Source of the DNA: Escherichia coli | Lineage (GTDB): Bacteria; Pseudomonadota; Gammaproteobacteria; Enterobacterales; Enterobacteriaceae | Reading direction: 5' to 3' (one strand) | Assembly: GCF_050320075.1 (NCBI RefSeq) | Contig: NZ_CP190019.1 | Length of the DNA: 64,000 bases | Shown here: one piece after another, positions 1-64,000 of the stretch | How positions within the stretch are numbered: position 1 is the stretch's first letter | Layout: the number at the start of each line of letters is the position of its first letter | Position numbers and translations under genes: made by a program | The notes under the pieces: generated by a model | What the model was told of the DNA's origin: nothing | What the model saw: only the letters and a program-made list of their open reading frames with translations | Database searches by the model: none

Positions 1-978
1 GTGGATAAGTCCTCCGGTGAGCTGGTGACACTGACACCAAACAATAACAACACCGTACAACCTGTGGCGCTGATGCGTCTGGGCGTTTTTGTACCGACCC
101 TTAAATCACTGAAGAACAGTAAAAAAAATACACTGTCACGTACTGATGCCACGGAAGAGCTGACACGTCTTTCCCTGGCCCGTGCTGAGGGATTCGATAA
201 GGTTGAGATCACCGGCCCCCGCCTGGATATGGATAATGATTTCAAGACCTGGGTGGGGATCATTCATTCCTTTGCCCGCCATAACGTGATTGGTGACAAA
301 GTTGAACTGCCTTTTGTTGAGTTTGCAAAACTGTGTGGTATACCTTCAAGCCAGTCATCCCGCAGGCTGCGTGAGCGCATCAGCCCTTCCCTGAAGCGCA
401 TTGCCGGTACCGTGATTTCGTTTTCCCGTACCGATGAGAAGCACACCCGGGAATATATCACCCATCTGGTACAGTCAGCTTACTACGATACTGAGCGGGA
501 TATTGTGCAGTTACAGGCCGATCCCCGCCTGTTTGAACTGTACCAGTTTGACAGAAAAGTCCTTCTCCAGCTTAAGGCGATTAATGCCCTGAAGCGACGG
601 GAGTCCGCCCAGGCACTCTACACCTTTATAGAGAGCCTGCCCCGGGATCCGGCACCGATATCGCTGGCGCGGCTGCGTGCACGCCTCAATCTGAAGTCTC
701 CTGTATTTTCCCAGAACCAGACGGTCAGACGGGCAATGGAGCAGTTGCGCGAGATTGGATATCTTGATTACACGGAGATCCAGCGGGGGCGGACAAAATT
801 CTTCTGTATTCACTACCGGCGTCCCCGGTTAAAAGCGCCGAATGACGAGAGTAAGGAAAATCCGTTGCAACCTTCACCTGCGGAAAAAGTCAGTCCGGAG
901 ATGGCGGAGAAGCTTGCCCTGCTTGAGAAACTGGGCATCACGCTGGATGACCTGGAAAAACTCTTCAAATCCCGCTGA
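1..978 (+). CDS. repA: RepFIB replication initiation protein RepA (325 aa)
   Basis: Full-length ORF from GTG at position 1; translation ([17 protein letters not shown]...LEKLFKSR) matches the RepFIB initiator of IncF plasmids as I recall it; iteron-like repeats follow immediately. Confidence 0.9.
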
Positions 979-1004
979 ACATAAACTGTAGTCAGTGAAG
1001 AGCG

Positions 1005-1250
1005 CTCCTTTACTGACTACAGCTTATATTAACCGGCGCAGTGAGTGGTCTGCTCACTGCAGTTTATATTCTGTTTCCTGCAGTGCTGTCTGTAGCTGAG
1101 CTGCCATCTGCCTGTCCCTTACGTAAGTGATCCCGTAACCTGATCCTGAGGCATTGCTCCCTTCATAAAACATGACTTACTCACTACAGCTTATATACAT
1201 GCTCCAGCTTATGTTATGTCTGTTCTGCTGACCACAGCTTATATAAGGAA
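1005..1250. repeat. RepFIB downstream iteron-like direct repeats (ACTACAGCTTATAT-type)
   Basis: Copies at 1013-1029, 1179-1198 and 1228-1248, a variant at 1051-1070 and an inverted copy at 981-996. Confidence 0.55.
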
Positions 1251-1262
1251 GCGCGTATGCCG

Positions 1263-2003
1263 TCACCTCAGGGGAGGCAGTGTACGCAGGATCTCCGCAG
1301 CATCCCGCCCGTCACCTGTGAAAGGCACTGCCAGCGTGGCAGCCATATCCAGTGCAAACACTCTGGTATAAACCTCCATCGAACGTGGATCCCTGTGACC
1401 AACCAGTGCCTGGATGACTTTCCGGGGCTGGCGGTGATAGAGCATGTGCATGATATAGCTGTGCCGGAAGGTGTGTGGTGTGACCGGAATCGAAAAGTGT
1501 ACTCCGTCAGCTTCGGCCCGTCTGACAGCCTGCTTCAGCCAGTTGCGCATGGTTTCGTCGGTCACGGCCCATAATGGTTCACGACGACGGGGCCGGGTGG
1601 TGATCATCCAGCTTTCCATCTGCCTGACATAGCTTATATCTGTCAGCGGAACCAGGCGCACTTCATCTTTTGGCGGGCGTCCGCGTCGCGCACGCACTTT
1701 TTCGGACAGGATCCGCACAAACGGTCTTACTCCATTCAGGTCAAATGATTCCGGCGTCAGCATCCGGGCTTCGCCAATACGCATTCCGGTATTCCAGAGG
1801 GTGGCGAACAGCATATGGTGACGCTGATCCGGCATATAGAAGAGAAGGGCACTCACTTCCGGGGCCAGCAGGTAGGCCGGTGTGGCCCCCGTGGAAGTGG
1901 CCATTCTTCTCAGGGAGAGCGCTGTTGCAAAATCCACCCCCGGCGCAATGGGTAACAGGGAGACGCGTTCAGGTGAATTCTGCAGGGGAATGACATTGTT
2001 CAT
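1263..2003 (-). CDS. int: Tyrosine site-specific recombinase/integrase (RepFIB-associated int)
   Basis: 246-aa ORF with C-terminal phage-integrase catalytic region ([12 protein letters not shown]...GH...Y); position directly after RepFIB as in ColV plasmids. Confidence 0.8.
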
Positions 2004-2685
2004 GAGTTATTTTTCACGTAGCACACGCACTGTTTATGGATACAGGTATTCTGACCTGAACGCCCGGATCCTTCCACGACAATAAATCGCAGCGCGCGGA
2101 TCCTTTTGTTTGATTATCACGCATTATTGCGGGTAAAACCAAATACATAAAGGCGCATTTTGCCGCTGGGATCCCGTCTTAAGCCAGTCATGGTGCGGGC
2201 TGAGGGCTGGTTTACCGTTTTTGGGAGAATTGGGGTAATGCCAGGACAGGCAGAAACGGAGAAAAAATCCTGCAGACGCCCTTAAAAGACAACTGAAAAT
2301 TTCTGACTCCATATTCCTCTGGTTTCAGACTGCTTAATCACATCATCAACCTGATACATAACAAACAGATTCTGTTCACAGAATGAACAATTAAGTAAAT
2401 GGTTAGATTATGCGAAAAAGTACAGATATTTCTCACCATCGTTATTGAATAATATGTCTTCACACAAACAATATTAATATTTTGAGTGTAAGCCCTGACT
2501 CAAAGAAAGAAATGTCTGTTTTCGGAATCAAAAATATATAGTTATCAAAATACATTAATTTCAAATTTGAAATTAATGTAAAACGATTTAGTAAATGTTA
2601 TGATATTATAAATCTACTCCTCCATGTTTAGAGGAGTATTTGCAGACTGGACGCTCTTATATAGTTACTTACCTTTATACATATT

Positions 2686-3594
2686 CTAACATAAGCATTT
2701 ACCAACCTTACAGGGAACAGACCATAGTAGTTTATATTTCCATTCAGGTCTGAATGCACCGATAGAATATATCATCTTTTTATTATTATCCTGACAATAC
2801 CTTCGCGCTTTATCTATATTCAGCCACATAAGGACACTTCCCGGACTTAGTTTCATGCAATTCTCATCATTCAGAACTGCACCATTTGGAACGTCATAAT
2901 AAACATTACATGAGCTTTCAGATTTCAGTACTATATCAATAGCACACGGTTTATTATCCCAGAATAGCACATGGCCAAACATAAGTTCTCGTAAGTGAGA
3001 AATAAACATTAACAGATTATCATATTCGTAGCAAGGTAGGGTACCTCCAAACCGGGAATGAAAAAGTGATATATAAGAGCTGGATATTTCTTTATCGGAT
3101 AACTGGCTTATACACTTAATCTCTCCGCCATTCCTGATAAATCTCTGGATTTCATTTCGGCGAGTTTTTTCAAATTTAGGTGAAAAAGATTCCTTTATAA
3201 TACAATTTTGTTTTTTTCTGGCTATTTTCCATGTTGCATTGATAATATTTTGTTTATTTATAATTGATAATTTATTAGTTTTATCCGGAAAAAAACATCT
3301 TGCATGTGGGGAAAAAGGAATTAATACCTCATCAGATGAAAGAGGATAAGACCTTCTTGCCATTATCCCAATTTGTTTTCCATTGCACAGAAAATATGAG
3401 CCTTTGATATCACCATCTTTTTCATAGTGAAAAAAATCAAACTTCCAGTCATGATGTATCATAAAGTATGAAACAACATCCGGATGCATGTTTACACTAC
3501 CACCGTATTTTTCAAAAGTTTTTTTGTACGTTTCGAATGTAGATGGTTTCCAGGCCGTAATAATGCGCTTTATATTTTTAATTGACAAAGTCAT
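2686..3594 (-). CDS. mig-14: Mig-14-like protein (302 aa)
   Basis: 302-aa ORF immediately downstream of hlyF on the same strand; the hlyF-mig-14 pairing is typical of ColV plasmids; protein identity recalled, not verified. Confidence 0.5.
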   Translation of the reverse strand: MTLSIKNIKRIITAWKPSTFETYKKTFEKYGGSVNMHPDVVSYFMIHHDWKFDFFHYEKDGDIKGSYFLCNGKQIGIMARRSYPLSSDEVLIPFSPHARCFFPDKTNKLSIINKQNIINATWKIARKKQNCIIKESFSPKFEKTRRNEIQRFIRNGGEIKCISQLSDKEISSSYISLFHSRFGGTLPCYEYDNLLMFISHLRELMFGHVLFWDNKPCAIDIVLKSESSCNVYYDVPNGAVLNDENCMKLSPGSVLMWLNIDKARRYCQDNNKKMIYSIGAFRPEWKYKLLWSVPCKVGKCLC

Positions 3595-3656
3595 ATCCTC
3601 GGCGTTTTTATATATTATGAGTGCAACACCAACAATAATTCTGATTATGATAAATA

Positions 3657-4766
3657 TTATTTAAAATCAACTTCCATTTGTTGTTGAATTGAAAGGTGTT
3701 TTGTCGTTTCTATACAGTATTTAATATAATCAGTAAACTTTGGCGGTTTAGGCATTCCGATACTCAGTAGCTTGTCGTTACTGAAACAAACATTGAGCAT
3801 ACTGAACGCTCCATATAAACGAATGGCTTTTAACATAAGGCGTTCGTTACAGGGACCAAAAATATTTTTAAAATCATGACGGCTCATTGCCAGTATGTCA
3901 TAACTGACTTTAGTATATCTGTCTCCAACAGGATCACAGTTCAAAGCACGGGCTACAGCTTCGTCAATAGCAGAGAACGTCACACTACTTTCTTTACCTG
4001 CTGATATATGAACAATCTCACCATTAATTAACGAGCTTTCAAGCAACATTAGCAATGCATCAGCACAATAATCTACAGGGATAACATCTATTTTATCATC
4101 CAGAGAGCACATAAATTTTTGCAACATTAACCCCATTCTGAATACCCAGAAAATACTGGTTGAAGGTAAGCACCCTAAACGACTGTGGCCAACAATAATT
4201 GATGGTCGGGCAACCAACAAAGGTAAATCAGGACACTGCTTACGCATCAGATATTCTATTGTTGCTTTTGAATGCGTATACTCCACTAAATGTTCACCTG
4301 TTTCTGATGAAGCAGACTCTTCCTTAACTAGCGACCCCGTATGAGGTGTACAAGACATAGCAGTACCAACATGAAGGAAGCGTTTCAGTCCTGCCACTTT
4401 TGCCATTCTTCTTGCAAAAGCAAGTGTACCTGTAACATTCACATTCCATATAAAAGGATTATTACCAAAAGAAGCTATAGCCGCACAGTTTATAACATGA
4501 GTGACTTCATCAAGACGAGGATCCATGAGAAAGGCTTCCGGATTATTTAGATCCCCAGGCAAGATGTTATCATTAGTTAATGCATGCAACCTTTCCTCAC
4601 AAACATTAAATTTACGCATATTTTCTTTAATTCTTTCCAGTCCCGCTTGTGGAGTAGGTGCTCGTACTAAAAGTAGCAAATTTATATTATTACAGTTATC
4701 CAGCAGCTTATCCAGGACCGCGCCACCAAGAAATCCTGTTGCACCTGTAAGTAATAATAATTTCAT
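3657..4766 (-). CDS. hlyF: HlyF, SDR-family NAD(P)-binding protein (369 aa)
   Basis: N-terminal Rossmann motif LLLTGATGFLGGAVLDKLL; size and context (next to ompT) as in ColV plasmids. Confidence 0.75.
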   Translation of the reverse strand: MKLLLLTGATGFLGGAVLDKLLDNCNNINLLLLVRAPTPQAGLERIKENMRKFNVCEERLHALTNDNILPGDLNNPEAFLMDPRLDEVTHVINCAAIASFGNNPFIWNVNVTGTLAFARRMAKVAGLKRFLHVGTAMSCTPHTGSLVKEESASSETGEHLVEYTHSKATIEYLMRKQCPDLPLLVARPSIIVGHSRLGCLPSTSIFWVFRMGLMLQKFMCSLDDKIDVIPVDYCADALLMLLESSLINGEIVHISAGKESSVTFSAIDEAVARALNCDPVGDRYTKVSYDILAMSRHDFKNIFGPCNERLMLKAIRLYGAFSMLNVCFSNDKLLSIGMPKPPKFTDYIKYCIETTKHLSIQQQMEVDFK

Positions 4767-5198
4767 ATCTAACCTCTTTTGTTTTCATGTGATCATTATA
4801 AAAATAAATTATCTTACATAAACAATGATTAAACAAAATCAAGAGAGATTAAATGTAAAAACAATGTTTATTTTTATACGGCAGAATCCTTCAGGTTATT
4901 GCGTGTGTTTTTATTGGATGGTCTTCTTATTATTGACGAGTAATAGAATTATAATAAAGTTCATATTGTTAACATCGCTTATCAATTATTTTTATGTCGA
5001 TAACACTGTGTCGTTATGCATGAAGAGTGGCAGGGCAGCATCTTTAAAAATACAAGAGTTAACAGAAACACTTTTATCGTTGAGCACATATACCCTCCAC
5101 ATATTATAAAAAATCAAAAGACCACCATCAGAAGTGCTGGCCTTTTGTTTATCATATTTAAAGTGTCATGAAAAAGTTAAAAACAGGCATGCTTCAGG

Positions 5199-6158
5199 TT
5201 AAAAATAATACTTCAGACCAGCTGTGGTCATAAAGTTATAGCTTTCAATGCCTGCACCATTTTTGGTGTGATCAGATATATTCAAATTTCTGGAGTACAG
5301 AGAAGTATCACCTTTCTTATTAGTAATACGGTTCCATGTTCCTTCGACATAAACTTTAGCTGCAGGTGTAATATAATAACCAGCATGTAGTGAGACAGAG
5401 TAATAGTTCTGATTATTTACATCGCTACGATAGGTGATCCTTTTCTCAGGGTTGTAATGCTCATCATTATCCGATGCCTTCACCCATCCGCTATATTTGA
5501 AACTCCCCCCGAACTCAAAGCTATCATACCGATAATTACCGGTTAACCCTATATAGGGCATTTTAAAGTGTTGTTTGTAGCCTATAGCTCTTTCACCATC
5601 TGGAAATGATCCCGTTTCATCCCGGAAGCCTCCCTCACTACTATAGATATAAGAGCCTCCTTTTGCTGTAAAGCTATAACGATTTTCCTGGTAACCAGCC
5701 ATAAGACCTAACTGATAGTCTGGTTGATTCAGGAGCCATCCCTTAATATTCAGGTCGAATTCATTAGCAAAATTTAGACGGGTATTCGGATGTTTACTCT
5801 CATCAGTCCAGGTTCCGGGATTGCTCGTATCCAGCCAGTCCCTGTCCACCATATTGCCTCCACGACCAGCTAATGTTGTCCACCCTGAGGCACCGACAGA
5901 TACTCTGGGTAACAGATCCCAGTTAAATGCCCCCTTGACAATTGGCGCATTACTGTATTTCCAGTCCAGCTGGCTGGCTTTGCGCCCTTTTTCTTCAGGC
6001 AGATAAACCCGTTCTTTGGCCTTGCCACTTAAAGTGCCAAAATCAATCTCCGTACTGATTTTCTCCGGTGTAAAAGAAAGCCCAGTATCAGAAGCCAGTG
6101 CAGCAAACGCTACAGGAGCTGAGAGTGCAGTAGCAAGAATCTTTAAGTACATAGACAA
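5199..6158 (-). CDS. ompT: Plasmid-borne omptin outer-membrane protease OmpT (319 aa)
   Basis: Signal peptide followed by omptin-like beta-barrel sequence (…WTDESKHPNTRLNF…GLKYYF end). Confidence 0.8.
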   Translation of the reverse strand: MSMYLKILATALSAPVAFAALASDTGLSFTPEKISTEIDFGTLSGKAKERVYLPEEKGRKASQLDWKYSNAPIVKGAFNWDLLPRVSVGASGWTTLAGRGGNMVDRDWLDTSNPGTWTDESKHPNTRLNFANEFDLNIKGWLLNQPDYQLGLMAGYQENRYSFTAKGGSYIYSSEGGFRDETGSFPDGERAIGYKQHFKMPYIGLTGNYRYDSFEFGGSFKYSGWVKASDNDEHYNPEKRITYRSDVNNQNYYSVSLHAGYYITPAAKVYVEGTWNRITNKKGDTSLYSRNLNISDHTKNGAGIESYNFMTTAGLKYYF

Positions 6159-7440
6159 GTTAACTCCATTCCACTCGTTTGTTTTTGATAAATATTTTTT
6201 TATTTACTCGTAGTAGTCAACTGAAAAATGCTGTTTTGTTTAACGTTTGTTTACAATGTGGCCACATGTCGCTTTATTTATTCCCTTTTATGTCAGAATA
6301 TCAGGGGAGTCAGTCAAACCCGGTATGATTACTGCCCCGGTCATCCATGTTCCAGAAAATATCAGGGCATACAGGGCGCTGGTAACTGCGAATAAGGCCC
6401 TGGTCGGACACTTTATGCCGGGAACGTCTGTAACGTGGAAACCGGTACCTTCTTCCTGGGGTTATTTTGTTAACTCTTATCTAAAGGGAGACAAAATGGC
6501 CAAATCCTGCGATTATGAAGCAATCAGGGTCTTTATTAGCGTTAATGTCGGCAAATATACCAATAACGCCATTACAGTTAATTATTCAGATAGCGTTTGT
6601 GCGACAAGACATTACCATTCGACGAAAATAAACTCAGGTGGTTGATATCAGAAATCAACCGTGGCTCCACCTACAAAAAAAGTTGCTGGTTTATAAATCC
6701 CTCCTTTCTGATTAATAAGAAAACTAATAACATATGAGTGTGATTACTTGTTCAGATAAGTTAATTATCTTAGTGATTGATATTTATTTTGTTTCAGTGA
6801 AAATGATGCTTTTATTAGAAAATTTATAAATACCAAGTCGGTGGTGTTTATTAGTGTAATGGAGGGGAGTGCGTAAATCGTTCATGTAACACTTCCTTCC
6901 AATAATACTTTATAAATCAATAGATGTATGATTACTTATTTCCTGAAATATCATATATATTGCTATATTTCTTAACGAGATATTCTTATTTTATTGATAA
7001 TTGCATCTCTTTTATTTAATGTAAAGCTTTCTTATTAATCTTCTAATGTATTGCAAAATGGTAGATGCTGAGTAATCAACAGACTTGTATGTAAAGTCAA
7101 GATTAACGTTGCTAAAGCACGCATCAATTTTCTGATAAAAGGATGGGGTTGTTTTTTTCGATAAAAAAAATTCTTGTCTAACCACTGGTGAAATAAGATT
7201 ATTATTACCCCGAATTAATACTGAGCCTAACAATAGAATACAAAAAAAACAAAATGCTTTAAATAAGGGGAGCACTATAAGTTATCCTCTTTACTTTATG
7301 CTTACCAACTCACTTATGTTACTTTATAACATAACCCATCTTGCGTTGTAAACAGACTCGTTTTAGTTCCATGCACCTTTTGAGATCGTGACCAAATAAT
7401 GGCGTTAGTGATGTTCTTCCAGTGTCATATGGTTAAGTAG

Positions 7441-7712
7441 TTGATATGGCGTTCACTGTTATATTCTGACAACCAGTTTGCCGCCAGTTCCCGCTTTTCA
7501 TCCAGCGTTCTGAACAGACAAAAACCGAGTATTTTTGTTCGGTATGTCCGGTTAAAACTCTCGATAAAAGCGTTCTGCGCCAACTTACCTGATTGGGTAA
7601 TCTCCAGTTTTACTACATGTTTTTCTGCGCATTACGTCCGTGTTGGATAAAAAAAATCCTGGCCATAATCTATGCGAATCATAGCTGGATAGACATGGTT
7701 TTCCGCAATCCT
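7441..7712 (-). mobile_element. IS3-family-like transposase fragment (remnant)
   Basis: Reverse-strand translation gives …QNAFIESFNRTYRTKILGFCLFRTLDEKRELAANWLSEYNSER…, typical of a DDE transposase C-terminal region; abuts the IS629-like element. Confidence 0.4.
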
Positions 7713-7766
7713 TGAACCGCCCCGGGAATCCTGGAGACTAAACTCCCTGAGAAAGAGGTAAACAGG

Positions 7767-8093
7767 ATGACTAAAAATACTCGTTTTTCCCCCGAAGTCC
7801 GTCAGAGGGCGATTCGTATGGTTCTGGAAAGTCAGGGCGAATATGACTCACAGTGGGCGGCAATTTGTTCCATTGCCCCAAAGATTGGCTGTACACCGGA
7901 GACTCTGCGTGTCTGGGTACGCCAGCATGAGCGGGATACCGGAGGCGGTGATGGCGGGCTCACCACCGCTGAACGTCAGCGTCTGAAAGAGCTGGAACGT
8001 GAAAATCGTGAACTGCGCCGCAGTAACGATATCCTTCGCCAGGCTTCCGCTTATTTTGCGAAGGCGGAGTTCGACCGCCTCTGGAAAAAATGA
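7767..8093 (+). CDS. IS629-like OrfA (108 aa)
   Basis: [50 protein letters not shown]… matches IS629/IS1203 OrfA as recalled. Confidence 0.85.
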
Positions 8094-8507
8094 TGCCACT
8101 GCTGGATAAGCTGCGTGAGCAGTACGGGGTCGGACCGCTATGCAGCGAACTGCATATTGCCCCGTCAACGTATTACCACTGTCAGCAACAGCGACATCAT
8201 CCGGATAAACGCAGTGCCCGTGCGCAGCGCGATGACTGGCTGAAGAAAGAGATACAGCGCGTATACGATGAAAATCACAAGGTATACGGTGTGCGTAAAG
8301 TCTGGCGTCAGTTGTTACGGGAAGGTATCAGAGTGGCCAGATGCACTGTGGCACGTCTCATGGCAGTTATGGGACTTGCCGGTGTTCTCCGTGGTAAAAA
8401 GGTCCGTACGACCATCAGCCGGAAAGCCGTTGTCGCAGGCGACCGCGTAAACCGTCAGTTCGTGGCAGAACGTCCTGACCAGTTGTGGGTGGCTGATTCT
8501 ACTTACG
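8090..8507 (+). CDS. IS629-like OrfB, 5' portion (exon 1, interrupted by intron)
   Basis: [20 protein letters not shown]…QLWVADSTY then reading frame enters intron sequence. Confidence 0.75.
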
Positions 8508-9163
8508 GTGTGCCCGGAGTTCAGGGCGGGCATGGATGCTTAAATGAACCGCGAGTCTGTCTGGAATATTGAACCGGTAACTCACGATGAGAAACCCAAC
8601 AATCCCACCGGGTGTGACGGTGGAGAACCTGAGCGGCAGTGACCTGCGGCATGCCCGCAGGGTGATGTAACCCGCTGACAACGGGGATTGAGGCGAGATC
8701 ACTAAGCCGAGATGATCCTCAAGGTTAAGTACTGAAAGGCTGAAGAACATAAACCCGTTAATCCGCCTCTGTGGGTTGAAAACGTCACCACGGCCTACGT
8801 GATCTGACAGGCCGTGCAGGAGGAACTGGCAGTGATACGTAAGCACTGCCGGTCGAAGGTGTTTTGACATGTATGCGAAACACCGGGGCAGCAGCGTCTA
8901 TCACGCTTGCGTTGCTGACTTCTGCCAACTTGCGGCAAGCAAGGATAAAGAGTGCGACGGGCAGCCTCCTCAGTATGCCTGAGTCCAGGCAGGTAAACCG
9001 GGGAAGGTCAGCGACGGATGTTAAGGGGGCATGGCTCCGATGACGCGCTGGCTGGCGGAGCTTCCGTAGTAGTCCGCGATGGGGAAAGCCCATTACATGG
9101 CGAAGGGAAGCAGTTTGAATGTGTTTGCGACGTGAATTAACTGGCCTAACGAGGTGAAGACCT

Positions 9164-10687
9164 TTGATAATCAGCGAAATGCAACGCAAGCTTGCCACAT
9201 GGGCAGCCACCGATCCGTCCCTACGGATTCAACGGCTGCTGCGTCTGATAACACAACCAGAATGGCTGGCTGAAGCGGCGCGGATCACGCTTTCATCAAA
9301 GGGGGCGCATACCCCCGGCGTTGATGGCGTGAACAAAACAATGCTACAGGCCAGACTGGCTGTTGAGCTGCAAATCCTCAGGGATGAATTACTCTCAGGC
9401 CACTACCAGCCCTTGCCCGCCAGACGGGTTTACATCCCTAAAAGCAACGGCAAACTGCGACCACTGGGTATCCCCGCGTTGCGGGATCGTATTGTTCAGC
9501 GGGCCATGCTGATGGCGATGGAGCCGATATGGGAGAGTGATTTTCATACGCTCTCATATGGCTTCCGGCCTGAGCGCAGTGTCCACCACGCGATCCGCAC
9601 GGTGAAATTACAGCTCACAGACTGCGGTGAAACCCGGGGACGCTGGGTGATTGAAGGCGACCTGTCCAGTTACTTCGACACCGTACATCATCGACTGCTG
9701 ATGAAGGCTGTACGCCGCAGGATCAGTGACGCACGTTTCATGACTCTGCTGTGGAAAACCATCAAGGCGGGACATATCGATGTCGGTCTCTTTCGGGCGG
9801 CCAGTGAAGGTGTGCCACAGGGCGGTGTTATATCGCCGCTATTATCGAACATCATGCTGAATGAGTTCGATCAATACCTGCATGAGCGCTACCTGAGCGG
9901 GAAAGCCAGAAAAGATCGGTGGTACTGGAATAACAGTATCCAACGGGGCCGAAGTACGGCGGTCAGAGAAAACTGGCAGTGGAAACCCGCGGTGGCGTAC
10001 TGCCGCTATGCCGATGATTTTGTCCTCATCGTCAAAGGCACCAAAGCACAGGCGGAAGCCATCAGGGAGGAGTGTCGGGGTGTGCTCGAAGGCAGTCTGA
10101 AACTCAGGCTGAACATGGATAAGACTAAAATCACCCATGTTAATGACGGCTTTATCTTTCTGGGGCACAGGATCATTCGCAAACGCAGTCGTTATGGCGA
10201 GATGCGAGTGGTCTCAACGATCCCGCAGGAGAAAGCCAGAAACTTCGCCGCATCGCTGACAGCACTGTTATCAGGCAACTACAGTGAAAGCAAAGTCGAT
10301 ATGGCTGAACAACTCAACCGAAAACTGAAAGGCTGGGCCATGTTCTATCAGTTCGTTGATTTTAAGGCCAAAGTCTTCAGTTATATCGACCGTGTCGTGT
10401 TCTGGAAGCTGGCTCACTGGCTGGCCCGCAAATACCGTACAGGTATCGCTTCCCTGATGAGGTGGTGGTGTAAATCACCGAAACCGGGTCAGAGTAAAAC
10501 GTGGGTTTTATTTGGTAAAACCAATCACGGCAAGCTCAGCGGCGAAATACTGTACCGGTTGGTGGGGCAAGGCAAGAAGCTGTTCCGCTGGCGGCTACCC
10601 GAAGGTAATCCCTATCTGAGGACGGAGACCAGAAACACGTATACATCGCGCTTTACAGAAGTGGCAATGGCGTTCGCCAGCATTTAA
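9164..10687 (+). CDS. Group II intron-encoded reverse transcriptase/maturase (507 aa)
   Basis: RT motifs including …AYCRYADDFVLIV… (YADD), maturase-like C-terminal region. Confidence 0.85.
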   Translation: MIISEMQRKLATWAATDPSLRIQRLLRLITQPEWLAEAARITLSSKGAHTPGVDGVNKTMLQARLAVELQILRDELLSGHYQPLPARRVYIPKSNGKLRPLGIPALRDRIVQRAMLMAMEPIWESDFHTLSYGFRPERSVHHAIRTVKLQLTDCGETRGRWVIEGDLSSYFDTVHHRLLMKAVRRRISDARFMTLLWKTIKAGHIDVGLFRAASEGVPQGGVISPLLSNIMLNEFDQYLHERYLSGKARKDRWYWNNSIQRGRSTAVRENWQWKPAVAYCRYADDFVLIVKGTKAQAEAIREECRGVLEGSLKLRLNMDKTKITHVNDGFIFLGHRIIRKRSRYGEMRVVSTIPQEKARNFAASLTALLSGNYSESKVDMAEQLNRKLKGWAMFYQFVDFKAKVFSYIDRVVFWKLAHWLARKYRTGIASLMRWWCKSPKPGQSKTWVLFGKTNHGKLSGEILYRLVGQGKKLFRWRLPEGNPYLRTETRNTYTSRFTEVAMAFASI

Positions 10688-10692
10688 ATGGA

Positions 10693-10726
10693 GAGCCGGA
10701 TGCGCTGAAAGGTGCACGTCCGGTTC
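10693..10726 (+). ncRNA. Group II intron domain V (catalytic hairpin)
   Basis: GAGCCGGATGCGCTGAAAGGTGCACGTCCGGTTC fits the domain V consensus; lies 51 nt upstream of the intron 3' end. Confidence 0.7.
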
Positions 10727-10749
10727 GGGGAGGAGAGGCAGGGAAATAG

Positions 10750-11250
<501 letters not shown>

Positions 11251-11292
11251 GTTCACAGATAAAACACTCTCCAGGAAACCCGGGGCGGTTCA

Positions 11293-11690
<398 letters not shown>

Positions 11691-11722
11691 TTAGTGTATG
11701 ATGGTGTTTTTGAGGTGCTCCA

Positions 11723-11998
11723 GTGGCTTCTGTTTCTATCAGCTGTCCCTCCTGTTCAGCTACTGACGGAGTGGTGCGTAACGGCAAAAGCACCGCCGGA
11801 CATCAGCGCTATCTCTGCTCTCACTGCCGTAAAACATGGCAACTGCAGTTCACTTACACCGCTTCTCAACCCGGTACGCACCAGAAAATCATTGATATGG
11901 CCATGAATGGCGTTGGATGCCGGGTAACTGCCCGCATTATGGGCGTTGGCCTCAACACGATTTTACGTCACTTAAAAAACTCAGGCCGCAGTCGGTAA
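11723..11998 (+). CDS. insA: IS1 InsA
   Basis: 91-aa [43 protein letters not shown]…. Confidence 0.85.
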
Positions 11999-12420
11999 CC
12001 TCGCGCATACAGCCGGGCAGTGACGTCATCGTCTGCGCGGAAATGGACGAACAGTGGGGCTATGTCGGGGCTAAATCGCGCCAGCGCTGGCTGTTTTACG
12101 CGTATGACAGGCTCCGGAAGACGGTTGTTGCGCACGTATTCGGTGAACGCACTATGGCGACGCTGGGGCGTCTTATGAGCCTGCTGTCACCCTTTGACGT
12201 GGTGATATGGATGACGGATGGCTGGCCGCTGTATGAATCCCGCCTGAAGGGAAAGCTGCACGTAATCAGCAAGCGATATACGCAGCGAATTGAGCGGCAT
12301 AACCTGAATCTGAGGCAGCACCTGGCACGGCTGGGACGGAAGTCGCTGTCGTTTTCAAAATCGGTGGAGCTGCATGACAAAGTCATCGGGCATTATCTGA
12401 ACATAAAACACTATCAATAA
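11917..12420 (+). CDS. insB: IS1 InsB frame (expressed as an InsAB fusion by frameshifting)
   Basis: 167-aa ORF overlapping insA in the -1 frame. Confidence 0.8.
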
Positions 12421-12497
12421 GTTGGAGTCATTACCCAATAGCCGAAAGATAGCGCACACATCGCCGTTGGTCAGTTAGTACGAGGTTTCCGCCAAGT

Positions 12498-13887
12498 TCA
12501 CCTTTTACCAAAGATGGCCTCAGAGCTTCCCTGAAGCTTTATCATGGCTTCAAGTAGGTCATCTTCGTTCAGTGAGCGCTGAGATTTGTTGATGCTAGGG
12601 GCGTGCCGTCTGCGGGAAGGCTCATCACCAGAACAAGGTAACGATTGTGAGCGATTATTGTCCCGTTTTCTCTGGACCTGACGGGCAACATCCAACACAT
12701 GGCCAAGTCTCTTGTTATCTACAATGGCGACGGGATCAACCTCAGAAAGCCGGTCATAGGTGGAGTAGGGCAGCAGCACGCCATTTAGTCGCAGCTCCTT
12801 ATGTCCGTCAGGATAATGCCAGACATCAATATACTTGCCGATGGCTCTTCGACTGTACTCGTTGTCCTCAATCAGATAGAGCATTTTATCGTATTGTACA
12901 GTCAGATTTTTTGATACCCGGCGAGGCTCTCGCTAGGTAAATTCTGCATCAAGGTCATCGTCTAATGCCAGCGGCCGGTGCGCGTTAAAATCATGCAAGG
13001 GTTCTTTGGCAAAGCGCCGGTTATAATCCTTCTGCAAATGCATTGGCCGCTTCTATTGTACAGATCCCCTTAAGCCTGAGCTCCTTAACGAGTCGGTCCT
13101 GAAGTGTCAAATGAGCACGTTCAACGCGGCCTTTTGCCTGGCTGGTTTCAGCACACAAAGGAGTAATATTAAGGCAGCGCATGGCCCTGGCAAACTGGGT
13201 TTCGCCGGGGCCGGTGGTGGCGTGCTTATTATTGACTCTGAATACGCTGGCTTTATCGCTGTAGAGGATCATCGGTTTACCGTATTTCTCGATATAGCCA
13301 CGTGTAGCTTCAAAATAGGTAAATGTGGACTCAGATTTCACAAACAGCAGGTGCATCAGGCGACTGGTGGCATCGTCAACATAGACCAGGGCAGAACAGG
13401 GTCGACCCCGGTTTTCAAACCAGTGGTGGTCGCAGCCATCAATTTGTATCAGCTCGCCAGTACAAGGACGCCGGTAACGAGGCTGATGAATTTTCGGTGC
13501 GCGTTGTCTGCGGGGAATCCAGAGTCCGGCCTTTATCATGAGACGTCGGATGGTTTCCTTTCCAAGGACCAGACCGTGAACTTCCTCCAGCTTTTCCCGC
13601 GCTAGCGTGGGGCCAAAATCACGGTAGTGCTCCCGGATTATACTGAGTGCCTGATCTGTCAGTGACGCTGGCAACAGACGGTTACCAGTGCGGCCACGAC
13701 TCTGGTTGTTCATGCCAAGCGGCCCATACTGGCGATAACGTTTGAGCAGACGGCTGCAATGACGTGGCGTGATGCCCAGCATTTCGGCAGCCTGTCTAGG
13801 ACGGATATTGCGATCGATGACATCCTGAAGGATTTTGAGGCGATTGATTTCTTTCACGGTGAACATTCCGGCGTCATTTATAGCCAT
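12498..13887 (-). pseudogene. DDE transposase pseudogene (ISNCY/IS1202-like; family uncertain), frameshifted
   Basis: 288-aa ORF (13021..13887) with HTH N-terminus and integrase-core region, followed out of frame by a 128-aa ORF (12498..12884); together about the size of one transposase. Confidence 0.45.
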
Positions 13888-14194
13888 AGAAAACTCCTCA
13901 TCAGGAAAAAGTGAGTCGTTGTCTAGACATAGGGATCTGAGAAACTATAGCCTGGACATTCCTAATGAGCCACAAATAGACATTAGCATTGAGCCTCTAC
14001 AATGTTTGTGCGCACAATCTATCTTATGTTAAATAACATTGAATATTAACTTACTTCATGAAGCTTACTGCTTCTATTTCCACTTCTTTTTCTTATTAAT
14101 CGCTCCCCTAATCCACGCATTCATCTGCTCTACAGGCTCTAAAATATTTTTTCTGAGTACTGAGCACAAACTGCTCCATAAAAAACAGACCACA

Positions 14195-14350
14195 AGTTTG
14201 GGCATGATACTGATGTAGTCACGTTTTATTGTTTTCATGAAGCTCTCTGCTATTCCATTACTCACCGGACTCCGCACCGCCGTGTTCTTCGATTTAAGTC
14301 CCAACATCCGAGCGAACTGGCGTGTTTCATTAACCCGGTAGTCAGAGTCA
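14195..14350 (-). mobile_element. IS2-like fragment (about 150 bp homologous to the IS2 orfB 3' region)
   Basis: Internal comparison: 14200-14350 aligns with 17095-17245 of the intact IS2 in this window (GTTTGGGCATGATACTGATGTAGTCACG…); homology ends abruptly. Confidence 0.5.
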
Positions 14351-14523
14351 GCGGTCGAAAGACCTCCCAGGTAGCTACTCTGCATACCCACTATAATGCA
14401 ACTATTCTCGTGACGTGTGTTTCAGCTCTCCCCCGGCTATGATACGAGATGGTATGGAGAGCCCTTCTGGGGCCACTGCCTGCACCAGATGCAACAGGAC
14501 GCCTGATATGAATGCAATTTCTG

Positions 14524-15717
14524 TCAGGACAGGCGGGTAACTTTCTGTGGCCATGGATCAGGGAATACTCCACCCGACATCCACCACTGAATTTCTTCTT
14601 CAGTCAACAAGCAAAGGGATAAGGCATGTGTAAAATCATTAACTTCAGTGGCATTGCCAATGATAGTCAACTGACAGCAGCGATCGCCAAATCGCCCAGA
14701 GGCTGTGTCGATGTGTCGCTGTAGCGCTGAACGTTCTTCACGAGTTAAATTATTGTCAGTATGTTCCAGTACTCCAGCTTTCCAGTAGCCAATGAGCGCC
14801 AGACTGATGCTTCCTGCTGACTGATTCCAGAGCAGGGCAAGATCATCTCTCCCGGGGAGCCAAAAAAAACCTTTACTGCGATAAACGCCCATGCCCATAA
14901 AGCGGTGACAGGTATCCCATAATCTTTGCGGATGGAATGGCCTGTCGTCCCTGATGACGCGCCATATAAGTTCCTCATTGTTGCACGGAGTATCCATGTT
15001 TCCTACAAGTGCTTCCAGTTCACTGATGAGTAACTCAACACGGTCAAAATTGTAGTCCGGGATCGCCAGTAATGTGCTCAGTTCAATATTTCCCCATGAT
15101 ACCGCGAGCACATCCACGGAGGGGTTAAGTGGGTGTATGGCTTTTGCCACAGCGGAGATAATGTCAAAGGGCAGGCGGTCATTTCTGGTCAGCAGCAGCC
15201 TGTTGCAGAACATGATTTGCTCGGCCAGCAAATTCTCCAGGCCGCGTTTGTTATGCCGGAGATTTTCCTGAAGAGTGGGGATCAGTTTTTTCCCATCATT
15301 GTAATCTTCATGGAGCATGACAGTATCAACGAGTGTTAAAAACGCCTTCAGGCGTACACGTGAATGGCGACGCAGGTATTTGACCAGAGGAAGCGGATGA
15401 CTGCTTCCGGAGGTTTCAATCAGCATCACATCCGGCTTGTTGTGATCAAGCAGGTGGTTAATTGCGAGATCCATCTTTTTGAGGCCTGCGGGGCTGCTGA
15501 TGCTGTCTGCGGTGATACTTACGAAATTATTGTCTTTTGCATCTACAATATCTGTGTTGGCGATCAGCACGCCGTCCACATCCAGTTCGCTCATGTCATT
15601 GACTATGACAGAGACTGAAAGCTGTTTTTCGTGTGCCTGTATGAGCAGGTTTTTCAGCAGAGTGGTTTTCCCTGCGCCGAGGAAGCCATTGAGAATGATG
15701 ACAGATGTTGTTTCCAT
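14524..15717 (-). CDS. COG0523/CobW-like (G3E family) P-loop GTPase, divergent
   Basis: Walker A GFLGAGKTTLL after probable start at internal Met (METTSVIIL, 15717); overall architecture resembles CobW/YjiA-type GTPases; the expected CxCC metal motif appears replaced (SITADSISS). Confidence 0.55.
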   Translation of the reverse strand: METTSVIILNGFLGAGKTTLLKNLLIQAHEKQLSVSVIVNDMSELDVDGVLIANTDIVDAKDNNFVSITADSISSPAGLKKMDLAINHLLDHNKPDVMLIETSGSSHPLPLVKYLRRHSRVRLKAFLTLVDTVMLHEDYNDGKKLIPTLQENLRHNKRGLENLLAEQIMFCNRLLLTRNDRLPFDIISAVAKAIHPLNPSVDVLAVSWGNIELSTLLAIPDYNFDRVELLISELEALVGNMDTPCNNEELIWRVIRDDRPFHPQRLWDTCHRFMGMGVYRSKGFFWLPGRDDLALLWNQSAGSISLALIGYWKAGVLEHTDNNLTREERSALQRHIDTASGRFGDRCCQLTIIGNATEVNDFTHALSLCLLTEEEIQWWMSGGVFPDPWPQKVTRLS

Positions 15718-16451
15718 ATCAGCAGTACACCAGTTAGTTAGCGAGGAAGGCGCTTGGTGGTACAAAGAGCATCCGGATTGAATCGCATAACGTCGACGGG
15801 AGTTGTTGTCGTTTTTCCTGTGAGGTCTCAACCTGCCACAGAACGCACCGGACTTATTGGTATTTAGTCTCCATCAGCATAATTATCACCATTTTTATCT
15901 CCGGGGGAAGATTTGTTCTGAACAGGAGTGGGAGGTGTGACCTCCTGAAAGTAATTACAGATTGCTAGTTGTTGTATTTTTATTCGAATATGTCTCTTCG
16001 TATCAGTGATAGCACCTAGATAAAGTATATTCCGGGAGCGTTATCTGTTCTAGATATCAGAGAGTCAGTCATTTGTAAAAAAGAGAGCTGCATCATTCTA
16101 TTTTTCCTGTCTATTCACCCTGTTGTCGTATCTAAAAGACATCCGTTCCGAGGATGTCGGGCACCCGTTCTGTACTAAGATACATAGCTTTTGGGTCTGC
16201 ACTATTTGGAACCGACAGAAGTCTGTCTGTGATATCCGCATTTTTCTGTGTGCGATATATTCCGAAAAACTTCAAACCACTTAAAAGAGGTGTTTCCGGA
16301 GGATAAGTTCGACCAGGGAATAGTGTTTCCTGGTAAGTGTGGCGGAGCCAGTTCACCAGGAGTATCTTTCTTATCCAGTTATACTGGATTTTATTAGATG
16401 ATCACCCTACCCTGCAGCAGTACGCTGACGGTGTTTTTTTGGAGAACCATT

Positions 16452-16928
16452 ATGAATAACGTCATCTTTGATTGGTATTTATCTAGGCAAAAATTCATTC
16501 AACGTCCACTGCCAAGATGCAACAGGCAGAGTCCTTAACTGTCAGAATCCAAGTGCTCGAAATTATTCGAATTCCTTACTAATTCCTCCTACACAACTAT
16601 TGTTATGGAAGCTTGCGAAGATGCTCACTATATGGCACGGAAATTTTCGGAAATGCGTCATAAAACAAAGCTAATACCTCCTCATTTTGTCCAACCCTTC
16701 GTTAAAATTAATAAAAATGATTTCTTTGAGGCTGAAACCATATGTGAAGTTACATCAAGCCATCAATGAGATTTGTAGCATTAGGAGCTGAATCCCAGCA
16801 GAGGATTCCACTTTTCATCCGTCGTTGACAATGGCCTTGAAAAACGCCGTTACTCACCGTTCTCCTTCACGGTAATACGCAGTTATAGTTGCAGAGCAAT
16901 GTAATGGATCTTTTATATTAAGAAATTG
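16452..16928 (+). pseudogene. IS110-family transposase N-terminal remnant (frameshifted, truncated by IS2)
   Basis: IGIYLGKNSFNVHCQDATGRVL… then, in another frame, VMEACEDAHYMARKFSEMRHKTKLIPPHFVQP…; typical IS110-family N-terminus. Confidence 0.45.
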
Positions 16929-16939
16929 TGGATTTGCCC

Positions 16940-17845
16940 CTATATTTCCAGACATCTGTTATCACTTAACCCATTACAAGCCCGCTGCCGCAGATATTCC
17001 CGTGGCGAGCGATAACCCAGCGCACTATGCGGATGCCATTCGTTATAATGCTCGAACGCCTCTGCAAGGTTCTTTGCTGCCGTTAACCCGTCTGGTTTGG
17101 GCATGATACTGATGTAGTCACGCTTTATCGTTTTCACGAAGCTCTCTGCTATGCCGTTACTCTCCGGACTCCGCATCGCCGTGTTCTTCGGTTCAAGCCC
17201 CAACATCCGGGCAAACTGCCGTGTTTCATTAGCCCGGTAGCATGAACCATTATCCGTCAGCCACTCTACTGGAGACGCCGGAAGCTCGTTGCCGAAGCGG
17301 CGTTCCACCGCTCCCAGCATGACGTCCTGTACTGTTTCACTGTTGAAGCCGCCCGTAGTAACCGCCCAGTGCAGTGCCTCACGGTCACAGCAGTCCAGCG
17401 CGAACGTGACTCGCAGTTTTTCTCCGTTATCACAGCGGAACTCGAACCCGTCAGAGCACCATCGCTGATTACTTTCTTTCACAGCCACTCTGCCTGTATG
17501 TGCCCGTTTCGATGGCGGTACAGCAGGTTTTCGCTCAAGCAACAGCGCATTCTGGCGCATGATCCGGTAAACACGTTTGGCATTGATCGCAGGCATACCA
17601 TCAAGTTCTGCCTGTCTGCGAAGCAGCGCCCATACCCGACGATAACCATACGTGGGCAGCTCTCCGATAACATGGTGTATACGGAGAAGCACATCCGTAT
17701 CATCAGTGTGACGACTGCGGCGGCCATCCATCCAGTCATCGGTTCGTCTGAGAATGACGTGCAACTGCGCACGCGACACCCGGAGACAACGGCTGACTAA
17801 GCTTACTCCCCATCCCCGGGCAATAAGGGCGCGTGCGCTATCCAC
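16940..17845 (-). CDS. insD: IS2 OrfB (InsD, 301 aa)
   Basis: [46 protein letters not shown]… with DDE integrase core. Confidence 0.85.
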
Positions 17846-18221
17846 TTTTTTGCCCGTCCATATTCAACGGCTTCTTTGATTCTTTGAGGAGTTCATTTTC
17901 CATCGTTTTCTTGCCGAGCAGGCGCTGGAGTTCTTTAATCTGCTTCATGGCGGCAGCAAGTTCAGAGGCAGGAACAACCTGTTCTCCGGCGGCGACAGCA
18001 GTAAGACTTCCTTCCTGGTATTGCTTACACCAGAGAAATAACTGGCTGGCTGCTACACCATGTTGCCGGGCAACGAGGGAGACCGTCATCCCCGGTTCAA
18101 AGCTCTGCTGAACAATTGCGATCTTTTCCTGTGTGGTACGCCGTCTGCGTTTCTCCGGCCCTAAGACATCAATCATCTGTTCTCCAATGACTAGTCTAAA
18201 AACTAGTATTAAGACTATCAC
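17838..18221 (-). CDS. insC: IS2 OrfA (InsC) with altered C-terminus caused by 8-bp insertion
   Basis: [40 protein letters not shown]… but ends …[17 protein letters not shown] instead of the recalled canonical …[14 protein letters not shown]…. Confidence 0.7.
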
Positions 18222-18787
18222 TTATTTAAGTGATACTGGTTGTCTGGAGATTCAGGGGGCCAGTCTAAGGTGCACGAATCCTAGAGGCAGAATGTTTCTC
18301 CACATGCTTGTGGAGAAACCGCCGCATTTTGCCCGTTCTGTACGATACACCGTAGCCAGAGATAAGATATTCTGTTGCTGTATGCTACATACATTACACT
18401 ATACGAAATCAGGTCTGTTCAATCAGTAAGGAAATAAACGGACAAACGTTATGTAACCCAGACAGAGATATATTGTCTGGGAAAATAGTGGCTTTTGTGG
18501 CGAAAACTAGTAAAACAGCAACCCGAACCACTTGATGTGCATCGTTTTTGATTATTCCCGTATACTCTTGCAGAAGGAGTTCTCCGTCGGGCTACTGTCA
18601 TGGTTAATGCGGGGAATATGGCGACAATACAACATACCTAAAAGAGTAATGGACAGATGAAGCGGTTTATTCATTTCCCATGATTCTGAGTACCTACCAA
18701 GTCTGAGTAACCACTTTTATACTTTTAATTTTCGTTCATTTAGCTATCGTTTAATTATTATCACATAGGATTCTGCCGTTTTTAACA

Positions 18788-19096
18788 ATGCAGGATAATA
18801 AGATGAAAAAAATGTTATTTTCTGCCGCTCTGGCAATGCTTATTACAGGATGTGCTCAACAAACGTTTACTGTTGGAAACAAACCGACAGCAGTAACACC
18901 AAAGGAAACCATCACTCATCATTTCTTCGTTTCGGGAATTGGACAAGAGAAAACTGTTGATGCAGCCAAAATTTGTGGCGGTGCAGAAAATGTTGTTAAA
19001 ACAGAAACTCAGCAAACATTCGTAAATGGATTGCTCGGTTTTATCACTTTTGGCATCTATACTCCGCTGGAAGCCCGGGTATATTGCTCACAATAG
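18788..19096 (+). CDS. iss: Iss (increased serum survival; Bor-family lipoprotein)
   Basis: MQDNKMKKMLFSAALAMLITGCAQQTF… lipobox LITGC; about 100 aa; classic ColV-plasmid gene. Confidence 0.85.
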   Translation: MQDNKMKKMLFSAALAMLITGCAQQTFTVGNKPTAVTPKETITHHFFVSGIGQEKTVDAAKICGGAENVVKTETQQTFVNGLLGFITFGIYTPLEARVYCSQ

Positions 19097-19955
19097 TTGC
19101 CCATCGATATGGGGAGCTCATCTGCACTGTTCATTAATATACTTCTGGGCTCCCTACAGTTGTTTTTGCATAGTGATAAGCCTCTCTCTGAGGGAGGAAA
19201 TAATCCTGTTCAGCGATGTCTGCCAGTCGGGGGGGCTGCATTATCCACGCCCGAGGCGGTGGTGGCTTCACGCGGGGATGGGCAGATTGATCTGATATGC
19301 AACCGACGACGACCAGCGGCAACATCATCACGCAGAGCTTCATTTTCAGATTTGGGCCACCTTTTGATTTCTCGTTTAACTTTTGCAGTCACCAGACTGT
19401 GATTTATTTTAACAAATCAATAGCTTTCATAAAATTCTCGAAGCTGAAAGCTTAACTGAACCAACCAGCCTGGCTGGTGTTTTCTAAAGACAAAAAGGCC
19501 ATCAGCAAAACACTGATAGTCTGAATCACCTTTATCAATCATGTATGAAGAAAATATGCGCAATTAGTTGACAGTGATTATCATTTTCATTAAAAAGAGC
19601 GCGTAGCATTCTTATTTCATGAGGAAATTTACCCGCCAACAACCTGAGTAGCGAAAGCTGTTCATCCCCAATATTTTTGCTGGCGGGTTCTTTTTTCTAC
19701 TGTCCTCCTCCCCAGAGGAAGCATTCCCATTAATCATTACTGGCGAGGAGGCAAGAGAAAAAGTCGGTTCTTTGTCCCTAAATAACAGCATCATTTCAGT
19801 CCATGCAAAATCTGATTTACCAGCTCACATAATAACCTGATGATACACAGTGTAAGTTCACAGAGATATTGCAATTGCCTCCGGATAAGTAAGGGGAGAT
19901 TGCACTATGCAAATGCAGCACCTGAGGTTGGCTATCCTAAGCAGCCGATTATGCG

Positions 19956-21011
19956 TTGAGGCTTTCAGTGATGGCTGATATAGCAACAATGAGAATGAAG
20001 GCTCTGCACTTCTGGGATAAACACGGTATTTCTGCAGCTTCTGAAGCCTTTGGCGTATCCTGCCGCACGCTTTACTGGTGGCGTCAGTTACTGATCAAGG
20101 GAGGACCTGAGGGGCTAATCCCGCACAGTAAGGCACCTCTGGTGCGACGAAAAAAGCACTGGCATCCCGATGTGCTGAAAGAGATTCGACGCCTCAGGAC
20201 AGAGCTGCCGAACCTCGGTAAAGAGCAGATTTTTGTTCGCCTGAAGCCCTGGTGCGCATAACGCCATCAGACCTGCCCGAGTGTTTCCACCATCGGCAGA
20301 ATGATCGCCACCGCACACGATAAAATGCGGATGATACCAGTACGTCTGAGCTCGCGGGGTAAGGCTCTGCTTGTCAAAAAGCGAACCACCCCCCCCCCCC
20401 CCCGCAGGCCAAAGCACTACCGTCCGGTAAAGACAGGAGAGCTCATTGGGATGGACGCCATTGAGCTCAGAATGGGTGAAATGCGTCGCTATATCATTAC
20501 CATGATCGACGAACACAGCGATTATGTACTGGCGCTGGCTGTGCCGTCGCTCAACAGTGATATCGTCAATCACTTTTTCAGCCGTGCAGCCCGGCTGTTC
20601 CCTGTCGGTATCAGCCAGATCATCACAGATAACGGGAAAGAGTTCCTGGGAAGCTTTGACAAAACGCTGCAGGAAGCCGCCATCAAACACCTCTGGACCT
20701 ATCCCTACACGCCAAAAATGAACGCTATCTGTGAACGTTTTAACCGGGCATTAAGAGAGCAATTCATTGAATTTAATGAAATTTTACTCTTTGAGGATCT
20801 GGCGTTGTTTAACCTGAAACTGGCGGAATATCTGGCGCTGTATAACAGCAAAAGACTCCACAAGGCGCTCGCACTAACGACGCCCGTGGAATATATTTTA
20901 AAAGAGAACAAAAATTGCAATATGTGGTGGACCCATACACAGCAAACGCACAGGCCGCCCCGGTTGGGTAGATATGTGGGATGGCTGGTTCAGACTTCAG
21001 GATATGGTTGA
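19956..21011 (+). pseudogene. Transposase-like gene (HTH + integrase core), split into two ORFs, with a 15-C homopolymer
   Basis: ORFs 19956..20261 and 20301..21011; second has rve-like core (…DNGKEF…YTPKMNAICERFN…); poly-C at 20389..20403 encodes PPPP. Confidence 0.45.
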
Positions 21012-21782
21012 GGCTGGTGATGAAGTCTCTTTATCAGGAGATCTGATCAAGAGACAGCCGCGCAGGGGGATTCACTATGCTGGATTCTTTTAACAAATTC
21101 TCCGCTAACCAAAAAATAGACTTTTTGCATTCGTAAATGCGTTAAGAGATAATTTTTAAAGTTCCATCAATCTCCCGGCCAGTTCGTCTCGCGGCATTAC
21201 TCACTATCCGCACAACTTCAGTAAGATCATGACTTTTTCAATCGTTATCTGTTGACCAAGCTTTGAAACCACTAGCGTCCCGTCAACCTGACCTGGAATC
21301 GTCGAGAACCGCCCATAGTTGTGAATTGGCTAGAGTGTGATGGAAAGCAACGCTAAACGACCTAGTCACACATTCTCTTTTCCCTAACAATGACCATTTA
21401 GTGAAATAACGTATCCAAAATGATGACGTGAAAGCCTGATACTGGCAGCGAAAAGCCGAAAAAACTCACCTGGTCAGGAGCAAAAATCGGATTATTCGCC
21501 AACAGCGTAATATCAGCAGTAGTTCTCGACACGCTTGCGCTATAGACAGAGGATGAAACGCTGCTGGTCGGAGTTCTCTATACATTTTTGGCGACGGCAG
21601 AACCGCTCACCAATGCCTTAACGTCTATCAGCCTTCCGGTGAGTTGGAACAGCATGCTCAGCGTTTGCAAGATATTCTCCACGGTCTGTAGCAGCGTAGG
21701 TTTCAATTTAAATATCCCCAGATAGCCCTCTGGGAGCTTCCCTTTTTATTAAGTTTTAATTACCGTTGCAATAGTTAAATGA

Positions 21783-21805
21783 TATTGGTAATTATTATCA
21801 TTAGC
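21783..21805. promoter_or_regulatory. Putative Fur box upstream of iroB
   Basis: TATTGGTAATTATTATCATTAGC resembles the GATAATGATAATCATTATC Fur consensus; iro loci are iron-regulated. Confidence 0.4.
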
Positions 21806-22246
21806 ATTTGTGTCTGTGTTGTTTCTGGTAAGGCTGAAAGGGAACAAACATCGCCTGTACAACGGCGTTTTTACTTACAGACCAGCGAAGGCGAGACTAT
21901 CAGGATGATGCATCGTGTGTCTAAGAAATCACGGTTCTTTCCAGATTCGTTGTTCGGTCTAACACTGCACAAATGCGTCAGAACATCCCGGCGTAGCTGT
22001 CCGACGCCATTTGGGCTGTTCAACAGGACAATGGCGCGTAAGCGTTAATGGAAGTGGGGATACGGAGTTCCCTGTTCACCTGTGTATGTCACGGAAAAGT
22101 CTCTGACTGAGCTGTCCATAACGCTGGTGAAGCACAAATGGCGCAGCATCTGGTAAAGCAGGTTTAACGAAAAGTCGTGTCCTGCTGCTGGCATATGAGT
22201 GCGTCGACTGCCTGATTTAGATCGTCAAGCGGAGAGGGATTTTCTC

Positions 22247-23362
22247 ATGCGTATTTTGTTTGTAGGCCCGCCTCTCTATGGGCTGTTGTATCCTGTGCTG
22301 TCTCTGGCGCAGGCATTTCGCGTTAACGGTCATGAAGTGCTGATCGCCAGTGGAGGACAATTCGCACAAAAAGCGGCAGAGGCCGGGTTGGTGGTGTTTG
22401 ACGCCGCACCCGGTCTGGATTCCGAAGCTGGTTACCGCCACCATGAGGCACAGCGGAAAAAAAGTAATATCGGAACCCAAATGGGCAACTTCTCATTCTT
22501 CAGCGAAGAAATGGCCGACCATCTGGTGGAGTTTGCCGGACACTGGCGGCCTGACCTCATCATCTACCCTCCGCTCGGAGTCATCGGGCCGCTGATTGCC
22601 GCCAAATATGATATACCGGTCGTGATGCAAACCGTAGGCTTCGGCCATACCCCCTGGCATATCAAGGGTGTAACGCGTTCGCTCACGGACGCCTATCGTC
22701 GCCACAATGTGGGGGCCACACCACGTGATATGGCCTGGATCGACGTAACACCGCCGAGTATGAGCATTCTGGAAAACGACGGTGAACCCATTATTCCGAT
22801 GCAGTACGTCCCGTATAACGGTGGCGCGGTGTGGGAACCATGGTGGGAGAGAAGGCCCGAGCGTAAACGTCTGCTGGTGAGTCTCGGCACTGTCAAACCG
22901 ATGGTTGACGGCCTTGATCTAATCGCCTGGGTTATGGATTCTGCCAGTGAGGTCGATGCCGAGATCATCCTGCATATTTCAGCCAATGCGCGGTCCGATT
23001 TGCGCTCGCTGCCGTCAAATGTTCGCCTGGTTGACTGGATACCCATGGGTGTCTTCCTCAACGGCGCAGATGGTTTCATTCATCATGGCGGAGCAGGCAA
23101 TACCCTGACAGCGCTACACGCTGGTATTCCACAAATCGTCTTCGGCCAGGGAGCCGATCGCCCGGTAAATGCCCGCGTTGTTGCCGAACGCGGCTGCGGG
23201 ATTATCCCTGGCGACGTCGGCCTGTCGAGTAACATGATCAATGCTTTCCTCAACAATCGCTCACTTCGCAAAGCCTCTGAAGAGGTAGCAGCGGAAATGG
23301 CGGCGCAACCCTGCCCAGGTGAAGTGGCGAAAAGCCTGATCACAATGGTACAGAAAGGGTAA
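22247..23362 (+). CDS. iroB: IroB, enterobactin C-glucosyltransferase
   Basis: MRILFVGPPLYGLLYPVLSLAQAFRVNGHEVLIASGG… GT-family fold; first gene of iroBCDEN. Confidence 0.9.
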   Translation: MRILFVGPPLYGLLYPVLSLAQAFRVNGHEVLIASGGQFAQKAAEAGLVVFDAAPGLDSEAGYRHHEAQRKKSNIGTQMGNFSFFSEEMADHLVEFAGHWRPDLIIYPPLGVIGPLIAAKYDIPVVMQTVGFGHTPWHIKGVTRSLTDAYRRHNVGATPRDMAWIDVTPPSMSILENDGEPIIPMQYVPYNGGAVWEPWWERRPERKRLLVSLGTVKPMVDGLDLIAWVMDSASEVDAEIILHISANARSDLRSLPSNVRLVDWIPMGVFLNGADGFIHHGGAGNTLTALHAGIPQIVFGQGADRPVNARVVAERGCGIIPGDVGLSSNMINAFLNNRSLRKASEEVAAEMAAQPCPGEVAKSLITMVQKG

Positions 23363-23375
23363 CCACTACACCTTC

Positions 23376-26300
23376 ATGATAATCATATGCCAGCACCCAT
23401 CCAGGAGTCATGCATCCATAACAATGCGGGACCGGAGCGTGCTGGCTTTTTTGCGGAACGATCCGGCCAGTGGATCGTATTTTACAGACGGAGGAGGCTT
23501 AATGCCTGCGAATCACACTCCCACACCGGCTCAGTCATGGATAGTTCGCCTAGCGCGCGTGTGCTGGGAACGTAAGAAACTTAGTGTCATCGTGGTGGTA
23601 GCGTCAGTATCGACTATTTTGCTGGCTGCGCTGACGCCACTGCTGACAAGACAGGCTGTGAATGACGCACTGGCGGGCAATCCGGCCCGCCTGCCGTGGC
23701 TGGCCTGCGGGTTACTGTTGATCGCTTTTTTTGATTTCATCGGTAACTATGTGCGCCGTGGTTATGCCGGGATGCTCTCACTCTGGGTGCAGCATACCCT
23801 CAGAGGACGGGTATTCGACAGTATTCAGAAACTTGACGGCGCAGGCCAGGATGCGCTGCGCACCGGGCAGGTGATTTCACGGACCAACAGCGATCTGCAG
23901 CAGGTGCATACCCTGCTGCAGATGTGCCCGGTGCCGCTGGCAGTGTTCACTTATTACATTGCCGGCATTGCCGTGATGCTGTGGATGTCCCCTGCCATGA
24001 CGCTTATCGTCGTGTGCGTACTGGTATGCCTGGCGATCACCGCGCTTCGTGCGCGTCGTAGGGTCTTCGCGCAAACCGGGCTGGCCTCGGACCAACTGGC
24101 GAATCTCACCGAACATATACGCGAGGTGCTGGCACAGATCTCAGTGGTAAAATCCTGTGTGGCAGAGATGCGTGAAACGCACTGGCTCGATAGGCAGTCG
24201 CGGCAGATTGTGCGTGTACGCATCGGTGCGGTTATCTCGCAGGCGATGCCTGGGGCCACCATGCTGGCGCTACCGGTGCTCGGGCAAATCGTCCTGCTGT
24301 GCTACGGCGGGTGGTCGGTCATGCACGGGCGGATCGATCTCGGTACCTTCGTTGCATTCGCCAGCTTCCTCGCGATGCTGACCGGGCCAACCCGCGTACT
24401 GGCATCGTTTCTGGTTATCGCACAGCGCACTCAGGCGTCCGTGGAGCGGGTGTTTGCACTGATCGACACCCGTTCACAGATGGAGGACGGGACGGAGTCG
24501 ATTAACAGTCAGGTTGTCGGACTGGAACTGGAGAATATGAGCTTTGACTACCACCATGGCGACAGACATATCCTCAGCAATATCTCCTTTTCCCTGCGCG
24601 CCGGTGAAACCGTGGCGGTGGTGGGCGCATCGGGTTCAGGAAAATCGACCCTGTTGATGCTGCTGGCGCGTTTTTATGATCCCTGCTCCGGAAAGATATG
24701 GCTCAACACCAGCGAAGGCCGACAAAATCTTCGCGATATCAGACTGGAGGCGCTTCGTCGCCGGGTAGGCATCGTATTTGAAGATGCTTTTCTGTTTGCC
24801 GGTACGGTGGCGGAAAATATCGCCTATGGCCACCCTCAGGCAACGGCGGACGACATTCGCCGTGCGGCAGCTGCTGCAGGAGCCAGCGATTTTATCAACG
24901 CCCTGCCGAAAGGCTTCGATAGCCTGTTAACCGAACGGGGTACGAATCTTTCCGGCGGGCAGAGGCAGCGAATAGCGCTGGCGCGGGCGCTCATTACTGC
25001 ACCGGACGTGTTAATCCTGGATGATACCACCTCAGCGGTTGATGCTGTTACGGAAGCGGAGATTAATACCGCGCTGGGTCGCTATGCTGACGAAGGGCAT
25101 ATGCTGCTGGTGATTGCCCGACGGCGTTCAACACTTCAGCTAGCCAGCCGGGTTGTGGTGCTGGATAAGGGCCGTATGGTGGATACCGGAACCCCGGCAG
25201 AACTTGAAGCGCGCTGTCCGGCGTTCCGCGCACTGATGACCGGCGACAGCGATTTTCTGGCCACGTCCCACAATAGCCACAACGAATTGTGGCCGGCTGA
25301 ACCAGCGACACAAGACGATGTAACGGATACGGGGGATAAAGGTTTTGTCGCCCGTATGACCCGCGTACCGGAAAATGCAGTACAGCAGGCGCTGGCCGGT
25401 AAAGGTCGCAAAGTCACGTCACTACTGAAGCCTGTGGCGTGGATGTTCGTCATCGCCGCTCTGCTGATCGCACTCGATTCTGCGGCAGGCGTAGGGGTAC
25501 TGATACTGTTGCAGCACGGCATTGACTCCGGTGTCGCCACAGGCGATATGTCGATCATCGGCCTCTGTGCCCTGCTCGCCCTGTGCCTAGTCATTGTGGG
25601 CTGGTGCAGTTATTCTCTGCAGACGGTCTTCGCCGCCAGAGCGGCGGAATCAGTTCAGCATTCGGTGCGCTTGCGCAGCTTCGGCCATATGCTGCGTCTT
25701 GGACTCCCCTGGCATGAAAAGCATGCCGATTCGCGTCTTACCCGCATGACCGTTGATGTGGACTCTCTCGCCCGCTTTCTGCAAAACGGCCTTGCCGGTG
25801 CGGCCACCAGTCTGGTGACGATGTTCGCAATCGCCGCCACCATGTTCTGGCTCGACCCGTTCCTGGCGCTGACGGCATTAAGCGCAGTGCCAGTGGCCGC
25901 ACTGGCAACCATGATTTATCGCCGCCTCAGTACCCCTGCTTATGCACAGGCACGGCTGGAAATAGGCAAAGTCAACAGCACCCTGCAGGAAAAAGTCTCT
26001 GGCCTGCGTGTCGTGCAATCGCATGGTCAGCAGGAACTGGAGGGCGCCCGGCTGCGCGCGTTATCGGAGCGTTTCCGCGCAACCCGTGTGCGAGCACAAA
26101 AATACCTTGCAGTCTATTTTCCGTTCCTGACATTCTGCACCGAGGCCTCCTATGCCGCTGTTCTGTTAGTGGGAGCTTCGCAGGTCGCCGCTGGAGAAAT
26201 GACTGCCGGGGTACTGGCGGCTTTCTTCCTGTTGCTGGGGCAATTCTATGGGCCAGTGCAGCAGTTATCAGGGATTGTCGACGCCTGGCAGCAGGCGACA

Positions 26301-27161
26301 GCCAGCGGCAAACATATTGATGAACTACTGGCGACAGAAGGCACTGAGCACCTCGGGTCCTCTTCGGTCCTCCCTGTCACCGGTGCACTGCATCTTGATG
26401 AGGTCACGTTCAGTTATCCCGACAGTCACGAGCCAGCTCTGAACAAACTTACCCTGACGATCCCAGAGGGAATGGTTGTCGCGGTCGTCGGTCGCAGCGG
26501 TGCGGGTAAGTCGACGCTGATTAAGCTGATTGCCGGGTTGTATTTCCCCACGCACGGCAACATCAGAATCGGTGTGCAAATGCTCGATGATGCCTCGCTC
26601 ACTGAGTATCGTCGCCAGATTGGGCTTGTCGATCAGGATGTAGCACTGTTTAGTAGTGATATTGCAGAAAACATTCGTTATTCACGGCCATCCGCCACCA
26701 ATGAAGACGTTGAAATTGCCTCACAGCGGGCAGGGCTGTATGAGATGGTGTGCAATCTGCCGCAGGGATTCCGGACACCGGTGAATAACGGCGGAGCCGA
26801 TCTGCCCGCAGGTCAGCGCCAGTTGATTGCGCTGGCCCGCGCGCAACTGGCGAATGCCCACATCCTGCTGCTCGACGAAGCCACGTCATGTCTGGATCGC
26901 ACATCCGAAGAACGACTGATGTCATCGTTAACAGATGTCGTGCATGCCGGGAAGCACTCGGCGCTGATTGTTGCACATCGTCTGACCACCGCGCAACGCT
27001 GCGATCTGATTGCCGTTATTGATAAGGGGTTACTTGCGGAATACGGAACCCACGAACAGCTGTTATCTGCGGGCGGCCTCTATACCCGCTTATGGCATGA
27101 CAGCGTCAGCAGTACTGCGCTCCATCGCCAGCACAACATGAAGGAGGAAACCCCGGGATAG
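23376..27161 (+). CDS. iroC: IroC, ABC exporter (fused TMD-NBD x2); true start probably at Met 23502
   Basis: Two Walker A boxes (GASGSGKST, GRSGAGKST) and two ABC signatures (LSGGQRQR, LPAGQRQ). Confidence 0.9.
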   Translation: MIIICQHPSRSHASITMRDRSVLAFLRNDPASGSYFTDGGGLMPANHTPTPAQSWIVRLARVCWERKKLSVIVVVASVSTILLAALTPLLTRQAVNDALAGNPARLPWLACGLLLIAFFDFIGNYVRRGYAGMLSLWVQHTLRGRVFDSIQKLDGAGQDALRTGQVISRTNSDLQQVHTLLQMCPVPLAVFTYYIAGIAVMLWMSPAMTLIVVCVLVCLAITALRARRRVFAQTGLASDQLANLTEHIREVLAQISVVKSCVAEMRETHWLDRQSRQIVRVRIGAVISQAMPGATMLALPVLGQIVLLCYGGWSVMHGRIDLGTFVAFASFLAMLTGPTRVLASFLVIAQRTQASVERVFALIDTRSQMEDGTESINSQVVGLELENMSFDYHHGDRHILSNISFSLRAGETVAVVGASGSGKSTLLMLLARFYDPCSGKIWLNTSEGRQNLRDIRLEALRRRVGIVFEDAFLFAGTVAENIAYGHPQATADDIRRAAAAAGASDFINALPKGFDSLLTERGTNLSGGQRQRIALARALITAPDVLILDDTTSAVDAVTEAEINTALGRYADEGHMLLVIARRRSTLQLASRVVVLDKGRMVDTGTPAELEARCPAFRALMTGDSDFLATSHNSHNELWPAEPATQDDVTDTGDKGFVARMTRVPENAVQQALAGKGRKVTSLLKPVAWMFVIAALLIALDSAAGVGVLILLQHGIDSGVATGDMSIIGLCALLALCLVIVGWCSYSLQTVFAARAAESVQHSVRLRSFGHMLRLGLPWHEKHADSRLTRMTVDVDSLARFLQNGLAGAATSLVTMFAIAATMFWLDPFLALTALSAVPVAALATMIYRRLSTPAYAQARLEIGKVNSTLQEKVSGLRVVQSHGQQELEGARLRALSERFRATRVRAQKYLAVYFPFLTFCTEASYAAVLLVGASQVAAGEMTAGVLAAFFLLLGQFYGPVQQLSGIVDAWQQATASGKHIDELLATEGTEHLGSSSVLPVTGALHLDEVTFSYPDSHEPALNKLTLTIPEGMVVAVVGRSGAGKSTLIKLIAGLYFPTHGNIRIGVQMLDDASLTEYRRQIGLVDQDVALFSSDIAENIRYSRPSATNEDVEIASQRAGLYEMVCNLPQGFRTPVNNGGADLPAGQRQLIALARAQLANAHILLLDEATSCLDRTSEERLMSSLTDVVHAGKHSALIVAHRLTTAQRCDLIAVIDKGLLAEYGTHEQLLSAGGLYTRLWHDSVSSTALHRQHNMKEETPG

Positions 27162-27264
27162 TTACTGGACACGTAATGTATTAAAAACACAGTCAGAAGC
27201 GGCGGTACCGTGAATAGCCGCTTTAATTATTTATACTGACATCCTTAATTTTTAAAGAGTATGA

Positions 27265-28494
27265 ATGCTGAACATGCAACAACATCCCTCTGCTATCGCC
27301 AGCCTGCGCAACCAACTGGCAGCGGGCCACATTGCTAACCTTACTGACTTCTGGCGCGAAGCTGAGTCGCTGAATGTTCCTCTTGTGACGCCAGTCGAAG
27401 GAGCGGAAGATGAGCGAGAAGTGACCTTTCTGTGGCGCGCCCGACATCCTCTGCAGGGCGTTTATCTGCGTCTGAACCGGGTGACGGATAAAGAGCACGT
27501 AGAAAAAGGAATGATGAGCGCCCTTCCCGAAACGGATATCTGGACACTGACACTGCGTTTACCCGCAAGTTACTGCGGCTCCTATTCGCTGCTGGAAATC
27601 CCCCCCGGCACTACGGCTGAGACGATTGCACTGTCCGGAGGCCGTTTTGCCACCCTTGCCGGAAAGGCCGATCCGCTAAACAAAATGCCGGAGATCAACG
27701 TTCGGGGAAACGCAAAGGAATCAGTGCTGACACTTGATAAAGCTCCCGCCCTGTCGGAATGGAACGGCGGCTTCCACACCGGACAACTGCTTACCTCCAT
27801 GCGCATTATCGCCGGGAAATCTCGCCAGGTTCGGCTCTATATTCCGGATGTTGATATTTCTCAGCCCCTCGGGCTGGTCGTGCTGCCCGATGGTGAAACC
27901 TGGTTTGATCACCTTGGCGTATGCGCGGCAATTGACGCCGCCATAAATAATGGGCGCATCGTGCCCGTGGCTGTACTGGGCATTGACAACATTAATGAAC
28001 ATGAACGCACTGAGATACTCGGCGGGCGCAGCAAACTGATAAAGGATATCGCCGGACATCTGCTGCCGATGATTCGCGCTGAACAACCGCAGCGTCAGTG
28101 GGCAGACCGTTCGCGCACAGTGCTGGCCGGGCAGAGCCTCGGCGGGATCAGTGCGCTAATGGGGGCTCGTTACGCACCGGAAACGTTCGGTCTGGTGCTC
28201 AGCCACTCTCCTTCAATGTGGTGGACGCCAGAAAGAACCAGTCGACCAGGCTTGTTCAGCGAAACCGATACCTCATGGGTGAGTGAGCATCTGCTTTCTG
28301 CCCCACCGCAGGGCGTACGTATCAGCCTGTGCGTGGGATCGCTGGAAGGTTCGACAGTGCCTCACGTTCAGCAGCTTCACCAGCGGCTGATTACCGCTGG
28401 CGTCGAAAGCCATTGCGCAATCTACACCGGTGGTCACGATTACGCATGGTGGCGCGGTGCACTGATTGACGGGATTGGTTTACTACAGGGTTGA
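27265..28494 (+). CDS. iroD: IroD, salmochelin esterase
   Basis: 409-aa esterase with GQSLGG serine motif; iro synteny. Confidence 0.9.
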   Translation: MLNMQQHPSAIASLRNQLAAGHIANLTDFWREAESLNVPLVTPVEGAEDEREVTFLWRARHPLQGVYLRLNRVTDKEHVEKGMMSALPETDIWTLTLRLPASYCGSYSLLEIPPGTTAETIALSGGRFATLAGKADPLNKMPEINVRGNAKESVLTLDKAPALSEWNGGFHTGQLLTSMRIIAGKSRQVRLYIPDVDISQPLGLVVLPDGETWFDHLGVCAAIDAAINNGRIVPVAVLGIDNINEHERTEILGGRSKLIKDIAGHLLPMIRAEQPQRQWADRSRTVLAGQSLGGISALMGARYAPETFGLVLSHSPSMWWTPERTSRPGLFSETDTSWVSEHLLSAPPQGVRISLCVGSLEGSTVPHVQQLHQRLITAGVESHCAIYTGGHDYAWWRGALIDGIGLLQG

Positions 28495-28578
28495 GTTGAC
28501 CCACAAACACTTTCAGGAAACGGTACAGACTTCCTGAATAAATCAAATAGTCACCTGCGGAAAAGGAATAATCATCAG

Positions 28579-29535
28579 ATGTATGCCCGCGAGTATCGCT
28601 CAACACGCCCGCATAAAGCGATTTTCTTTCATCTTTCTTGCCTCACCCTTATCTGTAGTGCGCAAGTTTATGCGAAGCCGGATATGCGGCCACTGGGGCC
28701 GAATATAGCCGATAAAGGCTCCGTGTTTTACCATTTCAGCGTCACCTCTTTCGACTCTGTCGATGGCACACGCCATTATCGGGTATGGACGGCCGTGCCG
28801 AATACAACCGCACCGGCATCGGGTTACCCGATTTTATATATGCTTGACGGTAACGCAGTTATGGATCGCCTGGATGACGAACTGCTCAAACAATTGTCAG
28901 AAAAAACACCGCCAGTGATCGTGGCTGTCGGGTATCAGACCAACCTCCCTTTCGATCTCAACAGCAGGGCTTACGACTATACGCCAGCAGCAAAAAGCAG
29001 AAAAACAGATCTCCACTCAGGGCATTTTAGCCGTAAGAGTGGTGGCAGCAACAACTTCCGCCAGTTACTGGAAACGCGTATTGCCCCAAAAGTGGAACAG
29101 GGACTGAATATCGATCGGCAACGCCGCGGCTTATGGGGGCACTCCTACGGCGGCCTCTTCGTGCTGGATTCCTGGCTGTCCTCCTCTTACTTCCGGTCGT
29201 ACTACAGCGCCAGCCCGTCGTTGGGCAGAGGTTATGATGCTTTGCTAAGCCGCGTTACGGCGGTTGAGCCTCTGCAATTCTGCGCCAAACACCTGGCGAT
29301 AATGGAAGGCTCGGCGACACAGGGTGATAACCGGGAAACGCATGCTGTCGGGGTGCTGTCGAAAATTCATACCACCCTCACTATACTGAAAGATAAAGGC
29401 GTCAATGCCGTATTTTGGGATTTCCCCAACCTAGGACACGGGCCGATGTTCAATGCCTCCTTTCGCCAGGCACTGTTAGATATCAGTGGTGAAAACGCAA
29501 ATTACACAGCAGGTTGTCATGAGTTAAGCCACTAA
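28579..29535 (+). CDS. iroE: IroE, periplasmic salmochelin hydrolase
   Basis: 318-aa ORF with signal sequence and GHSYGG motif; iro synteny. Confidence 0.85.
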   Translation: MYAREYRSTRPHKAIFFHLSCLTLICSAQVYAKPDMRPLGPNIADKGSVFYHFSVTSFDSVDGTRHYRVWTAVPNTTAPASGYPILYMLDGNAVMDRLDDELLKQLSEKTPPVIVAVGYQTNLPFDLNSRAYDYTPAAKSRKTDLHSGHFSRKSGGSNNFRQLLETRIAPKVEQGLNIDRQRRGLWGHSYGGLFVLDSWLSSSYFRSYYSASPSLGRGYDALLSRVTAVEPLQFCAKHLAIMEGSATQGDNRETHAVGVLSKIHTTLTILKDKGVNAVFWDFPNLGHGPMFNASFRQALLDISGENANYTAGCHELSH

Positions 29536-29579
29536 ACACTGCCCGCTTTTACGCGGGCAGTACGCCTGAAACACTACGA

Positions 29580-31757
29580 TCAGAATGATGCGGTAACTCC
29601 GGCATAGTAAGCCCGGCCTGGCTCGTTATAGGTATTCGCCCCTTCAGAAGATCGGAAGATCTGTTTATTGAGGATATTACTGACGCCGACATTAAGACGC
29701 AGATTTTTATTAATATCGTAATTGAAGTTCGTCCCCACCAGTGAATAAGCGCCCAGCTCTTTACCTGACAGACCGCCAGTATCTTCACTGCGGGTTTCCG
29801 CATGAGTACGCGGTTTTTGTCTGCCATATAACGTCCAGTTGACGCTGGCAGAAAACGCCTGGGTGATGGTCCAGTTAAGCGAGTTATTGATAGTATATTT
29901 CGGGATGACCGACAGAGGATTACCGGTGTCTTTTTGCTCCGAAGTGATCATCCATGTGGCATTGGTATTCCAGTTCAGACGATCTTTCACCAGTGGGAAA
30001 GACATACTGGCTTCGATACCGTCCACCAGAGCTTTCCCGCCATTCTGCCACTTGAGGATATATGCGCCTGAAGCGGTTTGCCCGATAACGTTATCCCCGG
30101 CCACGATCTTATTCTGGTAATCATTGCGGAAGTAGGTCACACTTGCGTGGTAATCTTCCCAGGTGAACTCCAGCCCAATTTCTTTATTGACGCTGATTTC
30201 CGGATCGAGATCTTTATTACCGATCAGGTAGCACCCGCCTGATGTAATATCTTTTGGACAGCCATTGCCTTTCGAGTAGAGCAGATAGCCTTCACTGGAT
30301 TGATACAGGTTTGGGGCTTTAAAGGTTCGGGCAACCCCTGCTTTGACTTTGAAATAATCGCCCAATTCCTGCGAAAGATTCAGACTGGGGCTGAAGTTCC
30401 CGCCGGAGTCGCTGAGATAATCAAAGCGCAGGCCGGGAATGATATTCGTGCCAGGAACCGGCTCAATGTTATCTTCAATATACAGCGCACTGATTTGAGA
30501 ATGATTTTTACTGCTGCGATCCGCAGCAGAGCCAGAAATACCGCTGATATCACTGTCATTCACCGTCAGGCTGGTAGAGGAAGGATCATCGAGCTTATCG
30601 CGGTTCCACTCTGCACCAACGGTCAGCGTTTGATCAACCATCACATTCAAAGGAATATTAAGCTCGCCGCTGGTTCGCCAGGAACTCAGGCGATTGGTCG
30701 TAAACTTTTCACCCGCTAAAATACGCCCTTCACCACCGCCGGATAATCCTTCATTCATGCGGGTATTATTGGTTTTCTCGTAATAAACACCAAAGCGACT
30801 TTGTCCCCAGTCCCAGATACCATTATGCGTAATGCCATAATTCTGTCGGTACAGGCGGTTCGTCTCTTTGCCGGATTTTGCCAGGCTTTCGGTAACTGCA
30901 CTGGAAGAACTGTTTTGCGTATCGCCCGCATAGATATTCCCCTGGCGGCTATATCCGGCTTCGAAATCGAGAATCTGCTGCGGATTTAATTTCCACGAGA
31001 CAACGCCGTTAATATCTTTGTTACGTACCCCTTCATGCCCGGCTGCGTTTTTCGTACCGACCGGAGAATTAATATCCCAACTGTCAGCATCCGTTTTATT
31101 CAGGTTACCATACAAACGCGTGGTAAGAGCATTACCAGCCAGAGGCCCACTAAGGCTGAAATTGGCGCGACGCGTAGCGCCCTCATCGCTACTTTCCGGC
31201 TGATTGGTGTATAACGACAGCGAACCGTGCCAGTCGTTGGTGGGACGTTTGGTAATGATGTTCACCACCCCCCCGGCTGCCCCCGAACCGTAGCGCGCCG
31301 CCGCAGGGCCGCGGATCACTTCAATACGCTCAACCTGTTCCGGTGGCACCCAGTTGGTGTCACCGCGGGTATCACGCTCTCCACGCCAGCTATAACGCAC
31401 GGAGTTACGTGACGTCACCGGTACACCATCAATTAAAATTAAGGTGTTTTCCGGCCCCATACCACGAATATCGATCTGGCGGTTGTTACCGCGTGTGCCC
31501 GAGGCGCTATTGCCGGTAAGATTGACGCCAGGCATTTTACGAATAATATCTGAAAGGTCGTTTACCGGAGGGGTCTTTTTAATATCCTCGCTGGTAATAA
31601 CCGACACGCCCGGCTGCTGTTTTAATACCTGCTCAGCGGTGGCTTCCACCACCAGAGTCTCGTCATTATCATCGTCGGAGGATTTGGCTACTGATACCTG
31701 GCTATTCAACCCAACCAGGAGCACAGTTAGCGACCAGAGGATTTTGTTAATTCTCAT
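29580..31757 (-). CDS. iroN: IroN, TonB-dependent salmochelin receptor
   Basis: 725-aa ORF with signal peptide, TonB-box region and C-terminal aromatic residue (…AGVTASF). Confidence 0.9.
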   Translation of the reverse strand: MRINKILWSLTVLLVGLNSQVSVAKSSDDDNDETLVVEATAEQVLKQQPGVSVITSEDIKKTPPVNDLSDIIRKMPGVNLTGNSASGTRGNNRQIDIRGMGPENTLILIDGVPVTSRNSVRYSWRGERDTRGDTNWVPPEQVERIEVIRGPAAARYGSGAAGGVVNIITKRPTNDWHGSLSLYTNQPESSDEGATRRANFSLSGPLAGNALTTRLYGNLNKTDADSWDINSPVGTKNAAGHEGVRNKDINGVVSWKLNPQQILDFEAGYSRQGNIYAGDTQNSSSSAVTESLAKSGKETNRLYRQNYGITHNGIWDWGQSRFGVYYEKTNNTRMNEGLSGGGEGRILAGEKFTTNRLSSWRTSGELNIPLNVMVDQTLTVGAEWNRDKLDDPSSTSLTVNDSDISGISGSAADRSSKNHSQISALYIEDNIEPVPGTNIIPGLRFDYLSDSGGNFSPSLNLSQELGDYFKVKAGVARTFKAPNLYQSSEGYLLYSKGNGCPKDITSGGCYLIGNKDLDPEISVNKEIGLEFTWEDYHASVTYFRNDYQNKIVAGDNVIGQTASGAYILKWQNGGKALVDGIEASMSFPLVKDRLNWNTNATWMITSEQKDTGNPLSVIPKYTINNSLNWTITQAFSASVNWTLYGRQKPRTHAETRSEDTGGLSGKELGAYSLVGTNFNYDINKNLRLNVGVSNILNKQIFRSSEGANTYNEPGRAYYAGVTASF

Positions 31758-31991
31758 ACCTATTCCCTAATAAATGCCTAACTTAAAATGTTTGATCGTT
31801 AAGCTCACATCCTTGCCAGATATTTTTTACTGCCATTATTGTTTTTATATAAGAATGATAATTAATATCATTTAGCAAAAAAAAAGCAATCCCTCACAAG
31901 ATAAATATATTGATTTTTCATAAATATCAAATTGATGGTGATGCTGCCAACTTACTGATTTAGTGTATGATGGTGTTTTTGAGGTGCTCCA

Positions 31992-32267
31992 GTGGCTTCT
32001 GTTTCTATCAGCTGTCCCTCCTGTTCAGCTACTGACGGAGTGGTGCGTAACGGCAAAAGCACCGCCGGACATCAGCGCTATCTCTGCTCTCACTGCCGTA
32101 AAACATGGCAACTGCAGTTCACTTACACCGCTTCTCAACCCGGTACGCACCAGAAAATCATTGATATGGCCATGAATGGCGTTGGATGCCGGGCAACCGC
32201 CCGCATTATGGGCGTTGGCCTCAACACGATTTTCCGCCATTTAAAAAACTCAGGCCGCAGTCGGTAA
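31992..32267 (+). CDS. insA: IS1 InsA (copy 2)
   Basis: 91-aa ORF. Confidence 0.85.
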
Positions 32268-32689
32268 CCTCGCGCATACAGCCGGGCAGTGACGTCATCG
32301 TCTGCGCGGAAATGGACGAACAGTGGGGATACGTCGGGGCTAAATCGCGCCAGCGCTGGCTGTTTTACGCGTATGACAGGCTCCGGAAGACGGTTGTTGC
32401 GCACGTATTCGGTGAACGCACTATGGCGACGCTGGGGCGTCTTATGAGCCTGCTGTCACCCTTTGACGTGGTGATATGGATGACGGATGGCTGGCCGCTG
32501 TATGAATCCCGCCTGAAGGGAAAGCTGCACGTAATCAGCAAGCGATATACGCAGCGAATTGAGCGGCATAACCTGAATCTGAGGCAGCACCTGGCACGGC
32601 TGGGACGGAAGTCGCTGTCGTTTTCAAAATCGGTGGAGCTGCATGACAAAGTCATCGGGCATTATCTGAACATAAAACACTATCAATAA
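32186..32689 (+). CDS. insB: IS1 InsB frame (copy 2)
   Basis: 167-aa ORF. Confidence 0.8.
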
Positions 32690-32704
32690 GTTGGAGTCAT
32701 TACC

Positions 32705-32903
32705 AACCGGATGGAGACATTGCAGGATTAGGTTTGTGAGTGGATGCATAGTCATATATTGCACCTCCAGCCACACCCCCAGCAGCTGCTCCAATTCCTC
32801 CTGCAACAAATTGTCCGGATAGTGTTCCTATAGCCATCGCAATATCACGCCCTGAAGCACCACCAGAAACAGAATCTAATTCATTTAGAGTCAGAGTTCT
32901 CAT
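32705..32903 (-). pseudogene. cvaC: Colicin V precursor gene cvaC, 3'-truncated by IS1
   Basis: MRTLTLNELDSVSGGASGRDIAMAIGTLSGQFVAGGIGAAAGGVAGGAIYDYASTHKPNPAMSPSG then reading frame runs into the IS1 end; double-glycine leader intact, about 37 C-terminal residues missing. Confidence 0.85.
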
Positions 32904-33117
32904 ATGATCTCCTTTTTATCTTATCGGATATTGAATAATAATTATCACCAACAAAGTAACATATTGCAGACATTAATATAGAGAAGCAAAATGTATGCAT
33001 GGATAAAAAGTCCTTTCCTCTAAAAACACAATCATATATAGCTAATGCAATATATATTGCGGTGGCATTTATTATAAATGCAAATAACAACTCTAATTTT
33101 GTTCTTTTTCTATCCAT
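32881..33117 (-). CDS. cvi: Colicin V immunity protein Cvi (78 aa)
   Basis: MDRKRTKLELLFAFIINATAIYIALAIYDCVFRGKDFLS… overlaps the cvaC start as in the native operon. Confidence 0.85.
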   Translation of the reverse strand: MDRKRTKLELLFAFIINATAIYIALAIYDCVFRGKDFLSMHTFCFSILMSAICYFVGDNYYSISDKIKRRSYENSDSK

Positions 33118-33163
33118 TACTTTTTATCCCATTACTTTCTATCCCATTACCATACAAACACTA

Positions 33164-33182
33164 ACGATAATGATTATCGTTC
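33164..33182. promoter_or_regulatory. Fur box in cvi-cvaC promoter region
   Basis: Palindrome AACGATAATGATTATCGTT about 50 bp upstream of the cvi start; ColV expression is known to be Fur-regulated. Confidence 0.55.
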
Positions 33183-33580
33183 ACATAGTCAAGAGTGAAG
33201 GGGAGGGGGCCCTCACCCCCTATAAGGGGTCCGCTTGGAAAACGGATTTCCCCACGTCAAGAGAATTGAGTTGAACGAGTGGTTACATCCAAGCCAGCTA
33301 ACTCACTGAACGTAAAGTATGTACGAAATGCTCCTACCGTCCGATAACCATTTGGCTTACTTCCGTACATTCCCTTGCGTAGATGTTCAGAATTGTACGA
33401 TTTCGGACACCAAAACCGCTGTTGTCCCGCCATTCTGGCGATTCCTGAAAGTCATTTGACTAAAAAATAGTCTTAACGTGGTTTATTTTCCGAATTCCAA
33501 GCGGCCCGCCCTACATTTATACAATGTCCGGCAGGGCATAAAAGGGGCGAAAGAAAATACCTGGGCGAAGTCGCTGAACA

Positions 33581-33862
33581 TCATTCTGGCGATTTCAATA
33601 AAGGTACTTGCTCACGCTCTGTCATTTTCTGAAACTCTTCATGCTGCATTTCGATTTTCCTTCTAAGATCATAACTCGCATACCTGTTCTTTTTATGTAT
33701 ATCTATATCTATTTTTGTGACGAGTTCAAACCACAATGTTCGCACTCCCCATGCAGCGTTATGAAACATTTCCGCAACGGCTATAGAGTCTGTATTAACT
33801 GCTTCAGTCATGTAGTCGCTAATACGTTCAGCGGTAATTTTCGTTATTTCATCGTAATTCAT
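33581..33862 (-). CDS. Hypothetical protein (93 aa)
   Basis: ORF only; no recognisable motif. Confidence 0.3.
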
Positions 33863-34046
33863 TTTATCTCCTACAAGATTATTTAATGGAATGCAAAATA
33901 TCTGGCCTGATAATAATGTTCCAGAATTAATATCTGCAGGCTATGTTAAGTTGTCCCCACACACAATCTACCTGTTTTCTCGTGTGTGCCACAGGAGCAA
34001 TACATAAATAGTCTGGCCATTAAGTTCGTAACCAGCTGCTGTAGAT

Positions 34047-34202
34047 CTTAGTTTGTTTTCTTTGACATTAGGCTCGGCCCTTATAGCCTTTGGTCTTCCG
34101 GCCACAGTTGTTGGTTTTGTTGGCGTAGTTATTGCAGGTGCTATTGGTGCATTTATCGATGATAAATTTGTTGATGAGTTGAATCACAAGATCATAAAAT
34201 AA
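34047..34202 (+). pseudogene. cba: Colicin B gene remnant (3' end only, pore-forming domain C-terminus)
   Basis: In-frame translation …SLFSLTLGSALIAFGLPATVVGFVGVVIAGAIGAFIDDKFVDELNHKIIK* resembles the C-terminus of pore-forming colicins (A/B type); no start codon; sits where cba should end, just before convergent cbi. Confidence 0.7.
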
Positions 34203-34219
34203 TTAAAAGGAAGGCAGTG

Positions 34220-34747
34220 TTACTGCCTCCCTTTAAAATATTTAATGACAAGCAATGGCATCAGTAAAATCGCATATGTCATGGTTAAAACAGTAAAGTA
34301 AATGGAGCAGTATAAAATAAAAAGAGTGATGACATTATGAGATAATAATTTAAAAAAACCACCTGCTGTTGTTAGTTCCAGATTATAGAACAGTGTGATA
34401 TAAATCAGAATGGCATAAAAAACGGCCCCCCAGAAACAGGATTGCACAACAAGTTTTCTTGTTACTGGCTTTATGATTTCTCTTGTCTTATATGTGCAAA
34501 GAAAAACGAGAATACCCATAACTGGTGCTGTCTTGTTGTAGTTTGACATAAGTGCTGTCATGACGGGATCATGCAATGATGTAATAGAAGGGAGAAATGC
34601 AACCTTATTATATAAGTAGTACAGCACTTGAGAATATGGATTATTTATCCGAAGTATTAATATAGCCATTAATGGAATAATACCGATTATGGAAAATGCA
34701 TATAATATTTCGTTTGCTTTCTTGTTCTTATCTTTATTGCTGGTCAT
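34220..34747 (-). CDS. cbi: Colicin B immunity protein Cbi (175 aa from internal Met)
   Basis: Multi-pass membrane protein MTSNKDKNKKANEILYAFSIIGIIPLMAILIL…; convergent with the cba remnant. Confidence 0.7.
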   Translation of the reverse strand: MTSNKDKNKKANEILYAFSIIGIIPLMAILILRINNPYSQVLYYLYNKVAFLPSITSLHDPVMTALMSNYNKTAPVMGILVFLCTYKTREIIKPVTRKLVVQSCFWGAVFYAILIYITLFYNLELTTAGGFFKLLSHNVITLFILYCSIYFTVLTMTYAILLMPLLVIKYFKGRQ

Positions 34748-34990
34748 ATATATACCTTTTTGTATTTTTATATATAGATTATATATCAGAGTTCTCAATA
34801 TATTTCCAGTATTTAATGGAGTGTACAGATATATATCTTATATATGGTAGTTCAGGTGCTTCCCTACCATTTTTAACGGCATATCCGGCAAACAATGTTA
34901 TGGGGAGCCTCTCTCATGGGGTTCGTTCGCCGGTGTAAGCGTTAGCCAGCCGCGAACTCTATTATCTTATTAACTTATAAGGAGTTATGT

Positions 34991-35806
34991 ATGGAAACCT
35001 TAACTGTTCATGCACCATCACCATCAACTAACTTACCAAGTTATGGCAATGGTGCATTTTCTCTTTCAGCACCGCATGTTCCTGGTGCTGGACCTCTTTT
35101 AGTCCAGGTTGTTTATAGTTTTTTCCAGAGTCCAAACATGTGTCTTCAGGCTTTAACTCAACTTGAGGATTACATCAAAAAACATGGGGCTAGCAACCCT
35201 CTCACATTGCAGATCATATCGACAAATATTGGTTACTTCTGTAACGCCGACCGAAATCTGGTTCTTCACCCTGGAATAAGCGTTTATGACGCTTACCACT
35301 TCTCAAAACCAGCGCCAAGTCAATATGACTATCGCTCAATGAATATGAAACAAATGAGCGGTAATGTCACTACACCAATTGTGGCGCTTGCTCACTATTT
35401 ATGGGGTAATGGCGCTGAAAGGAGCGTTAATATCGCCAACATTGGTCTTAAAATTTCCCCTATGAAAATTAATCAGATAAAAGACATTATAAAATCTGGT
35501 GTAGTAGGTACATTCCCTGTTTCTACAAAGTTCACACATGCCACTGGTGATTATAATGTTATTACCGGTGCATATCTTGGTAATATCACACTGAAAACAG
35601 AAGGTACTTTAACTATCTCTGCCAATGGCTCCTGGACTTACAATGGCGTTGTTCGTTCATATGATGATAAATACGATTTTAACGCCAGCACTCACCGTGG
35701 CGTCATCGGAGAGTCGCTCACAAGGCTCGGGGCGATGTTTTCTGGTAAAGAGTACCAGATACTGCTTCCTGGTGAAATTCACATTAAAGAAAGTGGTAAG
35801 CGATAA
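34991..35806 (+). CDS. cma: Colicin M (271 aa)
   Basis: METLTVHAPSPSTNLPSYGNGAFSLSAPHVPGAGPLLVQVVYSFFQ… matches colicin M as recalled, full length. Confidence 0.9.
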   Translation: METLTVHAPSPSTNLPSYGNGAFSLSAPHVPGAGPLLVQVVYSFFQSPNMCLQALTQLEDYIKKHGASNPLTLQIISTNIGYFCNADRNLVLHPGISVYDAYHFSKPAPSQYDYRSMNMKQMSGNVTTPIVALAHYLWGNGAERSVNIANIGLKISPMKINQIKDIIKSGVVGTFPVSTKFTHATGDYNVITGAYLGNITLKTEGTLTISANGSWTYNGVVRSYDDKYDFNASTHRGVIGESLTRLGAMFSGKEYQILLPGEIHIKESGKR

Positions 35807-35855
35807 TATAAGGGCCGGGATTCCGGCCTTTTTATGCAGCCTTTATAACAGTGTA

Positions 35856-36209
35856 TTAGTCATTCGCATATTCAACATATCCCTCTTCACAATGGTACAT
35901 GCCATAATACATTCTCTTACCCTCCGGACCTTCAGCTTTAAATGGGACAAGAAGTGTTTTTTCATCTTCAACATCTGTTAAACTTCTCTCAATCTTTTCC
36001 CATGTAATTTTCGGGATTTCTGTACCAAGAAGTTGTACATCGTTGTCCCAGCGTTTCATTCTTTGCAGGTAATCATTTTTTACAAACGTTCTGGCCTGTT
36101 CATCGCTGACCTGATAGCATGCCGGACCTTTATCTTCAGACCAGAAAAAAACAGCAGCAAGAGCAATAATCGTTAAAATAAAAATAAATTTCATGCTAAT
36201 TACTTTCAT
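35856..36209 (-). CDS. cmi: Colicin M immunity protein Cmi (117 aa from Met MKVISMK…)
   Basis: MKVISMKFIFILTIIALAAVFFWSEDKGPACYQ…; convergent with cma. Confidence 0.8.
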   Translation of the reverse strand: MKVISMKFIFILTIIALAAVFFWSEDKGPACYQVSDEQARTFVKNDYLQRMKRWDNDVQLLGTEIPKITWEKIERSLTDVEDEKTLLVPFKAEGPEGKRMYYGMYHCEEGYVEYAND

Positions 36210-36386
36210 AAAATCTCCACAACTTCTGTCGTTCATTCGATATAAAAAAACATTACGAATATATCCGTACAATGTGAGCATACTGTGAAGTGGCTTTAAC
36301 AATTATGAAATAATACAAGAGATCACATATTGCAGTGGTCTCTTCTTTTATAGAATAAATCACAATTCATAATTATGATTTGTGAC

Positions 36387-37178
36387 TTATGCGTGTCTGT
36401 TTTTCAGCATTGTGACAGCATCGGACTCAGGAATCGAAAACTGCACCCGGTGCCGTGCAGCCACATCCAGCGCAAACACCTTCGTGTACACCTCTGTCGA
36501 ACTAATCGACTTGTGCCCCATCAGGCTCTGCAGCACCTTCAGCGGAATACCAGCATACAGCATATGCATCGCGTAGGAATGGCGGAAAGTATGTGGGGTA
36601 ACCGGAACAGAGAACGTCACGCCGTCGGCCGCAGCGGCCTCTACAGCTTCATTCAGCCAGGTGCGAACTGTGCGGTCGGTGATTCCCCAGATGCGCGCCT
36701 TCTCCATTCTTCCGGTTCGTTTGTTTCTGCGCTCCAGTGGGATTTTCAGCGTGGCCACCATCATCTGCAGTTGGCTGACGTATTGTGTATCGGACAGGGG
36801 AACCAGGCGATGCACCTGACTGCCAGCAGGGACACGGCCTGCCGTTCTGGTCGCTTTTTCAGTCCGTTGTTTGAGCGTGGCCAGCTGTACGAACGGATAT
36901 GGCGGCGCCAGAGAAAAATCTCCCCGCGTCAGCGCCAGCGCTTCGTTTATACGTGCGCCCGTGTTCCACAGGGTGGCCAGCAACATTTTGCGGTGCAGAT
37001 CCGGTACATAGTGGAGCAGGGCGCTGATCTCCGGCGCCAACAGATATTTTGGTAATTCGTCCTGCACAAGTGCCATCTGACGTAGTGCCAGCGCAGCCGG
37101 GTAATCAATGGCAACAGGTAATGTTGCCGGAGGCGTTAAAAAAGAACCAGGCAGGGAAAGCAATTGTGGGCCACTCAT
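36387..37178 (-). CDS. Tyrosine site-specific recombinase (ResD/XerD-like), 263 aa
   Basis: C-terminal catalytic region …HTFRHSYAMHMLYAGIPLKVLQSLMGHKSISSTEVYTKV…; paralogous to int at 1263..2003. Confidence 0.8.
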   Translation of the reverse strand: MSGPQLLSLPGSFLTPPATLPVAIDYPAALALRQMALVQDELPKYLLAPEISALLHYVPDLHRKMLLATLWNTGARINEALALTRGDFSLAPPYPFVQLATLKQRTEKATRTAGRVPAGSQVHRLVPLSDTQYVSQLQMMVATLKIPLERRNKRTGRMEKARIWGITDRTVRTWLNEAVEAAAADGVTFSVPVTPHTFRHSYAMHMLYAGIPLKVLQSLMGHKSISSTEVYTKVFALDVAARHRVQFSIPESDAVTMLKNRHA

Positions 37179-37864
37179 GATGTCCCCTTTATGAAATCCT
37201 CAATCTCTTGCTCGGTCTTTTTAGACTTCTTTACCATTTCGTACTCCTTTTGGAGTGTTTTACCTCTGGCTTTCAACAATACCAACCTCGTTGGCGATAG
37301 TGTATCGGAAAGGCCGTGCAGAGGGAGGCCACATAACATTCTCAGTTCTCGTGATAACCGCAGTGCTTTTACTCCCAACATAGCTGCGTTTTTATGCAAA
37401 CTATATTCACCCGCTCCACCATAAGGAGTATCTTCAACAAACACATTATCTACACACACGACAGCTTCGTAGCTGAGAACAGAGAGTTCGCTGAGCCTAT
37501 ACATCAGGCCAGAAGGAAGGGAGCGCCAGTTACCAGATACCGGGGAATAATCGATTTCCGGTAATAAGAACTCAGCTTCTCCTCTGCCATCCTGATCGTG
37601 CTCCACAGTTGCTGTTGCTGCTGGAGCGCAACGCTGCGCAAATCGCTCAAGTAAAAAAACCAGCTCTGTACTAATGTAAAGACGCTCGCTGGCCAGCTTC
37701 GCTGCTGCAGTTCTCTCCTCACGTCTGAGTGTGAAGTGGTGAGTAAGGAACACCGCTCCGACAGCAGATGCGATGGTCGATACAGCTGTAATTATCTGCG
37801 GCCCCAGACTGGCGCTGTCCTTCACCACCTTCACGCCTTCGGTCGCAATAAACCAGTCAGCCAT
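37175..37864 (-). CDS. Hypothetical membrane-anchored protein (229 aa)
   Basis: N-terminal hydrophobic helix (IITAVSTIASAVGAVFLTHHF); stop overlaps recombinase start (ATGA). Confidence 0.5.
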   Translation of the reverse strand: MADWFIATEGVKVVKDSASLGPQIITAVSTIASAVGAVFLTHHFTLRREERTAAAKLASERLYISTELVFLLERFAQRCAPAATATVEHDQDGRGEAEFLLPEIDYSPVSGNWRSLPSGLMYRLSELSVLSYEAVVCVDNVFVEDTPYGGAGEYSLHKNAAMLGVKALRLSRELRMLCGLPLHGLSDTLSPTRLVLLKARGKTLQKEYEMVKKSKKTEQEIEDFIKGTS

Positions 37865-37907
37865 GTTTATTCCTTTATTGTTGAGAAATCCCGCCTTCTG
37901 TATGTAT

Positions 37908-38258
37908 TCAGCGGTCGGCAGCCAGTTCTTCAGCCAGCTTCACAAAGCCTTTGTGCTCAGTCTGCAGGTAATGGCTGTAAATCCGGGCATCACGTTCTGT
38001 GAGCCCGGATGGATTGCCGGTGAAGTAACGTTGCAGCACCGCAATACAGTGATTGTAGGTATCGAGATCATATTCCCAGTTTCCCAGCTCACCGGCCGCA
38101 TCCAGCTCCCGGCGAAACTGCTCGTATTTACGGAGCAGAATGCCAAGACCTAATTCTGTTGCAGCATAAACATTATTTTCTCCTGGCGCGGAAATCGCAT
38201 TACGGATTTTTTCAAAAGCATAACTGAAATCATTTCTCTCATTGAATGCAGTAAACAT
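37908..38258 (-). CDS. Hypothetical protein (116 aa)
   Basis: ORF 44 bp upstream of the 229-aa gene, same strand. Confidence 0.45.
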   Translation of the reverse strand: MFTAFNERNDFSYAFEKIRNAISAPGENNVYAATELGLGILLRKYEQFRRELDAAGELGNWEYDLDTYNHCIAVLQRYFTGNPSGLTERDARIYSHYLQTEHKGFVKLAEELAADR

Positions 38259-38437
38259 GTCCTTTCCTCAGTTGAATAGTTAGCCGTGCAATTTTACCAC
38301 ACCTCAATCATCGCCAGATGAGTGCCACTCTGTTGAGAACAGTGACTTTCACAAAAAATGAATTTCACATACTGAAATAATAAGTAGCCATATAGAAACG
38401 CAGTTAAATTACCGGAGAGCCGTTTCCGTCAGATCCG

Positions 38438-38466
38438 ACTTTCCGGAATATCACAACTTTCCGGAA
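38438..38466. promoter_or_regulatory. Two copies of palindromic octamer TTCCGGAA (within ACTTTCCGGAA direct repeats)
   Basis: ACTTTCCGGAA at 38438-38448 and 38456-38466, about 180 bp upstream of the 116-aa gene. Confidence 0.3.
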
Positions 38467-38710
38467 GTGTACCACGCTGAGAAAATAATCATATCGCTGT
38501 TTTCCGCCCCTGCGCGGCGCATCACAGGTCAGGGAGATGACACAACATATAGTGTCATGAGCAGCTGAATGAGATACCACATGTTGTGCTGACAGGAGGT
38601 GGCGTTGTGTGGGGGGAGAGGAAGATCCGTAACCAGGAGTTTTCGGATCTTCCTGAAGAAAAAGAAAGATTAATGTAAAATTAACAATAATTAACAGCCA
38701 TTGATAACTA

Positions 38711-38745
38711 AAACAGATTAATGCACATTAAGCATTAATCTGTTT
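38711..38745. repeat. Perfect inverted repeat (14-bp arms, 7-bp spacer) with ATTAATGC half-site
   Basis: AAACAGATTAATGC-ACATTAA-GCATTAATCTGTTT, 45 bp downstream of the KAP NTPase stop; followed by a T-run on the + strand. Confidence 0.6.
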
Positions 38746-38789
38746 TTATTTTTGTATTTAAGGCAATTAAAACACCGTATCAATGATGC

Positions 38790-41700
38790 TCAGTCATAAA
38801 ACTCAACATCACGGACATAGCGTACGGGAGTAATAACAATTTTGTGTTCATCACGCCCTGACCCCATTTTTGGCGGCTGAATAAATCCAAGATTGCTGAT
38901 TAATTCGGCCACTTCCCACAAATCCACGGAGTGAGGGATTTTCCTGAACCTGTCATGTGGTAACAGTCCATGATAGCTCTCATCAGCAAAACTGTTCAGC
39001 ACCACGCAAAGCGCGTCTTTGCCAGCATCCCCGGCAACCAGACAACGTTTAAGCAGTGTCAGGCGCAGATCATCGTCACCCATCCAGGGACTCAGTTCTG
39101 CCAGAATATCTAATGACAGCAGGTAGCTCTTATCAAGAATTCCCGGTTTGTTATCACGCAACCAGCGTAAAGCGGCAACTTTTATATTCATACCGATTAG
39201 CTTGTGACGAAAAAGTTCGCTTGCCAGTTCTTCATCAAAGTCACCCTCGATATAAAAAATATCTTCTGGCTCCTGGGTAATAATCTCAGGACGCTGGGCA
39301 ATAAGGTTACCAAGCAGAGTATTCATCCTGTTAATATCATCAACATTTCCACAGAGAGCATTAAACAACACCGTAAAGACATTAACTGTCGGTGCCAGTT
39401 TTTTCTCTGAACATAACAGTTCAGCATTTCGCAATGGAATGTTTTCAGGCACATCGATAATAACAACGTTTAAATTACTCAGTACTTTCAGTAAAGCTTC
39501 TTCTGAAATGACTGGCGAGCAAATTAATTCAGAAATAAAATTATTAAATATTCCTGTATCATTTATGACTATATCAGATGGTTCAAATTCAAAGTGTTTC
39601 TCATTTACCCACTGAACAAGTTCACCGGAAGTATTAATTGATGTATCATGCAATAAATGAATAATATTATCAAAGGATGGAAAAATCCTGTCATGCTGCA
39701 ACAGCATGCTATAGATATTTCTCCCTGAAGCATTATTGTCCGCACACTCTGAACGATTAATAATATCATCCAGATTATTTATACAAAAATCCATTTTGGC
39801 TATAATCTGTTCAACAACAGTCATTGAGACTTCAGAAGAATTCAGCAATTCAGGAATACGATCAATCTCTTCCGATTCAATAAATACCGATAAAATAAAA
39901 TCTTCTATGTTAGTCCACAGAACTTCTGTTAATTCAGAAATAGCCAGGGACTCGAGACAATGAAACGGATAAAGAGAGAATGACATTCTTTCTTCATTCT
40001 TGTCTTGCGTCAGGCAAAGATAAACATTTTTAAGATTACTGACGGAATATTTGAATAATCCTGCACCCGCAATTTTCCTGATAACAGAACACTTCTCGTC
40101 TCCCACATCACCTGGAATATATGAAACTGAAAGTGTATTATCTTTCAACACTTCAAAAAACGCATCACCATATCCTTTTGGCACAGCAGTAATAAGAATT
40201 GGGGAGGAATCTATAAGTTCACCGATACGTTTATTAATCTCAACCGATTGCCAGATATTTGATTTTTCAGTCAGGCATAACAGGTGTGCCGCTATTTCCT
40301 GAACAAAAAACTTTTGCTCGGGTGTGCGTTCTTCTGACGCACATAAATGTGCCAGCAATCTGTTCAGTATATGTTCATCTGACATAAAAATCTCCAGGTA
40401 ACGCAGGCGAACATACGTTGTGAAATCGTTCTGCATCAACATCAGCAAACTAACCACACGCTGGCTACCCGTCTGACTCAGTAATGCCATTATATTGTTT
40501 TTCAGGGTATCAGGGTCATTATCAATCAGCCATCTGATAACAGCAGGATGTTGAGCATTGTCACGCTGCAGAACCCCCAGCTTTTTGAGTCGTTCAACAA
40601 TATTATTAACGTTATCAAGATGGAATGAGAATGTTTTTTCCGGACCTTTACCAGACATAACATCCTTAAGAAATAAATTATCTGTCTCACTCAGCCCTCC
40701 GGGAATGAAGATTGAGCGATAGGACATGTAATCTGTTGATAAATAACCACTTGATAACAGAAAAAATATAAAGTCAATCTGTTCATGTTCCGACTGAATC
40801 GTCAGGACACCTGTATCCTCTTTCTTCTTTATCCAGGCAACAAAGCCTTCATTTGTCATCTTTTCTGCTATATCAGCTACAGTTCCGGAAAGAATTTCGG
40901 TCCTCAATGACTCCAGACTGGAAATATTATTTTTCACTCTGGTTATATTATCAACAGATTTAGTTTCAATTAAATGGCATCGTTTTTCATACTGCTGCTT
41001 CAGTTTTTCTGTATCCCGCTGATTTATCATGAGAAAAATTTGTCTGTTATAGGGGGTAACGACCTGAATATTTTCCTTATCTAAAAGCATGAGAAATTCA
41101 TCTTCATCTTGTATCAAATCATCAAGACTTATTTGCCTTCCTTCTGTATAAAAAACAAGCGCGCCGCTATAATTTTTACTAAGGTAAGGCATGAGCAGTT
41201 CTTCGCGCAGATTTTCCCGGTTTGCGAGTTTTTCATTTGTTATCGCTACAAGTGACTGTGCCATATCCTCAAGTTCGTTATTTGCAGAATGTAATAATTC
41301 ATTCTGAATTTCATGGTCTAAGTAGCTTTGAATAAAATGATAAAGAACACCTTTTTTACTATCTATACCATGATAATCTTCCGCACAGAGATTTTTATAT
41401 GCTATCATGGCAAGTAGTTTGGCCAGATTTTCCCGACTATTGACTAAATTCTGATAGAGTCGAAACTCATTTGTAATATTATGCATTACACGCATATTGG
41501 GAATAAATGTCGCAATACGAGAAATACATTCGCTTAAGTTATTATTTATCTCTTCTTCTTTGAATTTTTTAACAAAATGCTCATAAGCATTCTGGTTATC
41601 CATCACTGGAATAACAGGCATAACAAAATCAAAGAATTTCGTTCTTGACTCTGCTGAGTTGAAAATACCATCTCTGACAGCATAAATAAATTTTACAGGT

Positions 41701-42611
41701 TTTCTGTCAGAAAGGCAGTTATTAATAATTTGATTGATTTCCCGCAATTTCACGAAAATCCGGCCATTGTTAAAACGGTCAAGATCTTCGAATATCACTA
41801 CATCATATTTAGTCGAATCAAAAAAATAGACAATTTCATCAATATAGACATTAAGTAAAGAAGGTGATGATGCCCGGGTTGTAACAGCGCCTTTCAGAAG
41901 GTCCACTTTATCAAGACTTACTTTCCTGTCAAATATACCGATACGATGTAACTGGTTCAAAAGCAGGCATAACGATCCCATCACAGATGCCACTGCACCG
42001 GACACACGCACCCCAAACGGGCATTCAAGAAGGTAACGGGCGAATGCTCCCGGCAAAGATAGCTTTGTTGTAACGTAATCCGGCGCAAGGAAAAATAAAG
42101 CAGCTCCACTCAGTAAAATGGTTCCTGTCAGAAAAGACGCAGACCGCAATATTTGTCCCGCAGTCACATCTGATATACGGTCAATGCGGGAACAGGGAAG
42201 CTCATGCTTTTTATTTTTGTAGAGTATTTGTTGCAGAATACTGTATTCAATAGATTTTTCAACACTACCAGTATTTTTCGTCCCTTCGTCACTACTGCTG
42301 TCCCCATTACTTTCATCCACATGTCTCTGCATATCAAAATCAGCAAGAGAAACGGTTAACACCCGCAGTGTCCCATTGTGAGCTTTGCACCATGTTTTTA
42401 ATACTGAGCTTTTCCCTGCCCCATACGGCCCGGTAACAGCAATATTCCGGATATCCGGATGTTCATAAGCATAATTAAGCGCGCTGATATAACAGCCTGC
42501 TTTATCTGAGTCGAGTTCTGTCGGAGTCAGTGCTTCATAGCTCACTGCATTTGCCTCAGCATGATCACTATCGGCAACGATCGGTGTCAGCCACGGTGTG
42601 GACATTATCAT
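38790..42611 (-). CDS. KAP-family P-loop NTPase with intra-domain transmembrane helices (1273 aa); function unknown
   Basis: Walker A NIAVTGPYGAGKSS; hydrophobic helices (FLTGTILLSGAALFFLAP, VRVSGAVASVMGSLCLLLNQL) inserted before Walker B-like YDVVIFEDLDRF; about 950-aa C-terminal region without assignable motif. Confidence 0.65.
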   Translation of the reverse strand: MIMSTPWLTPIVADSDHAEANAVSYEALTPTELDSDKAGCYISALNYAYEHPDIRNIAVTGPYGAGKSSVLKTWCKAHNGTLRVLTVSLADFDMQRHVDESNGDSSSDEGTKNTGSVEKSIEYSILQQILYKNKKHELPCSRIDRISDVTAGQILRSASFLTGTILLSGAALFFLAPDYVTTKLSLPGAFARYLLECPFGVRVSGAVASVMGSLCLLLNQLHRIGIFDRKVSLDKVDLLKGAVTTRASSPSLLNVYIDEIVYFFDSTKYDVVIFEDLDRFNNGRIFVKLREINQIINNCLSDRKPVKFIYAVRDGIFNSAESRTKFFDFVMPVIPVMDNQNAYEHFVKKFKEEEINNNLSECISRIATFIPNMRVMHNITNEFRLYQNLVNSRENLAKLLAMIAYKNLCAEDYHGIDSKKGVLYHFIQSYLDHEIQNELLHSANNELEDMAQSLVAITNEKLANRENLREELLMPYLSKNYSGALVFYTEGRQISLDDLIQDEDEFLMLLDKENIQVVTPYNRQIFLMINQRDTEKLKQQYEKRCHLIETKSVDNITRVKNNISSLESLRTEILSGTVADIAEKMTNEGFVAWIKKKEDTGVLTIQSEHEQIDFIFFLLSSGYLSTDYMSYRSIFIPGGLSETDNLFLKDVMSGKGPEKTFSFHLDNVNNIVERLKKLGVLQRDNAQHPAVIRWLIDNDPDTLKNNIMALLSQTGSQRVVSLLMLMQNDFTTYVRLRYLEIFMSDEHILNRLLAHLCASEERTPEQKFFVQEIAAHLLCLTEKSNIWQSVEINKRIGELIDSSPILITAVPKGYGDAFFEVLKDNTLSVSYIPGDVGDEKCSVIRKIAGAGLFKYSVSNLKNVYLCLTQDKNEERMSFSLYPFHCLESLAISELTEVLWTNIEDFILSVFIESEEIDRIPELLNSSEVSMTVVEQIIAKMDFCINNLDDIINRSECADNNASGRNIYSMLLQHDRIFPSFDNIIHLLHDTSINTSGELVQWVNEKHFEFEPSDIVINDTGIFNNFISELICSPVISEEALLKVLSNLNVVIIDVPENIPLRNAELLCSEKKLAPTVNVFTVLFNALCGNVDDINRMNTLLGNLIAQRPEIITQEPEDIFYIEGDFDEELASELFRHKLIGMNIKVAALRWLRDNKPGILDKSYLLSLDILAELSPWMGDDDLRLTLLKRCLVAGDAGKDALCVVLNSFADESYHGLLPHDRFRKIPHSVDLWEVAELISNLGFIQPPKMGSGRDEHKIVITPVRYVRDVEFYD

Positions 42612-43033
42612 TGATACAATTCCGTTGTTGTTTTAGTTACATTTTACTGGTTTTATTCCGCTTTTATCTCAAGCATGGATCTCTGAATTTCTTAACTTAA
42701 CCAGACGAGAAGAAAGCAGGCAAAGGCAACCGTACTTACCTGAAGAGACGACTGTGATAGCATAAATCGATTTTTAAGACGATAATTTTCCTCTTACCGT
42801 ACGTTTTCGTACGGTTGGCCCTCAAACCCCTATCAGGCCTGCCGTGGAGATTTTGTGGTGCGTCTCGACGGCAGCACCTGTCTGCAGTTATGGAATAAAG
42901 AAGGCAGAGTGGTACGCCGGGAGGGCGATCCGCTGGAAGTGGCGCAGTGGCTGCAGGCCTGTCATGATGCCGGAATAGAAGTTCGTGTACAGGTTAATGA
43001 AAGCGTCACTCCGTAAAAACATGCCAGCACGGT

Positions 43034-43381
43034 TTACACATCATCCCATGATGGCAGCCGCTTAACTTTCCTGCGCCACCAGTGGAAAGAGGCCATGAGC
43101 AGTCCGAACAAAAAACCCCCCGTGATACTTATAATAATGGCCTCACCTGCCACCATTCCTGACGGCCCCCAGTAGATAAACCACATTGCACATCCCCAGG
43201 AAATGCCCCATAAGCCCCCCGTCAGCACCGTGACCTGCCAGAACGGCATAAAGGGTAATGGCGGAAGCCGGATACCCAGCCGCCAGAGAATACGCAGAAG
43301 AGGAGGGGCATAATTGCTCCGCCACATCTTTTTGCTGTCCATCAGGGCAATGGCCCGGGCTTTTTTCTGCTCAAAGGTCAC
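43034..43381 (-). CDS. Hypothetical small membrane protein (115 aa)
   Basis: Two hydrophobic Trp-rich segments (VTVLTGGLWGISWGCAMWFIYWGPSG; IIISITGGFLFGLLMASFHWW). Confidence 0.45.
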   Translation of the reverse strand: MTFEQKKARAIALMDSKKMWRSNYAPPLLRILWRLGIRLPPLPFMPFWQVTVLTGGLWGISWGCAMWFIYWGPSGMVAGEAIIISITGGFLFGLLMASFHWWRRKVKRLPSWDDV

Positions 43382-43621
43382 AGGAGCACCTCCGTTCCAT
43401 GATGTAAACGTGACACAGCTTATTGTTATTGATTATTATTATCATGCTGTGATTATGTTGTCATGCACCGGTACACTGACAAAAGAAAGGGAGAACAGGA
43501 GGCCGGCTGATGAACAGGAAATATTATCTTAATCCGCGTAAGCGGGCCGTGAGGGCCGCTTACAAGCGTGTATGAGATCAGTTTGGATATTCGAAATTAT
43601 TGTACGTTTAACGCACCATAC

Positions 43622-43655
43622 ATTAATGCTAATGTATGCATACATTAGCATTAAT
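43622..43655. repeat. 34-bp perfect palindrome ATTAATGCTAATGTATGCATACATTAGCATTAAT
   Basis: Self-complementary over its full length; 27 bp downstream of the 160-aa ORF stop. Confidence 0.7.
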
Positions 43656-43682
43656 GATGAAGGAAAAGAATAACAATGGCAG

Positions 43683-52232: not shown

Positions 52233-55200
52233 ATGGACTTTTCCCGCTTTTTTATCGACAGGCCGATTTTCGCCGCGGTGCTGTCGATTTTAATTTTTAT
52301 CACCGGGTTAATCGCTATCCCACTGCTGCCGGTGAGCGAATATCCGGATGTCGTCCCGCCGAGCGTCCAGGTGCGCGCGGAGTATCCCGGCGCCAACCCG
52401 AAAGTGATTGCCGAGACCGTGGCGACGCCGCTGGAGGAAGCGATCAACGGCGTTGAAAACATGATGTACATGAAATCGGTCGCCGGCTCCGACGGCGTGC
52501 TGGTCACCACCGTCACCTTCCGCCCGGGTACCGACCCGGATCAGGCGCAGGTTCAGGTGCAGAACCGCGTCGCGCAGGCCGAAGCGCGTCTGCCGGAGGA
52601 TGTACGCCGTCTGGGGATCACCACCCAGAAGCAGTCTCCGACGCTGACCCTGGTGGTGCATCTGTTCTCCCCCGGCGGGAAGTACGACTCGCTGTATATG
52701 CGCAACTACGCCACGCTGAAAGTGAAGGATGAGCTGGCGCGCCTGCCCGGCGTCGGCCAGATCCAGATTTTTGGCTCCGGTGAATATGCGATGCGCGTCT
52801 GGCTGGATCCCAATAAGGTCGCTGCCCGCGGTCTGACGGCCTCGGATGTGGTGACGGCGATGCAGGAGCAAAACGTCCAGGTGTCTGCCGGACAGCTTGG
52901 CGCCGAGCCGCTGCCGCAGGAGAGCGATTTCCTGATCTCCATTAACGCCCAGGGCCGTCTGCATACCGAAGAAGAGTTTGGCAATATCATTCTGAAAACG
53001 GCGCAGGATGGCTCGCTGGTCCGCCTGCGCGACGTGGCGCGCATCGAGATGGGTTCCGGTAGCTATGCGCTGCGCTCCCAGCTCAACAATAAGGATGCGG
53101 TCGGGATCGGTATCTTCCAGTCACCCGGCGCTAACGCCATCGATCTGTCGAACGCGGTACGCGCCAAAATGGCCGAGCTGGCCACCCGCTTCCCGGAAGA
53201 TATGCAATGGGCGGCGCCGTACGACCCGACGGTTTTCGTCCGCGACTCCATCCGCGCGGTGGTGCAGACGCTGCTGGAGGCGGTAGTGCTGGTGGTGCTG
53301 GTAGTGATCCTGTTCCTGCAGACCTGGCGCGCGTCGATTATCCCGTTGATCGCTGTGCCGGTATCGGTGGTGGGTACCTTCAGCATTCTCTATCTGCTGG
53401 GCTTCTCGCTGAATACCCTGAGCCTGTTCGGGCTGGTACTGGCTATCGGTATCGTGGTGGACGACGCCATCGTGGTGGTGGAGAACGTCGAGCGTAATAT
53501 CGAAGAGGGGCTTGCGCCGCTTGCCGCGGCGCATCAGGCGATGCGTGAGGTCTCCGGGCCGATTATCGCCATTGCGCTGGTGCTGTGTGCGGTGTTCGTG
53601 CCGATGGCGTTTCTCTCCGGGGTCACCGGCCAGTTCTACAAACAGTTCGCGGTGACCATCGCCATCTCGACGGTGATCTCGGCCATCAACTCGCTGACGC
53701 TCTCCCCGGCGCTGGCGGCCCTGCTGTTAAAGCCGCACGGCGCGAAGAAAGACCTCCCTACCCGGCTGATCGATCGCCTGTTTGGCTGGATTTTCCGTCC
53801 GTTTAACCGCTTTTTCCTGCGCAGCTCGAACGGCTATCAGGGACTGGTAGGCAAAACGCTTGGACGCCGTGGCGCAGTGTTTGCGGTGTACCTGCTGCTG
53901 CTCTGCGCCGCTGGGGTGATGTTTAAAGTCGTCCCCGGCGGGTTTATTCCCACCCAGGATAAGCTGTATCTCATTGGCGGCGTGAAGATGCCGGAAGGGT
54001 CGTCGCTGGCGCGCACCGACGCGGTGATCCGCAAAATGAGCGAGATCGGGATGAATACCGAAGGGGTCGACTATGCGGTCGCTTTCCCGGGGCTTAACGC
54101 GCTGCAGTTCACCAACACGCCGAATACCGGGACGGTCTTTTTTGGCCTGAAACCGTTCGACCAGCGCAAACACACGGCGGCGGAAATTAACGCGGAGATC
54201 AACGCCAAAATCGCGCAAATCCAGCAGGGCTTTGGCTTTTCCATCCTGCCGCCGCCGATTTTAGGTCTGGGTCAGGGTTCCGGCTACTCCCTGTACATCC
54301 AGGATCGCGGAGGGCTGGGCTATGGCGCGCTGCAAAGCGCGGTGAATGCGATGTCCGGGGCGATTATGCAGACGCCGGGGATGCACTTCCCGATCTCGAC
54401 TTACCAGGCTAACGTGCCGCAGCTGGACGTGCAGGTCGATCGCGATAAGGCGAAAGCGCAGGGGGTATCGCTAACCGATCTGTTCGGTACGCTGCAGACC
54501 TATCTCGGCTCGTCTTATGTCAATGACTTTAACCAGTTCGGGCGTACCTGGCGCGTGATGGCCCAGGCTGACGGACCATACCGCGAGAGCGTGGAAGATA
54601 TCGCCAATCTGCGCACCCGCAATAATCAGGGCGAAATGGTACCGATCGGCAGTATGGTGAATATCAGTACCACCTACGGGCCGGATCCGGTGATCCGCTA
54701 CAACGGTTATCCGGCGGCGGACCTGATTGGCGATGCCGATCCGCGGGTCCTCTCTTCTTCGCAGGCGATGACGCATCTGGAAGAGCTGTCGAAGCAGATC
54801 CTGCCGAATGGGATGAATATTGAGTGGACGGATCTCAGCTTCCAGCAGGCCACCCAGGGCAACACGGCGCTGATCGTCTTCCCGGTGGCGGTGCTGCTGG
54901 CATTCCTCGTACTGGCCGCGCTGTATGAAAGCTGGACCCTGCCGCTGGCGGTGATCCTTATCGTACCGATGACGATGCTCTCCGCGCTGTTTGGCGTCTG
55001 GCTGACCGGGGGCGATAACAACGTCTTCGTGCAGGTGGGTCTGGTGGTCCTGATGGGCCTGGCCTGTAAAAACGCCATTCTGATCGTCGAGTTTGCCCGC
55101 GAGCTGGAGATCCAGGGGAAAGGCATCATGGAAGCGGCGCTGGAGGCATGCCGCCTGCGTCTGCGCCCGATCGTGATGACCTCCATCGCCTTTATCGCCG

Positions 55201-55385
55201 GGACCATTCCGCTGATCCTCGGCCACGGCGCGGGGGCGGAAGTCCGCGGCGTCACCGGGATCACGGTGTTCTCCGGGATGCTGGGCGTGACGCTCTTCGG
55301 TCTGTTCCTGACGCCGGTGTTTTACGTGACGCTACGGAAACTGGTGACCCGCAGGAAGCCGGTCCAGGAGGATCTGCCCGCCTAG
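52233..55385 (+). CDS. oqxB: OqxB, RND efflux transporter (1050 aa)
   Basis: 12-TM RND pump, starts MDFSRFFIDRPIFAAVLSILIFITG. Confidence 0.9.
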   Translation: MDFSRFFIDRPIFAAVLSILIFITGLIAIPLLPVSEYPDVVPPSVQVRAEYPGANPKVIAETVATPLEEAINGVENMMYMKSVAGSDGVLVTTVTFRPGTDPDQAQVQVQNRVAQAEARLPEDVRRLGITTQKQSPTLTLVVHLFSPGGKYDSLYMRNYATLKVKDELARLPGVGQIQIFGSGEYAMRVWLDPNKVAARGLTASDVVTAMQEQNVQVSAGQLGAEPLPQESDFLISINAQGRLHTEEEFGNIILKTAQDGSLVRLRDVARIEMGSGSYALRSQLNNKDAVGIGIFQSPGANAIDLSNAVRAKMAELATRFPEDMQWAAPYDPTVFVRDSIRAVVQTLLEAVVLVVLVVILFLQTWRASIIPLIAVPVSVVGTFSILYLLGFSLNTLSLFGLVLAIGIVVDDAIVVVENVERNIEEGLAPLAAAHQAMREVSGPIIAIALVLCAVFVPMAFLSGVTGQFYKQFAVTIAISTVISAINSLTLSPALAALLLKPHGAKKDLPTRLIDRLFGWIFRPFNRFFLRSSNGYQGLVGKTLGRRGAVFAVYLLLLCAAGVMFKVVPGGFIPTQDKLYLIGGVKMPEGSSLARTDAVIRKMSEIGMNTEGVDYAVAFPGLNALQFTNTPNTGTVFFGLKPFDQRKHTAAEINAEINAKIAQIQQGFGFSILPPPILGLGQGSGYSLYIQDRGGLGYGALQSAVNAMSGAIMQTPGMHFPISTYQANVPQLDVQVDRDKAKAQGVSLTDLFGTLQTYLGSSYVNDFNQFGRTWRVMAQADGPYRESVEDIANLRTRNNQGEMVPIGSMVNISTTYGPDPVIRYNGYPAADLIGDADPRVLSSSQAMTHLEELSKQILPNGMNIEWTDLSFQQATQGNTALIVFPVAVLLAFLVLAALYESWTLPLAVILIVPMTMLSALFGVWLTGGDNNVFVQVGLVVLMGLACKNAILIVEFARELEIQGKGIMEAALEACRLRLRPIVMTSIAFIAGTIPLILGHGAGAEVRGVTGITVFSGMLGVTLFGLFLTPVFYVTLRKLVTRRKPVQEDLPA

Positions 55386-55400
55386 CCTGCAGCAGATAAC

Positions 55401-55438
55401 AAAAAAACCGCCTTCACAATTTGAAGGCGGTTTTTTTT
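55401..55438. terminator. Rho-independent terminator (bidirectional) between oqxB and oqxR
   Basis: AAAAAAACCGCCTTCACAATTTGAAGGCGGTTTTTTTT: GC stem flanked by A-run and T-run. Confidence 0.75.
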
Positions 55439-55454
55439 CGTCACCAGAAAATGA

Positions 55455-55934
55455 TTAATGCGCTTTTTTAAAGCGGGCGATCATTTCCGGCACCGGGTCG
55501 CAGCCGCTGGTATCGGCGTTTTTGACCGCCTCCAGCGCGCTGGCCACGGTATGGCGAGCGAGGACGTTTAACGAAGCCTGCTCTGCTTCATCGGCAACCG
55601 ATTTGAAGTACCAGCAGGCGTTGGCGCTGACCACGCAGCGGGCCGGGACGTCAGGACGCGACGCCCACAGTTTTTTATCTTCGATAACCGAAAGATAGAT
55701 ATCACGCAGGGTGATCTTGTCCGCCGGACGGCCAAGATGAATTGAGCCGTTGCGACCAAGCGTGGAGACGATAATGCCGTCACGAGTTAGCGGAACCATT
55801 AGTTTACGGATAAAGCTCGGGTTCGCTTCCAGGCCGTAGGCCAGAATCGCACTCGTCGAACGTTCACCCATCTGCTCCGCCATTGCTACGCTGAGAACCA
55901 TCTGCAAAGCTGTCGGGAAGCGGTAATCTAACAT
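55455..55934 (-). CDS. oqxR: OqxR, Rrf2-family transcriptional repressor (160 aa)
   Basis: MLDYRFPTALQMVLSVAMAEQMGERSTSAILAYG… Rrf2 HTH; the ORF-track N-terminal extension runs into the IS26 IR and is artefactual. Confidence 0.8.
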   Translation of the reverse strand: MLDYRFPTALQMVLSVAMAEQMGERSTSAILAYGLEANPSFIRKLMVPLTRDGIIVSTLGRNGSIHLGRPADKITLRDIYLSVIEDKKLWASRPDVPARCVVSANACWYFKSVADEAEQASLNVLARHTVASALEAVKNADTSGCDPVPEMIARFKKAH

Positions 55935-55983
55935 GGCAGTGTCCTGGGTTGCGGTGAATCTTGTTCTTTTTAGCACCGCAGAG

Positions 55984-56803
55984 GGCACTGTTGCAAAGTT
56001 AGCGATGAGGCAGCCTTTTGTCTTATTCAAAGGCCTTACATTTCAAAAACTCTGCTTACCAGGCGCATTTCGCCCAGGGGATCACCATAATAAAATGCTG
56101 AGGCCTGGCCTTTGCGTAGTGCACGCATCACCTCAATACCTTTGATGGTGGCGTAAGCCGTCTTCATGGATTTAAATCCCAGCGTGGCGCCGATTATCCG
56201 TTTCAGTTTGCCATGATCGCATTCAATCACGTTGTTCCGGTACTTAATCTGTCGGTGTTCAACGTCAGACGGGCACCGGCCTTCGCGTTTGAGCAGAGCA
56301 AGCGCGCGACCATAGGCGGGCGCTTTATCCGTGTTGATGAATCGCGGGATCTGCCACTTCTTCACGTTGTTGAGGATTTTACCCAGAAACCGGTATGCAG
56401 CTTTGCTGTTACGACGGGAGGAGAGATAAAAATCGACAGTGCGGCCCCGGCTGTCGACGGCCCGGTACAGATACGCCCAGCGGCCATTGACCTTCACGTA
56501 GGTTTCATCCATGTGCCACGGGCAAAGATCGGAAGGGTTACGCCAGTACCAGCGCAGCCGTTTTTCCATTTCAGGCGCATAACGCTGAACCCAGCGGTAA
56601 ATCGTGGAGTGATCGACATTCACTCCGCGTTCAGCCAGCATCTCCTGCAGCTCACGGTAACTGATGCCGTATTTGCAGTACCAGCGTACGGCCCACAGAA
56701 TGATGTCACGCTGAAAATGCCGGCCTTTGAATGGGTTCATGTGCAGCTCCATCAGCAAAAGGGGATGATAAGTTTATCACCACCGACTATTTGCAACAGT
56801 GCC
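55984..56803 (-). mobile_element. IS26, copy C (820 bp, intact)
   Basis: IRs GGCACTGTTGCAAA; intact Tnp26 at 56036..56740. Confidence 0.95.
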
Positions 56804-57073
56804 GACGAATTCGATATGCACGCCGCGTTGTGTCAGCGTTTGCACGATCCGGCGCAAATCATCGAGATTGCGCGCCAGGCGATCCATGCTATGCACCACC
56901 ACGGTGTCGCCGGTGCGGGCGAAGCTTATCAGCGCTTCCAGTTGCGGACGCTTGACATCCTTGCCGGATGCCTTGTCGCTAAAAGCGCGATCAACCTTGA
57001 CGCCTTCCAGTTGCCGTTCCGGGTTCTGGTCGAAGGTGCTGACCCTGATATACCCAATGCGCTGTCCAGTCAT
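56804..57073 (-). pseudogene. tnpR: Tn21-family resolvase gene tnpR, 5' 90 codons (truncated by IS26)
   Basis: MTGQRIGYIRVSTFDQNPERQLEGVKVDRAFSDKASGKDVKRPQLEALISFARTGDTVVVHSMDRLARNLDDL… then reading frame enters IS26. Confidence 0.85.
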
Positions 57074-57198
57074 GGAATTCCCTGCAAAATGTCAGGGAAG
57101 ACTCTATGACCTTCAACGAGATATGTCAATAAATTCAAAATTCAATCCTATCCTGACGCAATTTACACATGGCATCTGACATCAGGTTAGGGTATGCC
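57074..57198. promoter_or_regulatory. Probable res (resolution) site region of the Tn21-family backbone
   Basis: Position between tnpR start and urf2/tnpM, as in Tn21; subsites not individually identified. Confidence 0.3.
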
Positions 57199-57549
57199 TC
57201 AACCTGACGGCGGCGAATCACAAGCGTCCGGTTTGACGCTGGTTTCGGTCGCAGTGCTGGCCCGCGCCTGGAAGCGCTGATAGCACTCCAGCCCGCAGAA
57301 ATGCTCCACGTACTCGGCCCCTTCCGGCGTGAAGGCGGCATCGAGCGGGATTTCCTTGCAGCACACGCAGCAACTGGTGCTCGGTTCATTGGCGTTCATG
57401 GTGGTGTTCCTCCATTGGTTGACGAAGCCGACGAAGGCCGCCGCCGGCATCGGCCTGGCGAACAGGAAACCCTGCACCGTGTCGCAACCCGCCTGCCGCA
57501 ACCACGCAAGGCAGTCGGGTGTTTCCACACCCTCGGCTACCACCTCCAT
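57199..57549 (-). pseudogene. Tn21 urf2/tnpM-region ORF interrupted by integron insertion
   Basis: Frame …[47 protein letters not shown]… upstream part lies across IRi. Confidence 0.45.
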
Positions 57550-57574
57550 TGTCGTTTTCAGAAGACGGCTGCAC
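57550..57574. repeat. IRi, 25-bp inverted repeat at the intI1 end of the class 1 integron
   Basis: TGTCGTTTTCAGAAGACGGCTGCAC. Confidence 0.8.
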
Positions 57575-57751
57575 TGAACGTCAGAAGCCGACTGCACTAT
57601 AGCAGCGGAGGGGTTGGATCCATCAGGCAACGACGGGCTGCTGCCGGCCATCAGCGGACGCAGGGAGGACTTTCCGCAACCGGCCGTTCGATGCGGCACC
57701 GATGGCCTTCGCGCAGGGGTAGTGAATCCGCCAGGATTGACTTGCGCTGCC

Positions 57752-58765
57752 CTACCTCTCACTAGTGAGGGGCGGCAGCGCATCAAGCGGTGAGCGCACT
57801 CCGGCACCGCCAACTTTCAGCACATGCGTGTAAATCATCGTCGTAGAGACGTCGGAATGGCCGAGCAGATCCTGCACGGTTCGAATGTCGTAACCGCTGC
57901 GGAGCAAGGCCGTCGCGAACGAGTGGCGGAGGGTGTGCGGTGTGGCGGGCTTCGTGATGCCTGCTTGTTCTACGGCACGTTTGAAGGCGCGCTGAAAGGT
58001 CTGGTCATACATGTGATGGCGACGCACGACACCGCTCCGTGGATCGGTCGAATGCGTGTGCTGCGCAAAAACCCAGAACCACGGCCAGGAATGCCCGGCG
58101 CGCGGATACTTCCGCTCAAGGGCGTCGGGAAGCGCAACGCCGCTGCGGCCCTCGGCCTGGTCCTTCAGCCACCATGCCCGTGCACGCGACAGCTGCTCGC
58201 GCAGGCTGGGTGCCAAGCTCTCGGGTAACATCAAGGCCCGATCCTTGGAGCCCTTGCCCTCCCGCACGATGATCGTGCCGTGATCGAAATCCAGATCCTT
58301 GACCCGCAGTTGCAAACCCTCACTGATCCGCATGCCCGTTCCATACAGAAGCTGGGCGAACAAACGATGCTCGCCTTCCAGAAAACCGAGGATGCGAACC
58401 ACTTCATCCGGGGTCAGCACCACCGGCAAGCGCCGCGACGGCCGAGGTCTTCCGATCTCCTGAAGCCAGGGCAGATCCGTGCACAGCACCTTGCCGTAGA
58501 AGAACAGCAAGGCCGCCAATGCCTGACGATGCGTGGAGACCGAAACCTTGCGCTCGTTCGCCAGCCAGGACAGAAATGCCTCGACTTCGCTGCTGCCCAA
58601 GGTTGCCGGGTGACGCACACCGTGGAAACGGATGAAGGCACGAACCCAGTGGACATAAGCCTGTTCGGTTGGTAAGCTGTAATGCAAGTAGCGTATGCGC
58701 TCACGCAACTGGTCCAGAACCTTGACCGAACGCAGCGGTGGTAACGGCGCAGTGGCGGTTTTCAT
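57752..58765 (-). CDS. intI1: IntI1, class 1 integron integrase (337 aa)
   Basis: [53 protein letters not shown]…. Confidence 0.95.
58650..58678 (+). promoter_or_regulatory. Pc cassette promoter, weak variant (PcW: -35 TGGACA, -10 TAAGCT, 17-bp spacer)
   Basis: TGGACA at 58650-58655 and TAAGCT at 58673-58678 inside the intI1 5' region; P2 site lacks GGG insertion (14-bp spacer). Confidence 0.7.
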
Positions 58766-58836
58766 GGCTTGTTATGACTGTTTTTTTGTACAGTCTATGC
58801 CTCGGGCATCCAAGCAGCAAGCGCGTTACGCCGTGG

Positions 58837-58907
58837 GTCGATGTTTGATGTTATGGAGCAGCAACGATGTTACGCAGCAGGGCAGTCGCCCTAAAACAAA
58901 GTTAGCC
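58837..58907 (+). other. attI1 recombination site
   Basis: Region ending in core GTTAGCC immediately before the first cassette. Confidence 0.55.
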
Positions 58908-58909
58908 AT

Positions 58910-59407
58910 ATGAACTCGGAATCAGTACGCATTTATCTCGTTGCTGCGATGGGAGCCAATCGGGTTATTGGCAATGGTCCTAATATCCCCTGGAAAATTC
59001 CGGGTGAGCAGAAGATTTTTCGCAGACTCACTGAGGGAAAAGTCGTTGTCATGGGGCGAAAGACCTTTGAGTCTATCGGCAAGCCTCTACCGAACCGTCA
59101 CACATTGGTAATCTCACGCCAAGCTAACTACCGCGCCACTGGCTGCGTAGTTGTTTCAACGCTGTCGCACGCTATCGCTTTGGCATCCGAACTCGGCAAT
59201 GAACTCTACGTCGCGGGCGGAGCTGAGATATACACTCTGGCACTACCTCACGCCCACGGCGTGTTTCTATCTGAGGTACATCAAACCTTCGAGGGTGACG
59301 CCTTCTTCCCAATGCTCAACGAAACAGAATTCGAGCTTGTCTCAACCGAAACCATTCAAGCTGTAATTCCGTACACCCACTCCGTTTATGCGCGTCGAAA
59401 CGGCTAA
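58910..59407 (+). CDS. dfrA12: DfrA12, trimethoprim-resistant dihydrofolate reductase (165 aa)
   Basis: MNSESVRIYLVAAMGANRVIGNGPNIPWKIPGEQKIFRRLTEGKVVVMGRKTFESIGKPLPNRHTLVISR…. Confidence 0.9.
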   Translation: MNSESVRIYLVAAMGANRVIGNGPNIPWKIPGEQKIFRRLTEGKVVVMGRKTFESIGKPLPNRHTLVISRQANYRATGCVVVSTLSHAIALASELGNELYVAGGAEIYTLALPHAHGVFLSEVHQTFEGDAFFPMLNETEFELVSTETIQAVIPYTHSVYARRNG

Positions 59408-59518
59408 CCATTCCGTCAACGGGACGCCAAAATGCTGCGCATTTTGGTTCCCTCCGCTGCGCTCCGGCTCTCGTTACGTCCAACGTTAGCACCACTGAAA
59501 CCCAGCTTTATTTAGCTC

Positions 59519-59809
59519 ATGTTTATTCAAACGGCATTTAGCTTTTCAGGCGTTATTCAGTGCCTGTTTTGCCTTTTTTCCGGGCTTCGCCTGCATGGGC
59601 TGCGCAGGTTTTCAGTCTTTTTGGCCTCTAGCCCTTGCGTAGCAAGCGCAAGCAGCTATCGTTTTTGCAGTGCTGTGCCGCCTCGGTGGCGCAGCGTTTT
59701 TTCACGGTTAGCGCCCGTCGCCAAATTCAAGTTATCCGTTTTGGCTTCTGGTTCTAACATTTCGGTCAAGCCGACCCGCATTCTGCGGTCGGCTTACCTC
59801 GCCCGTTAG
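59519..59809 (+). CDS. gcuF: gcuF (orfF) cassette ORF of unknown function
   Basis: Position between dfrA12 and aadA2 as in the common dfrA12-orfF-aadA2 array; attC-like GTTAGAC at 59805-59811. Confidence 0.6.
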   Translation: MFIQTAFSFSGVIQCLFCLFSGLRLHGLRRFSVFLASSPCVASASSYRFCSAVPPRWRSVFSRLAPVAKFKLSVLASGSNISVKPTRILRSAYLAR

Positions 59810-59814
59810 ACATC

Positions 59815-60606
59815 ATGAGGGAAGCGGTGACCATCGAAATTTCGAACCAACTATCAGAGGTGCTAAGCGTCATTGAGCGCCATCTGGAATCAACGTTGCT
59901 GGCCGTGCATTTGTACGGCTCCGCAGTGGATGGCGGCCTGAAGCCATACAGCGATATTGATTTGTTGGTTACTGTGGCCGTAAAGCTTGATGAAACGACG
60001 CGGCGAGCATTGCTCAATGATCTTATGGAGGCTTCGGCTTTCCCTGGCGAGAGCGAGACGCTCCGCGCTATAGAAGTCACCCTTGTCGTGCATGACGACA
60101 TCATCCCGTGGCGTTATCCGGCTAAGCGCGAGCTGCAATTTGGAGAATGGCAGCGCAATGACATTCTTGCGGGTATCTTCGAGCCAGCCATGATCGACAT
60201 TGATCTAGCTATCCTGCTTACAAAAGCAAGAGAACATAGCGTTGCCTTGGTAGGTCCGGCAGCGGAGGAATTCTTTGACCCGGTTCCTGAACAGGATCTA
60301 TTCGAGGCGCTGAGGGAAACCTTGAAGCTATGGAACTCGCAGCCCGACTGGGCCGGCGATGAGCGAAATGTAGTGCTTACGTTGTCCCGCATTTGGTACA
60401 GCGCAATAACCGGCAAAATCGCGCCGAAGGATGTCGCTGCCGACTGGGCAATAAAACGCCTACCTGCCCAGTATCAGCCCGTCTTACTTGAAGCTAAGCA
60501 AGCTTATCTGGGACAAAAAGAAGATCACTTGGCCTCACGCGCAGATCACTTGGAAGAATTTATTCGCTTTGTGAAAGGCGAGATCATCAAGTCAGTTGGT
60601 AAATGA
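59815..60606 (+). CDS. aadA2: AadA2, aminoglycoside (3'') adenylyltransferase (263 aa)
   Basis: MREAVTIEISNQLSEVLSVIERHLESTLLAVHLYGSAVDGGLKPYSDIDLLVTV…. Confidence 0.9.
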   Translation: MREAVTIEISNQLSEVLSVIERHLESTLLAVHLYGSAVDGGLKPYSDIDLLVTVAVKLDETTRRALLNDLMEASAFPGESETLRAIEVTLVVHDDIIPWRYPAKRELQFGEWQRNDILAGIFEPAMIDIDLAILLTKAREHSVALVGPAAEEFFDPVPEQDLFEALRETLKLWNSQPDWAGDERNVVLTLSRIWYSAITGKIAPKDVAADWAIKRLPAQYQPVLLEAKQAYLGQKEDHLASRADHLEEFIRFVKGEIIKSVGK

Positions 60607-60607
60607 T

Positions 60608-60667
60608 GTCTAACAATTCGTTCAAGCCGACCGCGCTACGCGCGGCGGCTTAACTCCGGCGTTAGAT
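60608..60667 (+). other. attC (59-be) of the aadA2 cassette
   Basis: GTCTAACAATTCG…internal inverted repeats…GGCGTTAGAT. Confidence 0.65.
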
Positions 60668-60769
60668 GCACTAAGCACATAATTGCTCACAGCCAAACTA
60701 TCAGGTCAAGTCTGCTTTTATTATTTTTAAGCGTGCATAATAAGCCCTACACAAATTGGGAGATATATC

Positions 60770-61117
60770 ATGAAAGGCTGGCTTTTTCTTGTTATCGCAA
60801 TAGTTGGCGAAGTAATCGCAACATCCGCATTAAAATCTAGCGAGGGCTTTACTAAGCTTGCCCCTTCCGCCGTTGTCATAATCGGTTATGGCATCGCATT
60901 TTATTTTCTTTCTCTGGTTCTGAAATCCATCCCTGTCGGTGTTGCTTATGCAGTCTGGTCGGGACTCGGCGTCGTCATAATTACAGCCATTGCCTGGTTG
61001 CTTCATGGGCAAAAGCTTGATGCGTGGGGCTTTGTAGGTATGGGGCTCATAATTGCTGCCTTTTTGCTCGCCCGATCCCCATCGTGGAAGTCGCTGCGGA
61101 GGCCGACGCCATGGTGA
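60770..61117 (+). CDS. qacEdelta1: QacEdelta1, SMR-family efflux protein (115 aa)
   Basis: [69 protein letters not shown]…. Confidence 0.9.
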
Positions 61118-61436
61118 CGGTGTTCGGCATTCTGAATCTCACCGAGGACTCCTTCTTCGATGAGAGCCGGCGGCTAGACCCCGCCGGCGCTGTCACCGCG
61201 GCGATCGAAATGCTGCGAGTCGGATCAGACGTCGTGGATGTCGGACCGGCCGCCAGCCATCCGGACGCGAGGCCTGTATCGCCGGCCGATGAGATCAGAC
61301 GTATTGCGCCGCTCTTAGACGCCCTGTCCGATCAGATGCACCGTGTTTCAATCGACAGCTTCCAACCGGAAACCCAGCGCTATGCGCTCAAGCGCGGCGT
61401 GGGCTACCTGAACGATATCCAAGGATTTCCTGACCC
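61111..61436 (+). pseudogene. sul1: sul1, 5' 108 codons only (truncated by IS26 copy D)
   Basis: [73 protein letters not shown]… then IS26 IR. Confidence 0.85.
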
Positions 61437-62255
61437 GGCACTGTTGCAAATAGTCGGTGGTGATAAACTTATCATCCCCTTTTGCTGATGGAGCTGCACA
61501 TGAACCCATTCAAAGGCCGGCATTTTCAGCGTGACATCATTCTGTGGGCCGTACGCTGGTACTGCAAATACGGCATCAGTTACCGTGAGCTGCAGGAGAT
61601 GCTGGCTGAACGCGGAGTGAATGTCGATCACTCCACGATTTACCGCTGGGTTCAGCGTTATGCGCCTGAAATGGAAAAACGGCTGCGCTGGTACTGGCGT
61701 AACCCTTCCGATCTTTGCCCGTGGCACATGGATGAAACCTACGTGAAGGTCAATGGCCGCTGGGCGTATCTGTACCGGGCCGTCGACAGCCGGGGCCGCA
61801 CTGTCGATTTTTATCTCTCCTCCCGTCGTAACAGCAAAGCTGCATACCGGTTTCTGGGTAAAATCCTCAACAACGTGAAGAAGTGGCAGATCCCACGATC
61901 CTCAACACGGATAAAGCGCCCGCCTATGGTCGCGCGCTTGCTCTGCTCAAACGCGAAGGCCGGTGCCCGTCTGACGTTGAACACCGACAGATTAAGTACC
62001 GGAACAACGTGATTGAATGCGATCATGGCAAACTGAAACGGATAATCAACGCCACGCTGGGATTTAAATCCATGAAGACGGCTTACGCCACCATCAAAGG
62101 TATTGAGGTGATGCGTGCACTACGCAAAGGCCAGGCCTCAGCATTTTATTATGGTGATCCCCTGGGCGAAATGCGCCTGGTAAGCAGAGTTTTTGAAATG
62201 TAAGGCCTTTGAATAAGACAAAAGGCTGCCTCATCGCTAACTTTGCAACAGTGCC
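61437..62255 (+). mobile_element. IS26, copy D (819 bp; same frameshifted allele as copy A)
   Basis: IRs GGCACTGTTGCAAA; tnp26 ORFs identical to copy A (61500..62203 region). Confidence 0.9.
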
Positions 62256-62270
62256 CTCAATACTCGTGTG

Positions 62271-63150
62271 GGCTCTGTTGCAAAAATCGTGAAGCTTGAG
62301 CATGCTTGGCGGAGATTGGACGGACGGAACGATGACGGATTTCAAGTGGCGCCATTTCCAGGGTGATGTGATCCTGTGGGCGGTGCGCTGGTATTGTCGC
62401 TATCCGATCAGCTATCGCGACCTTGAGGAAATGCTGGCGGAACGCGGCATTTCGGTCGACCATACGACGATCTATCGCTGGGTCCAGTGCTACGCCCCGG
62501 AGATGGAGAAGCGGCTGCGCTGGTTCTGGCGGCGTGGCTTTGATCCGAGCTGGCGCCTGGATGAAACCTACGTCAAGGTGCGGGGCAAGTGGACCTACCT
62601 GTACCGGGCAGTCGACAAGCGGGGCGACACGATCGATTTCTACCTGTCGCCGACCCGCAGCGCCAAGGCAGCGAAGCGGTTCCTGGGCAAGGCCCTGCGA
62701 GGCCTGAAGCACTGGGAAAAGCCTGCCACGCTCAATACCGACAAAGCGCCGAGCTATGGTGCAGCGATCACCGAATTGAAGCGCGAAGGAAAGCTGGACC
62801 GGGAGACGGCCCACCGGCAGGTGAAGTATCTCAATAACGTGATCGAGGCCGATCACGGAAAGCTCAAGATACTGATCAAGCCGGTGCGCGGTTTCAAATC
62901 GATCCCCACGGCCTATGCCACGATCAAGGGATTCGAAGTCATGCGAGCCCTGCGCAAAGGACAGGCTCGCCCCTGGTGCCTGCAGCCCGGCATCAGGGGC
63001 GAGGTGCGCCTTGTGGAGAGAGCTTTTGGCATTGGGCCCTCGGCGCTGACGGAGGCCATGGGCATGCTCAACCACCATTTCGCAGCAGCCGCCTGATCGG
63101 CGCAGAGCGACAGCCTACCTCTGACTGCCGCCAATCTTTGCAACAGAGCC
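62271..63150 (+). mobile_element. IS6100 (IS6 family, 880 bp)
   Basis: IRs GGCTCTGTTGCAAA; transposase MTDFKWRHFQGDVILWAVRWYCRYPISYRDLEEMLAERGISVDHTTIYRWVQ…. Confidence 0.9.
62296..63096 (+). CDS. IS6100 transposase
   Basis: 266-aa ORF in the track (true start may be the internal Met of MTDFKW…). Confidence 0.9.
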   Translation: MSMLGGDWTDGTMTDFKWRHFQGDVILWAVRWYCRYPISYRDLEEMLAERGISVDHTTIYRWVQCYAPEMEKRLRWFWRRGFDPSWRLDETYVKVRGKWTYLYRAVDKRGDTIDFYLSPTRSAKAAKRFLGKALRGLKHWEKPATLNTDKAPSYGAAITELKREGKLDRETAHRQVKYLNNVIEADHGKLKILIKPVRGFKSIPTAYATIKGFEVMRALRKGQARPWCLQPGIRGEVRLVERAFGIGPSALTEAMGMLNHHFAAAA

Positions 63151-63588
63151 CGCCGTGCTAGTCTGCTCGGTGATGGTGGAGTGAAGCCAACCCGCAATCG
63201 GGTTATGAATCTGCATCGCGATTCGCAATCAGCTGTCTCTTGAGCATGTCGAACTCCTGCGATGTTATCTCGCCGTGCTCGTGCTGCTACACCAACTTGT
63301 CCAACTCATCCGCCACACCGCTCCCCACCACCTGCGATGGCCAGGTTGTTTGCTGGGCGCATTGGCGGAGTATCGTCTCGACCCGGGACACCCACACCGG
63401 CACAACCTTACGGGAGTGATTCACTGTCAAAGAATCGGCCCGGTGCTCTGACGCAAGTATCGGGATGGTCACCATTTGTAAGCCGTAGACCTGAGTGGTG
63501 ATCAAGACTTCGATACCACCGACCGTACCGGTACTAATCGACGACGGTCGTGTTCGTCGCCTGCCGCAGGGACTCTGCACACCTCCGT

Positions 63589-64000
63589 TTACGCATGTGC
63601 CTGGAGGAGTTGGAAATCGTCGTGTTCGGGAAACATTAAACACAGGATGGCAGCGATCTGAGCCAGCACATGATCAGCTAGCTCACCATCCGGATCGACG
63701 GCCCACTGCATCGTCGCGCCAGCGATGACCGAGTGCAGGAGCAACTCAGCTGCCGCAGGAGCACCTGGGGGCAGTCGCTTGCGGATCCCCTCCACCACCG
63801 CGCGGTTCCGCTGGATCGCAAGCGTGCGTAGCTCCGGCACCTGGAGCTCGTACCAGGAGATGAGATAGTTCACCGAGAAGTCGTTGCGAGTGTTCATGCT
63901 CCGAACGAGCACCTGCAAAAATTCCCAGAGCCCTTGCGGCCCTGCGCCTATCGGTATCGCATTCAGGTAATGCCGCACCTGCTCGACGCCGCGCTCCATC
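63589..64000 (-). CDS. mphR(A): MphR(A), TetR-family repressor of the mph(A) macrolide operon, 3' part (runs off window edge)
   Basis: …MERGVEQVRHYLNAIPIGAGPQGLWEFLQVLVRSMNTRNDFSV…FQLLQAHA*; context directly next to IS6100 as in the IS26-mph(A)-mrx-mphR(A)-IS6100 unit. Confidence 0.7.
   Translation of the reverse strand, partial: MERGVEQVRHYLNAIPIGAGPQGLWEFLQVLVRSMNTRNDFSVNYLISWYELQVPELRTLAIQRNRAVVEGIRKRLPPGAPAAAELLLHSVIAGATMQWAVDPDGELADHVLAQIAAILCLMFPEHDDFQLLQAHA

Follow-up and report, generated by a model that had tools for sequence, protein, structure and literature searches.

Taken together, our data identify the gene at 14524-15717 (minus strand) of the window, by which we mean the whole 64,000-nucleotide stretch of Escherichia coli DNA analyzed here, as a real, intact COG0523/G3E GTPase (SIMIBI class) of a cysteine-free (SxSS) group. 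On balance, we favor the explanation that it is a zinc-independent counterpart of ZigA that was cut off by insertion sequences and is now an orphan on a plasmid. The coding sequence starts with ATG and encodes 397 amino acids; RefSeq has an identical protein at identical coordinates, WP_000450494.1, named "CobW family GTP-binding protein." Pfam finds the cobW domain (PF02492) in residues 6 to 203 (E = 2.4e-25; 89.6 bits, cut-off 20.7) and CobW_C (PF07683) in residues 254 to 370 (E = 8.8e-15; 54.8 bits, cut-off 22), and the best NCBIfam model is ZigA (NF038288), with 200.2 bits, below its cut-off of 600. The AF2 model has a pLDDT of 92.1 and a pTM of 0.89, and its closest folds in the PDB are YjiA, followed by HypB, MMAA/MeaB, and UreG. 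An earlier note on this DNA had described a COG0523-like GTPase without CxCC, sitting among iron acquisition genes, and had proposed profile comparison and structure prediction as checks. Both place the protein in COG0523/G3E, and with both Pfam domains and the matches to the G3E fold, another P-loop family is ruled out. Thus, the family assignment and the missing motif stand; the tie to iron acquisition does not, as discussed below.

The string SITADSISS makes up residues 67 to 75. In a MAFFT alignment of 76 sequences (23 ZigA-like proteins and 53 members of the SxSS group), from which the motif columns were read, S72-I73-S74-S75 (15493..15504, minus strand) occupies the columns homologous to CxCC: query positions 70 to 75 are A-D-S-I-S-S in the window protein and N-G-C-I-C-C in 23 of 23 ZigA-like proteins. 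A C.CC pattern, and with it an intact CxCC in another place, is absent from the whole window protein. The HMMER register against YjiA, in which GCICC lies opposite N-F-V-S-I a few residues earlier, was dropped, since the flanking strand LVxL/M and the 23 canonical sequences fix S72 to S75; a cysteine is absent from either register. The codons are AGC-ATC-AGC-AGC, each serine codon being one base away from the cysteine codon TGC. Hundreds of orthologues with 50 to 70% identity carry the same motif, and therefore its loss is neither chance nor a sequencing artifact. With the cysteines of CxCC missing, the three thiolate ligands of the high-affinity Zn site of ZigA and MigC are gone, and we can soundly infer that metal binding in the usual way would be lost. 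The COG0523 literature treats CxCC as family-defining and invariant (PMC2770081; PMC12208494; PMC10642216; preprint 10.64898/2026.03.03.709369), and at least one phylogenetic study dropped motif-less sequences before the analysis (PMC10642216), by which the SxSS branch may have been hidden from view. A literature phrase search for COG0523 proteins without CxCC, whose reach did not extend to the family-wide network study (Edmonds et al. 2021), returned nothing relevant.

Walker A (P-loop) is present as GFLGAGKTT in residues 11 to 19 (15661..15687, minus strand, as for all motifs of the gene), with the GAGKTT that the earlier note had read there; G11, G14, G16, K17, and T18 are invariant in the 76 sequences. 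The switch I region, V39-NDMSELDVD-G49 (15571..15603 by residue numbering), is like the VNDMSEVNIDA of ZigA-like proteins except for D46, where these have an invariant Asn. Walker B/switch II is ETSGSSHP in residues 101 to 108 (15394..15417); in the stretch M98-LIETSG-104, E101 and G104 are invariant across the 76 sequences, and His107 stands where ZigA-like proteins have an invariant Glu (ESTGISEP). The base specificity motif G4 is T177-R178-N179-D180 (15178..15189). Its consensus is TKxD in the SxSS group and NKxD in ZigA-like proteins, and in the window copy the Lys is changed to Arg (AAA to AGA), a residue found in 2 of the 53 group members, the other 51 having Lys; the same change is seen in one Klebsiella variicola orthologue. 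Judged from the motif, the Arg could weaken guanine binding. The C-terminal domain carries its RxKG "arginine finger" as R280-S-K282-G283 (14869..14880), which is invariant in 76/76. In the region of the PETEEY linker, the window protein reads PCNNEELIWRV and the canonical sequence PETEEYGI; PETEEY itself is found in the ZigA-like proteins and is absent from the window protein and the SxSS group.

The SxSS group is separated from the ZigA-like proteins with a bootstrap of 100/100, with the motif columns excluded. Its consensus is A/G-D/G-S-I-S-S (S72 in 34, S74 in 45, and S75 in 43 of 53 members), and its serine codons are nearly all AGY, one step from TGY. Position 107 is Glu in 23/23 ZigA-like proteins and His in 47/53 group members, and position 46 is Asn in 23/23 and Asp in 45/53, respectively. 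The group has further gained, besides His107, a conserved His195 and Cys348. All top-scoring full-length representatives, from 491 down to about 165 bits, as well as two more at 145 and 139 bits, are without C.CC; the first ZigA-like proteins with CxCC come in at about 150 bits. The group reaches from Gammaproteobacteria (Enterobacterales, Pseudomonas, and Vibrio) to Bacteroidota, Planctomycetota, and Verrucomicrobiota. At columns that are otherwise invariant, the window protein has 4 private changes, and orthologues have 0 to 6. Since a well-supported separate group shares SxSS, His107, TKxD, and the lack of PETEEY, the motif loss is not decay; as judged by sequence comparison, an old and widespread sister group of ZigA has SxSS as its conserved hallmark. 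A genome scan with the patterns [YH]RSKGFFW and GFLG[AS]GKTT, which are generic, found almost only canonical ZigA-like proteins with 27 to 33% identity, and only two Planctomycetes loci fell in the SxSS group. The deep representatives are on contigs of 1.7 to 4 kb that hold little context information.

Ten loci outside E. coli were viewed along with the window, and they tie the SxSS relatives to zinc starvation, not to iron. In Kosakonia, Klebsiella, and Pantoea, a Fur-family gene adjoins a row made up of the SxSS gene, dksA2, folE2, cam, thrS2, and pyrC2, and a canonical ZigA is encoded near these islands. The SxSS gene is paired with dksA2 alone in Brenneria and lies in the order folE2-cam-SxSS-pyrC2 in Obesumbacterium. 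In four genera, dksA2 is directly downstream of it, and the DksA homologues beside it keep one of the four zinc finger cysteines. A Zur-box palindrome precedes the gene or operon in Brenneria (1 mismatch), on a plasmid of Pseudomonas graminis (0 mismatches), and in Obesumbacterium. Furthermore, the three island loci of Kosakonia, Klebsiella, and Pantoea are strongly enriched for such palindromes; in them, the Zur box stands after the SxSS gene and ahead of dksA2, and another conserved motif precedes the SxSS gene. In 4 of the 10 contexts (Vibrio, Celerinatantimonas, a Bacteroidota-like genome, and Pirellulaceae), zinc-related neighbors were not found, and the two of these that were scanned gave no enterobacterial Zur box.

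How might such a protein work? Zn on CxCC activates the GTPase of ZigA and MigC, for which RxKG is essential, and the exchange E258A in PETEEY makes the GTPase of ZigA fast and Zn independent (preprint 10.64898/2026.03.03.709369; PMC12208494). Of the nucleotide-binding core, the SxSS protein keeps Walker A and Walker B, along with a G4 motif in the form [T]K/RxD; RxKG is kept as well, and therefore GTP binding, GTP hydrolysis, and docking of the C-terminal domain on the G domain should persist. The GTPase cycle would no longer be driven by thiolate-bound Zn, and the PETEEY element that gates Zn-stimulated hydrolysis in ZigA is missing. In our model, the SxSS protein relates to ZigA as DksA2 and cysteine-free ribosomal proteins relate to their zinc-containing paralogues: it would be produced under zinc starvation, zinc delivery would not be its job, and it may serve its zinc-independent neighbors as a GTP-dependent switch or as a partner in assembly, DksA2 first and then FolE2, gamma-carbonic anhydrase, and PyrC2. 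That the whole group is a natural thiolate-free COG0523 branch that cycles its GTPase without zinc and has a non-chaperone partner, most plausibly DksA2 or other zinc-independent paralogues, is a proposal that we make tentatively and hold to be possible rather than probable.

The window gene itself sits alone between insertion sequence remnants on a ColV/ColBM plasmid. Directly downstream, where orthologues have dksA2, annotation and homology show an IS3-family transposase fragment (14074..14361, minus strand), at which the captured segment breaks off on its downstream side; an annotated ISNCY-family transposase pseudogene (12498..13887, minus strand) follows on the same side. Upstream is a 1.2-kb stretch (15718..16939) with ORFs of at most 75 amino acids and no homology to the upstream regions of the orthologues, bounded by an IS3-family transposase pseudogene (16940..18176, minus strand; annotation). 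By tblastn and blastn, remnants of the zinc island (the Fur-like gene, dksA2, folE2, and others) are absent from the window, and homology to the island is confined to the gene itself (14516-15718). In the window, scans found no Zur-like palindrome close to the gene and no sigma-70-like site within 14300-16300. The plasmid copy would thus have been excised from a zinc locus by insertion sequences, with loss of the Zur box and the operon partners, and would now be transcribed at a basal level, irrespective of iron chelation, as a passenger of a conserved virulence region.

It is imaginable that the plasmid gene is altogether useless, a recent fragment of a zinc island that hitchhikes with iss, iro, ets, and ompT and looks intact only through the recent spread of ColV/ColBM plasmids. 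The insertion sequence remnants on either side, the missing partner genes and regulator, the lack of a promoter-like site and a Zur box, and the Lys-to-Arg change in G4 are all in line with this. The gene is found in 644 of 5,426 complete E. coli genomes, with 682 of its locations on plasmids and 5 on chromosomes. Identity among the plasmid copies is 99% or more, which may be owed to recent spread and not to selection. [quoted passage not shown] Against uselessness speak this very transcript and the full-length ORF in the great majority of records (80% or more of the query segment with the gene is covered in 518 of 649), as well as private substitutions that are not in excess, the orthologue of K. 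variicola with the same Lys-to-Arg change, and the reported place of the gene in the core genome of ExPEC-like plasmids (PMC4723317). We therefore regard a useless gene as rather unlikely, if not implausible.

Somewhat further from our expectation, and in our opinion unlikely, is a chaperone for another metal, in which Fe(II), Mn(II), or Co(II) is bound by harder ligands (His107, Asp46, Asp71, the serines, and perhaps His195 and Cys348) and, under a shortage of zinc, loaded into FolE2, gamma-carbonic anhydrase, and PyrC2. The coordinated changes at conserved sites (Glu107 to His in 47/53 and Asn46 to Asp in 45/53) together with the new His195 and Cys348 would fit, and from their conservation, His107, His195, and Cys348 might form another metal site. 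The SxSS gene lies within or beside folE2-cam-pyrC2 clusters, and both FolE2 and carbonic anhydrases of the gamma class are able to function with a metal that is not Zn. The use of metals other than Zn has been proposed for Zur-regulated paralogues (Haas 2009; PMC2770081). However, serine is a poor metal ligand, and dksA2, the tightest conserved neighbor, encodes a protein that needs no metal.

A role as an accessory of the adjacent iron genes, for example as a GTPase that aids iron handling for salmochelin uptake, is very improbable. The gene shares its plasmid region with iroBCDEN, and one COG0523 member, Nha3, handles Fe (preprint 10.64898/2026.03.03.709369). However, iroBCDEN is about 6.5 kb away, with insertion sequence remnants, iss, and phage debris in between; an iron chelator left pS88137 flat and raised iroB 72-fold (PMC3438092); and siderophore genes adjoin none of the relatives examined. 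Context and expression thus contradict an iron-linked function of the kind hinted at in the earlier note, and the iron association of the window gene is incidental. That the gene encodes CobW itself, a cobalt chaperone in cobalamin synthesis, as older plasmid annotations have it, has next to no chance: the protein has the superfamily and the Pfam domains (and domain name) of CobW in common, and a plasmid annotation reads "putative cobalamin synthesis gene" (PMC4723317), but the CobW model TIGR02475 gives 80.2 bits against a cut-off of 332.1, CxCC is absent, and cob genes are not found near the gene in any of the 11 contexts. The "CobW/cobalamin synthesis" label that this gene still bears is misleading.

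If our tentative proposal of a thiolate-free branch with a non-chaperone partner holds, CxCC would not define the family, some relatives called metallochaperones would be metal-free switches, and virulence plasmids would supply about 12% of complete E. coli genomes with such a protein. The gene is common on the virulence plasmids of ExPEC, APEC, and NMEC. The SxSS branch, a Cys-to-Ser triple mutant in which the PETEEY gate is dropped as well, would be a natural control for the gating of the GTPase by zinc, and it hints at non-chaperone roles in COG0523.

The closest known system is ZigA of Acinetobacter baumannii with the ZigA-like proteins (NF038288), reportedly SSN cluster 1 of Edmonds et al. 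2021. These share with the window protein the two-domain layout of about 400 amino acids, the VNDMSE of switch I, the E[ST][ST]G of Walker B, RPFHP, RxKG, and GDR, and the SxSS relatives occur in the same Zur-type zinc starvation islands, often beside a true ZigA. In contrast to ZigA, the window protein has SxSS for CxCC, His for the Glu of ESTGISEP, TRND for NKxD, and no PETEEY; the two groups have a mean identity of about 29% and separate with 100/100. The upstream Zur box that goes with ZigA is lacking for the window copy and present for the orthologues of Brenneria, the P. graminis plasmid, and Obesumbacterium. The best fold match is YjiA of E. coli (PDB 1NIJ, 4IXM, and 4IXN; Foldseek E = 2e-14), with both domains aligned, and to our knowledge it is the only COG0523 protein with a solved structure. 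Its sequence, too, carries TKxD in place of NKxD. At the motif position, YjiA shows GCICC, with which it binds metal, whereas the window protein, with about 17 to 18% identity, has SISS; the overall rmsd of about 20 Å indicates that the domains are positioned differently relative to each other in the model.

A precedent for a non-chaperone role of a COG0523-derived protein is the mycobacterial Mpy recruitment factor Mrf, which recruits a hibernation factor to ribosomes and delivers no metal (PMC7431043). Like the window protein, Mrf derives from COG0523, belongs to a zinc starvation response, and has an altered cysteine motif (PMC7431043; PMC2770081); however, it keeps CxxC, its degradation is set off by the Zn that it binds, and it has lost the GTPase motifs according to Haas et al. 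(PMC2770081). Identity with Mrf was rejected, the model NF047431 giving 67.2 bits against a cut-off of 375, with a match limited to residues 119 to 388. DksA2 and the cysteine-free ribosomal proteins, finally, resemble the SxSS group in that Zn-binding cysteines are replaced and expression is from Zur-controlled loci; they belong to unrelated protein families, and what is shared is a strategy, not homology.

The gene at 14524-15717 on the minus strand encodes, from an ATG start, a 397-aa protein (RefSeq WP_000450494.1, "CobW family GTP-binding protein") that is a COG0523-type G3E GTPase, as the earlier note had proposed. In Pfam, the protein matches cobW (the G-domain, E = 2.4e-25) and CobW_C (E = 8.8e-15). 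Among curated NCBIfam models, ZigA, a zinc chaperone, comes first with 200 bits (cut-off 600); CobW proper was rejected, with only 80 bits against a cut-off of 332. The AlphaFold2 model, computed from an alignment of 76 sequences, is confident (pLDDT 92.1, pTM 0.89) and has E. coli YjiA as its best PDB match, followed by HypB, MMAA/MeaB, and UreG. Together, the profile and structure matches exclude a different P-loop family. A longer ORF from an upstream TTG (15831) was dismissed because every orthologue begins at ATG.

The reported absence of CxCC is exact to the residue. In the 76-sequence alignment, N-G-C-I-C-C is invariant at query positions 70-75 in the 23 ZigA-likes, the canonical CxCC-bearing relatives, and the window protein reads A-D-S-I-S-S, with SISS encoded at 15493-15504 on the minus strand. 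No C.CC pattern was found anywhere in the protein, and the HMMER pairwise alignment to YjiA, which is offset by a few residues, places no cysteine there either. Walker A (GFLGAGKTT), Walker B (ETSG), and the C-terminal arginine finger RxKG (RSKG) are present; the G4 motif is TRND instead of TKxD.

The serine motif is shared by all orthologues at 50-70% identity, which come from Kosakonia, Klebsiella, Pectobacterium, Pantoea, Erwinia, Brenneria, Pseudomonas graminis, Vibrio, and others. With 4 private substitutions, the window protein is within the range of its orthologues (0-6). Among 1.84 billion representative proteins, searched for the group boundary, all top-scoring full-length matches from 491 to ~165 bits are without C.CC and without PETEEY, the linker motif of the ZigA-likes, as are two further matches at 145 and 139 bits. 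ZigA-likes start at ~150 bits and make up almost all lower-scoring full-length matches; they contain NGCICC[TS] and, for the most part, PETEEY or a close variant. These cysteine-free relatives (the SxSS group) are split from the ZigA-likes in 100 of 100 bootstrap trees with the motif columns left out, and the two differ at positions 107 (Glu in 23/23 ZigA-likes, His in 47/53 of the SxSS group), 46 (Asn in 23/23, Asp in 45/53), 348 (Gln versus Cys in 46/53), 177 (Asn versus Thr), and 351 (Val versus Thr). Within the group, S74 is conserved in 45/53 and S75 in 43/53, and the motif serines are almost always encoded by AGY, a single base from the Cys codon TGY. Deep members from Verrucomicrobiota, Planctomycetota, Bacteroidota, and uncultured Pseudomonadota bear generic names only. 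Judged from these sequences, SxSS is the mark of a conserved group and not of a broken copy.

In the zinc-starvation islands of Kosakonia, Klebsiella pneumoniae, and Pantoea agglomerans, the SxSS gene is divergent from a 150-aa Fur-family gene and lies directly upstream of dksA2, beyond which are found folE2, a gamma-carbonic anhydrase gene, and thrS and pyrC paralogues, with queD2 in Kosakonia and Klebsiella and hemB in Pantoea. A canonical ZigA (NGCICCT, PETEEY) is encoded a few kilobases away in all three, and therefore, canonical and cysteine-free paralogues coexist in one locus. The ZigA gene is preceded by a Fur-family gene and a Zur box of its own (in the coordinates of the relatives' loci, L002 1671-2894, L004 3635-4858, and L094 1998-3218). 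Brenneria has the pair of SxSS gene and dksA2 only, in an otherwise unrelated neighborhood, and in Obesumbacterium the gene is X in folE2-cam-X-(102 aa)-amidohydrolase. The DksA homologues adjoining SxSS genes keep one of four zinc-finger cysteines and are therefore of the DksA2 type. The gene stands alone, with neighbors that are not zinc related, in Vibrio, Celerinatantimonas, a Bacteroidota-like genome, and a Pirellulaceae genome, and stands alone behind a perfect Zur box on a P. graminis plasmid. The stand-alone members on the P. graminis plasmid and in the Pirellulaceae genome have M24-family peptidase genes nearby (L003 10888-11667 and L008 11665-12831). Eukaryotic ZNG1 has an M24 methionine aminopeptidase as its known client; the proximity may be a coincidence.

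A Zur-box-like palindrome, TGTTATAACATAACA, is strongly enriched in the relatives' island loci (for example, 10 matches versus 0.44 expected and 12 versus 0.68). It lies ~100 bp upstream of the SxSS gene in Brenneria (1 mismatch), ~43 bp upstream on the P. graminis plasmid (0 mismatches), and upstream of the operon containing the gene in Obesumbacterium; scanning the Vibrio and Celerinatantimonas loci with the pattern gave no box. In the three island loci, it follows the SxSS gene and precedes dksA2. The short gap between the two genes holds such a palindrome at L004 11226-11240, L002 11226-11245, L094 9280-9294, and L092 9458-9472, and dksA2 is therefore under separate zinc-responsive control within the pair. 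The SxSS gene of the islands is preceded by another conserved motif, TATTATTGCAAYNNNATTGCATTA, common to the divergent Fur-family gene (L002 and L004 ~9948-9975, L094 ~7945-7970) and distinct from the palindrome found at other places in these islands. An island-encoded Fur paralogue may have this motif as its operator.

Many E. coli ColV/ColBM-type virulence plasmids carry an identical copy of the window's 12-19 kb stretch, which includes the gene, and the coordinates of pT28R-2 match across it. Of 5426 complete E. coli genomes, 644 carry the gene (at 682 plasmid and 5 chromosomal places, identity always at least 99%), as do plasmids from Salmonella, Klebsiella, and Shigella. Under the name "putative cobalamin synthesis gene", it has been assigned to the core genome of NMEC plasmids (PMC4723317). 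Homology to the relatives' loci is confined to the gene itself (14516-15718). A search of all 64 kb gave no sign of dksA2, folE2, or the Fur-family gene, and neither a Zur-like box nor a sigma-70-like site was found near the gene. An IS3-family fragment starts 162 bp past the stop codon, with an ISNCY pseudogene next, and upstream follow 1.2 kb without ORFs, an IS3 pseudogene, iss, phage lysis remnants, an integrase pseudogene, and then iroB. Within the 1.2 kb (15718-16939), ORFs do not exceed 75 aa, nothing resembles a promoter or the orthologues' flanks, and a terminator-like hairpin lies on the gene's strand (16158-16138). That the plasmid copy is a passenger without selected function is a tentative possibility, compatible with other readings of the group. 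On pS88, the identical protein is encoded between iss and the ets genes; this ORF, pS88137 ("putative GTPase"), is transcribed, at levels of 0.40-fold with 2,2'-dipyridyl, 0.52-fold in serum, 0.64-fold in urine (all three nonsignificant), and 1.59-fold in vivo (tabulated without a p value), in a study in which iroB went up 38- to 72-fold (PMC3438092). A functional link to the iron-acquisition block in which the earlier note placed the gene is thus not supported: IS remnants, iss, and phage debris separate the gene from iroB, and given this IS-bounded orphan state and the pS88137 expression, its proximity to iron genes is a side effect of IS-driven mosaic assembly.

Elsewhere in the window, a group II intron (ltrA reverse transcriptase/maturase, 9179-10687) lies within an IS3-family element (7767-11250). 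One sequence with identical weak tblastn side matches recurs four times (~47725-48012, 50382-50669, 56408-56695, and 61545-61832); at least two copies sit in 240-aa ORFs, and it is therefore probably a repeated insertion sequence framing a resistance region. The matching plasmid record annotates a 1273-aa ORF (~38790-42611) as "anti-phage transmembrane ATPase", and the ORF's coordinate offset of ~770 bp from pT28R-2 means that the window is not collinear with that plasmid throughout.

In ZigA and MigC, the three CxCC cysteines bind Zn with high affinity, which stimulates GTP hydrolysis, the arginine finger is supplied by the C-terminal RxKG, and mutation of the PETEEY Glu258 makes the ZigA GTPase faster and Zn independent (10.64898/2026.03.03.709369; PMC12208494). 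What the SxSS group has lost are the thiolates and the PETEEY gate; its P-loop, Walker B, G4 motif, and RxKG remain in place. The sequence facts are solid, and the function we infer from them: we lean toward a zinc-independent version of ZigA that would be produced when zinc is scarce, would cycle GTP without Zn, and would act on or with the adjoining zinc-independent paralogues, of which DksA2 is the most consistent neighbor. The main rival, in which the remodelled site would take up a harder metal, for example Fe(II) or Mn(II), for use by FolE2, Cam, or PyrC2, could draw on His107, Asp46, Asp71, the serines, and perhaps His195 and Cys348 as ligands, and appears unlikely.

CxCC has been described as conserved in "all members" of COG0523 (PMC2770081), as "family-defining and invariant" (10.64898/2026.03.03.709369), and as the feature separating these chaperones from other G3E proteins (PMC10642216). 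The tree of the last study was built after discarding sequences without CxCC, and this filter may be why the branch is undiscussed. No description of a cysteine-free COG0523 branch was found in the literature searched, and an earlier description, for example in the network paper of Edmonds et al. 2021, is possible. The closest family, ZigA-type COG0523, has its architecture in common with the window protein, which nevertheless fails the family-defining CxCC of the literature. Mycobacterial Mrf sets a precedent: it is related to COG0523, its cysteine motif is altered, and its role is not that of a chaperone.

Follow-up and report, generated by a model that had tools for sequence, protein, structure and literature searches.

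The window, by which we mean the whole 64,000-nucleotide stretch of Escherichia coli DNA that was analysed (assembly GCF_050320075.1, contig NZ_CP190019.1), is part of a ColV/ColBM-type IncF virulence plasmid in which an IS2 element adjoins the serum-resistance gene iss. Positions 12929-22270 of the window are 99.97% identical to plasmid pT28R-2 (NZ_CP049355.1), the annotation of which lists RepFIB, ompT, a CobW-family gene, this IS2, iss, remnants of phage Rz/Rz1, iroBCDEN, cvi and the colicin B/M genes. The IS2 lies on the minus strand, and its ends were located by pattern search: the element starts with TAGACTGG... at window position 18267 and finishes with ...CAAATCCA at window position 16929. 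Read in the element sense, TAGACTGGCCCCCTGAATC... opens at 18267 and ...GGGGCAAATCCA closes at 16929, giving a length of 1339 bp, and the terminal inverted repeats of IS2 are present (TAGACTGGCCCC... and ...GGGGCAAATCCA). The element and its borders are as follows, with the extents of the inverted repeats approximate and their 41-bp length taken from PMC3219604.

18268-18272, minus strand: host flank at IRL, CACCT (element sense)
16929-18267, minus strand: complete IS2, 1339 bp, the allele adjoining iss on ColV-type plasmids
18227-18267, minus strand: IRL (approximate extent), identical to that of K-12 IS2A save for A->G at element position 32
16929-16969, minus strand: IRR (approximate extent), 100% identical to that of K-12 IS2A
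16924-16928, minus strand: host flank at IRR, CAATT (element sense)

As the reference for alignment we used K-12 IS2A, a mobile element of 1331 bp (NC_000913.3, 381260-382590); K-12 IS2K is also 1331 bp long (NC_000913.3, 4498181-4499511). When compared to IS2A, 1311 of 1331 aligned positions were identical (98.5%), and the differences consisted of 20 substitutions and one gap of 8 columns. The window copy shares with IS2A and IS2K the same IRR, orfA, orfB, A6G motif and HTH_Tnp_1 and rve domains, and its IRL differs by one substitution. Since ends, sequence and domains agree, the element belongs to the IS2 group of the IS3 family, and the two features of IS2 that it lacks, namely the -1 frame relation and a target duplication, are those of a mutated, rearranged copy and not of another family.

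A 5-bp target-site duplication was absent from the borders of the element, where CACCT faces CAATT in the duplicated and the intact alleles of this locus alike; in K-12, by comparison, ATTAC is found on both sides of IS2A and CCTTG on both sides of IS2K. Because the two alleles share these flanks, the target duplication was lost, or was never made, before the 8-bp change described below. Its absence suggests an old rearrangement (a deletion or recombination at one end) as the phage-derived iss/Rz/Rz1 fragment joined the plasmid.

A pattern search for the ends of IS2 revealed no second complete copy in the window. At window positions 14196-14341, a stretch of 146 bp matches a segment of IS2 orfB (window 17095-17240) with 90% identity; in pT28R-2, PGAP annotates the CDS around it as an incomplete hypothetical protein. 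Situated 2.6 kb from the complete IS2, this stretch is probably what remains of an older, second IS2-like element.

Reading frames around the 8-bp duplication

The single gap in the alignment corresponds to a tandem duplication of the octamer TCAAAGAA within orfA, the window reading CTCC-TCAAAGAA-TCAAAGAA-GCCG where K-12 reads CTCC-TCAAAGAA-GCCG. The same gap appears against IS2A, IS2K and the intact allele of the same locus. The duplication is perfect and lies 20 bases upstream of the A6G slippery site; its placement is unique, with a C preceding and a G following the repeat, so that it slides neither way, and the call is a deterministic result of the alignment rather than a statistical one. 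The original prediction, made from the letters, had held that the element measures 1339 bp against 1331 bp for IS2 and that a tandem duplication of 8 bp, placed at 17873-17885, accounts for the excess. Both points were borne out, the first by the lengths of IS2A and IS2K and the second by the pairwise alignment with IS2A, in which the reference is without the extra 8 bp; the predicted span falls inside the 16-bp pair of repeats. The features that bear on translation are:

17838-18176, minus strand: mutant orfA, 112 codons plus TAG; its translation matches HTH_Tnp_1 (E = 2e-18)
18027-18029, minus strand: codon of the R50C change (C->T), numbered after W49/K51 in PMC3219604
17872-17887, minus strand: tandem duplication, the octamer twice, element positions 381-396
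17845-17851, minus strand: A6G slippery motif, unchanged in sequence, now read as CAA AAA AGT
16940-17845, minus strand: orfB, 301 codons, uninterrupted, in the +1 frame relative to orfA

We examined the frames by translating both alleles and simulating shifts at the A-run. In K-12 IS2, orfA (121 aa) occupies frame 0 and orfB frame -1, and a -1 shift at A AAA AAG produces the 409-aa OrfAB. In the window, orfA is read as ...GAA TCA AAG AAG CCG TTG AAT ATG GAC GGG CAA AAA AGT GGA TAG, frame 0 ending at a TAG two codons beyond the A-run, and orfB has been moved from the -1 to the +1 frame by the 8-bp insertion. In this copy, a -1 shift leads back into the former orfA frame, from which only an OrfA-like product of 124 aa results; a +1 shift, or the loss of one A, gave an uninterrupted 411-aa OrfAB-like fusion in the simulation. 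The window copy thus differs from K-12 IS2 in the 8-bp duplication, the +1 position of orfB, the length of OrfA (112 vs. 121 aa) and the R50C change, in addition to the missing target duplication.

OrfA is altered only from residue 100 on, and both the helix-turn-helix (HTH) and the leucine-zipper-like motif are kept; in IS2 OrfA the former has been placed at residues 30-51 and the latter, a coiled coil or zipper-like motif, at residues 73-100 (PMC3219604). The R50C change adjoins W49 in the putative recognition helix. OrfB matches Pfam rve (E = 4e-19), rve_3 and HTH_21, and its gene shows 18 nucleotide differences from K-12 InsD, 5 of which change an amino acid.

The C-terminus of OrfA quoted in the original prediction was identical to the translated sequence, and the simulation upheld its claim that a -1 shift at the A6G site no longer leads into orfB. 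Its broader claim, that this copy is probably unable to make OrfAB, is supported by the frame arithmetic for the canonical route. As a +1 slip or one lost A would give the 411-aa fusion, the word 'unable' applies to the canonical route only, and as both terminal repeats are intact, the transposase of another IS2 copy could still move the element in principle.

An engineered IS2 offers a comparison. In the work of Lewis and colleagues (PMC3219604), in which A6G is the slippery window, the frames are fused in an A7G construct, and there, too, a change in base count alters the connection of orfA to orfB. A7G adds one base and fuses the frames permanently, whereas the natural +8 change uncouples them; unlike A7G, the window allele would reach a fused frame by losing one base (A5G).

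PGAP labels the corresponding CDS 'IS3 family transposase, frameshifted' in the near-identical pT28R-2, and labels the 1331-bp allele of the same locus an intact 'programmed frameshift' transposase. The copy is therefore already flagged in RefSeq as a frameshifted pseudogene and does not represent a new kind of thing; a literature search returned no paper discussing this duplication.

Distribution of the duplicated allele

We searched a 101-bp probe spanning the duplication against 5426 complete E. coli genomes. The probe matched 3970 records, about 3767 of them in the canonical form with an 8-base gap, and a stricter cut-off that retained the duplicated form only left 179 records with 196 places (191 on plasmids and 5 on chromosomes). 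Very small E-value cut-offs served to split the match classes by bit score, and these counts are approximate, within a few records. The weakest of the 179 matches was full-length (101 bp) with one mismatch, and among these 179 duplicated-form matches in complete genomes no single-base indel variants of the A-run were found. In PLSDB, the duplication is carried by 184 plasmids (179 from Escherichia and 5 from Shigella), which are mostly conjugative. At the protein level, the exact 112-aa product occurs on at least 1000 contigs, and a longer form of 127 aa with a GTG start has been deposited as 'conserved hypothetical protein within IS2'. The duplicated allele occupies at most 3 places per genome, compared to up to 41 (median 4) for IS2 overall. 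The duplication is real and not a sequencing error.

At the iss locus, IS2 was found in 477 records, and the duplication was joined to the iss-side flank in 162 of them; about one third of the plasmids with an iss-adjacent IS2 thus carry the duplication and the rest keep the intact 1331-bp allele. An example of the latter is pEC21Z078-123K, in which a 1331-bp IS2 (protein WP_106121298.1) lies at the same site, between the same flanks and with all 18 of the orfB substitutions that set the window copy apart from K-12. Over 4063 bp, this plasmid differs from the window by the duplication and the C->T change (R50C) only, its IS2 being without the duplication and retaining Arg50. The iss-adjacent IS2 is a conserved insertion on ColV/ColBM-type plasmids, and the duplication within it is an old feature that is inherited with a plasmid sub-lineage.

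Copies at other sites

The occurrence of 1339-bp copies elsewhere could be taken as proof of transposition, and we rejected this reading for strain EC31. The EC31 chromosome (NZ_CP056036.1; L005, 4001-5339) carries a 1339-bp copy inside a lambdoid prophage, where a perfect target duplication, GGTGG, flanks it, and the same site with the same GGTGG is occupied in JKHS006 (NZ_CP147065.1; L014, 1601-2931), and likewise in about ten other records, by an intact IS2 of 1331 bp. The EC31 and JKHS006 copies differ in a central tract (positions 239-1001), where EC31 has window-type bases and, among them, the duplication. A 1339-bp copy is also present on a plasmid of EC31. The shared site, the shared GGTGG and the central tract indicate that the duplication arrived in the EC31 prophage by gene conversion and not by transposition.

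A second group of copies is found between yacA and cvaA on ColV plasmids, where a 1339-bp IS2 is bordered by an ATCAT target duplication in 23 records, all 23 of which have the 8-bp duplication (for example pMS15052A, NZ_CP082098.1; L010, 3001-4339). These copies have a background of their own (32A, 42-43TT, 1084G, 1092G, 1161G, 1247A, 1277A and 1313G), which is common on chromosomes as a 1331-bp form. Since the yacA|cvaA and iss-adjacent copies differ on either side of the duplication, neither is a straightforward transposition product of the other; the two loci share the duplication through recombination between copies, or else one of them is its origin. The window itself is without the yacA|cvaA site, and in pT28R-2 TnAs1, IS26 and blaCTX-M-14 come after yacB.

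Two chromosomal copies, one inside ehaB in TL012 (NZ_CP123951.1) and one at the K-12 IS2K site in BS-01 (NZ_CP172816.1), are identical to the window allele. In both of them (TL012: L006, 5003-5010; BS-01: L007, 5003-5011) the flank seen in the window, CAATTTCT(T), directly follows IRR in place of the native bases, which in K-12 are CCTTGTGCT after IS2K and CGGTAACT in yaiT, and BS-01 has an additional T a few bases further on. These flanks may reflect contamination of the consensus from a plasmid copy, or an unusual recombination. The accession that follows the BS-01 chromosome belongs to another strain, so BS-01 is probably without a plasmid record. Both copies are unreliable as evidence.

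We also rejected plasmid pI66 (LC620533.1; L009, 1578-2990) as a natural revertant with fused frames. Its IS2 combines the duplication with A5G, resulting in one long ORF that is annotated as a 470-aa 'hypothetical protein'; it also shows C5->C4 and T5->T4 within the element and A5->A4 in the flank, and the same insertion in pMS15052A has A6G, C5 and T5. The fused frame of pI66 is, by this comparison, almost certainly a sequencing error. For none of the copies examined outside the iss locus, then, do the comparisons firmly establish transposition of an already duplicated element, in keeping with the original prediction.

Origin and activity of the duplicated copy

Taken at its most likely, the allele is the product of an ordinary inactivating frameshift that uncouples orfA from orfB, leaving a non-autonomous relic that travels with the plasmid and that gene conversion now and then carries into other IS2 elements, and we hold this reading with high confidence. 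The tandem duplication shifts the orfA frame by +2, the ribosome reads the A-run as CAA AAA AGT and stops at TAG after 112 residues, and since orfB has come to lie in the +1 frame, a programmed slip by -1 yields the 124-aa OrfA-like protein and not OrfAB. The change of frame is observed, and the element would by the canonical route no longer supply its own transposase. The truncated OrfA keeps its HTH (with R50C) and its dimerisation motif, and orfB and both terminal repeats are intact. The copy is inherited with the plasmid as part of an old, conserved insertion by iss on ColV/ColBM-type IncF plasmids, and the duplication has reached other IS2 copies, with at least one transfer by gene conversion rather than transposition.

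A possible, though unlikely, alternative is that the element has been moved as a non-autonomous one by the transposase of intact IS2 copies, in which case the yacA|cvaA insertion would represent transposition of an already duplicated element. Both ends of the window copy are intact and E. coli genomes have a median of 4 IS2 places, as given above, and mobilisation in trans is consistent with the background transposition of a null IS2 construct, which was attributed to chromosomal IS2 copies (PMC3219604). The clean ATCAT duplication, together with the 8-bp duplication in 23 of 23 records, would also be expected on this account. However, the yacA|cvaA site may itself be where the duplication arose, its copies differ from the iss-adjacent ones on both sides of the duplication, and the only case that could be resolved, that of EC31, points to gene conversion.

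How the octamer came to be repeated can be explained by a replication error or, alternatively, by the footprint of an excised transposon that makes 8-bp target duplications and was once inserted in orfA at TCAAAGAA. The repeat is exactly 8 bp long, perfect and without flanking microhomology that would favour replication slippage, as a footprint would be. A footprint of this kind is, however, at odds with excision in bacteria, which usually is imprecise or leaves a single target copy behind. No IS2 interrupted at this site by another element was encountered in passing. Only 20 of the 3970 records matched by the probe were without full coverage of it, and the one inspected (H90) proved to be a truncation. 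We regard the transposon footprint as improbable.

Even less probable is that the element remains autonomous by producing a low level of the 411-aa OrfAB-like transposase through a +1 event at the A-run. Such an event could be a slip of the P-site tRNA-Lys with AGU in the A site, after which reading would continue at GUG, or the loss of one A during transcription. The tRNA-Lys would re-pair fully (AAA to AAA) after a +1 slip, the resulting fusion is uninterrupted, and the yacA|cvaA copies combine a clean 5-bp target duplication with the 8-bp duplication in every one of the 23 records. There is also a precedent for +1 recoding in the IS3 family, namely IS1447 of Firmicutes, which requires a +1 frameshift that occurs via transcriptional slippage at nine A's, at least 7 of which are needed (PMC6211511). 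In IS1447, as in the window copy, orfB is reached by a +1 shift at an A-run; but IS1447 belongs to a separate subgroup in which the +1 arrangement is ancestral and functional, whereas the window copy is a recent mutation of a -1 element. With six A's its A-run falls below the minimum of 7 determined for IS1447 (PMC6211511), and we know of no stimulatory feature for a +1 event here. Further, the 1331-bp allele also occurs at each of the other three loci examined besides yacA|cvaA, a pattern that suggests conversion or mutation in place and not fresh insertions, and the limit of 3 places per genome for the duplicated allele, against 41 for IS2 overall, argues against an active element. In the same very low range of probability, taken jointly with the +1 event, we place a variant in which the truncated OrfA, with HTH and zipper kept, acts from ColV plasmids as a regulator that damps the IS2 copies of the host. 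If true, the +1 event would make this allele a natural single-mutation switch of an IS3-family element from -1 to +1 recoding.

Finally, that the eight extra bases are a sequencing or assembly artefact of a normal 1331-bp IS2 can be dismissed with near certainty: public records with errors do exist (the three single-base homopolymer deletions in the element and one in the flank of pI66) and two chromosomal copies have odd flank bases, but the identical duplication recurs in records that many laboratories obtained from many hosts and countries (179 of complete genomes and 184 PLSDB plasmids), an 8-bp repeat that is not a homopolymer is untypical of platform errors, and the resulting C-terminus is present in proteins on at least 1000 contigs.

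The inactivating frameshift that we favour matters mainly for annotation, and the RefSeq label 'frameshifted' is right. On many ColV/ColBM virulence plasmids, the iss-adjacent IS2 would be a relic, fixed and non-autonomous. Scoring ColV-type plasmids for the duplication, together with R50C, separates them cleanly into sub-lineages and may be useful as a marker. In EC31, as the comparison with JKHS006 shows, gene conversion brought a disabling allele from an IS2 on a plasmid into an intact IS2 on the chromosome, which is one way of silencing an insertion sequence without a new mutation.

Two further features of the window, both placed by analogy with pT28R-2, may be mentioned. A putative IS3-family transposase pseudogene, split by a group II intron with the RT/maturase gene ltrA, would lie at about 7770-11250, and a 3.8-kb gene that carries the label 'anti-phage transmembrane ATPase' in the pT28R-2 annotation would lie at about 39.5-43.4 kb.

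Follow-up and report, generated by a model that had tools for sequence, protein, structure and literature searches.

Contingency loci with phase-variable poly-C or poly-G tracts are familiar from Neisseria, Haemophilus, Campylobacter and Bordetella. In another well-described setting, some insertion sequences (ISs) use programmed transcriptional slippage at runs of A or T (PMC1088944). Homopolymers are also mutable in their own right: in E. coli the indel rate grows exponentially as a run lengthens, and at 8 bp G.C runs already stand out as outliers and hotspots (PMC8510543). Interruptions stabilise repeats, according to the parts of PMC4102424 consulted here. We describe a run of 15 C's within an insertion sequence that touches on all three settings, and we put at about 85% the probability that it is a neutral, slippage-prone homopolymer that arose in an already dead, ISKpn28-like transposase gene of the IS481 family.

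The tract is real and far beyond chance. The sequence-only reading had reported 15 consecutive C's inside a transposase-like gene, and both parts of that description hold. The run is exactly 15 nt long, and it is the sole homopolymer above 9 in the 64-kb window (the whole stretch of DNA analysed), for which a base composition model predicts ~8e-5 runs of at least 15 C's or G's. The surrounding gene carries HTH_28/HTH_32 and rve/rve_3 domains and matches the NCBIfam IS481 family model (E=1e-61). Two open reading frames (ORFs) named by the same reading, 19956..20261 (101 aa) and 20301..21011 (236 aa), are both present, and the second reads ...KKRTTPPPPRRPK... across the tract. The element, its gene and the tract comprise the following features.

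19850..20940, plus strand: ISKpn28-like insertion sequence of the IS481 family; both ends are present and the transposase gene is a pseudogene.
19850..19877, plus strand: left terminal inverted repeat, GTGTAAGTTCACAGAGATATTGCAATTG; ISKpn28 has exactly this left end.
19907..19909, plus strand: original transposase start ATG, preceded by the Shine-Dalgarno-like GGGGAG; its offset is that of the annotated start in ISKpn28 and in the intact E. coli copy, but the remainder of the gene no longer lies in its frame.
19925..19939, plus strand: two 5' deletions found by alignment to uninterrupted relatives, 1 nt lost between 19925 and 19926 and 10 nt (AAGTACTACC) between 19938 and 19939.
19956..20261, plus strand: ORF1, the HTH part, 101 aa (HTH_28, E=6.6e-7), ending at the in-frame TAA.
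20259..20261, plus strand: in-frame TAA nonsense codon, which is CAG (Gln) in uninterrupted relatives.
20301..21011, plus strand: ORF2, the rve (DDE catalytic) part, 236 aa (rve, E=2.8e-11; rve_3, E=1.2e-11), continuing past the right inverted repeat into the flank.
20389..20403, plus strand: poly-C tract C15 (poly-G on the minus strand), a hypervariable homopolymer derived from ancestral CCAAACCCC.
20913..20940, plus strand: right terminal inverted repeat, AATTGCAATATGTGGTGGACCCATACAC, matching the right end of ISKpn28.

Both strands at the tract were scanned for bracketing hexamer pairs, and no sigma-70-like promoter or terminator-like site was found there. A minus-strand TTGACA downstream of the tract, read by eye, has no -10 box at the proper distance. 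We rejected a promoter-spacing role for the tract, as no promoter-like hexamer pair flanks it on either strand. An antisense ORF that contains the poly-G run (20115..20690, 191 aa) has no Pfam match and was treated as spurious.

The element sits in a conserved stretch of plasmid DNA. Positions 19700..21300 are 100% identical to the E. coli plasmid pVM01 (NC_010409.1, IncFIB/IncFIC), and the IS lies between iss upstream and iroB/iroC downstream, within the iss-iroBCDEN region conserved in ColV-type plasmids; iroB starts 1.8 kb downstream of the tract. DNA homology to ISKpn28 extends from 19849 to 20939 at ~74-76% nucleotide identity, and this span together with the two matching inverted repeats delimits the element at 19850..20940. 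In plasmid sequence free of the IS, homology to the window begins at ~20939. E. coli chromosomal copies share 87-94% nucleotide identity with the window copy.

Several observations bear on the element's place in the IS481 family. Its terminal inverted repeats are shared with a named IS481 member, both ends being as in ISKpn28, and intact copies at 87% nucleotide identity are annotated as IS481 family transposase. The NCBIfam model NF033577 (transpos_IS481) aligns over profile positions 2-283 of 284 with 209 bits, just under its curated cut-off of 224 bits, a score that fits the lesions of the gene. No target-site direct repeat flanks the element (ACACA at 19845..19849 versus AGCAA at 20941..20945), whereas the ISKpn28 copy compared has CTCCT on each side; the missing duplication suggests a later rearrangement at one end. 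No other copy of this IS occurs within the 64-kb window. The element goes unmentioned in the pAPEC-1 paper, and as far as we searched, IS481 does not appear in the ColV plasmid literature.

The neighbourhood has further features of its own. An IS2-family transposase gene lies upstream of iss on the minus strand (16948..18176, coordinates transferred from the pVM01 annotation). After the iss gene itself (18788..19096), which encodes a bor-like lipoprotein, come minus-strand Rz/Rz1 spanin pseudogene remnants (~19180..19392, transferred PGAP annotation), and these parts (18788..19392) form a lambda-like prophage fragment adjoining the IS. The plasmids pABW_A33a and pXH989-CTX have an IS26 copy in place of the iss-proximal sequence directly upstream of the IS481-like element (window-equivalent ~19489). 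Downstream, the mechanically called iroB ORF, 22199..23362, opens with GTG at 22199. AMRFinder gives iroB the coordinates 22247..23359, and the 16 leading codons of the mechanical ORF probably lie outside the gene. In neither the window copy (20913..21011) nor the ISKpn28 copy (2597..2637 of its record) does the transposase ORF meet a stop inside the element. It passes through the right inverted repeat and terminates in flanking DNA, and PGAP flags several copies as 'missing C-terminus', in accord with an ORF that runs out of the element.

Judged by its sequence, the transposase gene is dead whatever the length of the tract. We compared it with uninterrupted relatives, namely ISKpn28, a chromosomal copy in NZ_CP027118.1 (~94%, survey query) and an intact annotated transposase copy (~87%). 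Near the 5' end, the 1-nt and 10-nt deletions shift the frame of the N-terminus and so leave the ATG at 19907 out of frame. Further downstream, the TAA is found in 20 of the 20 ColV-type copies read, including that of pFORC82_2, in which the tract site is still ancestral. With the TAA at 20259 and the deletions at 19925-19939, an intact transposase ORF is absent, and ORF2 lacks both an HTH domain and a Shine-Dalgarno sequence before its ATG. In other plasmids, PGAP treats this sequence as a pseudogene ('frameshifted; internal stop; incomplete'). The chromosomal copy in NZ_CP027118.1, situated between galF and yegH, has an uninterrupted ORF and ancestral CCAAACCCC.

The two ORFs had been described as separately framed, which proved incorrect. 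Both starts are divisible by 3, and translation of 19956..21011 in one frame gives a single frame broken only by the TAA at 20259..20261. This bears on the idea that the C run serves programmed recoding, in which polymerase or ribosome slippage on the run would be used by the IS for transposase expression. Transcriptional slippage at homopolymeric runs is known in IS elements (PMC1088944), and a long C run could give rise to heterogeneous transcripts. The two ORFs, however, share one frame, and what parts them is a stop codon rather than a frameshift. In ISKpn28, as in the E. coli copy encoding WP_001178372, the transposase is one continuous ORF and the site has no run; a slippery run is not conserved in functional copies, which carry CCAAACCCC or AGCGTCAAACCC-type sequence with a single ORF. 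The run is instead a recent, derived state confined to the pseudogene lineage. We regard recoding as the least probable of all the readings considered here.

How the tract came about can be read from its relatives. Chromosomal and intact relatives carry CCAAACCCC in frame, as ACC ACC AAA CCC CGC (T-T-K-P-R), and ISKpn28 has KKRSVKPRRPK, of equal length, at this site. The ColV-type plasmid pFORC82_2 combines ancestral CCAAACCCC with the TAA. Other ColV-type plasmids have CCAAACCCCC, in which one extra C causes a +1 frameshift, or CCAACCCCCC, CCACCCCCCC or C10, and the series from CCAAACCCC through CCAAACCCCC, CCAACCCCCC and CCACCCCCCC to C10 was read in 11 records. Total site length stays constant at 10 nt through the A-to-C steps. 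Two lineage SNPs flank the tract.

20525, plus strand: T is derived; C is found in the outgroups, the CCAAACCCCC allele and pFORC82_2, and T in all others.
20095, plus strand: T is derived; the outgroups have A, as do the tract alleles AAA and AAC.

A further SNP, at 21440, switches along with 20095 at the transition from the AAC to the ACC allele. Taken together, the derived states at 20525, 20095 and 21440 form a nested set that follows the succession of tract alleles, and this nesting polarises the series as AAA, AAC, ACC and CCC, followed by length change. The associations of 20095 and 20525 held in six further plasmids, one of them from Salmonella Kentucky. Of 7 substitutions across 2215 homologous bases, 3 hit three adjacent tract positions (P ~9e-8 under uniformity), a clustering that marks the site as a hotspot for substitutions as well as for indels.

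Pure tracts vary widely in length. Four plasmids aligned over 1601 columns are identical but for the tract, which has 15, 12, 10 or 9 C's. We extended this comparison by a survey with a 215-nt query, taking tract length as the matched span minus 200; it matched 619 PLSDB plasmid records and 1245 E. coli RefSeq records. Tracts of 13-17 C's occur in 51 PLSDB records (18 C13, 9 C14, 10 C15, 12 C16 and 2 C17), and one further record has C18. Nine of the ten C15 records, pVM01 among these, are exact over the whole query. For shorter pure tracts, a 60-row PLSDB sample gives rough estimates of ~10 C8, 41 C9, 52 C10, 21 C11 and 62 C12; all allele frequencies here come from systematic 60-row samples rather than a full census, and the records are phylogenetically non-independent.

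Interrupted plasmid alleles span exactly 210 nt in all sampled rows (26 from PLSDB, 18 from RefSeq E. coli). Likewise, 24 of 24 sampled E. coli genome rows at 93-95% identity, 23 of them chromosomal, span 209 nt. Length variation is limited to pure tracts, from 8 to 18 C's, and such confinement to uninterrupted tracts is the behaviour expected of slippage. The suggestion that the run is a slipped-strand hotspot is thus borne out, as otherwise identical plasmids carry 8 to 18 C's; the contrary case, an invariant tract, is not what the related plasmids show. One chromosomal record, NZ_CM172715.1 (2768182..2768394), has a span of 213 nt at 96.3% identity and fits none of the allele classes. The 90-95% identity band as a whole holds 499 E. 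coli records, and the whole query matches up to 38 places per genome.

Because several sequencing platforms are error-prone at homopolymers, we considered whether the C15 run, or its length variation between records, is a sequencing or assembly artefact, as had also been suggested from the sequence alone. A few records do carry signs of error. The sequence of pDM0133 (NC_024956.1) is disturbed around the tract (AACCCA-C14-GCCCAGG, the flanking bases having surplus C's on either side), and this looks like local sequencing error rather than a true allele. Two same-study plasmid pairs with the same tract start coordinate (CP099022/CP098970 and CP057791/CP057819) differ by one C, 16 versus 17, which could reflect slippage in the very recent past or a single miscalled base.

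Independent records nevertheless agree too well for error to explain the tract. Exactly 15 C's are present in nine PLSDB records, eight of them other plasmids, from chickens, pigs, sheep and pet food. Separately sequenced near-clonal plasmids are concordant, with C16 in three members of one accession series (137,192-137,235 bp), C13 in three plasmids of 123,211 bp and C13 again in two of 142,200 bp. Tracts of 13-18 C's occur in 52 PLSDB records, including the older reference plasmid pAPEC-O1-ColBM (C16). The interrupted intermediates, moreover, are substitutions and not length errors, each being present in many records and linked to flanking SNPs. An artefact is accordingly unlikely. The tract and its polymorphism appear to be real, although any single count may be off by one and some differences between records are possibly error.

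A hypermutable tract inside a coding sequence raises the question of phase variation. We rebuilt the tract in silico with 6 to 19 C's and translated the resulting ORFs. The first segment remains 101 aa long at every length, because the TAA sits 128 nt upstream of the tract. ORF2 is open, at 233-237 aa, with 6, 9, 12, 15 or 18 C's, and the remaining lengths give 40-55 aa. The sequence-only reading had proposed that the tract might switch the gene between frames and that gaining or losing one C might fuse the two ORFs. The first proposal stands in so far as ORF2 toggles between ~235 aa and 40-55 aa. It fails for the transposase, since what toggles is a tail without an HTH domain, in a gene with at least three other lesions. 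Fusion does not occur at any length from 6 to 19, the break being the upstream in-frame TAA, and no length variant in this range yields a continuous transposase, the very outcome named beforehand as speaking against a switch. With the TAA and the 5' deletions lying upstream, tract length is irrelevant to transposase function.

These results weigh heavily against a contingency locus in which tract slippage turns the transposase, or the 236-aa catalytic ORF2, on and off. Such a locus would have a hypermutable repeat that varies among close relatives, and the tract provides one, with 8 to 18 C's in otherwise identical sequence. High length polymorphism and the toggling of ORF2 both speak for the idea, as does the share of the in-frame lengths 9, 12, 15 and 18, which make up about half of the sampled pure-tract records against one third expected, a figure uncorrected for shared ancestry. 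A contingency locus would also switch a functional product, and here no length from 6 to 19 gives a continuous transposase: given the upstream TAA and the two 5' deletions, an HTH-bearing enzyme is restored at none, and the ATG of ORF2 has no Shine-Dalgarno sequence. Functional relatives have no run at this site. Inactivation preceded the tract, pFORC82_2 having the TAA together with the ancestral site, and the alleles most common among ColV plasmids have a fixed, out-of-frame length. ORF2 is truncated in most relatives, which carry 10-nt alleles. It is open in pVM01 because 15 = 9 + 6, so that the ancestral frame was restored by accident. We therefore consider phase variation very unlikely, and nothing suggests selection for switching.

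A narrower version of this idea concerns ORF2 by itself. With 9, 12, 15 or 18 C's, its predicted product might be made and have an effect in trans, such as interference with the related, intact IS481-family transposases of many E. coli chromosomes. If so, the tract would be an accidental phase-variable modulator of transposition, a prospect to which we assign a still lower probability than to phase variation of the locus as a whole.

We instead favour the birth of a neutral homopolymer in a dead gene, in an order of events that the comparisons show and by mechanisms that we infer from it. Before the tract formed, a CAG-to-TAA nonsense mutation inactivated the transposase; the 5' deletions are also present and may have come before or after the TAA. 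The ancestral ACC ACC AAA CCC CGC then gained one C to give CCAAACCCCC, with its +1 frameshift. Next, the three A's changed to C singly in the succession AAA, AAC, ACC, CCC, beginning with the A that adjoins the 3' C run, the longer one. The order and clustering of these changes suggest a mechanism in which the nascent strand slips in the run, realigns and leaves a substitution at the run edge. Kunkel's misalignment mutagenesis is the same class of event. That slipped strands can realign to give substitutions is documented for polymerases in the parts of PMC3643592 consulted here. Finally, the uninterrupted C10 became length-unstable, presumably through replication slippage, and spread to C8-C18, including the C15 of pVM01.

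The tract has little functional importance, and the known genes of the plasmid are unaffected. Its interest lies in an unusually complete natural record of how a long homopolymer is born: the intermediates all survive in sequenced plasmids, linked SNPs give their order, and length instability begins when the last interruption is lost. Interrupted and pure alleles, together with tract length, are possible slow and fast markers for ColV-type virulence plasmids from poultry, livestock and human isolates. The locus also counsels caution in annotation and assembly: the 236-aa 'gene' of pVM01 exists only through an in-frame tract length, and one-base differences between records should not be over-read.

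Set beside the systems described at the outset, the locus resembles each in part. Like ISKpn28 and IS481 elements, it has terminal inverted repeats (GTGTAAGTTCACAGAG...CCCATACAC) and an HTH domain ahead of an rve DDE domain, in a single-ORF layout running through the right inverted repeat. Unlike them, the window copy is a pseudogene with 5' deletions and a TAA, joined in most plasmids by a +1 frameshift; it lacks a flanking direct repeat and carries a homopolymer absent from functional copies. With the transcriptional-slippage sites of ISs (PMC1088944) it shares a homopolymer in an IS transposase gene, but those sites are conserved A/T runs joining ORFs of different frames, whereas the C run described here is not conserved and sits downstream of a stop codon in the shared frame. 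The parallel with contingency loci is a long G.C homopolymer within an ORF, differing in length among close relatives and shifting the downstream frame. In contrast to those loci, the host gene here is dead at any tract length, functional homologues do not share the tract, and no promoter depends on it.

The likeness to microsatellite birth, as far as the consulted parts of PMC4102424, PMC2940325 and PMC3622297 describe it, extends to the course of events: substitutions removed interruptions, and only the uninterrupted tract became length-polymorphic, the interrupted alleles here, with C runs of 4-7, being invariant in length. The feature is ordinary in kind and a tidy example of repeat birth. 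It differs from the microsatellite cases in that the evidence is comparative rather than rate-based, and in that the repeat is a mononucleotide G.C run on a bacterial plasmid, with all its intermediates extant.

Follow-up and report, generated by a model that had tools for sequence, protein, structure and literature searches.

When a plasmid keeps the immunity genes for several bacteriocins beside broken toxin genes, the question arises which of the toxins can still be made. The 64,000-nucleotide stretch of Escherichia coli DNA analysed here (the window) raises this question for microcin V, colicin B and colicin M. An original prediction held that immunity genes had been retained and that toxin or export functions had been lost, and this is borne out by the mapped structure: cvi, cbi and cmi are whole, cvaC and cba are cut, and cvaA and cvaB are absent. 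Judging from the sequence, the immunity genes for all three toxins are kept and cma is the sole intact toxin gene. The most likely state would be immunity to all three toxins, with colicin M alone being made, at a low level and probably independently of SOS.

Sequence comparison showed that the window is 100% identical to the IncFIB/FIC E. coli virulence plasmid NZ_CP123241.1. The references for junction mapping were one intact plasmid each of the ColV and the ColBM type, an IncF backbone and the intermediate NZ_CP062867.1. Realignment to the ColV and ColBM references, by which the original prediction was to be checked, mapped the deletion endpoints and recovered neither a complete cba nor cvaABC.

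Microcin V remnant

A complete IS1 of 768 bp, annotated with an IS1B-family transposase, was read at 31937..32704 (plus strand), where it truncates cvaC at the 3' end. Its flanks (...CAAATTGAT / AACCGGATG...) do not match, and no target-site duplication was found. A second copy of IS1 is located in the window at 11668-12435. Reference alignment, Pfam and the list of open reading frames identified the cvaC' pseudogene at 32705..32903 (minus strand), which comprises codons 1-66 and 1 nt of codon 67, encoding the microcin V leader and the N-terminal part of the mature peptide. All 66 residues were identical to the reference CvaC, the Pfam MccV match covered positions 1-68 of 104, and the frame runs on into IS1, ending ..SPSGW*. 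The predicted cut of cvaC by IS1 after codon ~66 could be confirmed, since codons 1-66 of 103 are kept and IS1 adjoins them.

The microcin V immunity gene cvi (32881..33117, minus strand; annotated WP_014640552.1) is intact, as had been claimed, and encodes the full 78 aa, with 77/78 residues identical to the Cvi of a ColV plasmid. Alignment to the ColV reference showed that its upstream region was kept from the ColV plasmid. A consensus scan identified a promoter-like site, TTGACT-17-TATCGT, upstream of cvi (33164..33192, minus strand), which is overlapped at 33166-33184 by a Fur-box-like sequence (16 of 19 positions matching GATAATGATAATCATTATC); a promoter and Fur role of this region is putative. 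The intact ColV operon of NZ_CP070151.1 shares cvi, cvaC codons 1-66 and the promoter-/Fur-box-like region at 98.4% identity, but it also has cvaA, cvaB and cvaC codons 67-103, which are missing in the window. The predicted absence of cvaA and cvaB held: blastn and tblastn gave no match in the window, barring a distant ABC-transporter similarity to iroC, and none in the 97 kb that make up the rest of NZ_CP123241.1. Of the parts needed for functional microcin V, cvi with its upstream region is present, and the full cvaC as well as cvaA and cvaB are missing. Microcin V would not be made, because the peptide is truncated and the CvaAB exporter is missing.

Joint between cvi and the colicin B remnant

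cvi and cvaC' stand 0.9 kb from the remnant of cba (cba'). A filler segment at 33225..33507 showed partial matches to other plasmids (query 125/126-408) and contains GGGGTCCGCTTGGAAAACGGATTTCCCCACGTCAAG, which by eye resembles a putative Tn3-family terminal inverted repeat; the ColV-plasmid homology (32705-33282) stops inside this segment. An IncF-backbone fragment (33514..34032, minus strand) matched CP060106.1 at 97.9% (L004 145-663), where the same genes are annotated. It includes a hypothetical ORF of 93 aa (33581-33862, minus strand) and the final ~65 nt of a toxin gene of the RelE/ParE family (33968-34032, minus strand), which abut the cba remnant. In the three full-cba plasmids with flanks read (L002, L005 and L006), plasmid-partition genes were observed upstream, not relE/parE. 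No repeat was present at the cba' joint, and among the plasmids compared no single ancestor was found that would make the cvi-to-cba' filler one deletion.

Colicin B remnant and immunity gene

Alignment to intact cba placed cba' at 34033/34036..34202 (plus strand; 167-170 nt including the stop). It consists of 54 complete codons, corresponding to ColB residues 458-511 of PDB 1RH1, the C-terminal helices of the pore domain, and an in-frame TAA, read from the sequence at 34029-34031, closes the frame directly upstream. A remnant of the last ~50 codons had been predicted at 34047..34202; the 3' remnant was correctly recognized, but it starts 11-14 nt further 5'. RefSeq annotates a 'colicin-B' feature for the same sequence. 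The 5' part of cba (~1,366 nt) and its SOS promoter, including the double SOS box, are missing; even with 3 mismatches allowed, the window gave no match to this 31-bp double box as it stands in the reference cba promoter. Neither the SOS-box promoter nor the 511-codon cba of a colicin B operon is present, and no further cba was found elsewhere on the plasmid. Colicin B would not be made, because only 54 codons are left, with neither promoter nor start.

The colicin B immunity gene cbi (34220..34747, minus strand; annotated WP_000203272.1; Pfam Colicin_im 1.8e-63) is whole and encodes 175 aa, with 4 aa differences from the intact ColBM reference. Between the stop codons of cba and cbi, a terminator scan found a 13-pair hairpin (34206..34234, minus strand), a putative terminator of cbi. 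Transcription running on from cba into cma in an intact ColBM module would need to cross this hairpin.

Colicin M genes and integrase

The predicted integrity of cma and cmi, as of cbi, could be confirmed. cma (34991..35806, plus strand) encodes a whole colicin M of 271 aa (Pfam Colicin_M 3.8e-155; full-length match to PDB 2XMX/3DA4), and cmi (35856..36209, minus strand; annotated WP_000864812.1; Pfam YebF-like) a whole immunity protein of 117 aa; each differs from the intact ColBM reference by 2 aa. Cma contains ETLTVHA, the TonB box, at its N-terminus and DDKYDFNASTHR at residues 225-236. The pair of a full-length Cma with both motifs and Cmi is thus present. A GC hairpin, GGCCGGgattCCGGCC, lies between the cma and cmi stop codons (35813..35828), and directly after it the plus strand reads TTTTTAT. 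The hairpin resembles a terminator of cma; the terminator scan calls it on the minus strand.

A site-specific tyrosine integrase is annotated at 36387..37178 (minus strand), with NCBIfam tyrosine-recombinase matches below the family cut-offs. Homology to the ColBM references (L002/L006) spans 34033-37118, and the integrase accompanies the ColBM module. The plasmid would still confer immunity to all three toxins, because cvi, cbi and cmi are whole and their immediate upstream sequences are present.

Related plasmids and proposed order of events

According to PMC6795089, Christenson & Gordon 2009 (Microbiology 155:1645) described a truncated cba with remains of a microcin V operon next to it. 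The features reported for this type, namely an intact cbi, a short 3' cba remnant, intact cma and cmi and adjoining microcin V remains, were all found in the window. The arrangement is real, widespread and previously published; it is ordinary, not a discovery, and that it is published and very common was missed in the original prediction.

pAPEC-O1-ColBM (NC_009837.1) has the same 170-bp cba remnant with the same endpoint, is 99.9% identical over window positions 33206-36704, and shares identical Cbi, Cma and Cmi accessions and the same iro-DAHP synthase-DUF6404 neighbourhood. pAPEC-O1-ColBM, whose break falls at window position 33206, lacks cvaC and cvi but retains cvaA and 576 nt at the 5' end of cvaB, whereas the window has cvi and cvaC codons 1-66 and lacks cvaA and cvaB. 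NZ_CP062867.1 and CP057844.1 have the same layout, cvaA-cvaB-cvaC-cvi followed by the same cvi-to-cba' mosaic as in the window, but they still have cvaA, cvaB and the full cvaC, within 10.6 kb that IS1 replaces in the window. NZ_CP062867.1 is 99.9% identical to the window on both sides of IS1, and its Cvi, Cbi, Cma, Cmi and integrase accessions are identical.

The intact ColBM plasmid NZ_CP066034.1 (IncI-gamma/K1) shares the order cba> <cbi cma> <cmi <integrase and a cbi-cma spacer of 243 bp. In contrast to the window, its cba is full length (511 aa) and is preceded, at a distance of 45-75 bp, by TTGACA and a pair of SOS boxes that overlap (CTGTACATAAAACCAGTGTTTATATGTACAG); it also has a parM-side flank. 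Orphan bacteriocin immunity genes were found to be widespread on E. coli plasmids in a survey (PMC12546727), in which cvi and cbi of the window would correspond to the case of toxin loss beside a degraded toxin gene; different from the survey, the degraded toxin genes are still visible in the window and the cma/cmi pair is intact.

These comparisons suggest two steps. In the first, a ColBM module (cba-cbi-cma-cmi-integrase) with an already truncated cba would have come to lie beside the cvi of a complete microcin V operon, joined by ~750 bp of filler consisting of a transposon-end-like piece and an IncF-backbone fragment ending inside relE/parE. In the second, IS1 would have taken the place of 10,557 bp present in NZ_CP062867.1, comprising genes for DAHP synthase, DUF6404 and exonuclease, yacAB, cvaA, cvaB and cvaC codons 67-103. 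The flanks of IS1 match L010 at 1-3443 and 14001-19835, leaving these 10,557 bp gone; compared with L008, 7,379 bp are gone. Both steps are supported by plasmid comparison, and extant plasmids suggest their order. The features of an IS1-associated deletion were observed, i.e. a complete IS1, no target-site duplication and flanks colinear with a larger relative. Since a target-site duplication is lacking, an IS1-mediated adjacent deletion or IS1-IS1 recombination would fit, and the comparison fits both mechanisms alike. The locus very probably represents the known bacteriocin mosaic of IncF virulence plasmids of the ColV/ColBM type, from a sub-lineage with one extra IS1-associated deletion.

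Prevalence

The arrangement cvi..cba'..cbi was identified in 294 PLSDB plasmids and the relE'-cba' joint in 308 of 5,426 complete E. coli genomes; full-length cba was found in 129 plasmids. In an evenly spaced sample of 60 from the 524 matching records, 34 had the remnant cba alone (~300 by extrapolation). The gene cma was annotated as intact in 27 of 28 sampled plasmids with the window's allele (≥99.5% identity). However, truncated-cba plasmids are nearly identical to each other, so that the intactness of cma is little informative on selection for expression. Toxin loss with immunity kept was common in related plasmids for all three systems.

Transcription of cma

The cbi-cma intergenic region of 243 bp (34748..34990) is identical to that of the intact ColBM plasmid in 237 of 243 positions. 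Using consensus and weight-matrix scans, no good sigma-70 consensus was seen on the cma strand in this region. The best sigma-70-like candidate on that strand, TTGACA-18-GATCAT (34543..34572, plus strand), is antisense within cbi and lies 419 nt 5' of the cma ATG. Its weight-matrix score is 9.8, with 43 sites in the window scoring at least 8, and in the consensus scan promoter-like sites overall were not above chance in the window. The original prediction had seen no convincing LexA box in 34800..34990, and this agrees with a scan of 33100-34990, in which CTGT-N8-ACAG with at most one mismatch was found only once, within the cbi coding sequence. For pCHAP1, too, the published conclusion is that the cbi-cma spacer has neither a LexA box nor a good sigma-70 consensus for cma (PMC2994835).

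That cma is normally driven by the SOS promoter upstream of cba, as the original prediction assumed, is also stated in the literature, as a presumption (PMC8469651; PMC2994835). The published cma-gfp promoter fragment maps, by its primers ColM-F/ColM-R (PMC2994835), to 34789..35084 (plus strand), with a 2-nt AT indel between ColM-F and the window; pCHAP1 is a different replicon from the window's plasmid and differs in sequence by at least this 2-nt indel. The pCHAP1 cma-gfp fusion showed uniform low-level expression, unlike the heterogeneous expression of SOS-regulated colicin fusions, and the authors saw no colicin regulatory motif upstream of cma (PMC2994835). According to PMC7772137, Christenson & Gordon 2009 reported that colicin M is secreted even where the SOS box is missing. 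Whether colicin M is still made appears to be largely answered by this published work (PMC7772137, PMC2994835). Colicin M is probably still made from weak SOS-independent promoter activity upstream of cma, and such activity alone would result in a low, roughly uniform level and not in an SOS-induced burst.

Should cma be transcriptionally silent, the locus would be a triple-immunity cassette (cvi, cbi, cmi) of an immune non-producer. The presumed dependence on the SOS boxes upstream of cba, the upstream region with neither a LexA box nor a good sigma-70 consensus, and the frequent toxin loss among related plasmids together with widespread orphan immunity genes (PMC12546727) would agree with this, but it is considered unlikely, as an upstream fragment mapping to a retained region of the window drives low gfp expression (PMC2994835), secretion without an SOS box is reported (PMC7772137), and the gene is uninterrupted in all but one of the 28 sampled plasmids. 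It is even less probable that cma is still SOS-inducible, via a LexA-like sequence at 34792..34811 or another damage-responsive promoter, so that loss of the cba promoter changes little. This degenerate sequence, TTCTCAATATATTTCCAGTA (CTC-N10-CAG, with G-to-C in the core), scores 25 with an ad hoc consensus score (the two authentic SOS boxes of cba reach 25-26), is rare (5 sites in the window score at least 24) and is conserved in the intact ColBM reference. However, it has three mismatches to CTGT-N8-ACAG, including the change in the CTG core, and the score favours AT-rich sequence and is inflated by the AT-rich centre of the site. Furthermore, the pCHAP1 primer sequence has a 2-nt longer spacer here; the pCHAP1 fragment was expressed uniformly, unlike the heterogeneous SOS-regulated colicin fusions, and its authors saw no colicin regulatory motif in it (PMC2994835); and the opposite strand probably carries the cbi promoter at an overlapping position. 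LexA binding at 34792..34811 is doubtful. The site lies just outside the range searched in the original prediction.

A false join through IS1 or repeated plasmid segments during assembly is suggested by the multiple copies of IS1 and the missing target-site duplication. Such an artefact is hardly credible: at least 80% of a 9-kb stretch is shared by no fewer than 143 complete plasmids originating from many different laboratories, with 100% identity in 25 of the 25 matches listed; the IS1/cvaC joint was found in 12 plasmids of an evenly spaced sample of 60 from the 643 cvaC-cvi-matching plasmids (~130 by extrapolation); and the cba' joint has no repeat.

Implications for colicin M and plasmid typing

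If colicin M is made at a low level independently of SOS, loss of the cba SOS promoter might have re-wired it from an SOS burst together with colicin B to constitutive, low-level, non-lytic production via a cryptic promoter located within the cbi-cma spacer or close to it. The candidate sites would be 34543-34572 or one within 34789-34990. This change and the free immunity against colicin B and microcin V might together help to explain why truncated cba outnumbers intact cba (~300 vs 129 sequenced plasmids); this idea is speculative and has a low probability. Alternatively, the truncated form may simply hitch-hike on successful ExPEC/APEC virulence plasmids.

For typing and annotation, PCR results or gene-presence calls of cvaC, cvi, cbi or an amplicon from the 3' end of cba on such plasmids do not equal production of microcin V or colicin B, and plasmids labelled 'ColBM', including pAPEC-O1-ColBM, hold just a 170-bp cba stub. 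Hundreds of ExPEC/APEC virulence plasmids sequenced to date carry this already published arrangement. It illustrates clearly how toxins are lost step by step while immunity is kept, with extant intermediates for each step, and this stepwise loss is relevant to models of competition between producer, immune and sensitive cells.

Context of the colicin region

Over the 9 kb around the colicin region, many complete E. coli plasmids are 100% identical to the window, and NZ_CP123241.1 (pYZLc1-3_160k, IncFIB/FIC, chicken faeces) aligns to it at the same coordinates. The left neighbours are iroBCDE and iroN, and on the right an integrase gene is followed by two hypothetical genes and one whose annotation is anti-phage ATPase, a gene environment as in ExPEC/APEC virulence plasmids of the ColV/ColBM type. 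The last of these genes (38790-42611, 1273 aa, annotated as 'anti-phage transmembrane ATPase') occupies a variable slot, which in the near-identical plasmid NZ_CP062867.1 holds an AAA ATPase and a UvrD helicase, followed by tsh. This slot beside the colicin module may be a defence-gene hot spot. The segment 42831-45530 comprises DUF6404, a hypothetical gene and a 3'-5' exonuclease, along with the terminal part of yacB, and is a 98.7% copy of a stretch that precedes cvaA in NZ_CP062867.1, CP057844.1 and pAPEC-O1-ColBM. In the ColBM and ColV references, colicin modules are flanked by shorter versions of it, and the segment may be a repeated substrate of recombination.

The microcin V operon is truncated by IS1 and retains cvi

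A complete IS1 of 768 bp is located at 31937-32704, and its flanks, CAAATTGAT and AACCGGATG, show no target-site duplication. The microcin V gene cvaC starts at 32903 on the minus strand and is cut by this element: residues 1-66 are identical to the 103-residue reference (66/66), after which IS1 follows, and Pfam MccV matches the remnant at model positions 1-68 of 104. This agrees with the original prediction, in which cvaC was cut after codon ~66, cvi was intact and cvaA and cvaB were absent. Indeed, cvi (32881-33117) encodes the full 78 aa, of which 77 are identical to Cvi of a ColV plasmid, and both a promoter-like site (33164-33192) and a Fur-box match (16/19, 33166-33184) are retained upstream. 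For cvaA and cvaB, no DNA or protein match could be identified in the 64-kb window except a distant ABC-transporter similarity to iroC, nor was there a match in the remaining 97 kb of the identical plasmid NZ_CP123241.1. Microcin V can neither be made in full nor be exported by its own system.

A second IS1 at 11668-12435 is 99.1% identical to this copy, has the same orientation and also lacks a target-site duplication. If the two copies recombined, ~20 kb including the iro genes would be lost.

Only the 3' end of cba is left next to intact cbi, cma and cmi

Homology to ColBM plasmids spans 34033 to 37118. The colicin B gene cba is represented from 34033/34036 to the stop at 34202, which corresponds to 54 complete codons (residues 458-511 of the 511-residue protein, PDB 1RH1), and an in-frame TAA is located just upstream (34029-34031). 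It had been predicted that cba survives as its last ~50 codons at 34047..34202; the gene is indeed a 3' remnant only, but its start had been placed 11-14 nt too far 3' and the codon count is corrected to 54. Colicin B cannot be made. The neighbouring genes are intact, as had been claimed: cbi encodes 175 aa, cma 271 aa and cmi 117 aa, with 4, 2 and 2 residue differences, respectively, compared with an intact ColBM plasmid. NCBIfam gave no match for truncated CvaC, Cvi, Cbi, Cma or the cba remnant; Pfam and PDB searches took its place. Cma aligned over its entire length with solved structures of colicin M, and it retains the TonB box, ETLTVHA, at the N terminus and the catalytic region, DDKYDFNASTHR, at residues 225-236. 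Apart from the small corrections to cba, all structural statements of the original prediction hold, and its finding is real and was correctly read.

The interval between cvi and the cba remnant contains at least three junctions. ColV homology stops at 33282, within a segment (33225-33507) that opens with GGGGTCCGCTTGGAAAACGGATTTCCCCACGTCAAG, a sequence resembling the terminal inverted repeats of Tn3-family elements. Only the first ~58 bp of this segment are common to ColV plasmids and the whole segment is present in other plasmids at ~94%; it may mark a past recombination point. It is followed by an IncF-backbone fragment (33514-34032), in which a 93-aa ORF is accompanied by the final ~65 nt of a relE/parE toxin gene. 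A single deletion from a plasmid with intact cba and relE/parE directly upstream was considered as the origin of the remnant, and such an arrangement was not found in the three flanks read (loci L002, L005 and L006). There, partition genes (parM and a stability gene) lie upstream of cba, and L002 and L005 also have a hypothetical ORF at this place. Since partition genes and not relE/parE precede intact cba in these three plasmids, the filler between cvi and the remnant comprises at least three junctions, and the cba truncation is a recombination joint, not derived by simple internal deletion from any arrangement found.

A flank consisting of a DNA methylase gene, parM and the stability gene, which immediately precedes cba in intact ColBM plasmids, also occurs in NZ_CP123241.1, ~50 kb from the colicin region (19018-21487 of the segment 64001-113000, 94-97% identity). 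Neither the hypothetical ORF nor the cba promoter, which come next in the reference, is present there.

Deletion endpoints and probable order of events

Alignment to reference ColV and ColBM plasmids mapped the deletion endpoints and revealed no complete cba or cvaABC. Compared with the intact ColV plasmid NZ_CP070151.1, window positions 27001-31936 are colinear at 99.9% and 32705-33282 at 98.4%, and IS1 takes the place of 7,379 bp. NZ_CP062867.1 is a closer relative, which carries iroN, DAHP synthase, DUF6404, exonuclease, yacAB, cvaA, cvaB, cvaC and cvi, followed by the same filler, cba remnant, cbi, cma, cmi and integrase as the window. The protein accessions of Cvi, Cbi, Cma, Cmi and the integrase are identical in both, positions 28495-31936 and 32705-38539 match at 99.9%, and IS1 replaces 10,557 bp. 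CP057844.1 has the same layout plus an extra IS421. Therefore, the truncated-cba joint also exists beside a complete ColV operon, which suggests that the IS1 event removing cvaA, cvaB and the end of cvaC occurred later than the truncation of cba.

The reference 'ColBM' virulence plasmid pAPEC-O1-ColBM (NC_009837.1) has the same 170-bp cba stub, and its Cbi, Cma and Cmi are identical to those of the window, but it lost another part of the ColV operon: cvaA is kept, as are the initial 576 nt of cvaB, and cvaC and cvi are absent (2503-2672 and 4651-6490 of the segment 100001-150000). The break corresponds to window position 33206, the same spot as IS421 in CP057844.1.

Toxin loss with retention of immunity is recurrent

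The arrangement is already known: it has been published and is very common on plasmids. PMC6795089 credits Christenson & Gordon 2009 with describing a truncated cba next to remains of the microcin V operon. Among PLSDB plasmids, 294 cover at least 80% of 33100-34900, from upstream of cvi to cbi. Full-length cba was present in 129 of the 524 plasmids matching cba; in an evenly spaced sample of 60 of the 524, the gene was reduced to its final 167-170 bp in 34 (corresponding to ~300), and the endpoint was the same in every case. The joint between relE and the cba remnant occurs in 308 of 5,426 complete E. coli genomes. The occurrence of colicin M in the absence of colicin B, directly next to a truncated cvaC, has been described (PMC6723558), and orphan immunity genes of E. 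coli plasmids have been surveyed (PMC12546727).

For the cvaC-cvi region, 60 evenly spaced plasmids out of 643 matches were sampled. The IS1 joint at codon 66 was observed in 12 (~20%), cvaC was intact at this point in 34 (~57%), and 14 (~23%) had other truncation points, with cvi still annotated in most. In NZ_AP027851.1 (locus L005, 8786-10546) IS1 stands in place of cma, and cba, cbi and cmi are kept; in a widespread form, present in ~23% of the plasmids matching cma-cmi, all that remains of cma is its final ~150 nt, together with cmi, and the endpoints recur (query positions 946-958). Thus, all three systems repeatedly show loss of the toxin with retention of immunity. Of 28 sampled plasmids at ≥ 99.5% identity, 27 have cma annotated as intact, which, as these plasmids hardly differ from one another, says little on selection.

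Probable transcription of cma after loss of the cba promoter

Reviews assign the transcription of cma to the SOS promoter that precedes cba (PMC8469651); this dependence has been called a presumption (PMC2994835). The intact ColBM reference has TTGACA together with a pair of overlapping SOS boxes, CTGTACATAAAACCAGTGTTTATATGTACAG, 45-75 bp upstream of the cba ATG, and this double box has no match in the window, even at three mismatches. The cbi-cma spacer (34748-34990) is 243 bp long in both the window and an intact ColBM plasmid (237/243 identical). In line with the earlier statement that 34800..34990 holds no convincing LexA box, CTGT-N8-ACAG was not found in the spacer at up to one mismatch; the pattern search returned a one-mismatch site inside cbi only. 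Consensus and weight-matrix scans gave no good sigma-70 consensus in the spacer on the cma strand, and the number of consensus sites did not exceed that expected from shuffled sequence (11 versus 13.4). The best sigma-70-like site on this strand, TTGACA-18-GATCAT at 34543-34572, lies antisense inside cbi and is a candidate only. Rfam at permissive thresholds identified nothing in 32600-36500; therefore, cma expression is not explained by any known RNA element.

When a 298-bp fragment from the cma plasmid pCHAP1 was fused to gfp, uniform low-level fluorescence was observed, and the authors saw neither an SOS box nor a consensus promoter in it (PMC2994835). The primers used map to 34789-35084 in the window. 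Secretion of colicin M without an SOS box is also mentioned in a passage of PMC7772137 that cites Christenson & Gordon 2009. Judging from this literature, colicin M is most likely still produced at a low and roughly uniform level, untied from the cba SOS promoter. That cma is silent and the locus a pure immunity cassette is unlikely. It is more improbable still that cma remains SOS-inducible via a degenerate LexA-like site, TTCTCAATATATTTCCAGTA (CTC-N10-CAG), at 34792-34811, just outside the range covered by the original prediction. This site is conserved in the intact ColBM plasmid and scores like the genuine cba SOS boxes on an ad hoc 20-mer score, but that score favours AT and the core carries a G-to-C change, which makes it doubtful as a LexA site; the published pCHAP1 primer has a 2-nt longer AT run here. 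An assembly artefact has next to no likelihood in view of the many independent complete plasmids that show the arrangement.

With cvi, cbi and cmi intact and their immediate upstream sequences kept, the host should, as far as can be read from the genes, be immune to microcin V, colicin B and colicin M.

What the first reader, a model, noticed from the sequence alone, without database searches (positions are those of the whole stretch)
36387..38258. Two unknown genes translationally coupled to a ResD-like tyrosine recombinase
Operon on the minus strand: 116-aa ORF, then 229-aa ORF with an N-terminal membrane anchor, then a 263-aa tyrosine recombinase whose start overlaps the preceding stop. In F-like plasmids the resolvase ResD sits directly after the ccdAB addiction genes; here two unrelated, unrecognised genes occupy that position. 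This could be a novel stability/toxin-antitoxin or exclusion pair co-expressed with the resolvase.
Basis: inference. Interest (0 to 1): 0.55.

Follow-up and report, generated by a model that had tools for sequence, protein, structure and literature searches.

The report
Swappable unknown genes before plasmid resolvase
Two uncharacterised genes sit exactly where the F plasmid keeps its ccdAB addiction genes, in front of the ResD dimer-resolving recombinase, and this position proves to be a slot that related plasmids fill with a dozen different small gene sets, so the pair is probably a conflict or stability module whose function nobody has tested.

Summary
On the minus strand lie orfA (116 aa, 37908-38258), orfB (229 aa, 37175-37864, one N-terminal membrane helix) and a 263-aa tyrosine recombinase (36387-37178). 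The recombinase ATG overlaps the orfB stop (ATGA).

The window is an E. coli IncF ColBM/ColV plasmid. The recombinase is ResD, 91% identical to the ResD that follows ccdAB. An rfsF-type site (14-8-14 inverted repeat, 38619-38654) lies upstream. Both flanks are homologous to F-type plasmids and only the middle is replaced, so the pair occupies the ccdAB slot.

It is not an obligate pair. Across 46 ResD loci the slot holds at least 12 gene families in combinatorial arrangements. orfA also pairs with an unrelated 202-aa gene; orfB pairs with five other small genes.

orfB belongs to PADLOC candidate PDC-S67 (DUF4760-like). It lay directly upstream of resD in 6 of 6 independently sampled loci. orfA is a four-helix bundle homologous to the C-terminal domain of Cthe_2314-type HEPN fusion proteins.

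Beyond rfsF, defence and toxin-antitoxin genes (here Tmn) are exchanged by crossover inside the site.

Function is untested. My best guess is a membrane-acting addiction or abortive-infection module. It is a new variant of a known kind, of moderate interest.

The parts
38619..38654 (.). rfsF-type recombination core. An imperfect inverted repeat AGGAAGATCCGAAA / 8 nt / TTACGGATCTTCCT (14-8-14) that contains the 26-bp motif GATCCG-N14-CGGATC.
   Evidence: The inverted repeat was found (I3, 93% complementary). The motif occurs once, 0.74-2.15 kb upstream of resD, in 42 of 52 ResD loci (>=72% identity) from other species. The window and pOHT76-1_3 are identical from the inner arm onward but differ in the central ~10 nt and in the whole outer flank, and L102 versus L103 show the same pattern. 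The architecture matches the published description of rfsF (PMC5587640).
38377..38675 (-). Conserved non-coding block (rfsF plus the region homologous to the F oriV-1/rfsF region), shared by IncF, IncI, IncR plasmids and an ICE whatever genes follow it.
   Evidence: Alignment A3. blastn segments are 87-96% identical to L010, L011 and L012. pEC958/F layout from PMC4398462.
38428..38466 (-). Two direct TTCCGGAAAGT repeats (38438-38448 and 38456-38466) followed by a third CGGATCT half-site (GTCGGATCTGAC, 38428-38439). Candidate accessory ResD-binding or operator elements.
   Evidence: TCGGATC is invariant in all seven aligned loci. Binding by ResD is an inference.
38291..38299 (-). TGGTAAAAT, an extended -10-like element in the orfA-specific leader. 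Candidate operon promoter.
   Evidence: Read from the sequence and conserved in the orfA-type leaders of L013 and L002. The simple sigma-70 scan did not call it, so this is an inference.
37908..38258 (-). orfA, 116 aa. A soluble up-down four-helix bundle, the stand-alone form of a domain found at the C-terminus of Cthe_2314-type HEPN fusion proteins.
   Evidence: (pLDDT 94.6).
37881..37895 (-). GGCGGGATTTCTCAA, a conserved leader that travels with orfB-family genes whatever gene lies upstream.
   Evidence: Homology to other orfB loci starts at window 37895.
37175..37864 (-). orfB, 229 aa. It has a highly conserved 20-residue N-terminal peptide, one transmembrane helix (about residues 22-42) and a cytoplasmic helical bundle whose C-terminal part is variable. 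PADLOC PDC-S67 / DUF4760-like family.
36387..37178 (-). resD, 263-aa tyrosine recombinase (multimer resolvase). Its start overlaps the orfB stop.
36317..36344 (.). GC-containing hairpin just after resD. Candidate terminator of the orfA-orfB-resD transcript.
   Evidence: where the tool calls it on the + strand. Use by the minus-strand operon is an inference.
38790..42611 (-). Tmn, a 1273-aa transmembrane NTPase and known single-gene anti-phage system. It is the exchangeable cargo on the outer side of rfsF and is followed by a 15-bp-stem hairpin at 38710-38746.
   Evidence: PADLOC Tmn, 2057 bits over the full length. RefSeq product 'anti-phage transmembrane ATPase'. Hairpin. Tmn biology from PMC13001434.

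Best explanation
The three genes form the rfsF-resD multimer-resolution operon of an IncF ColBM/ColV plasmid. orfA and orfB are the current occupants of a hypervariable cargo slot between the rfsF block and resD. This is the slot that holds ccdA-ccdB in F.

Shown:
- ResD and rfsF are conserved on both sides of the slot.
- The slot contents are exchanged combinatorially among plasmids and ICEs of Enterobacterales.
- orfB-family genes are always the gene, or next-to-last gene, translationally coupled to resD.
- The outer side of rfsF is a second exchange point that carries defence and toxin-antitoxin genes, here Tmn.

Inferred mechanism:
- orfB is a single-pass inner-membrane protein. Its conserved N-terminal peptide plus membrane helix would be the acting part (membrane perturbation or growth arrest). 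Its fast-diverging cytoplasmic helical bundle would be the regulatory or recognition part.
- orfA is a portable soluble regulator or neutraliser domain. The same domain is fused to HEPN RNase effectors elsewhere and is paired with other effector-like genes.
- Together they would act as an addiction or abortive-infection-type conflict module, functionally analogous to ccdAB but not homologous to it.
- ResD dosage would be tied to expression of the module through translational coupling.
For: Slot identity. The flanks are homologous to F-type ccdAB-resD and only the middle is replaced.

Hypervariability. In 46 loci with an rfsF core, the slot holds the orfB family (13 loci), ccdAB (7), orfA (6) and at least nine other families in mix-and-match orders.

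orfB and resD linkage. Six of six orfB homologues chosen without reference to resD lie directly upstream of a Phage_integrase gene. Four of them overlap it by 4 nt.

Conflict-system signals:
- orfB hits PADLOC candidate PDC-S67 at 1.2e-17, and its IncR and ICE homologues hit it at 3.6e-45 and 2.2e-38.
- The orfA profile finds 22 proteins of 290 aa or more (297-353 aa) in which the orfA-like domain follows an N-terminal domain. The five full-length ones read carry an IRxLRNxSIGHPT motif, which fits Rx4-6H. One cluster member is named 'Cthe-2314-like HEPN domain-containing protein' by UniRef.
- Another orfA-like fusion precedes a MotA/ExbB-like membrane protein on an ICE.
- Other slot occupants include a 259-aa protein with an RNALVH motif and a DUF3223/HamC2-like protein.

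orfB anatomy. Residues 1-20 are 90% conserved across 50 homologues, against 34% for residues 141-200 and 9% for 201-229. Synonymous third-base differences in the first codons show that the protein itself is under selection.

Precedent. ccdAB, the characterised occupant of the slot, is a post-segregational killing module (established knowledge; PMC4398462).
Against: - No experiment bears on either protein.
- orfA and orfB assort independently, so a specific neutralising interaction is doubtful.
- PDC-S67 is only a candidate. It may have been flagged merely because the family always sits beside the defence-rich outer flank of rfsF.
- The orfA link to HEPN involves the non-HEPN part of the fusion proteins, and an HMM of the fusion N-terminus finds none of the slot proteins.
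- The transmembrane hydropathy is only just above threshold, 1.72 against 1.6.
Confidence: 0.4

Rival explanations
1. orfB, and possibly orfA, is an accessory factor of the ResD/rfsF recombination system itself. It might tether the resolvase or the plasmid to the membrane, or time resolution relative to replication or division. It would then not be a toxin or a defence gene.
For: orfB-family genes were found only immediately upstream of resD, usually with a 4-nt start/stop overlap, in every context examined. In an Atlantibacter chromosome the island is little more than rfsF, orfB and resD. The variable 3' part of orfB and the first ~20 codons of resD travel together as one DNA segment. orfA gave a weak hit to a phage-integrase SAM-like N-terminal domain, E=0.055.
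Confidence: 0.15
2. The two genes are functionally independent single-gene cargo that merely share a transcript. orfB would be a stand-alone anti-phage protein (PDC-S67) and orfA an unrelated regulator or anti-defence protein.
For: The two genes assort independently. PADLOC classes PDC-S67 as a single-gene candidate. Slot gene orders look like an array of interchangeable units, for example c13|c2|c6|orfB, c2|orfB and c8|orfB|c9. Each orfB carries its own conserved leader and ribosome-binding site.
Against: orfB is almost never the first gene after the rfsF block; a small gene of 95-130 aa nearly always precedes it. No anti-phage data exist. No relatives were found in IMG/VR or INPHARED phage genomes, which would be expected for a common anti-defence gene.
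Confidence: 0.2
3. orfA and orfB form a classical type II toxin-antitoxin pair, with orfA the labile DNA-binding antitoxin and orfB the toxin, that simply replaced ccdAB.
For: The position and gene order match ccdA-ccdB: a small gene first, a larger one second, co-directional and upstream of resD. An imperfect inverted repeat lies in the orfA-type leader (38322-38346), upstream of the candidate -10 element at 38291-38299, and could be an operator.
Against: There is no sequence similarity to CcdA or CcdB. orfA is a four-helix bundle without a recognisable RHH, HTH or AbrB DNA-binding fold. A nearly identical orfA (96.5%) accompanies an orfB only 35% identical. orfA also accompanies an unrelated 202-aa protein, and orfB accompanies five other small proteins. 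This argues against a co-evolving cognate pair.
Confidence: 0.15

Closest known systems
ccdA-ccdB-resD operon with rfsF of the F plasmid (RepFIA region)
   Same: The recombinase is the same (91% amino-acid identity). The same rfsF-type site and conserved upstream block are present (91.5% nucleotide identity). The layout is also the same: site, two small genes, then resD (PMC4398462).
   Different: The two small genes are unrelated to CcdA and CcdB in sequence and predicted fold. One is a membrane protein. They carry their own leader and promoter region. Their function is untested.
PADLOC phage-defence candidate PDC-S67 (DUF4760-like membrane proteins)
   Same: orfB matches the PDC-S67 model, and its IncR and ICE homologues match it strongly. 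Close AlphaFold-database homologues are labelled DUF4760.
   Different: PDC-S67 is an untested candidate. The window protein is a divergent member (62 bits) with a different C-terminal half and gets no Pfam DUF4760 hit itself. Every member examined here is tied to resD, a link I did not find in the papers searched.
Cthe_2314-type HEPN proteins (Anantharaman et al. 2013, PMC3710099)
   Same: orfA is homologous (E down to 6e-21) to the C-terminal ~110 residues of 297-353-aa proteins. Their N-terminal domain carries the Rx4-6H motif, and one cluster member is named Cthe_2314-like HEPN.
   Different: orfA has no HEPN domain. It corresponds only to the appended helical domain, and in this operon it is followed by a membrane protein rather than an RNase.
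rfsF/ResD-mediated mosaicism of IncI1, IncR and IncF plasmids (Col/Delta switch in IncI1; pST1023)
   Same: The outer flank of the site is exchanged between plasmids with the junction inside the rfsF core, as in the published descriptions (PMC8004404, PMC9412624).
   Different: Those papers describe exchange at rfsF only. The papers I read do not describe a second variable region between rfsF and resD (ccdAB, orfA/orfB or others). That region shows no site-like boundaries and is more consistent with homologous recombination between conserved flanks.
Toxin-antitoxin genes embedded next to the resolvase and res site of Tn3-family transposons (PMC7157771)
   Same: The theme is the same: an addiction-type module placed between a resolution site and its recombinase gene, sharing its regulation.
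   Different: That system has a serine or tyrosine resolvase of a transposon and canonical toxin-antitoxin families. I saw the paper only as a search hit and did not read it.

Membership tests
ResD/rfsF tyrosine-recombinase multimer resolution system (F plasmid type) | Tyrosine recombinase catalytic domain with the R...HxxR...H...Y residues | tested here: met
   Pfam Phage_integrase 1.1e-17. R76, H196/R199, H222 and Y231 are present.
ResD/rfsF tyrosine-recombinase multimer resolution system (F plasmid type) | Orthology to the ResD encoded downstream of ccdAB | tested here: met
   91% identity over 244 aa to the integrase following ccdA-ccdB on IncFIA plasmid pRHB24-C21_2.
ResD/rfsF tyrosine-recombinase multimer resolution system (F plasmid type) | Cognate site upstream: imperfect inverted repeats of 10-14 bp around a 6-8 bp spacer | tested here: met
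   A 14-8-14 inverted repeat lies at 38619-38654. It is conserved once per locus in 42 of 52 loci, and comparative crossover junctions fall inside it. The site description comes from PMC5587640.
ResD/rfsF tyrosine-recombinase multimer resolution system (F plasmid type) | Resolves plasmid multimers in vivo | not testable with these tools
   Needs a resolution assay.
Type II toxin-antitoxin module (ccdAB-like) | Homology to CcdA/CcdB or another known toxin-antitoxin family | tested here: not met
   No BLASTP similarity to CcdA or CcdB. No Pfam or NCBIfam toxin-antitoxin family. Only generic bundle folds.
Type II toxin-antitoxin module (ccdAB-like) | Cognate pair: the two genes co-occur and co-vary | tested here: not met
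   orfA at 96.5% identity sits with orfB at 35% identity on IncR. orfA also pairs with an unrelated 202-aa gene, and orfB pairs with five other upstream families.
Type II toxin-antitoxin module (ccdAB-like) | Toxicity of one product neutralised by the other | not testable with these tools
   Needs expression experiments.
PADLOC PDC-S67 (candidate defence gene) | Match to the PDC-S67 profile | tested here: met
   E=1.2e-17, residues 34-210. Homologues at 3.6e-45 and 2.2e-38.
PADLOC PDC-S67 (candidate defence gene) | Protects against phage | not testable with these tools
   No paper mentions PDC-S67. DUF4760 appears once, incidentally.
Pfam DUF4760 | Significant match to PF15956 | tested here: not met
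   No Pfam hit even at E<=10. Only AlphaFold-database homologues of 40-54% identity carry the label.
HEPN superfamily (Cthe_2314-like) | HEPN domain with the Rx4-6H motif | tested here: not met
   orfA aligns only to the C-terminal non-HEPN domain of the fusion proteins. Its R89-x6-H96 is not conserved, since H96 varies.
Integron (IntI + attI + attC cassettes) | IntI-type integrase and attC-bounded cassettes | tested here: not met
   Integron-integrase models score 61.7 and 46.9 bits against cut-offs of 265 and 435. Cargo boundaries show no repeated attC-like element, only gene-specific leaders.

The most novel reading that the evidence does not exclude
The rfsF-resD locus is a two-sided gene-exchange platform of enterobacterial plasmids and ICEs. 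Site-specific crossover at rfsF swaps defence islands on the outer side. The inner slot holds interchangeable growth-arrest effectors (CcdB, HEPN-like proteins, the orfB membrane protein) together with portable regulator domains such as orfA. Expression of these inner genes is coupled to the resolvase. The module could then act as a checkpoint or addiction device linked to the plasmid's multimer state, rather than as a simple toxin-antitoxin pair.
Probability: 0.12. Interest if true: 0.8.

Novelty: new variant of a known kind. Interest (0 to 1): 0.5.

Why it matters
The orfA-orfB-resD module is carried by about 6% of complete E. coli genomes (330 of 5,426, almost always on plasmids). These include ColV/ColBM virulence plasmids, yet both genes are annotated 'hypothetical'.

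Showing that the module is one allele of a hypervariable slot whose only characterised allele is ccdAB gives a concrete, testable hypothesis for a dozen unknown plasmid gene families at once. It also offers a natural experiment on why addiction or defence genes are wired to a multimer resolvase.

It further cautions that PADLOC's PDC-S67 may have been flagged because the family always sits next to the rfsF defence hotspot. And it supplies a precise map (rfsF core, outer hotspot, inner slot) for interpreting mosaic IncF, IncI and IncR plasmids.

Tried and rejected
- Pfam, NCBIfam and PHROGs gave no informative family for either protein. The PHROG hits are families of unknown function.
- I tested whether orfA is related to the orfB bundle. 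hhalign probability was 0.3%, so I rejected this.
- I tested whether orfA is a split-off core-binding (SAM-like) domain of the recombinase. The only support is a Pfam hit at E=0.055, and F-type ResD works without it, so I rejected this as the main reading.
- I tested whether orfA plus the 202-aa partner gene is a split form of the HEPN fusion. An HMM of the fusion N-terminus finds no slot protein, and Pfam finds nothing in the 202-aa or 259-aa partners.
- Pfam, PADLOC and NCBIfam on the fusion proteins were uninformative. The HEPN label rests on the motif and on one UniRef name.
- Phage origin: no relatives in IMG/VR or INPHARED.
- Integron-like cassettes: no attC-like boundaries.
- Literature: nothing on PDC-S67 and one incidental mention of DUF4760. 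The Tmn papers do not discuss the downstream genes. Lane et al. 1986, which holds the rfsF sequence, is not in the library, so identity to the published rfsF rests on architecture, position and homology to the F region.
- The simple sigma-70 scan did not find the operon promoter.
Full report
**1. What is in the sequence**

The minus strand of window 36387-38258 carries three consecutive ORFs exactly as described:
- orfA, 37908-38258, 116 aa.
- orfB, 37175-37864, 229 aa.
- A 263-aa tyrosine recombinase, 36387-37178.

The sequence shows that the recombinase ATG overlaps the orfB stop (ATGA), with an AAGGGG Shine-Dalgarno sequence just upstream. orfA and orfB are separated by 43 nt, and orfB has its own ribosome-binding site. 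Only orfB is therefore translationally coupled to the recombinase.

The window is 100% identical over this region to many E. coli IncF ColBM/ColV-type plasmids such as pL65-2. Immediately downstream lie cmi, cma and cbi. Immediately upstream lies a 1273-aa gene that matches the PADLOC Tmn model end to end (2057 bits) and is annotated 'anti-phage transmembrane ATPase'.

**2. The recombinase is ResD, with its site**

The protein has a Phage_integrase catalytic domain and the catalytic residues R76, H196/R199, H222 and Y231. It is 91% identical to the integrase encoded directly after ccdA-ccdB on an IncFIA plasmid.

Upstream of orfA, at 38619-38654, lies a 14-8-14 imperfect inverted repeat, AGGAAGATCCGAAA...TTACGGATCTTCCT. 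I scanned one genome per species with ResD. The embedded motif GATCCG-N14-CGGATC occurred exactly once, 0.74-2.15 kb upstream of resD, in 42 of 52 loci whose ResD is at least 72% identical.

Two natural pairs show the crossover point. The window (Tmn outside) and pOHT76-1_3 (DUF3800 gene outside) are identical from the inner arm GTTACGGATCT onward, but differ in the central ~10 nt and in the entire outer flank. Serratia loci L102 (Abi_2 outside) and L103 (DUF4238 outside) behave the same way.

This is the architecture and behaviour described for rfsF. Published accounts give inverted repeats of 10-14 bp around a 6-8 bp spacer (PMC5587640), place rfsF ahead of oriV-1, ccdAB and resD in F (PMC4398462), and describe rfsF as a switch point in IncI1 and IncR plasmids (PMC8004404 and PMC9412624). 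I could not read the original rfsF sequence paper.

**3. The two unknown genes occupy the ccdAB slot, and the slot is hypervariable**

Against an F-type plasmid, window 38675-38407 is 91.5% identical and resD is 82.5% identical, while the interval between has no similarity.

The same conserved flanks enclose quite different genes elsewhere:

| Element | Genes between rfsF and resD |
|---|---|
| IncI-gamma/K plasmid | one 137-aa gene |
| pN84 | 104-aa gene + 259-aa gene |
| IncR plasmid | orfA (96.5% identical) + 247-aa orfB homologue (35% identical) |
| Pectobacterium ICE | 119-aa gene + 240-aa orfB homologue + 115-aa gene |
| Common E. coli plasmid type | orfA (70% identical) + unrelated 202-aa gene |

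I made a mechanical ORF census of the interval between the rfsF core and resD in 46 loci and clustered the products by BLASTP. The family counts were:
- orfB family: 13 loci
- ccdAB: 7
- orfA: 6
- a 259-294-aa family with an RNALVH motif: 6
- a 103-133-aa family: 9
- a 131-140-aa family: 6
- a DUF3223/HamC2-like family: 5 (PADLOC E=2.3e-4)
- a 111-123-aa family placed last before resD: 5
- a signal-peptide family of 180-210 aa: 4
- several rarer families

The orders are combinatorial. Short ORFs inside the conserved rfsF block (for example the 58-aa ORF at 38404-38580) recur only because the DNA is conserved, and I treat them as spurious.

Segment mapping of the window gives five pieces:
- rfsF block, 38675-38377.
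- orfA module, 38567-37866.
- A conserved orfB 5' part with its own leader, 37895-37634.
- A window-type-specific piece comprising the orfB 3' part and the first ~20 codons of resD.
- resD from about 37118.

No repeated site-like boundaries were seen. Homologous recombination between conserved flanks is the simplest explanation for shuffling of the inner slot (inference).

**4. orfB**

The family (266 hits at first pass, 499 with a profile) is confined to Enterobacterales in sequence searches and is always annotated 'hypothetical'.

The AlphaFold model (pLDDT 84) has several parts:
- A low-confidence N-terminal peptide.
- A helix from residue 21 to 83 whose first part is hydrophobic (Kyte-Doolittle 1.72 at residues 24-42).
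- A short beta-hairpin.
- Three further helices.

Conservation is steeply graded. Mean identity across 50 homologues is 90% for residues 1-20, 65% for 21-45, 58% for 46-95, 34% for 141-200 and 9% for 201-229. Synonymous changes in the first codons show that the selection acts on the protein.

Six orfB homologues picked without reference to resD are all directly upstream of a Phage_integrase gene. They come from Pectobacterium, Atlantibacter (chromosomal), Citrobacter, an Enterobacteriaceae megaplasmid, Serratia and Pantoea.

**5. orfA**

orfA is a confidently predicted four-helix bundle (pLDDT 94.6) with only generic structural neighbours and no relation to orfB.

An exhaustive profile search found 106 relatives. 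Twenty-two are proteins of 290 aa or more (297-353 aa) in which the orfA-like domain forms the C-terminal ~110 residues. In the five full-length ones I read, the N-terminal ~200 residues carry a conserved IRxLRNxSIGHPT motif, which fits the HEPN Rx4-6H signature. One cluster member is named 'Cthe-2314-like HEPN domain-containing protein' by UniRef. Anantharaman et al. list that family with a conserved motif and no known associations (PMC3710099).

A Raoultella ICE encodes another orfA-like fusion directly upstream of a MotA/ExbB-like membrane protein. The orfA domain therefore recurs next to, or fused with, effector-like proteins of different kinds: an RNase, orfB, a 202-aa protein and a MotA-like protein.

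**6. Surroundings**

The gene immediately outside rfsF is often a defence or toxin-antitoxin gene. Examples are:
- Tmn (this window).
- CBASS cyclase plus 4TM effector.
- A PD-T4-5/AbiD-like protein.
- Abi_2, DUF4238 and a KAP NTPase.
- vapBC/PIN.

Many other neighbours are unknown; 6 of the 9 sampled proteins had no significant PADLOC family hit.

Tmn is a self-contained system, and its published analyses do not mention the downstream genes. A strong hairpin follows Tmn at 38710-38746 and another follows resD at 36317-36344. This is consistent with orfA-orfB-resD being its own transcription unit, driven from the orfA-specific leader. That leader has an extended -10-like TGGTAAAAT at 38291-38299 (inference; the simple promoter scan did not call it).

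**7. Interpretation**

What is shown is structural. This is the rfsF-resD operon, and orfA and orfB are one of many alternative fillings of its inner slot. They are not an obligate pair. orfB is tightly tied to resD.

What they do is inferred. I favour a conflict module, addiction-type or abortive-infection-type and analogous to ccdAB (confidence about 0.4 for the functional part). In it, orfB would be a membrane-acting effector with a diversifying cytoplasmic recognition domain, and orfA a portable regulator or neutraliser.

The rivals are:
- A ResD accessory role for orfB (0.15).
- Two independent single-gene cargos (0.2).
- A classical cognate toxin-antitoxin pair (0.15).

The PDC-S67 label is weak evidence, because the family's constant position beside the rfsF defence hotspot could by itself explain why it was flagged.

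**8. Prevalence and novelty**

The orfA-orfB segment (at least 80% coverage) occurs in 330 of 5,426 complete E. coli genomes. Of the 827 matching places, 799 are on plasmids, and the genes are always annotated as hypothetical proteins. In PLSDB, 321 or more plasmids carry the 2.5-kb region.

ResD/rfsF, Tmn and rfsF-mediated mosaicism are already known. I did not find three things described in the papers I could search:
- The recognition that the ccdAB position is a hypervariable slot.
- The link between orfB/PDC-S67 and resD.
- The homology of orfA to HEPN fusion proteins.

I rate the finding a new variant of a known kind, with moderate interest. It is a well-defined and widespread pair of unknowns with a clear experimental path, but no demonstrated function.

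Noticed in passing
window 38790-42611 (minus strand), hairpin 38710-38746: A full-length Tmn anti-phage transmembrane NTPase sits directly outside the rfsF core. In otherwise identical plasmids (pOHT76-1_3) a DUF3800 gene replaces it, with the junction inside the core.
   Followed up: yes
window 32881-36302: A colicin cluster: cvi-like 78-aa ORF (32881-33117), cbi (34220-34798), cma colicin M (34991-35806) and cmi (within 35856-36302). No intact colicin B activity gene was seen between cbi and cvi in the ORF list or in the pL65-2 annotation.
   Followed up: partly
window 38404-38580 (minus strand): A 58-aa ORF inside the conserved rfsF/oriV-1-like block recurs in 16 loci. It is probably not a gene; the DNA is conserved as a cis-acting region.
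   Followed up: partly
P0229, P0233, P0237, P0238, P0247, P0252, P0298; loci L098, L099: A family of 297-353-aa proteins, found in Vibrio cholerae/paracholerae and others, combines an N-terminal Cthe_2314-like HEPN-motif domain with a C-terminal orfA-like bundle. It has no Pfam, NCBIfam or PADLOC hit. One member sits next to an ORC/CDC6-like ATPase and another next to a transposase.
   Followed up: partly
L100 6001-7695 (Raoultella ICE): A 238-aa protein with an orfA-like C-terminal domain is followed by a MotA/ExbB-like membrane protein in ICE cargo next to TraG_N. This may be another two-gene membrane-linked module.
   Followed up: no
L016, L022, L023, L038, L039, L044, L045, L052, L065 (outer side of rfsF): A recurrent divergently oriented protein of about 360-390 aa, beginning MLSQLTLRFxKKLIExLK, is the commonest outer neighbour of rfsF in the species survey. 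It has no PADLOC hit.
   Followed up: partly
L012 4742-5521 and homologues (L019, L022, L023, L030, L038): An alternative slot occupant of 259-294 aa carries an IKIRNALVHRNG motif (HEPN-like Rx4H) but gets no Pfam hit. It is preceded by five different small genes.
   Followed up: partly
L093 6213-8549 (Atlantibacter hermannii chromosome): A minimal rfsF-orfB-resD island is inserted among formate-dehydrogenase and formate-transport genes of a chromosome, with no plasmid genes nearby.
   Followed up: partly
window 37881-37895 and equivalents in L007, L028, L060, L093, L094: A conserved GGCGGGATTTCTCAA element about 15 nt upstream of the orfB ribosome-binding site travels with orfB whatever gene precedes it. 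Its role (RNA element or recombination junction) is unknown.
   Followed up: partly

Follow-up and report, generated by a model that had tools for sequence, protein, structure and literature searches.

Paired octamers upstream of a resD operon and the conserved layout of the plasmid multimer-resolution site rfsF

In the TnpI/IRS systems of Tn4430 and Tn5401, a tyrosine recombinase acts on an inverted-repeat core that is accompanied on one side by extra recombinase motifs, and in Tn5401 the resolution site overlaps the promoter that TnpI represses. Xer recombination relies on accessory proteins (i.e. ArgR and PepA at cer, ArcA and PepA at psi), as do the Fim recombinases (∼200 aa), and pSDL2 has a crs site with 17-bp direct repeats. 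The system closest to the locus analysed here is rfsF–ResD, which is found in F, in the IncI1 plasmids R64 and ColIb-P9, in IncR plasmids and in pSLT (as rfsF–RsdB). The site has been known since 1986. It is the target of ResD (PMC4398462), is characterized in PMC5587640 as 10–14-bp imperfect inverted repeats around a 6–8-bp spacer, and is a switch point for the IncI1 'Delta' and 'Col' gene sets and for IncR/IncI1 segments (PMC8004404, PMC9412624). According to its title, as cited in PMC5587640, the paper by Lane et al. (1986) presents the D protein as both a transcription repressor and a resolvase. Literature searches gave nothing usable on D-protein binding, pST1007-1A, crs/rsd or TTCCGGAA, and no site sequence in the supplements.

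The window (i.e. the whole 64-kb stretch of Escherichia coli DNA that was analysed) is a plasmid segment of the IncFIB/FIC ColBM type with iro, cvi, cbi, cma and cmi genes. A preliminary description of this DNA pointed to two copies of ACTTTCCGGAA upstream of a recombinase operon and read them as tandem operators for a dimeric regulator; that the region is the rfsF multimer-resolution site, as the 90% identity of the recombinase to ResD and the DNA homology described below show, had escaped it.

The operon and its upstream region

The operon consists of three genes.

36387–37178, minus strand: resD, encoding a 263-aa tyrosine recombinase (90% identical to F ResD, 88% to pSLT RsdB)
37175–37864, minus strand: second gene of the operon, 229 aa (PADLOC PDC-S67, E = 1.2e-17)
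37908–38258, minus strand: first gene of the operon, 116 aa, with no family match

The recombinase that ends the operon is 90% identical to the F-plasmid ResD (the D protein) over 244 aa and matches the Phage_integrase catalytic domain. Its alignment to XerD and XerC profiles starts only at about position 95, which suggests that the catalytic domain makes up most of the protein and that the N-terminal core-binding domain normally found in such recombinases is missing; no solved structure was found among its close relatives. In this respect ResD seems to resemble FimB and FimE, from which it differs in resolving direct repeats without inverting a segment, and it matches the invertase family only weakly (E = 2.5e-4). 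Fragments of ResD are also present in assemblies labelled Desulfosporosinus, Aquimarina, Raphidiopsis, Alicyclobacillus, Collinsella, Lachnospiraceae and Haemophilus (L070–L075, L047, L011 and L053), several of them spanning exactly the same residues, 148–260, at 89% identity. These are most simply explained as contamination by mini-F-derived fosmid/BAC vectors or by enterobacterial plasmid DNA.

The two other genes stand where F has ccdA and ccdB. PDC-S67 is a PADLOC candidate defence family, and the 116-aa and 229-aa genes may form a small defence or addiction module in the slot held by ccdAB in F.

The intergenic DNA at 38377–38669 is homologous to the rfsF/oriV1 region of F, R64, ColIb-P9 and pSLT. 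It is 81% identical over 277 bp to F nt 45,907–46,181, upstream of ccdA, and 92–94% identical to the IncI1 plasmids; F nt 45,909–46,160, on the opposite strand and upstream of ccdA-ccdB-resD, is collinear with 38669–38400 of the window. The region matched 4,572 plasmid records, mostly across its internal part only, and in IncI1, IncI-gamma, IncFIA/IncR and F plasmids this internal part is invariably followed by an operon with a site-specific integrase gene at its end. Both the rfsF–ResD system and this sequence are already known, and the sequence is annotated as rfsF in F, R64 and ColIb-P9. Compared with these, the locus in the window has homologous site DNA, the same core arms with only the 6-bp spacer differing, and the same position upstream of an operon ending in resD. 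It is highly probable that the octamers belong to the operon-side accessory part of rfsF, a ∼280-bp multimer-resolution site (38377–38669), and that the two copies are not equivalent.

Crossover core and outer flank

Only one GATCCG-N14-CGGATC sequence is present in the window.

38620–38653, no strand assigned: rfsF crossover core, with arms GGAAGATCCGTAAC (38620–38633) and TTTTCGGATCTTCC (38640–38653) around the spacer CAGGAG (38634–38639)

The 14-bp arms are symmetric at 12 of 14 positions around a 6-bp spacer, which fits the description of rfsF in PMC5587640; across the family, the arms are invariant and the spacer is variable. Published coordinates lead to the same place. The rfsF-to-yfcA segment of R64 is reported to start with rfsF at nt 43,620 (PMC8004404), and the RepFIA/rfsF homology of pEC958 starts at F nt 45,922 (PMC4398462); each of these is the first base of the homologous AGATCCG. 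Natural chimeras also change partner here. In a five-way alignment, R64 has the outer (pif) flank of F through the core and is ColIb-P9-like from there on, while ColIb-P9 and R64 are fully different outside AGATCCG, differ by one spacer base and are identical inside. In plasmid A of E. coli C3, the outer flank is that of the window (Tmn gene plus terminator) as far as the core, beyond which the plasmid has the ccdAB-resD side of F, and IncI1-type megablast matches to the window end at 38628–38635, within the core. These comparisons indirectly place strand exchange at 38620–38653 and not at the octamers. Since the published rfsF coordinates, the chimera junctions and the match ends all fall at the core, the crossover is placed ∼155–195 bp away from the octamers, and the octamer pair was rejected as a crossover core.

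The layout recalls Xer/cer and Xer/psi, in which two arms around a 6–8-bp spacer are joined by ∼200 bp of one-sided accessory sequence; here too, such sequence would give selectivity for resolution. It differs in that the recombinase is plasmid-encoded, that the core arms are unrelated to dif/cer, and that a crude consensus test of 41 loci found no ArgR or ArcA boxes.

On the outer side, the core is adjoined by a 1273-aa gene (38790–42611, minus strand), which is the anti-phage ATPase Tmn according to a full-length PADLOC match. F and R64 carry pifA/pifC, with an identical protein accession, in the position of Tmn, and in a Klebsiella plasmid an AIPR gene is close by. It looks as though anti-phage cargo is exchanged at the outer flank of rfsF, and the same exchange is hinted at for IncI1 in PMC8004404. 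Between the Tmn stop codon and rfsF (38710–38746) there is a hairpin with a 15-bp stem and T runs on both sides, which looks like a bidirectional terminator insulating the site.

The octamer copies in the conserved layout

The preliminary description had located the two copies of ACTTTCCGGAA at 38438–38448 and 38456–38466, 18 bp apart and about 180 bp upstream of the 116-aa gene, and had called TTCCGGAA self-complementary; each of these statements is borne out. Both 11-mers are exact on the plus strand, with a period of 18 bp and 7 bp separating them (the stretch reads gACTTTCCGGAAtatcacaACTTTCCGGAAgtg), the octamer within ACTTTCCGGAA is its own complement, and the nearest downstream gene is the 116-aa ORF (38258–37908, minus strand), 180 bp from the pair. 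Relative to the operon the copies are as follows.

38456–38466, minus strand: operon-distal 11-mer copy, reading TTCCGGAAAGT, with a conserved octamer at 38459–38466
38438–38448, minus strand: operon-proximal 11-mer copy, with a lineage-specific TTCCGG part (38443–38448) and a conserved AAAGT (38438–38442) that abuts the arm-like block C

Chance was modelled by first-order Markov simulation of the window (300 simulated windows). A close exact 11-mer direct repeat (≤40 bp) arose in 30% of the simulated windows, and one with a palindromic octamer in 1%; taken alone, the 11-mer repeat is only mildly unusual by chance. The window holds a third TTCCGGAA at 40883, inside the 1273-aa gene, giving three observed against 1.2 expected, which alone is not significant. 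A search for the motif elsewhere on the plasmid, which had been proposed as a check, gave a divided answer in the window: no third exact ACTTTCCGGAA occurs anywhere in the 64 kb, and five copies with one mismatch were found where 0.86 were expected.

7822, 28509, 33442, 40883 and 57669: one-mismatch 11-mers, scattered in coding or unrelated regions

Those at 28509 and 33442 read TTCCTGAAAGT and lie outside long ORFs, the flank of block B (see below) is absent from all five, and the excess is probably compositional. Two further exact 11-mer direct repeats at short distance are also present (TATCCCATTAC, AGATCACTTGG; 33125/33140, 60522/60543).

The better argument against chance comes from conservation. 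Of 72,556 plasmid records, 1,099 contain the 54 bp that hold the pair with an identity of at least 99%, so the pair is non-random; the same 54 bp are 100% identical in ColIb-P9 and also identical in R64, both of which carry the pair. The paired version is numerous in these records because its plasmid backbone is widespread.

We collected 79 loci of ResD relatives from one-genome-per-species contigs, 40 of which were aligned with the window (41 loci in all), and a pattern search recovered the full layout in 49 loci representing 46 distinct sequences. In these 49 loci the order is core, 167–195 bp, block B, 29 bp, CGGATC (block C), 24 bp and GGTAATT (block D). The B-to-C distance is 29 bp in 47 of the 49 and the C-to-D distance is 24 bp in every one, while helical phase is not kept between the core and B.

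38541–38588, no strand assigned: central inverted repeat, CACAACAT (38541–38548) and ATGTTGTG (38581–38588), with CAGCTG at its centre (38562–38567)
38456–38476, minus strand: block B, CGTGGTACACTTCCGGAAAGT, 21 nearly invariant bp in the 41-locus alignment and its column frequencies
38431–38442, minus strand: block C, AAAGTCGGATCT, a third, isolated core-arm-like sequence in the orientation of the operon-proximal arm
38405–38415, minus strand: block D, CCGGTAATTTA, invariant, 24 bp after C
38377–38394, minus strand: block E, TATATGGCTACTTATTAT, the inner end of rfsF, just beyond which homology among plasmid types stops

Block B includes the distal octamer and extends asymmetrically upstream of it (GTGGTACAC). 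Column conservation across CGTGGTACACTTCCGGAAA (38476–38458, minus strand) is 0.83–1.00, with most columns at 0.9 or above, and reaches 0.95–1.00 per column in the distal 11-mer. Downstream of B, the interval 38443–38455 is essentially free to vary, AAAnTCGGATC (38442–38432) is conserved, the CGGATC of block C (38432–38437) is invariant in all 41 aligned loci, and TATATGGCTGCTTATTAT (38394–38377) is conserved by column frequencies. The central inverted repeat, midway between the core and block B, is moderately conserved and is paired in single-stranded DNA folds. The GATCCG/CGGATC arms (38432–38437, 38624–38629 and 38644–38649) each contain a Dam site, GATC, and the arm hexamers are invariant in essentially every locus; ResD binding might possibly sense hemimethylation after replication.

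The two octamers fare very differently in this layout. At the distal position (38459–38466), TTCCGGAA is kept in 42 of 49 loci and TTCCG in all 49; the seven others read TTCCGGTT, TTCCGAAA or TTCCGGGA, with TTCCGGTT in distant relatives. At the proximal position (38441–38448), TTCCGGAA occurs in only six of 49 loci (the window, R64, ColIb-P9, L002, L003 and L053), and TTCCGGAAAGT in four of the 41 aligned loci. F reads TCAAATAA at the proximal octamer (TCAAATAAAGT across the 11-mer) and so has a single TTCCGGAA, pSLT reads AGACAAAA, and the close relatives L011 and L026 read TTCAGGAA (with TTCAGG). The alignment thus places the proximal octamer in a variable interval between B and C, and confines it to the IncI1/ColBM sub-lineage.

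These patterns bear directly on the reading of the TTCCGGAA palindromes as tandem operators, at which a symmetric dimer of a dedicated regulator would control the recombinase operon. Two exact copies 18 bp apart with perfect 8-bp palindromes, a combination seen in 1% of simulated windows, do stand upstream of the operon and are kept in the 1,099 near-identical plasmid copies. However, the pair is no unit: the proximal octamer is variable spacer in 43 of 49 loci (F and pSLT among them), and even the close relatives L011 and L026 have TTCAGG there. Nor does the palindrome behave as a dimer site: palindromy is not the selected feature, because the octamer of B reads otherwise in seven loci, with the dyad broken, and the asymmetric TGnTAnnnT flank is kept there. 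An 8-bp palindrome has its half-sites just 4 bp apart, a spacing at which helix-turn-helix dimers do not usually bind.

A dedicated regulator also finds no candidate among the genes of the operon. Those between the site and resD vary among loci: ccdA/ccdB (Pfam), a 139-aa IncI gene, a pair of 116 and 229/247 aa, or up to four unknown small ORFs, and none is linked with the pair. IncI1 plasmids carry the octamer pair without the 116/229-aa genes, and L004 and L008 carry these genes without the second octamer. Of the proteins encoded in the operon, ResD alone occurs at every locus; this excludes a regulator among the cargo genes, and the 116-aa and 229-aa genes were rejected as its source. We therefore regard tandem operators of this kind as very unlikely. 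What survives of the operator idea is a conserved, almost certainly protein-bound cis region of the operon with a promoter-like element over one of the copies. The preliminary description was partly right in this sense: right in spirit about a protein-binding control region and wrong in form about tandem palindromic operators.

The octamers might also act by pairing with each other in single-stranded DNA or RNA, where an 8-bp stem with a 10-nt loop could serve as a structural signal such as an Frpo/ssi promoter, a role suggested by the wide spread of the intergenic element among conjugative plasmids. Minimum-free-energy and centroid folds of both strands do contain this stem. It cannot form, however, in the 43 of 49 loci that lack the second octamer, and this absence from most homologues led us to reject it. 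The folds give short local stems only (z-scores of −3.1 and −3.6) and no long Frpo-like hairpin, Rfam at E ≤ 1 pointed to no known RNA here and returned only two chance matches, elsewhere in the window, and the context is wrong in that the locus adjoins replication and colicin genes and not a conjugative leading region. An Frpo/ssi promoter was rejected on these grounds, and a structural signal of any such kind is extremely improbable.

Alternatively, the duplicated octamer of IncI1/ColBM plasmids could have gained a function of its own, as an extra site that alters the strength of repression or of synapsis. The duplication yields TTCCGGAAAGT fused directly to the C arm, and it has become fixed, with over 1,000 plasmid records containing it. 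This high number, however, reflects the clonal spread of near-identical backbones, TTCAGG is tolerated within the lineage (L011 and L026), and other lineages do without a second octamer. We consider a gained function improbable, and the second octamer would most likely be a neutral or mildly modulating variant and not a second operator.

A candidate promoter and the proposed role of ResD

Two promoter-like elements point at the operon.

38466–38474, minus strand: putative extended −10, TGGTACACT (TGnTAnnnT), directed at the operon
38291–38299, minus strand: candidate promoter of the 116-aa gene, an extended −10 reading TGGTAAAAT, ∼30 bp upstream of the ATG

The last base of the TGGTACACT 9-mer is the first T of the distal octamer. 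TGnTAnnnT is kept in 42 of 46 distinct sequences, with TG, the −12 T, the −11 A and the −7 T held at 91–100% and changes found mainly at the n positions (TGCTACGCT, TGGTATACT and TGATACACT); F reads TTGTACACT here, without the G of TG. In a family-wide promoter scan with position weight matrices (PWMs), the block-B site is the most recurrent promoter-like position and is directed toward the operon. A stricter two-hexamer scan of 38100–38900 found no promoter. The candidate −35 is weak (TTTGCT/TTGCTT, 15–16 bp upstream; ATGATT in the window). The putative −10 hexamer, TACACT, has a C at two positions that is non-consensus yet invariant, which RNA polymerase alone does not explain.

Tentatively, block B may be read as an extended −10 promoter within rfsF that fires toward the operon, a detail that is nearly as likely to be right as wrong. 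Its predicted start lies at about 38459, inside the distal octamer, and would put this octamer at −7 to +1, the proximal octamer at +12 to +19 and the CGGATC of the C arm at +23 to +28. Against this reading, the known ccd promoter of F adjoins ccdA, well downstream of B. TGGTAAAAT has the second-best operon-direction score in the PWM scan and probably serves the cargo genes as a promoter of their own, independent of rfsF. In block E, TATTAT is a weaker promoter-like candidate that recurs in the family; the corresponding D/E promoter, TTAACT-19 bp-TATTAT, was set aside as a weaker alternative with too long a spacer.

Similar arrangements appear beyond the close relatives. Loci of a clade with ∼50% identical ResD (Buttiauxella, Erwinia and Pantoea) have no cargo genes, and they contain CTGGTATATT bracketed by TTCCG-N23-CGGAA, downstream of their own core-like GGATC-N7-GGATCC; this looks like a promoter within an operator. 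The clade with ∼50% identical ResD (L060–L068 and L078) also has a long inverted repeat, GCGCTACGTGAATTCT ... AGAATTCACGTAGCGC, ∼30–110 bp upstream of the recombinase ATG and immediately ahead of the ribosome-binding site. Its two halves differ between loci in a compensatory manner (CTACG/CGTAG vs CTGCG/CGCAG), and the repeat may be a second operator or else a hairpin of the leader RNA.

With a PWM built from 78 core arms, block C reaches 11.9 bits in the window, and 29 of 41 loci score 8 bits or more there; block B scores only 1.6 bits. Binding of ResD to B is therefore unsupported by sequence resemblance, and we do not claim B as a fourth ResD arm. A reading of B as both promoter and recombinase-binding site would nevertheless fit the repressor role that the title of Lane et al. 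(1986) gives to the D protein.

Relying on the layout and these signals, we consider it likely that the accessory part of rfsF holds the octamers, and we propose that block B would provide a promoter there and that ResD would both repress it and build the resolution synapse. In this scheme (i) the extended −10 TGGTACACT of block B would fire toward the operon; (ii) ResD, bound at the arm-like C (∼+23 to +28), and probably also at B or beside it, would repress this promoter together with the upstream core; and (iii) in multimers, the same contacts would help to build a synapse that limits recombination to direct repeats on one molecule. An analogy is offered by TnpI/IRS, which may share an inverted-repeat core with at least one arm-like motif (here C) on the side of the recombinase gene, a promoter-like element within the site, and a recombinase that is reported to be a repressor too. 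It differs in that rfsF has no detectable sequence relationship to it, the accessory region of rfsF is longer (∼230 bp), and the best-conserved blocks, B and D, are unlike recombinase arms.

Alternatively, a host architectural or accessory protein could bind B and D and shape the synapse, with ResD touching only the GATCCG arms. Blocks B and D do not vary across many Enterobacterales genera and yet bear no resemblance to the core arms, and the rigid spacing is typical of a nucleoprotein complex. A TTCCG motif is found even in the ∼50%-identical clade, despite its different core arms, and ResD, seemingly without an N-terminal core-binding domain, may need help. Against this, a crude consensus search for IHF, ArgR, ArcA, Fis, DnaA and Lrp gave no position-conserved match in the 41 loci, no candidate protein can be named, and the pattern of variation in TGnTAnnnT is better explained by RNA polymerase. 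A host factor in place of ResD at these blocks is unlikely, and we favour repression and synapsis by ResD.

Implications for plasmid maintenance

The octamer pair belongs to a plasmid-maintenance element that is already known, in which it is an ordinary feature of one lineage, and no new kind of element is involved. The fine-structure map may nonetheless add detail to it, i.e. a core, block B and a third arm-like sequence at fixed spacing, with a possible embedded promoter. A more far-reaching picture, which we offer as speculation with a small chance of holding in full, is that rfsF is a ∼280-bp composite in which an invariant promoter, TGGTACACT, would sit between the core and the third arm and start inside TTCCGGAA; a single ResD assembly would carry out dimer resolution as well as repression of the operon, perhaps under the control of hemimethylation; and the site would also be a point of exchange between IncF, IncI1 and IncR plasmids for anti-phage cargo (e.g. 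pif, Tmn and others).

ResD and rfsF are present in thousands of clinically important IncF, IncI1 and IncR plasmids and are barely characterized. The map lets them be dissected by a few point mutations, and it fixes, with single-base precision, where module exchange between these plasmids takes place, with anti-phage genes among the modules.
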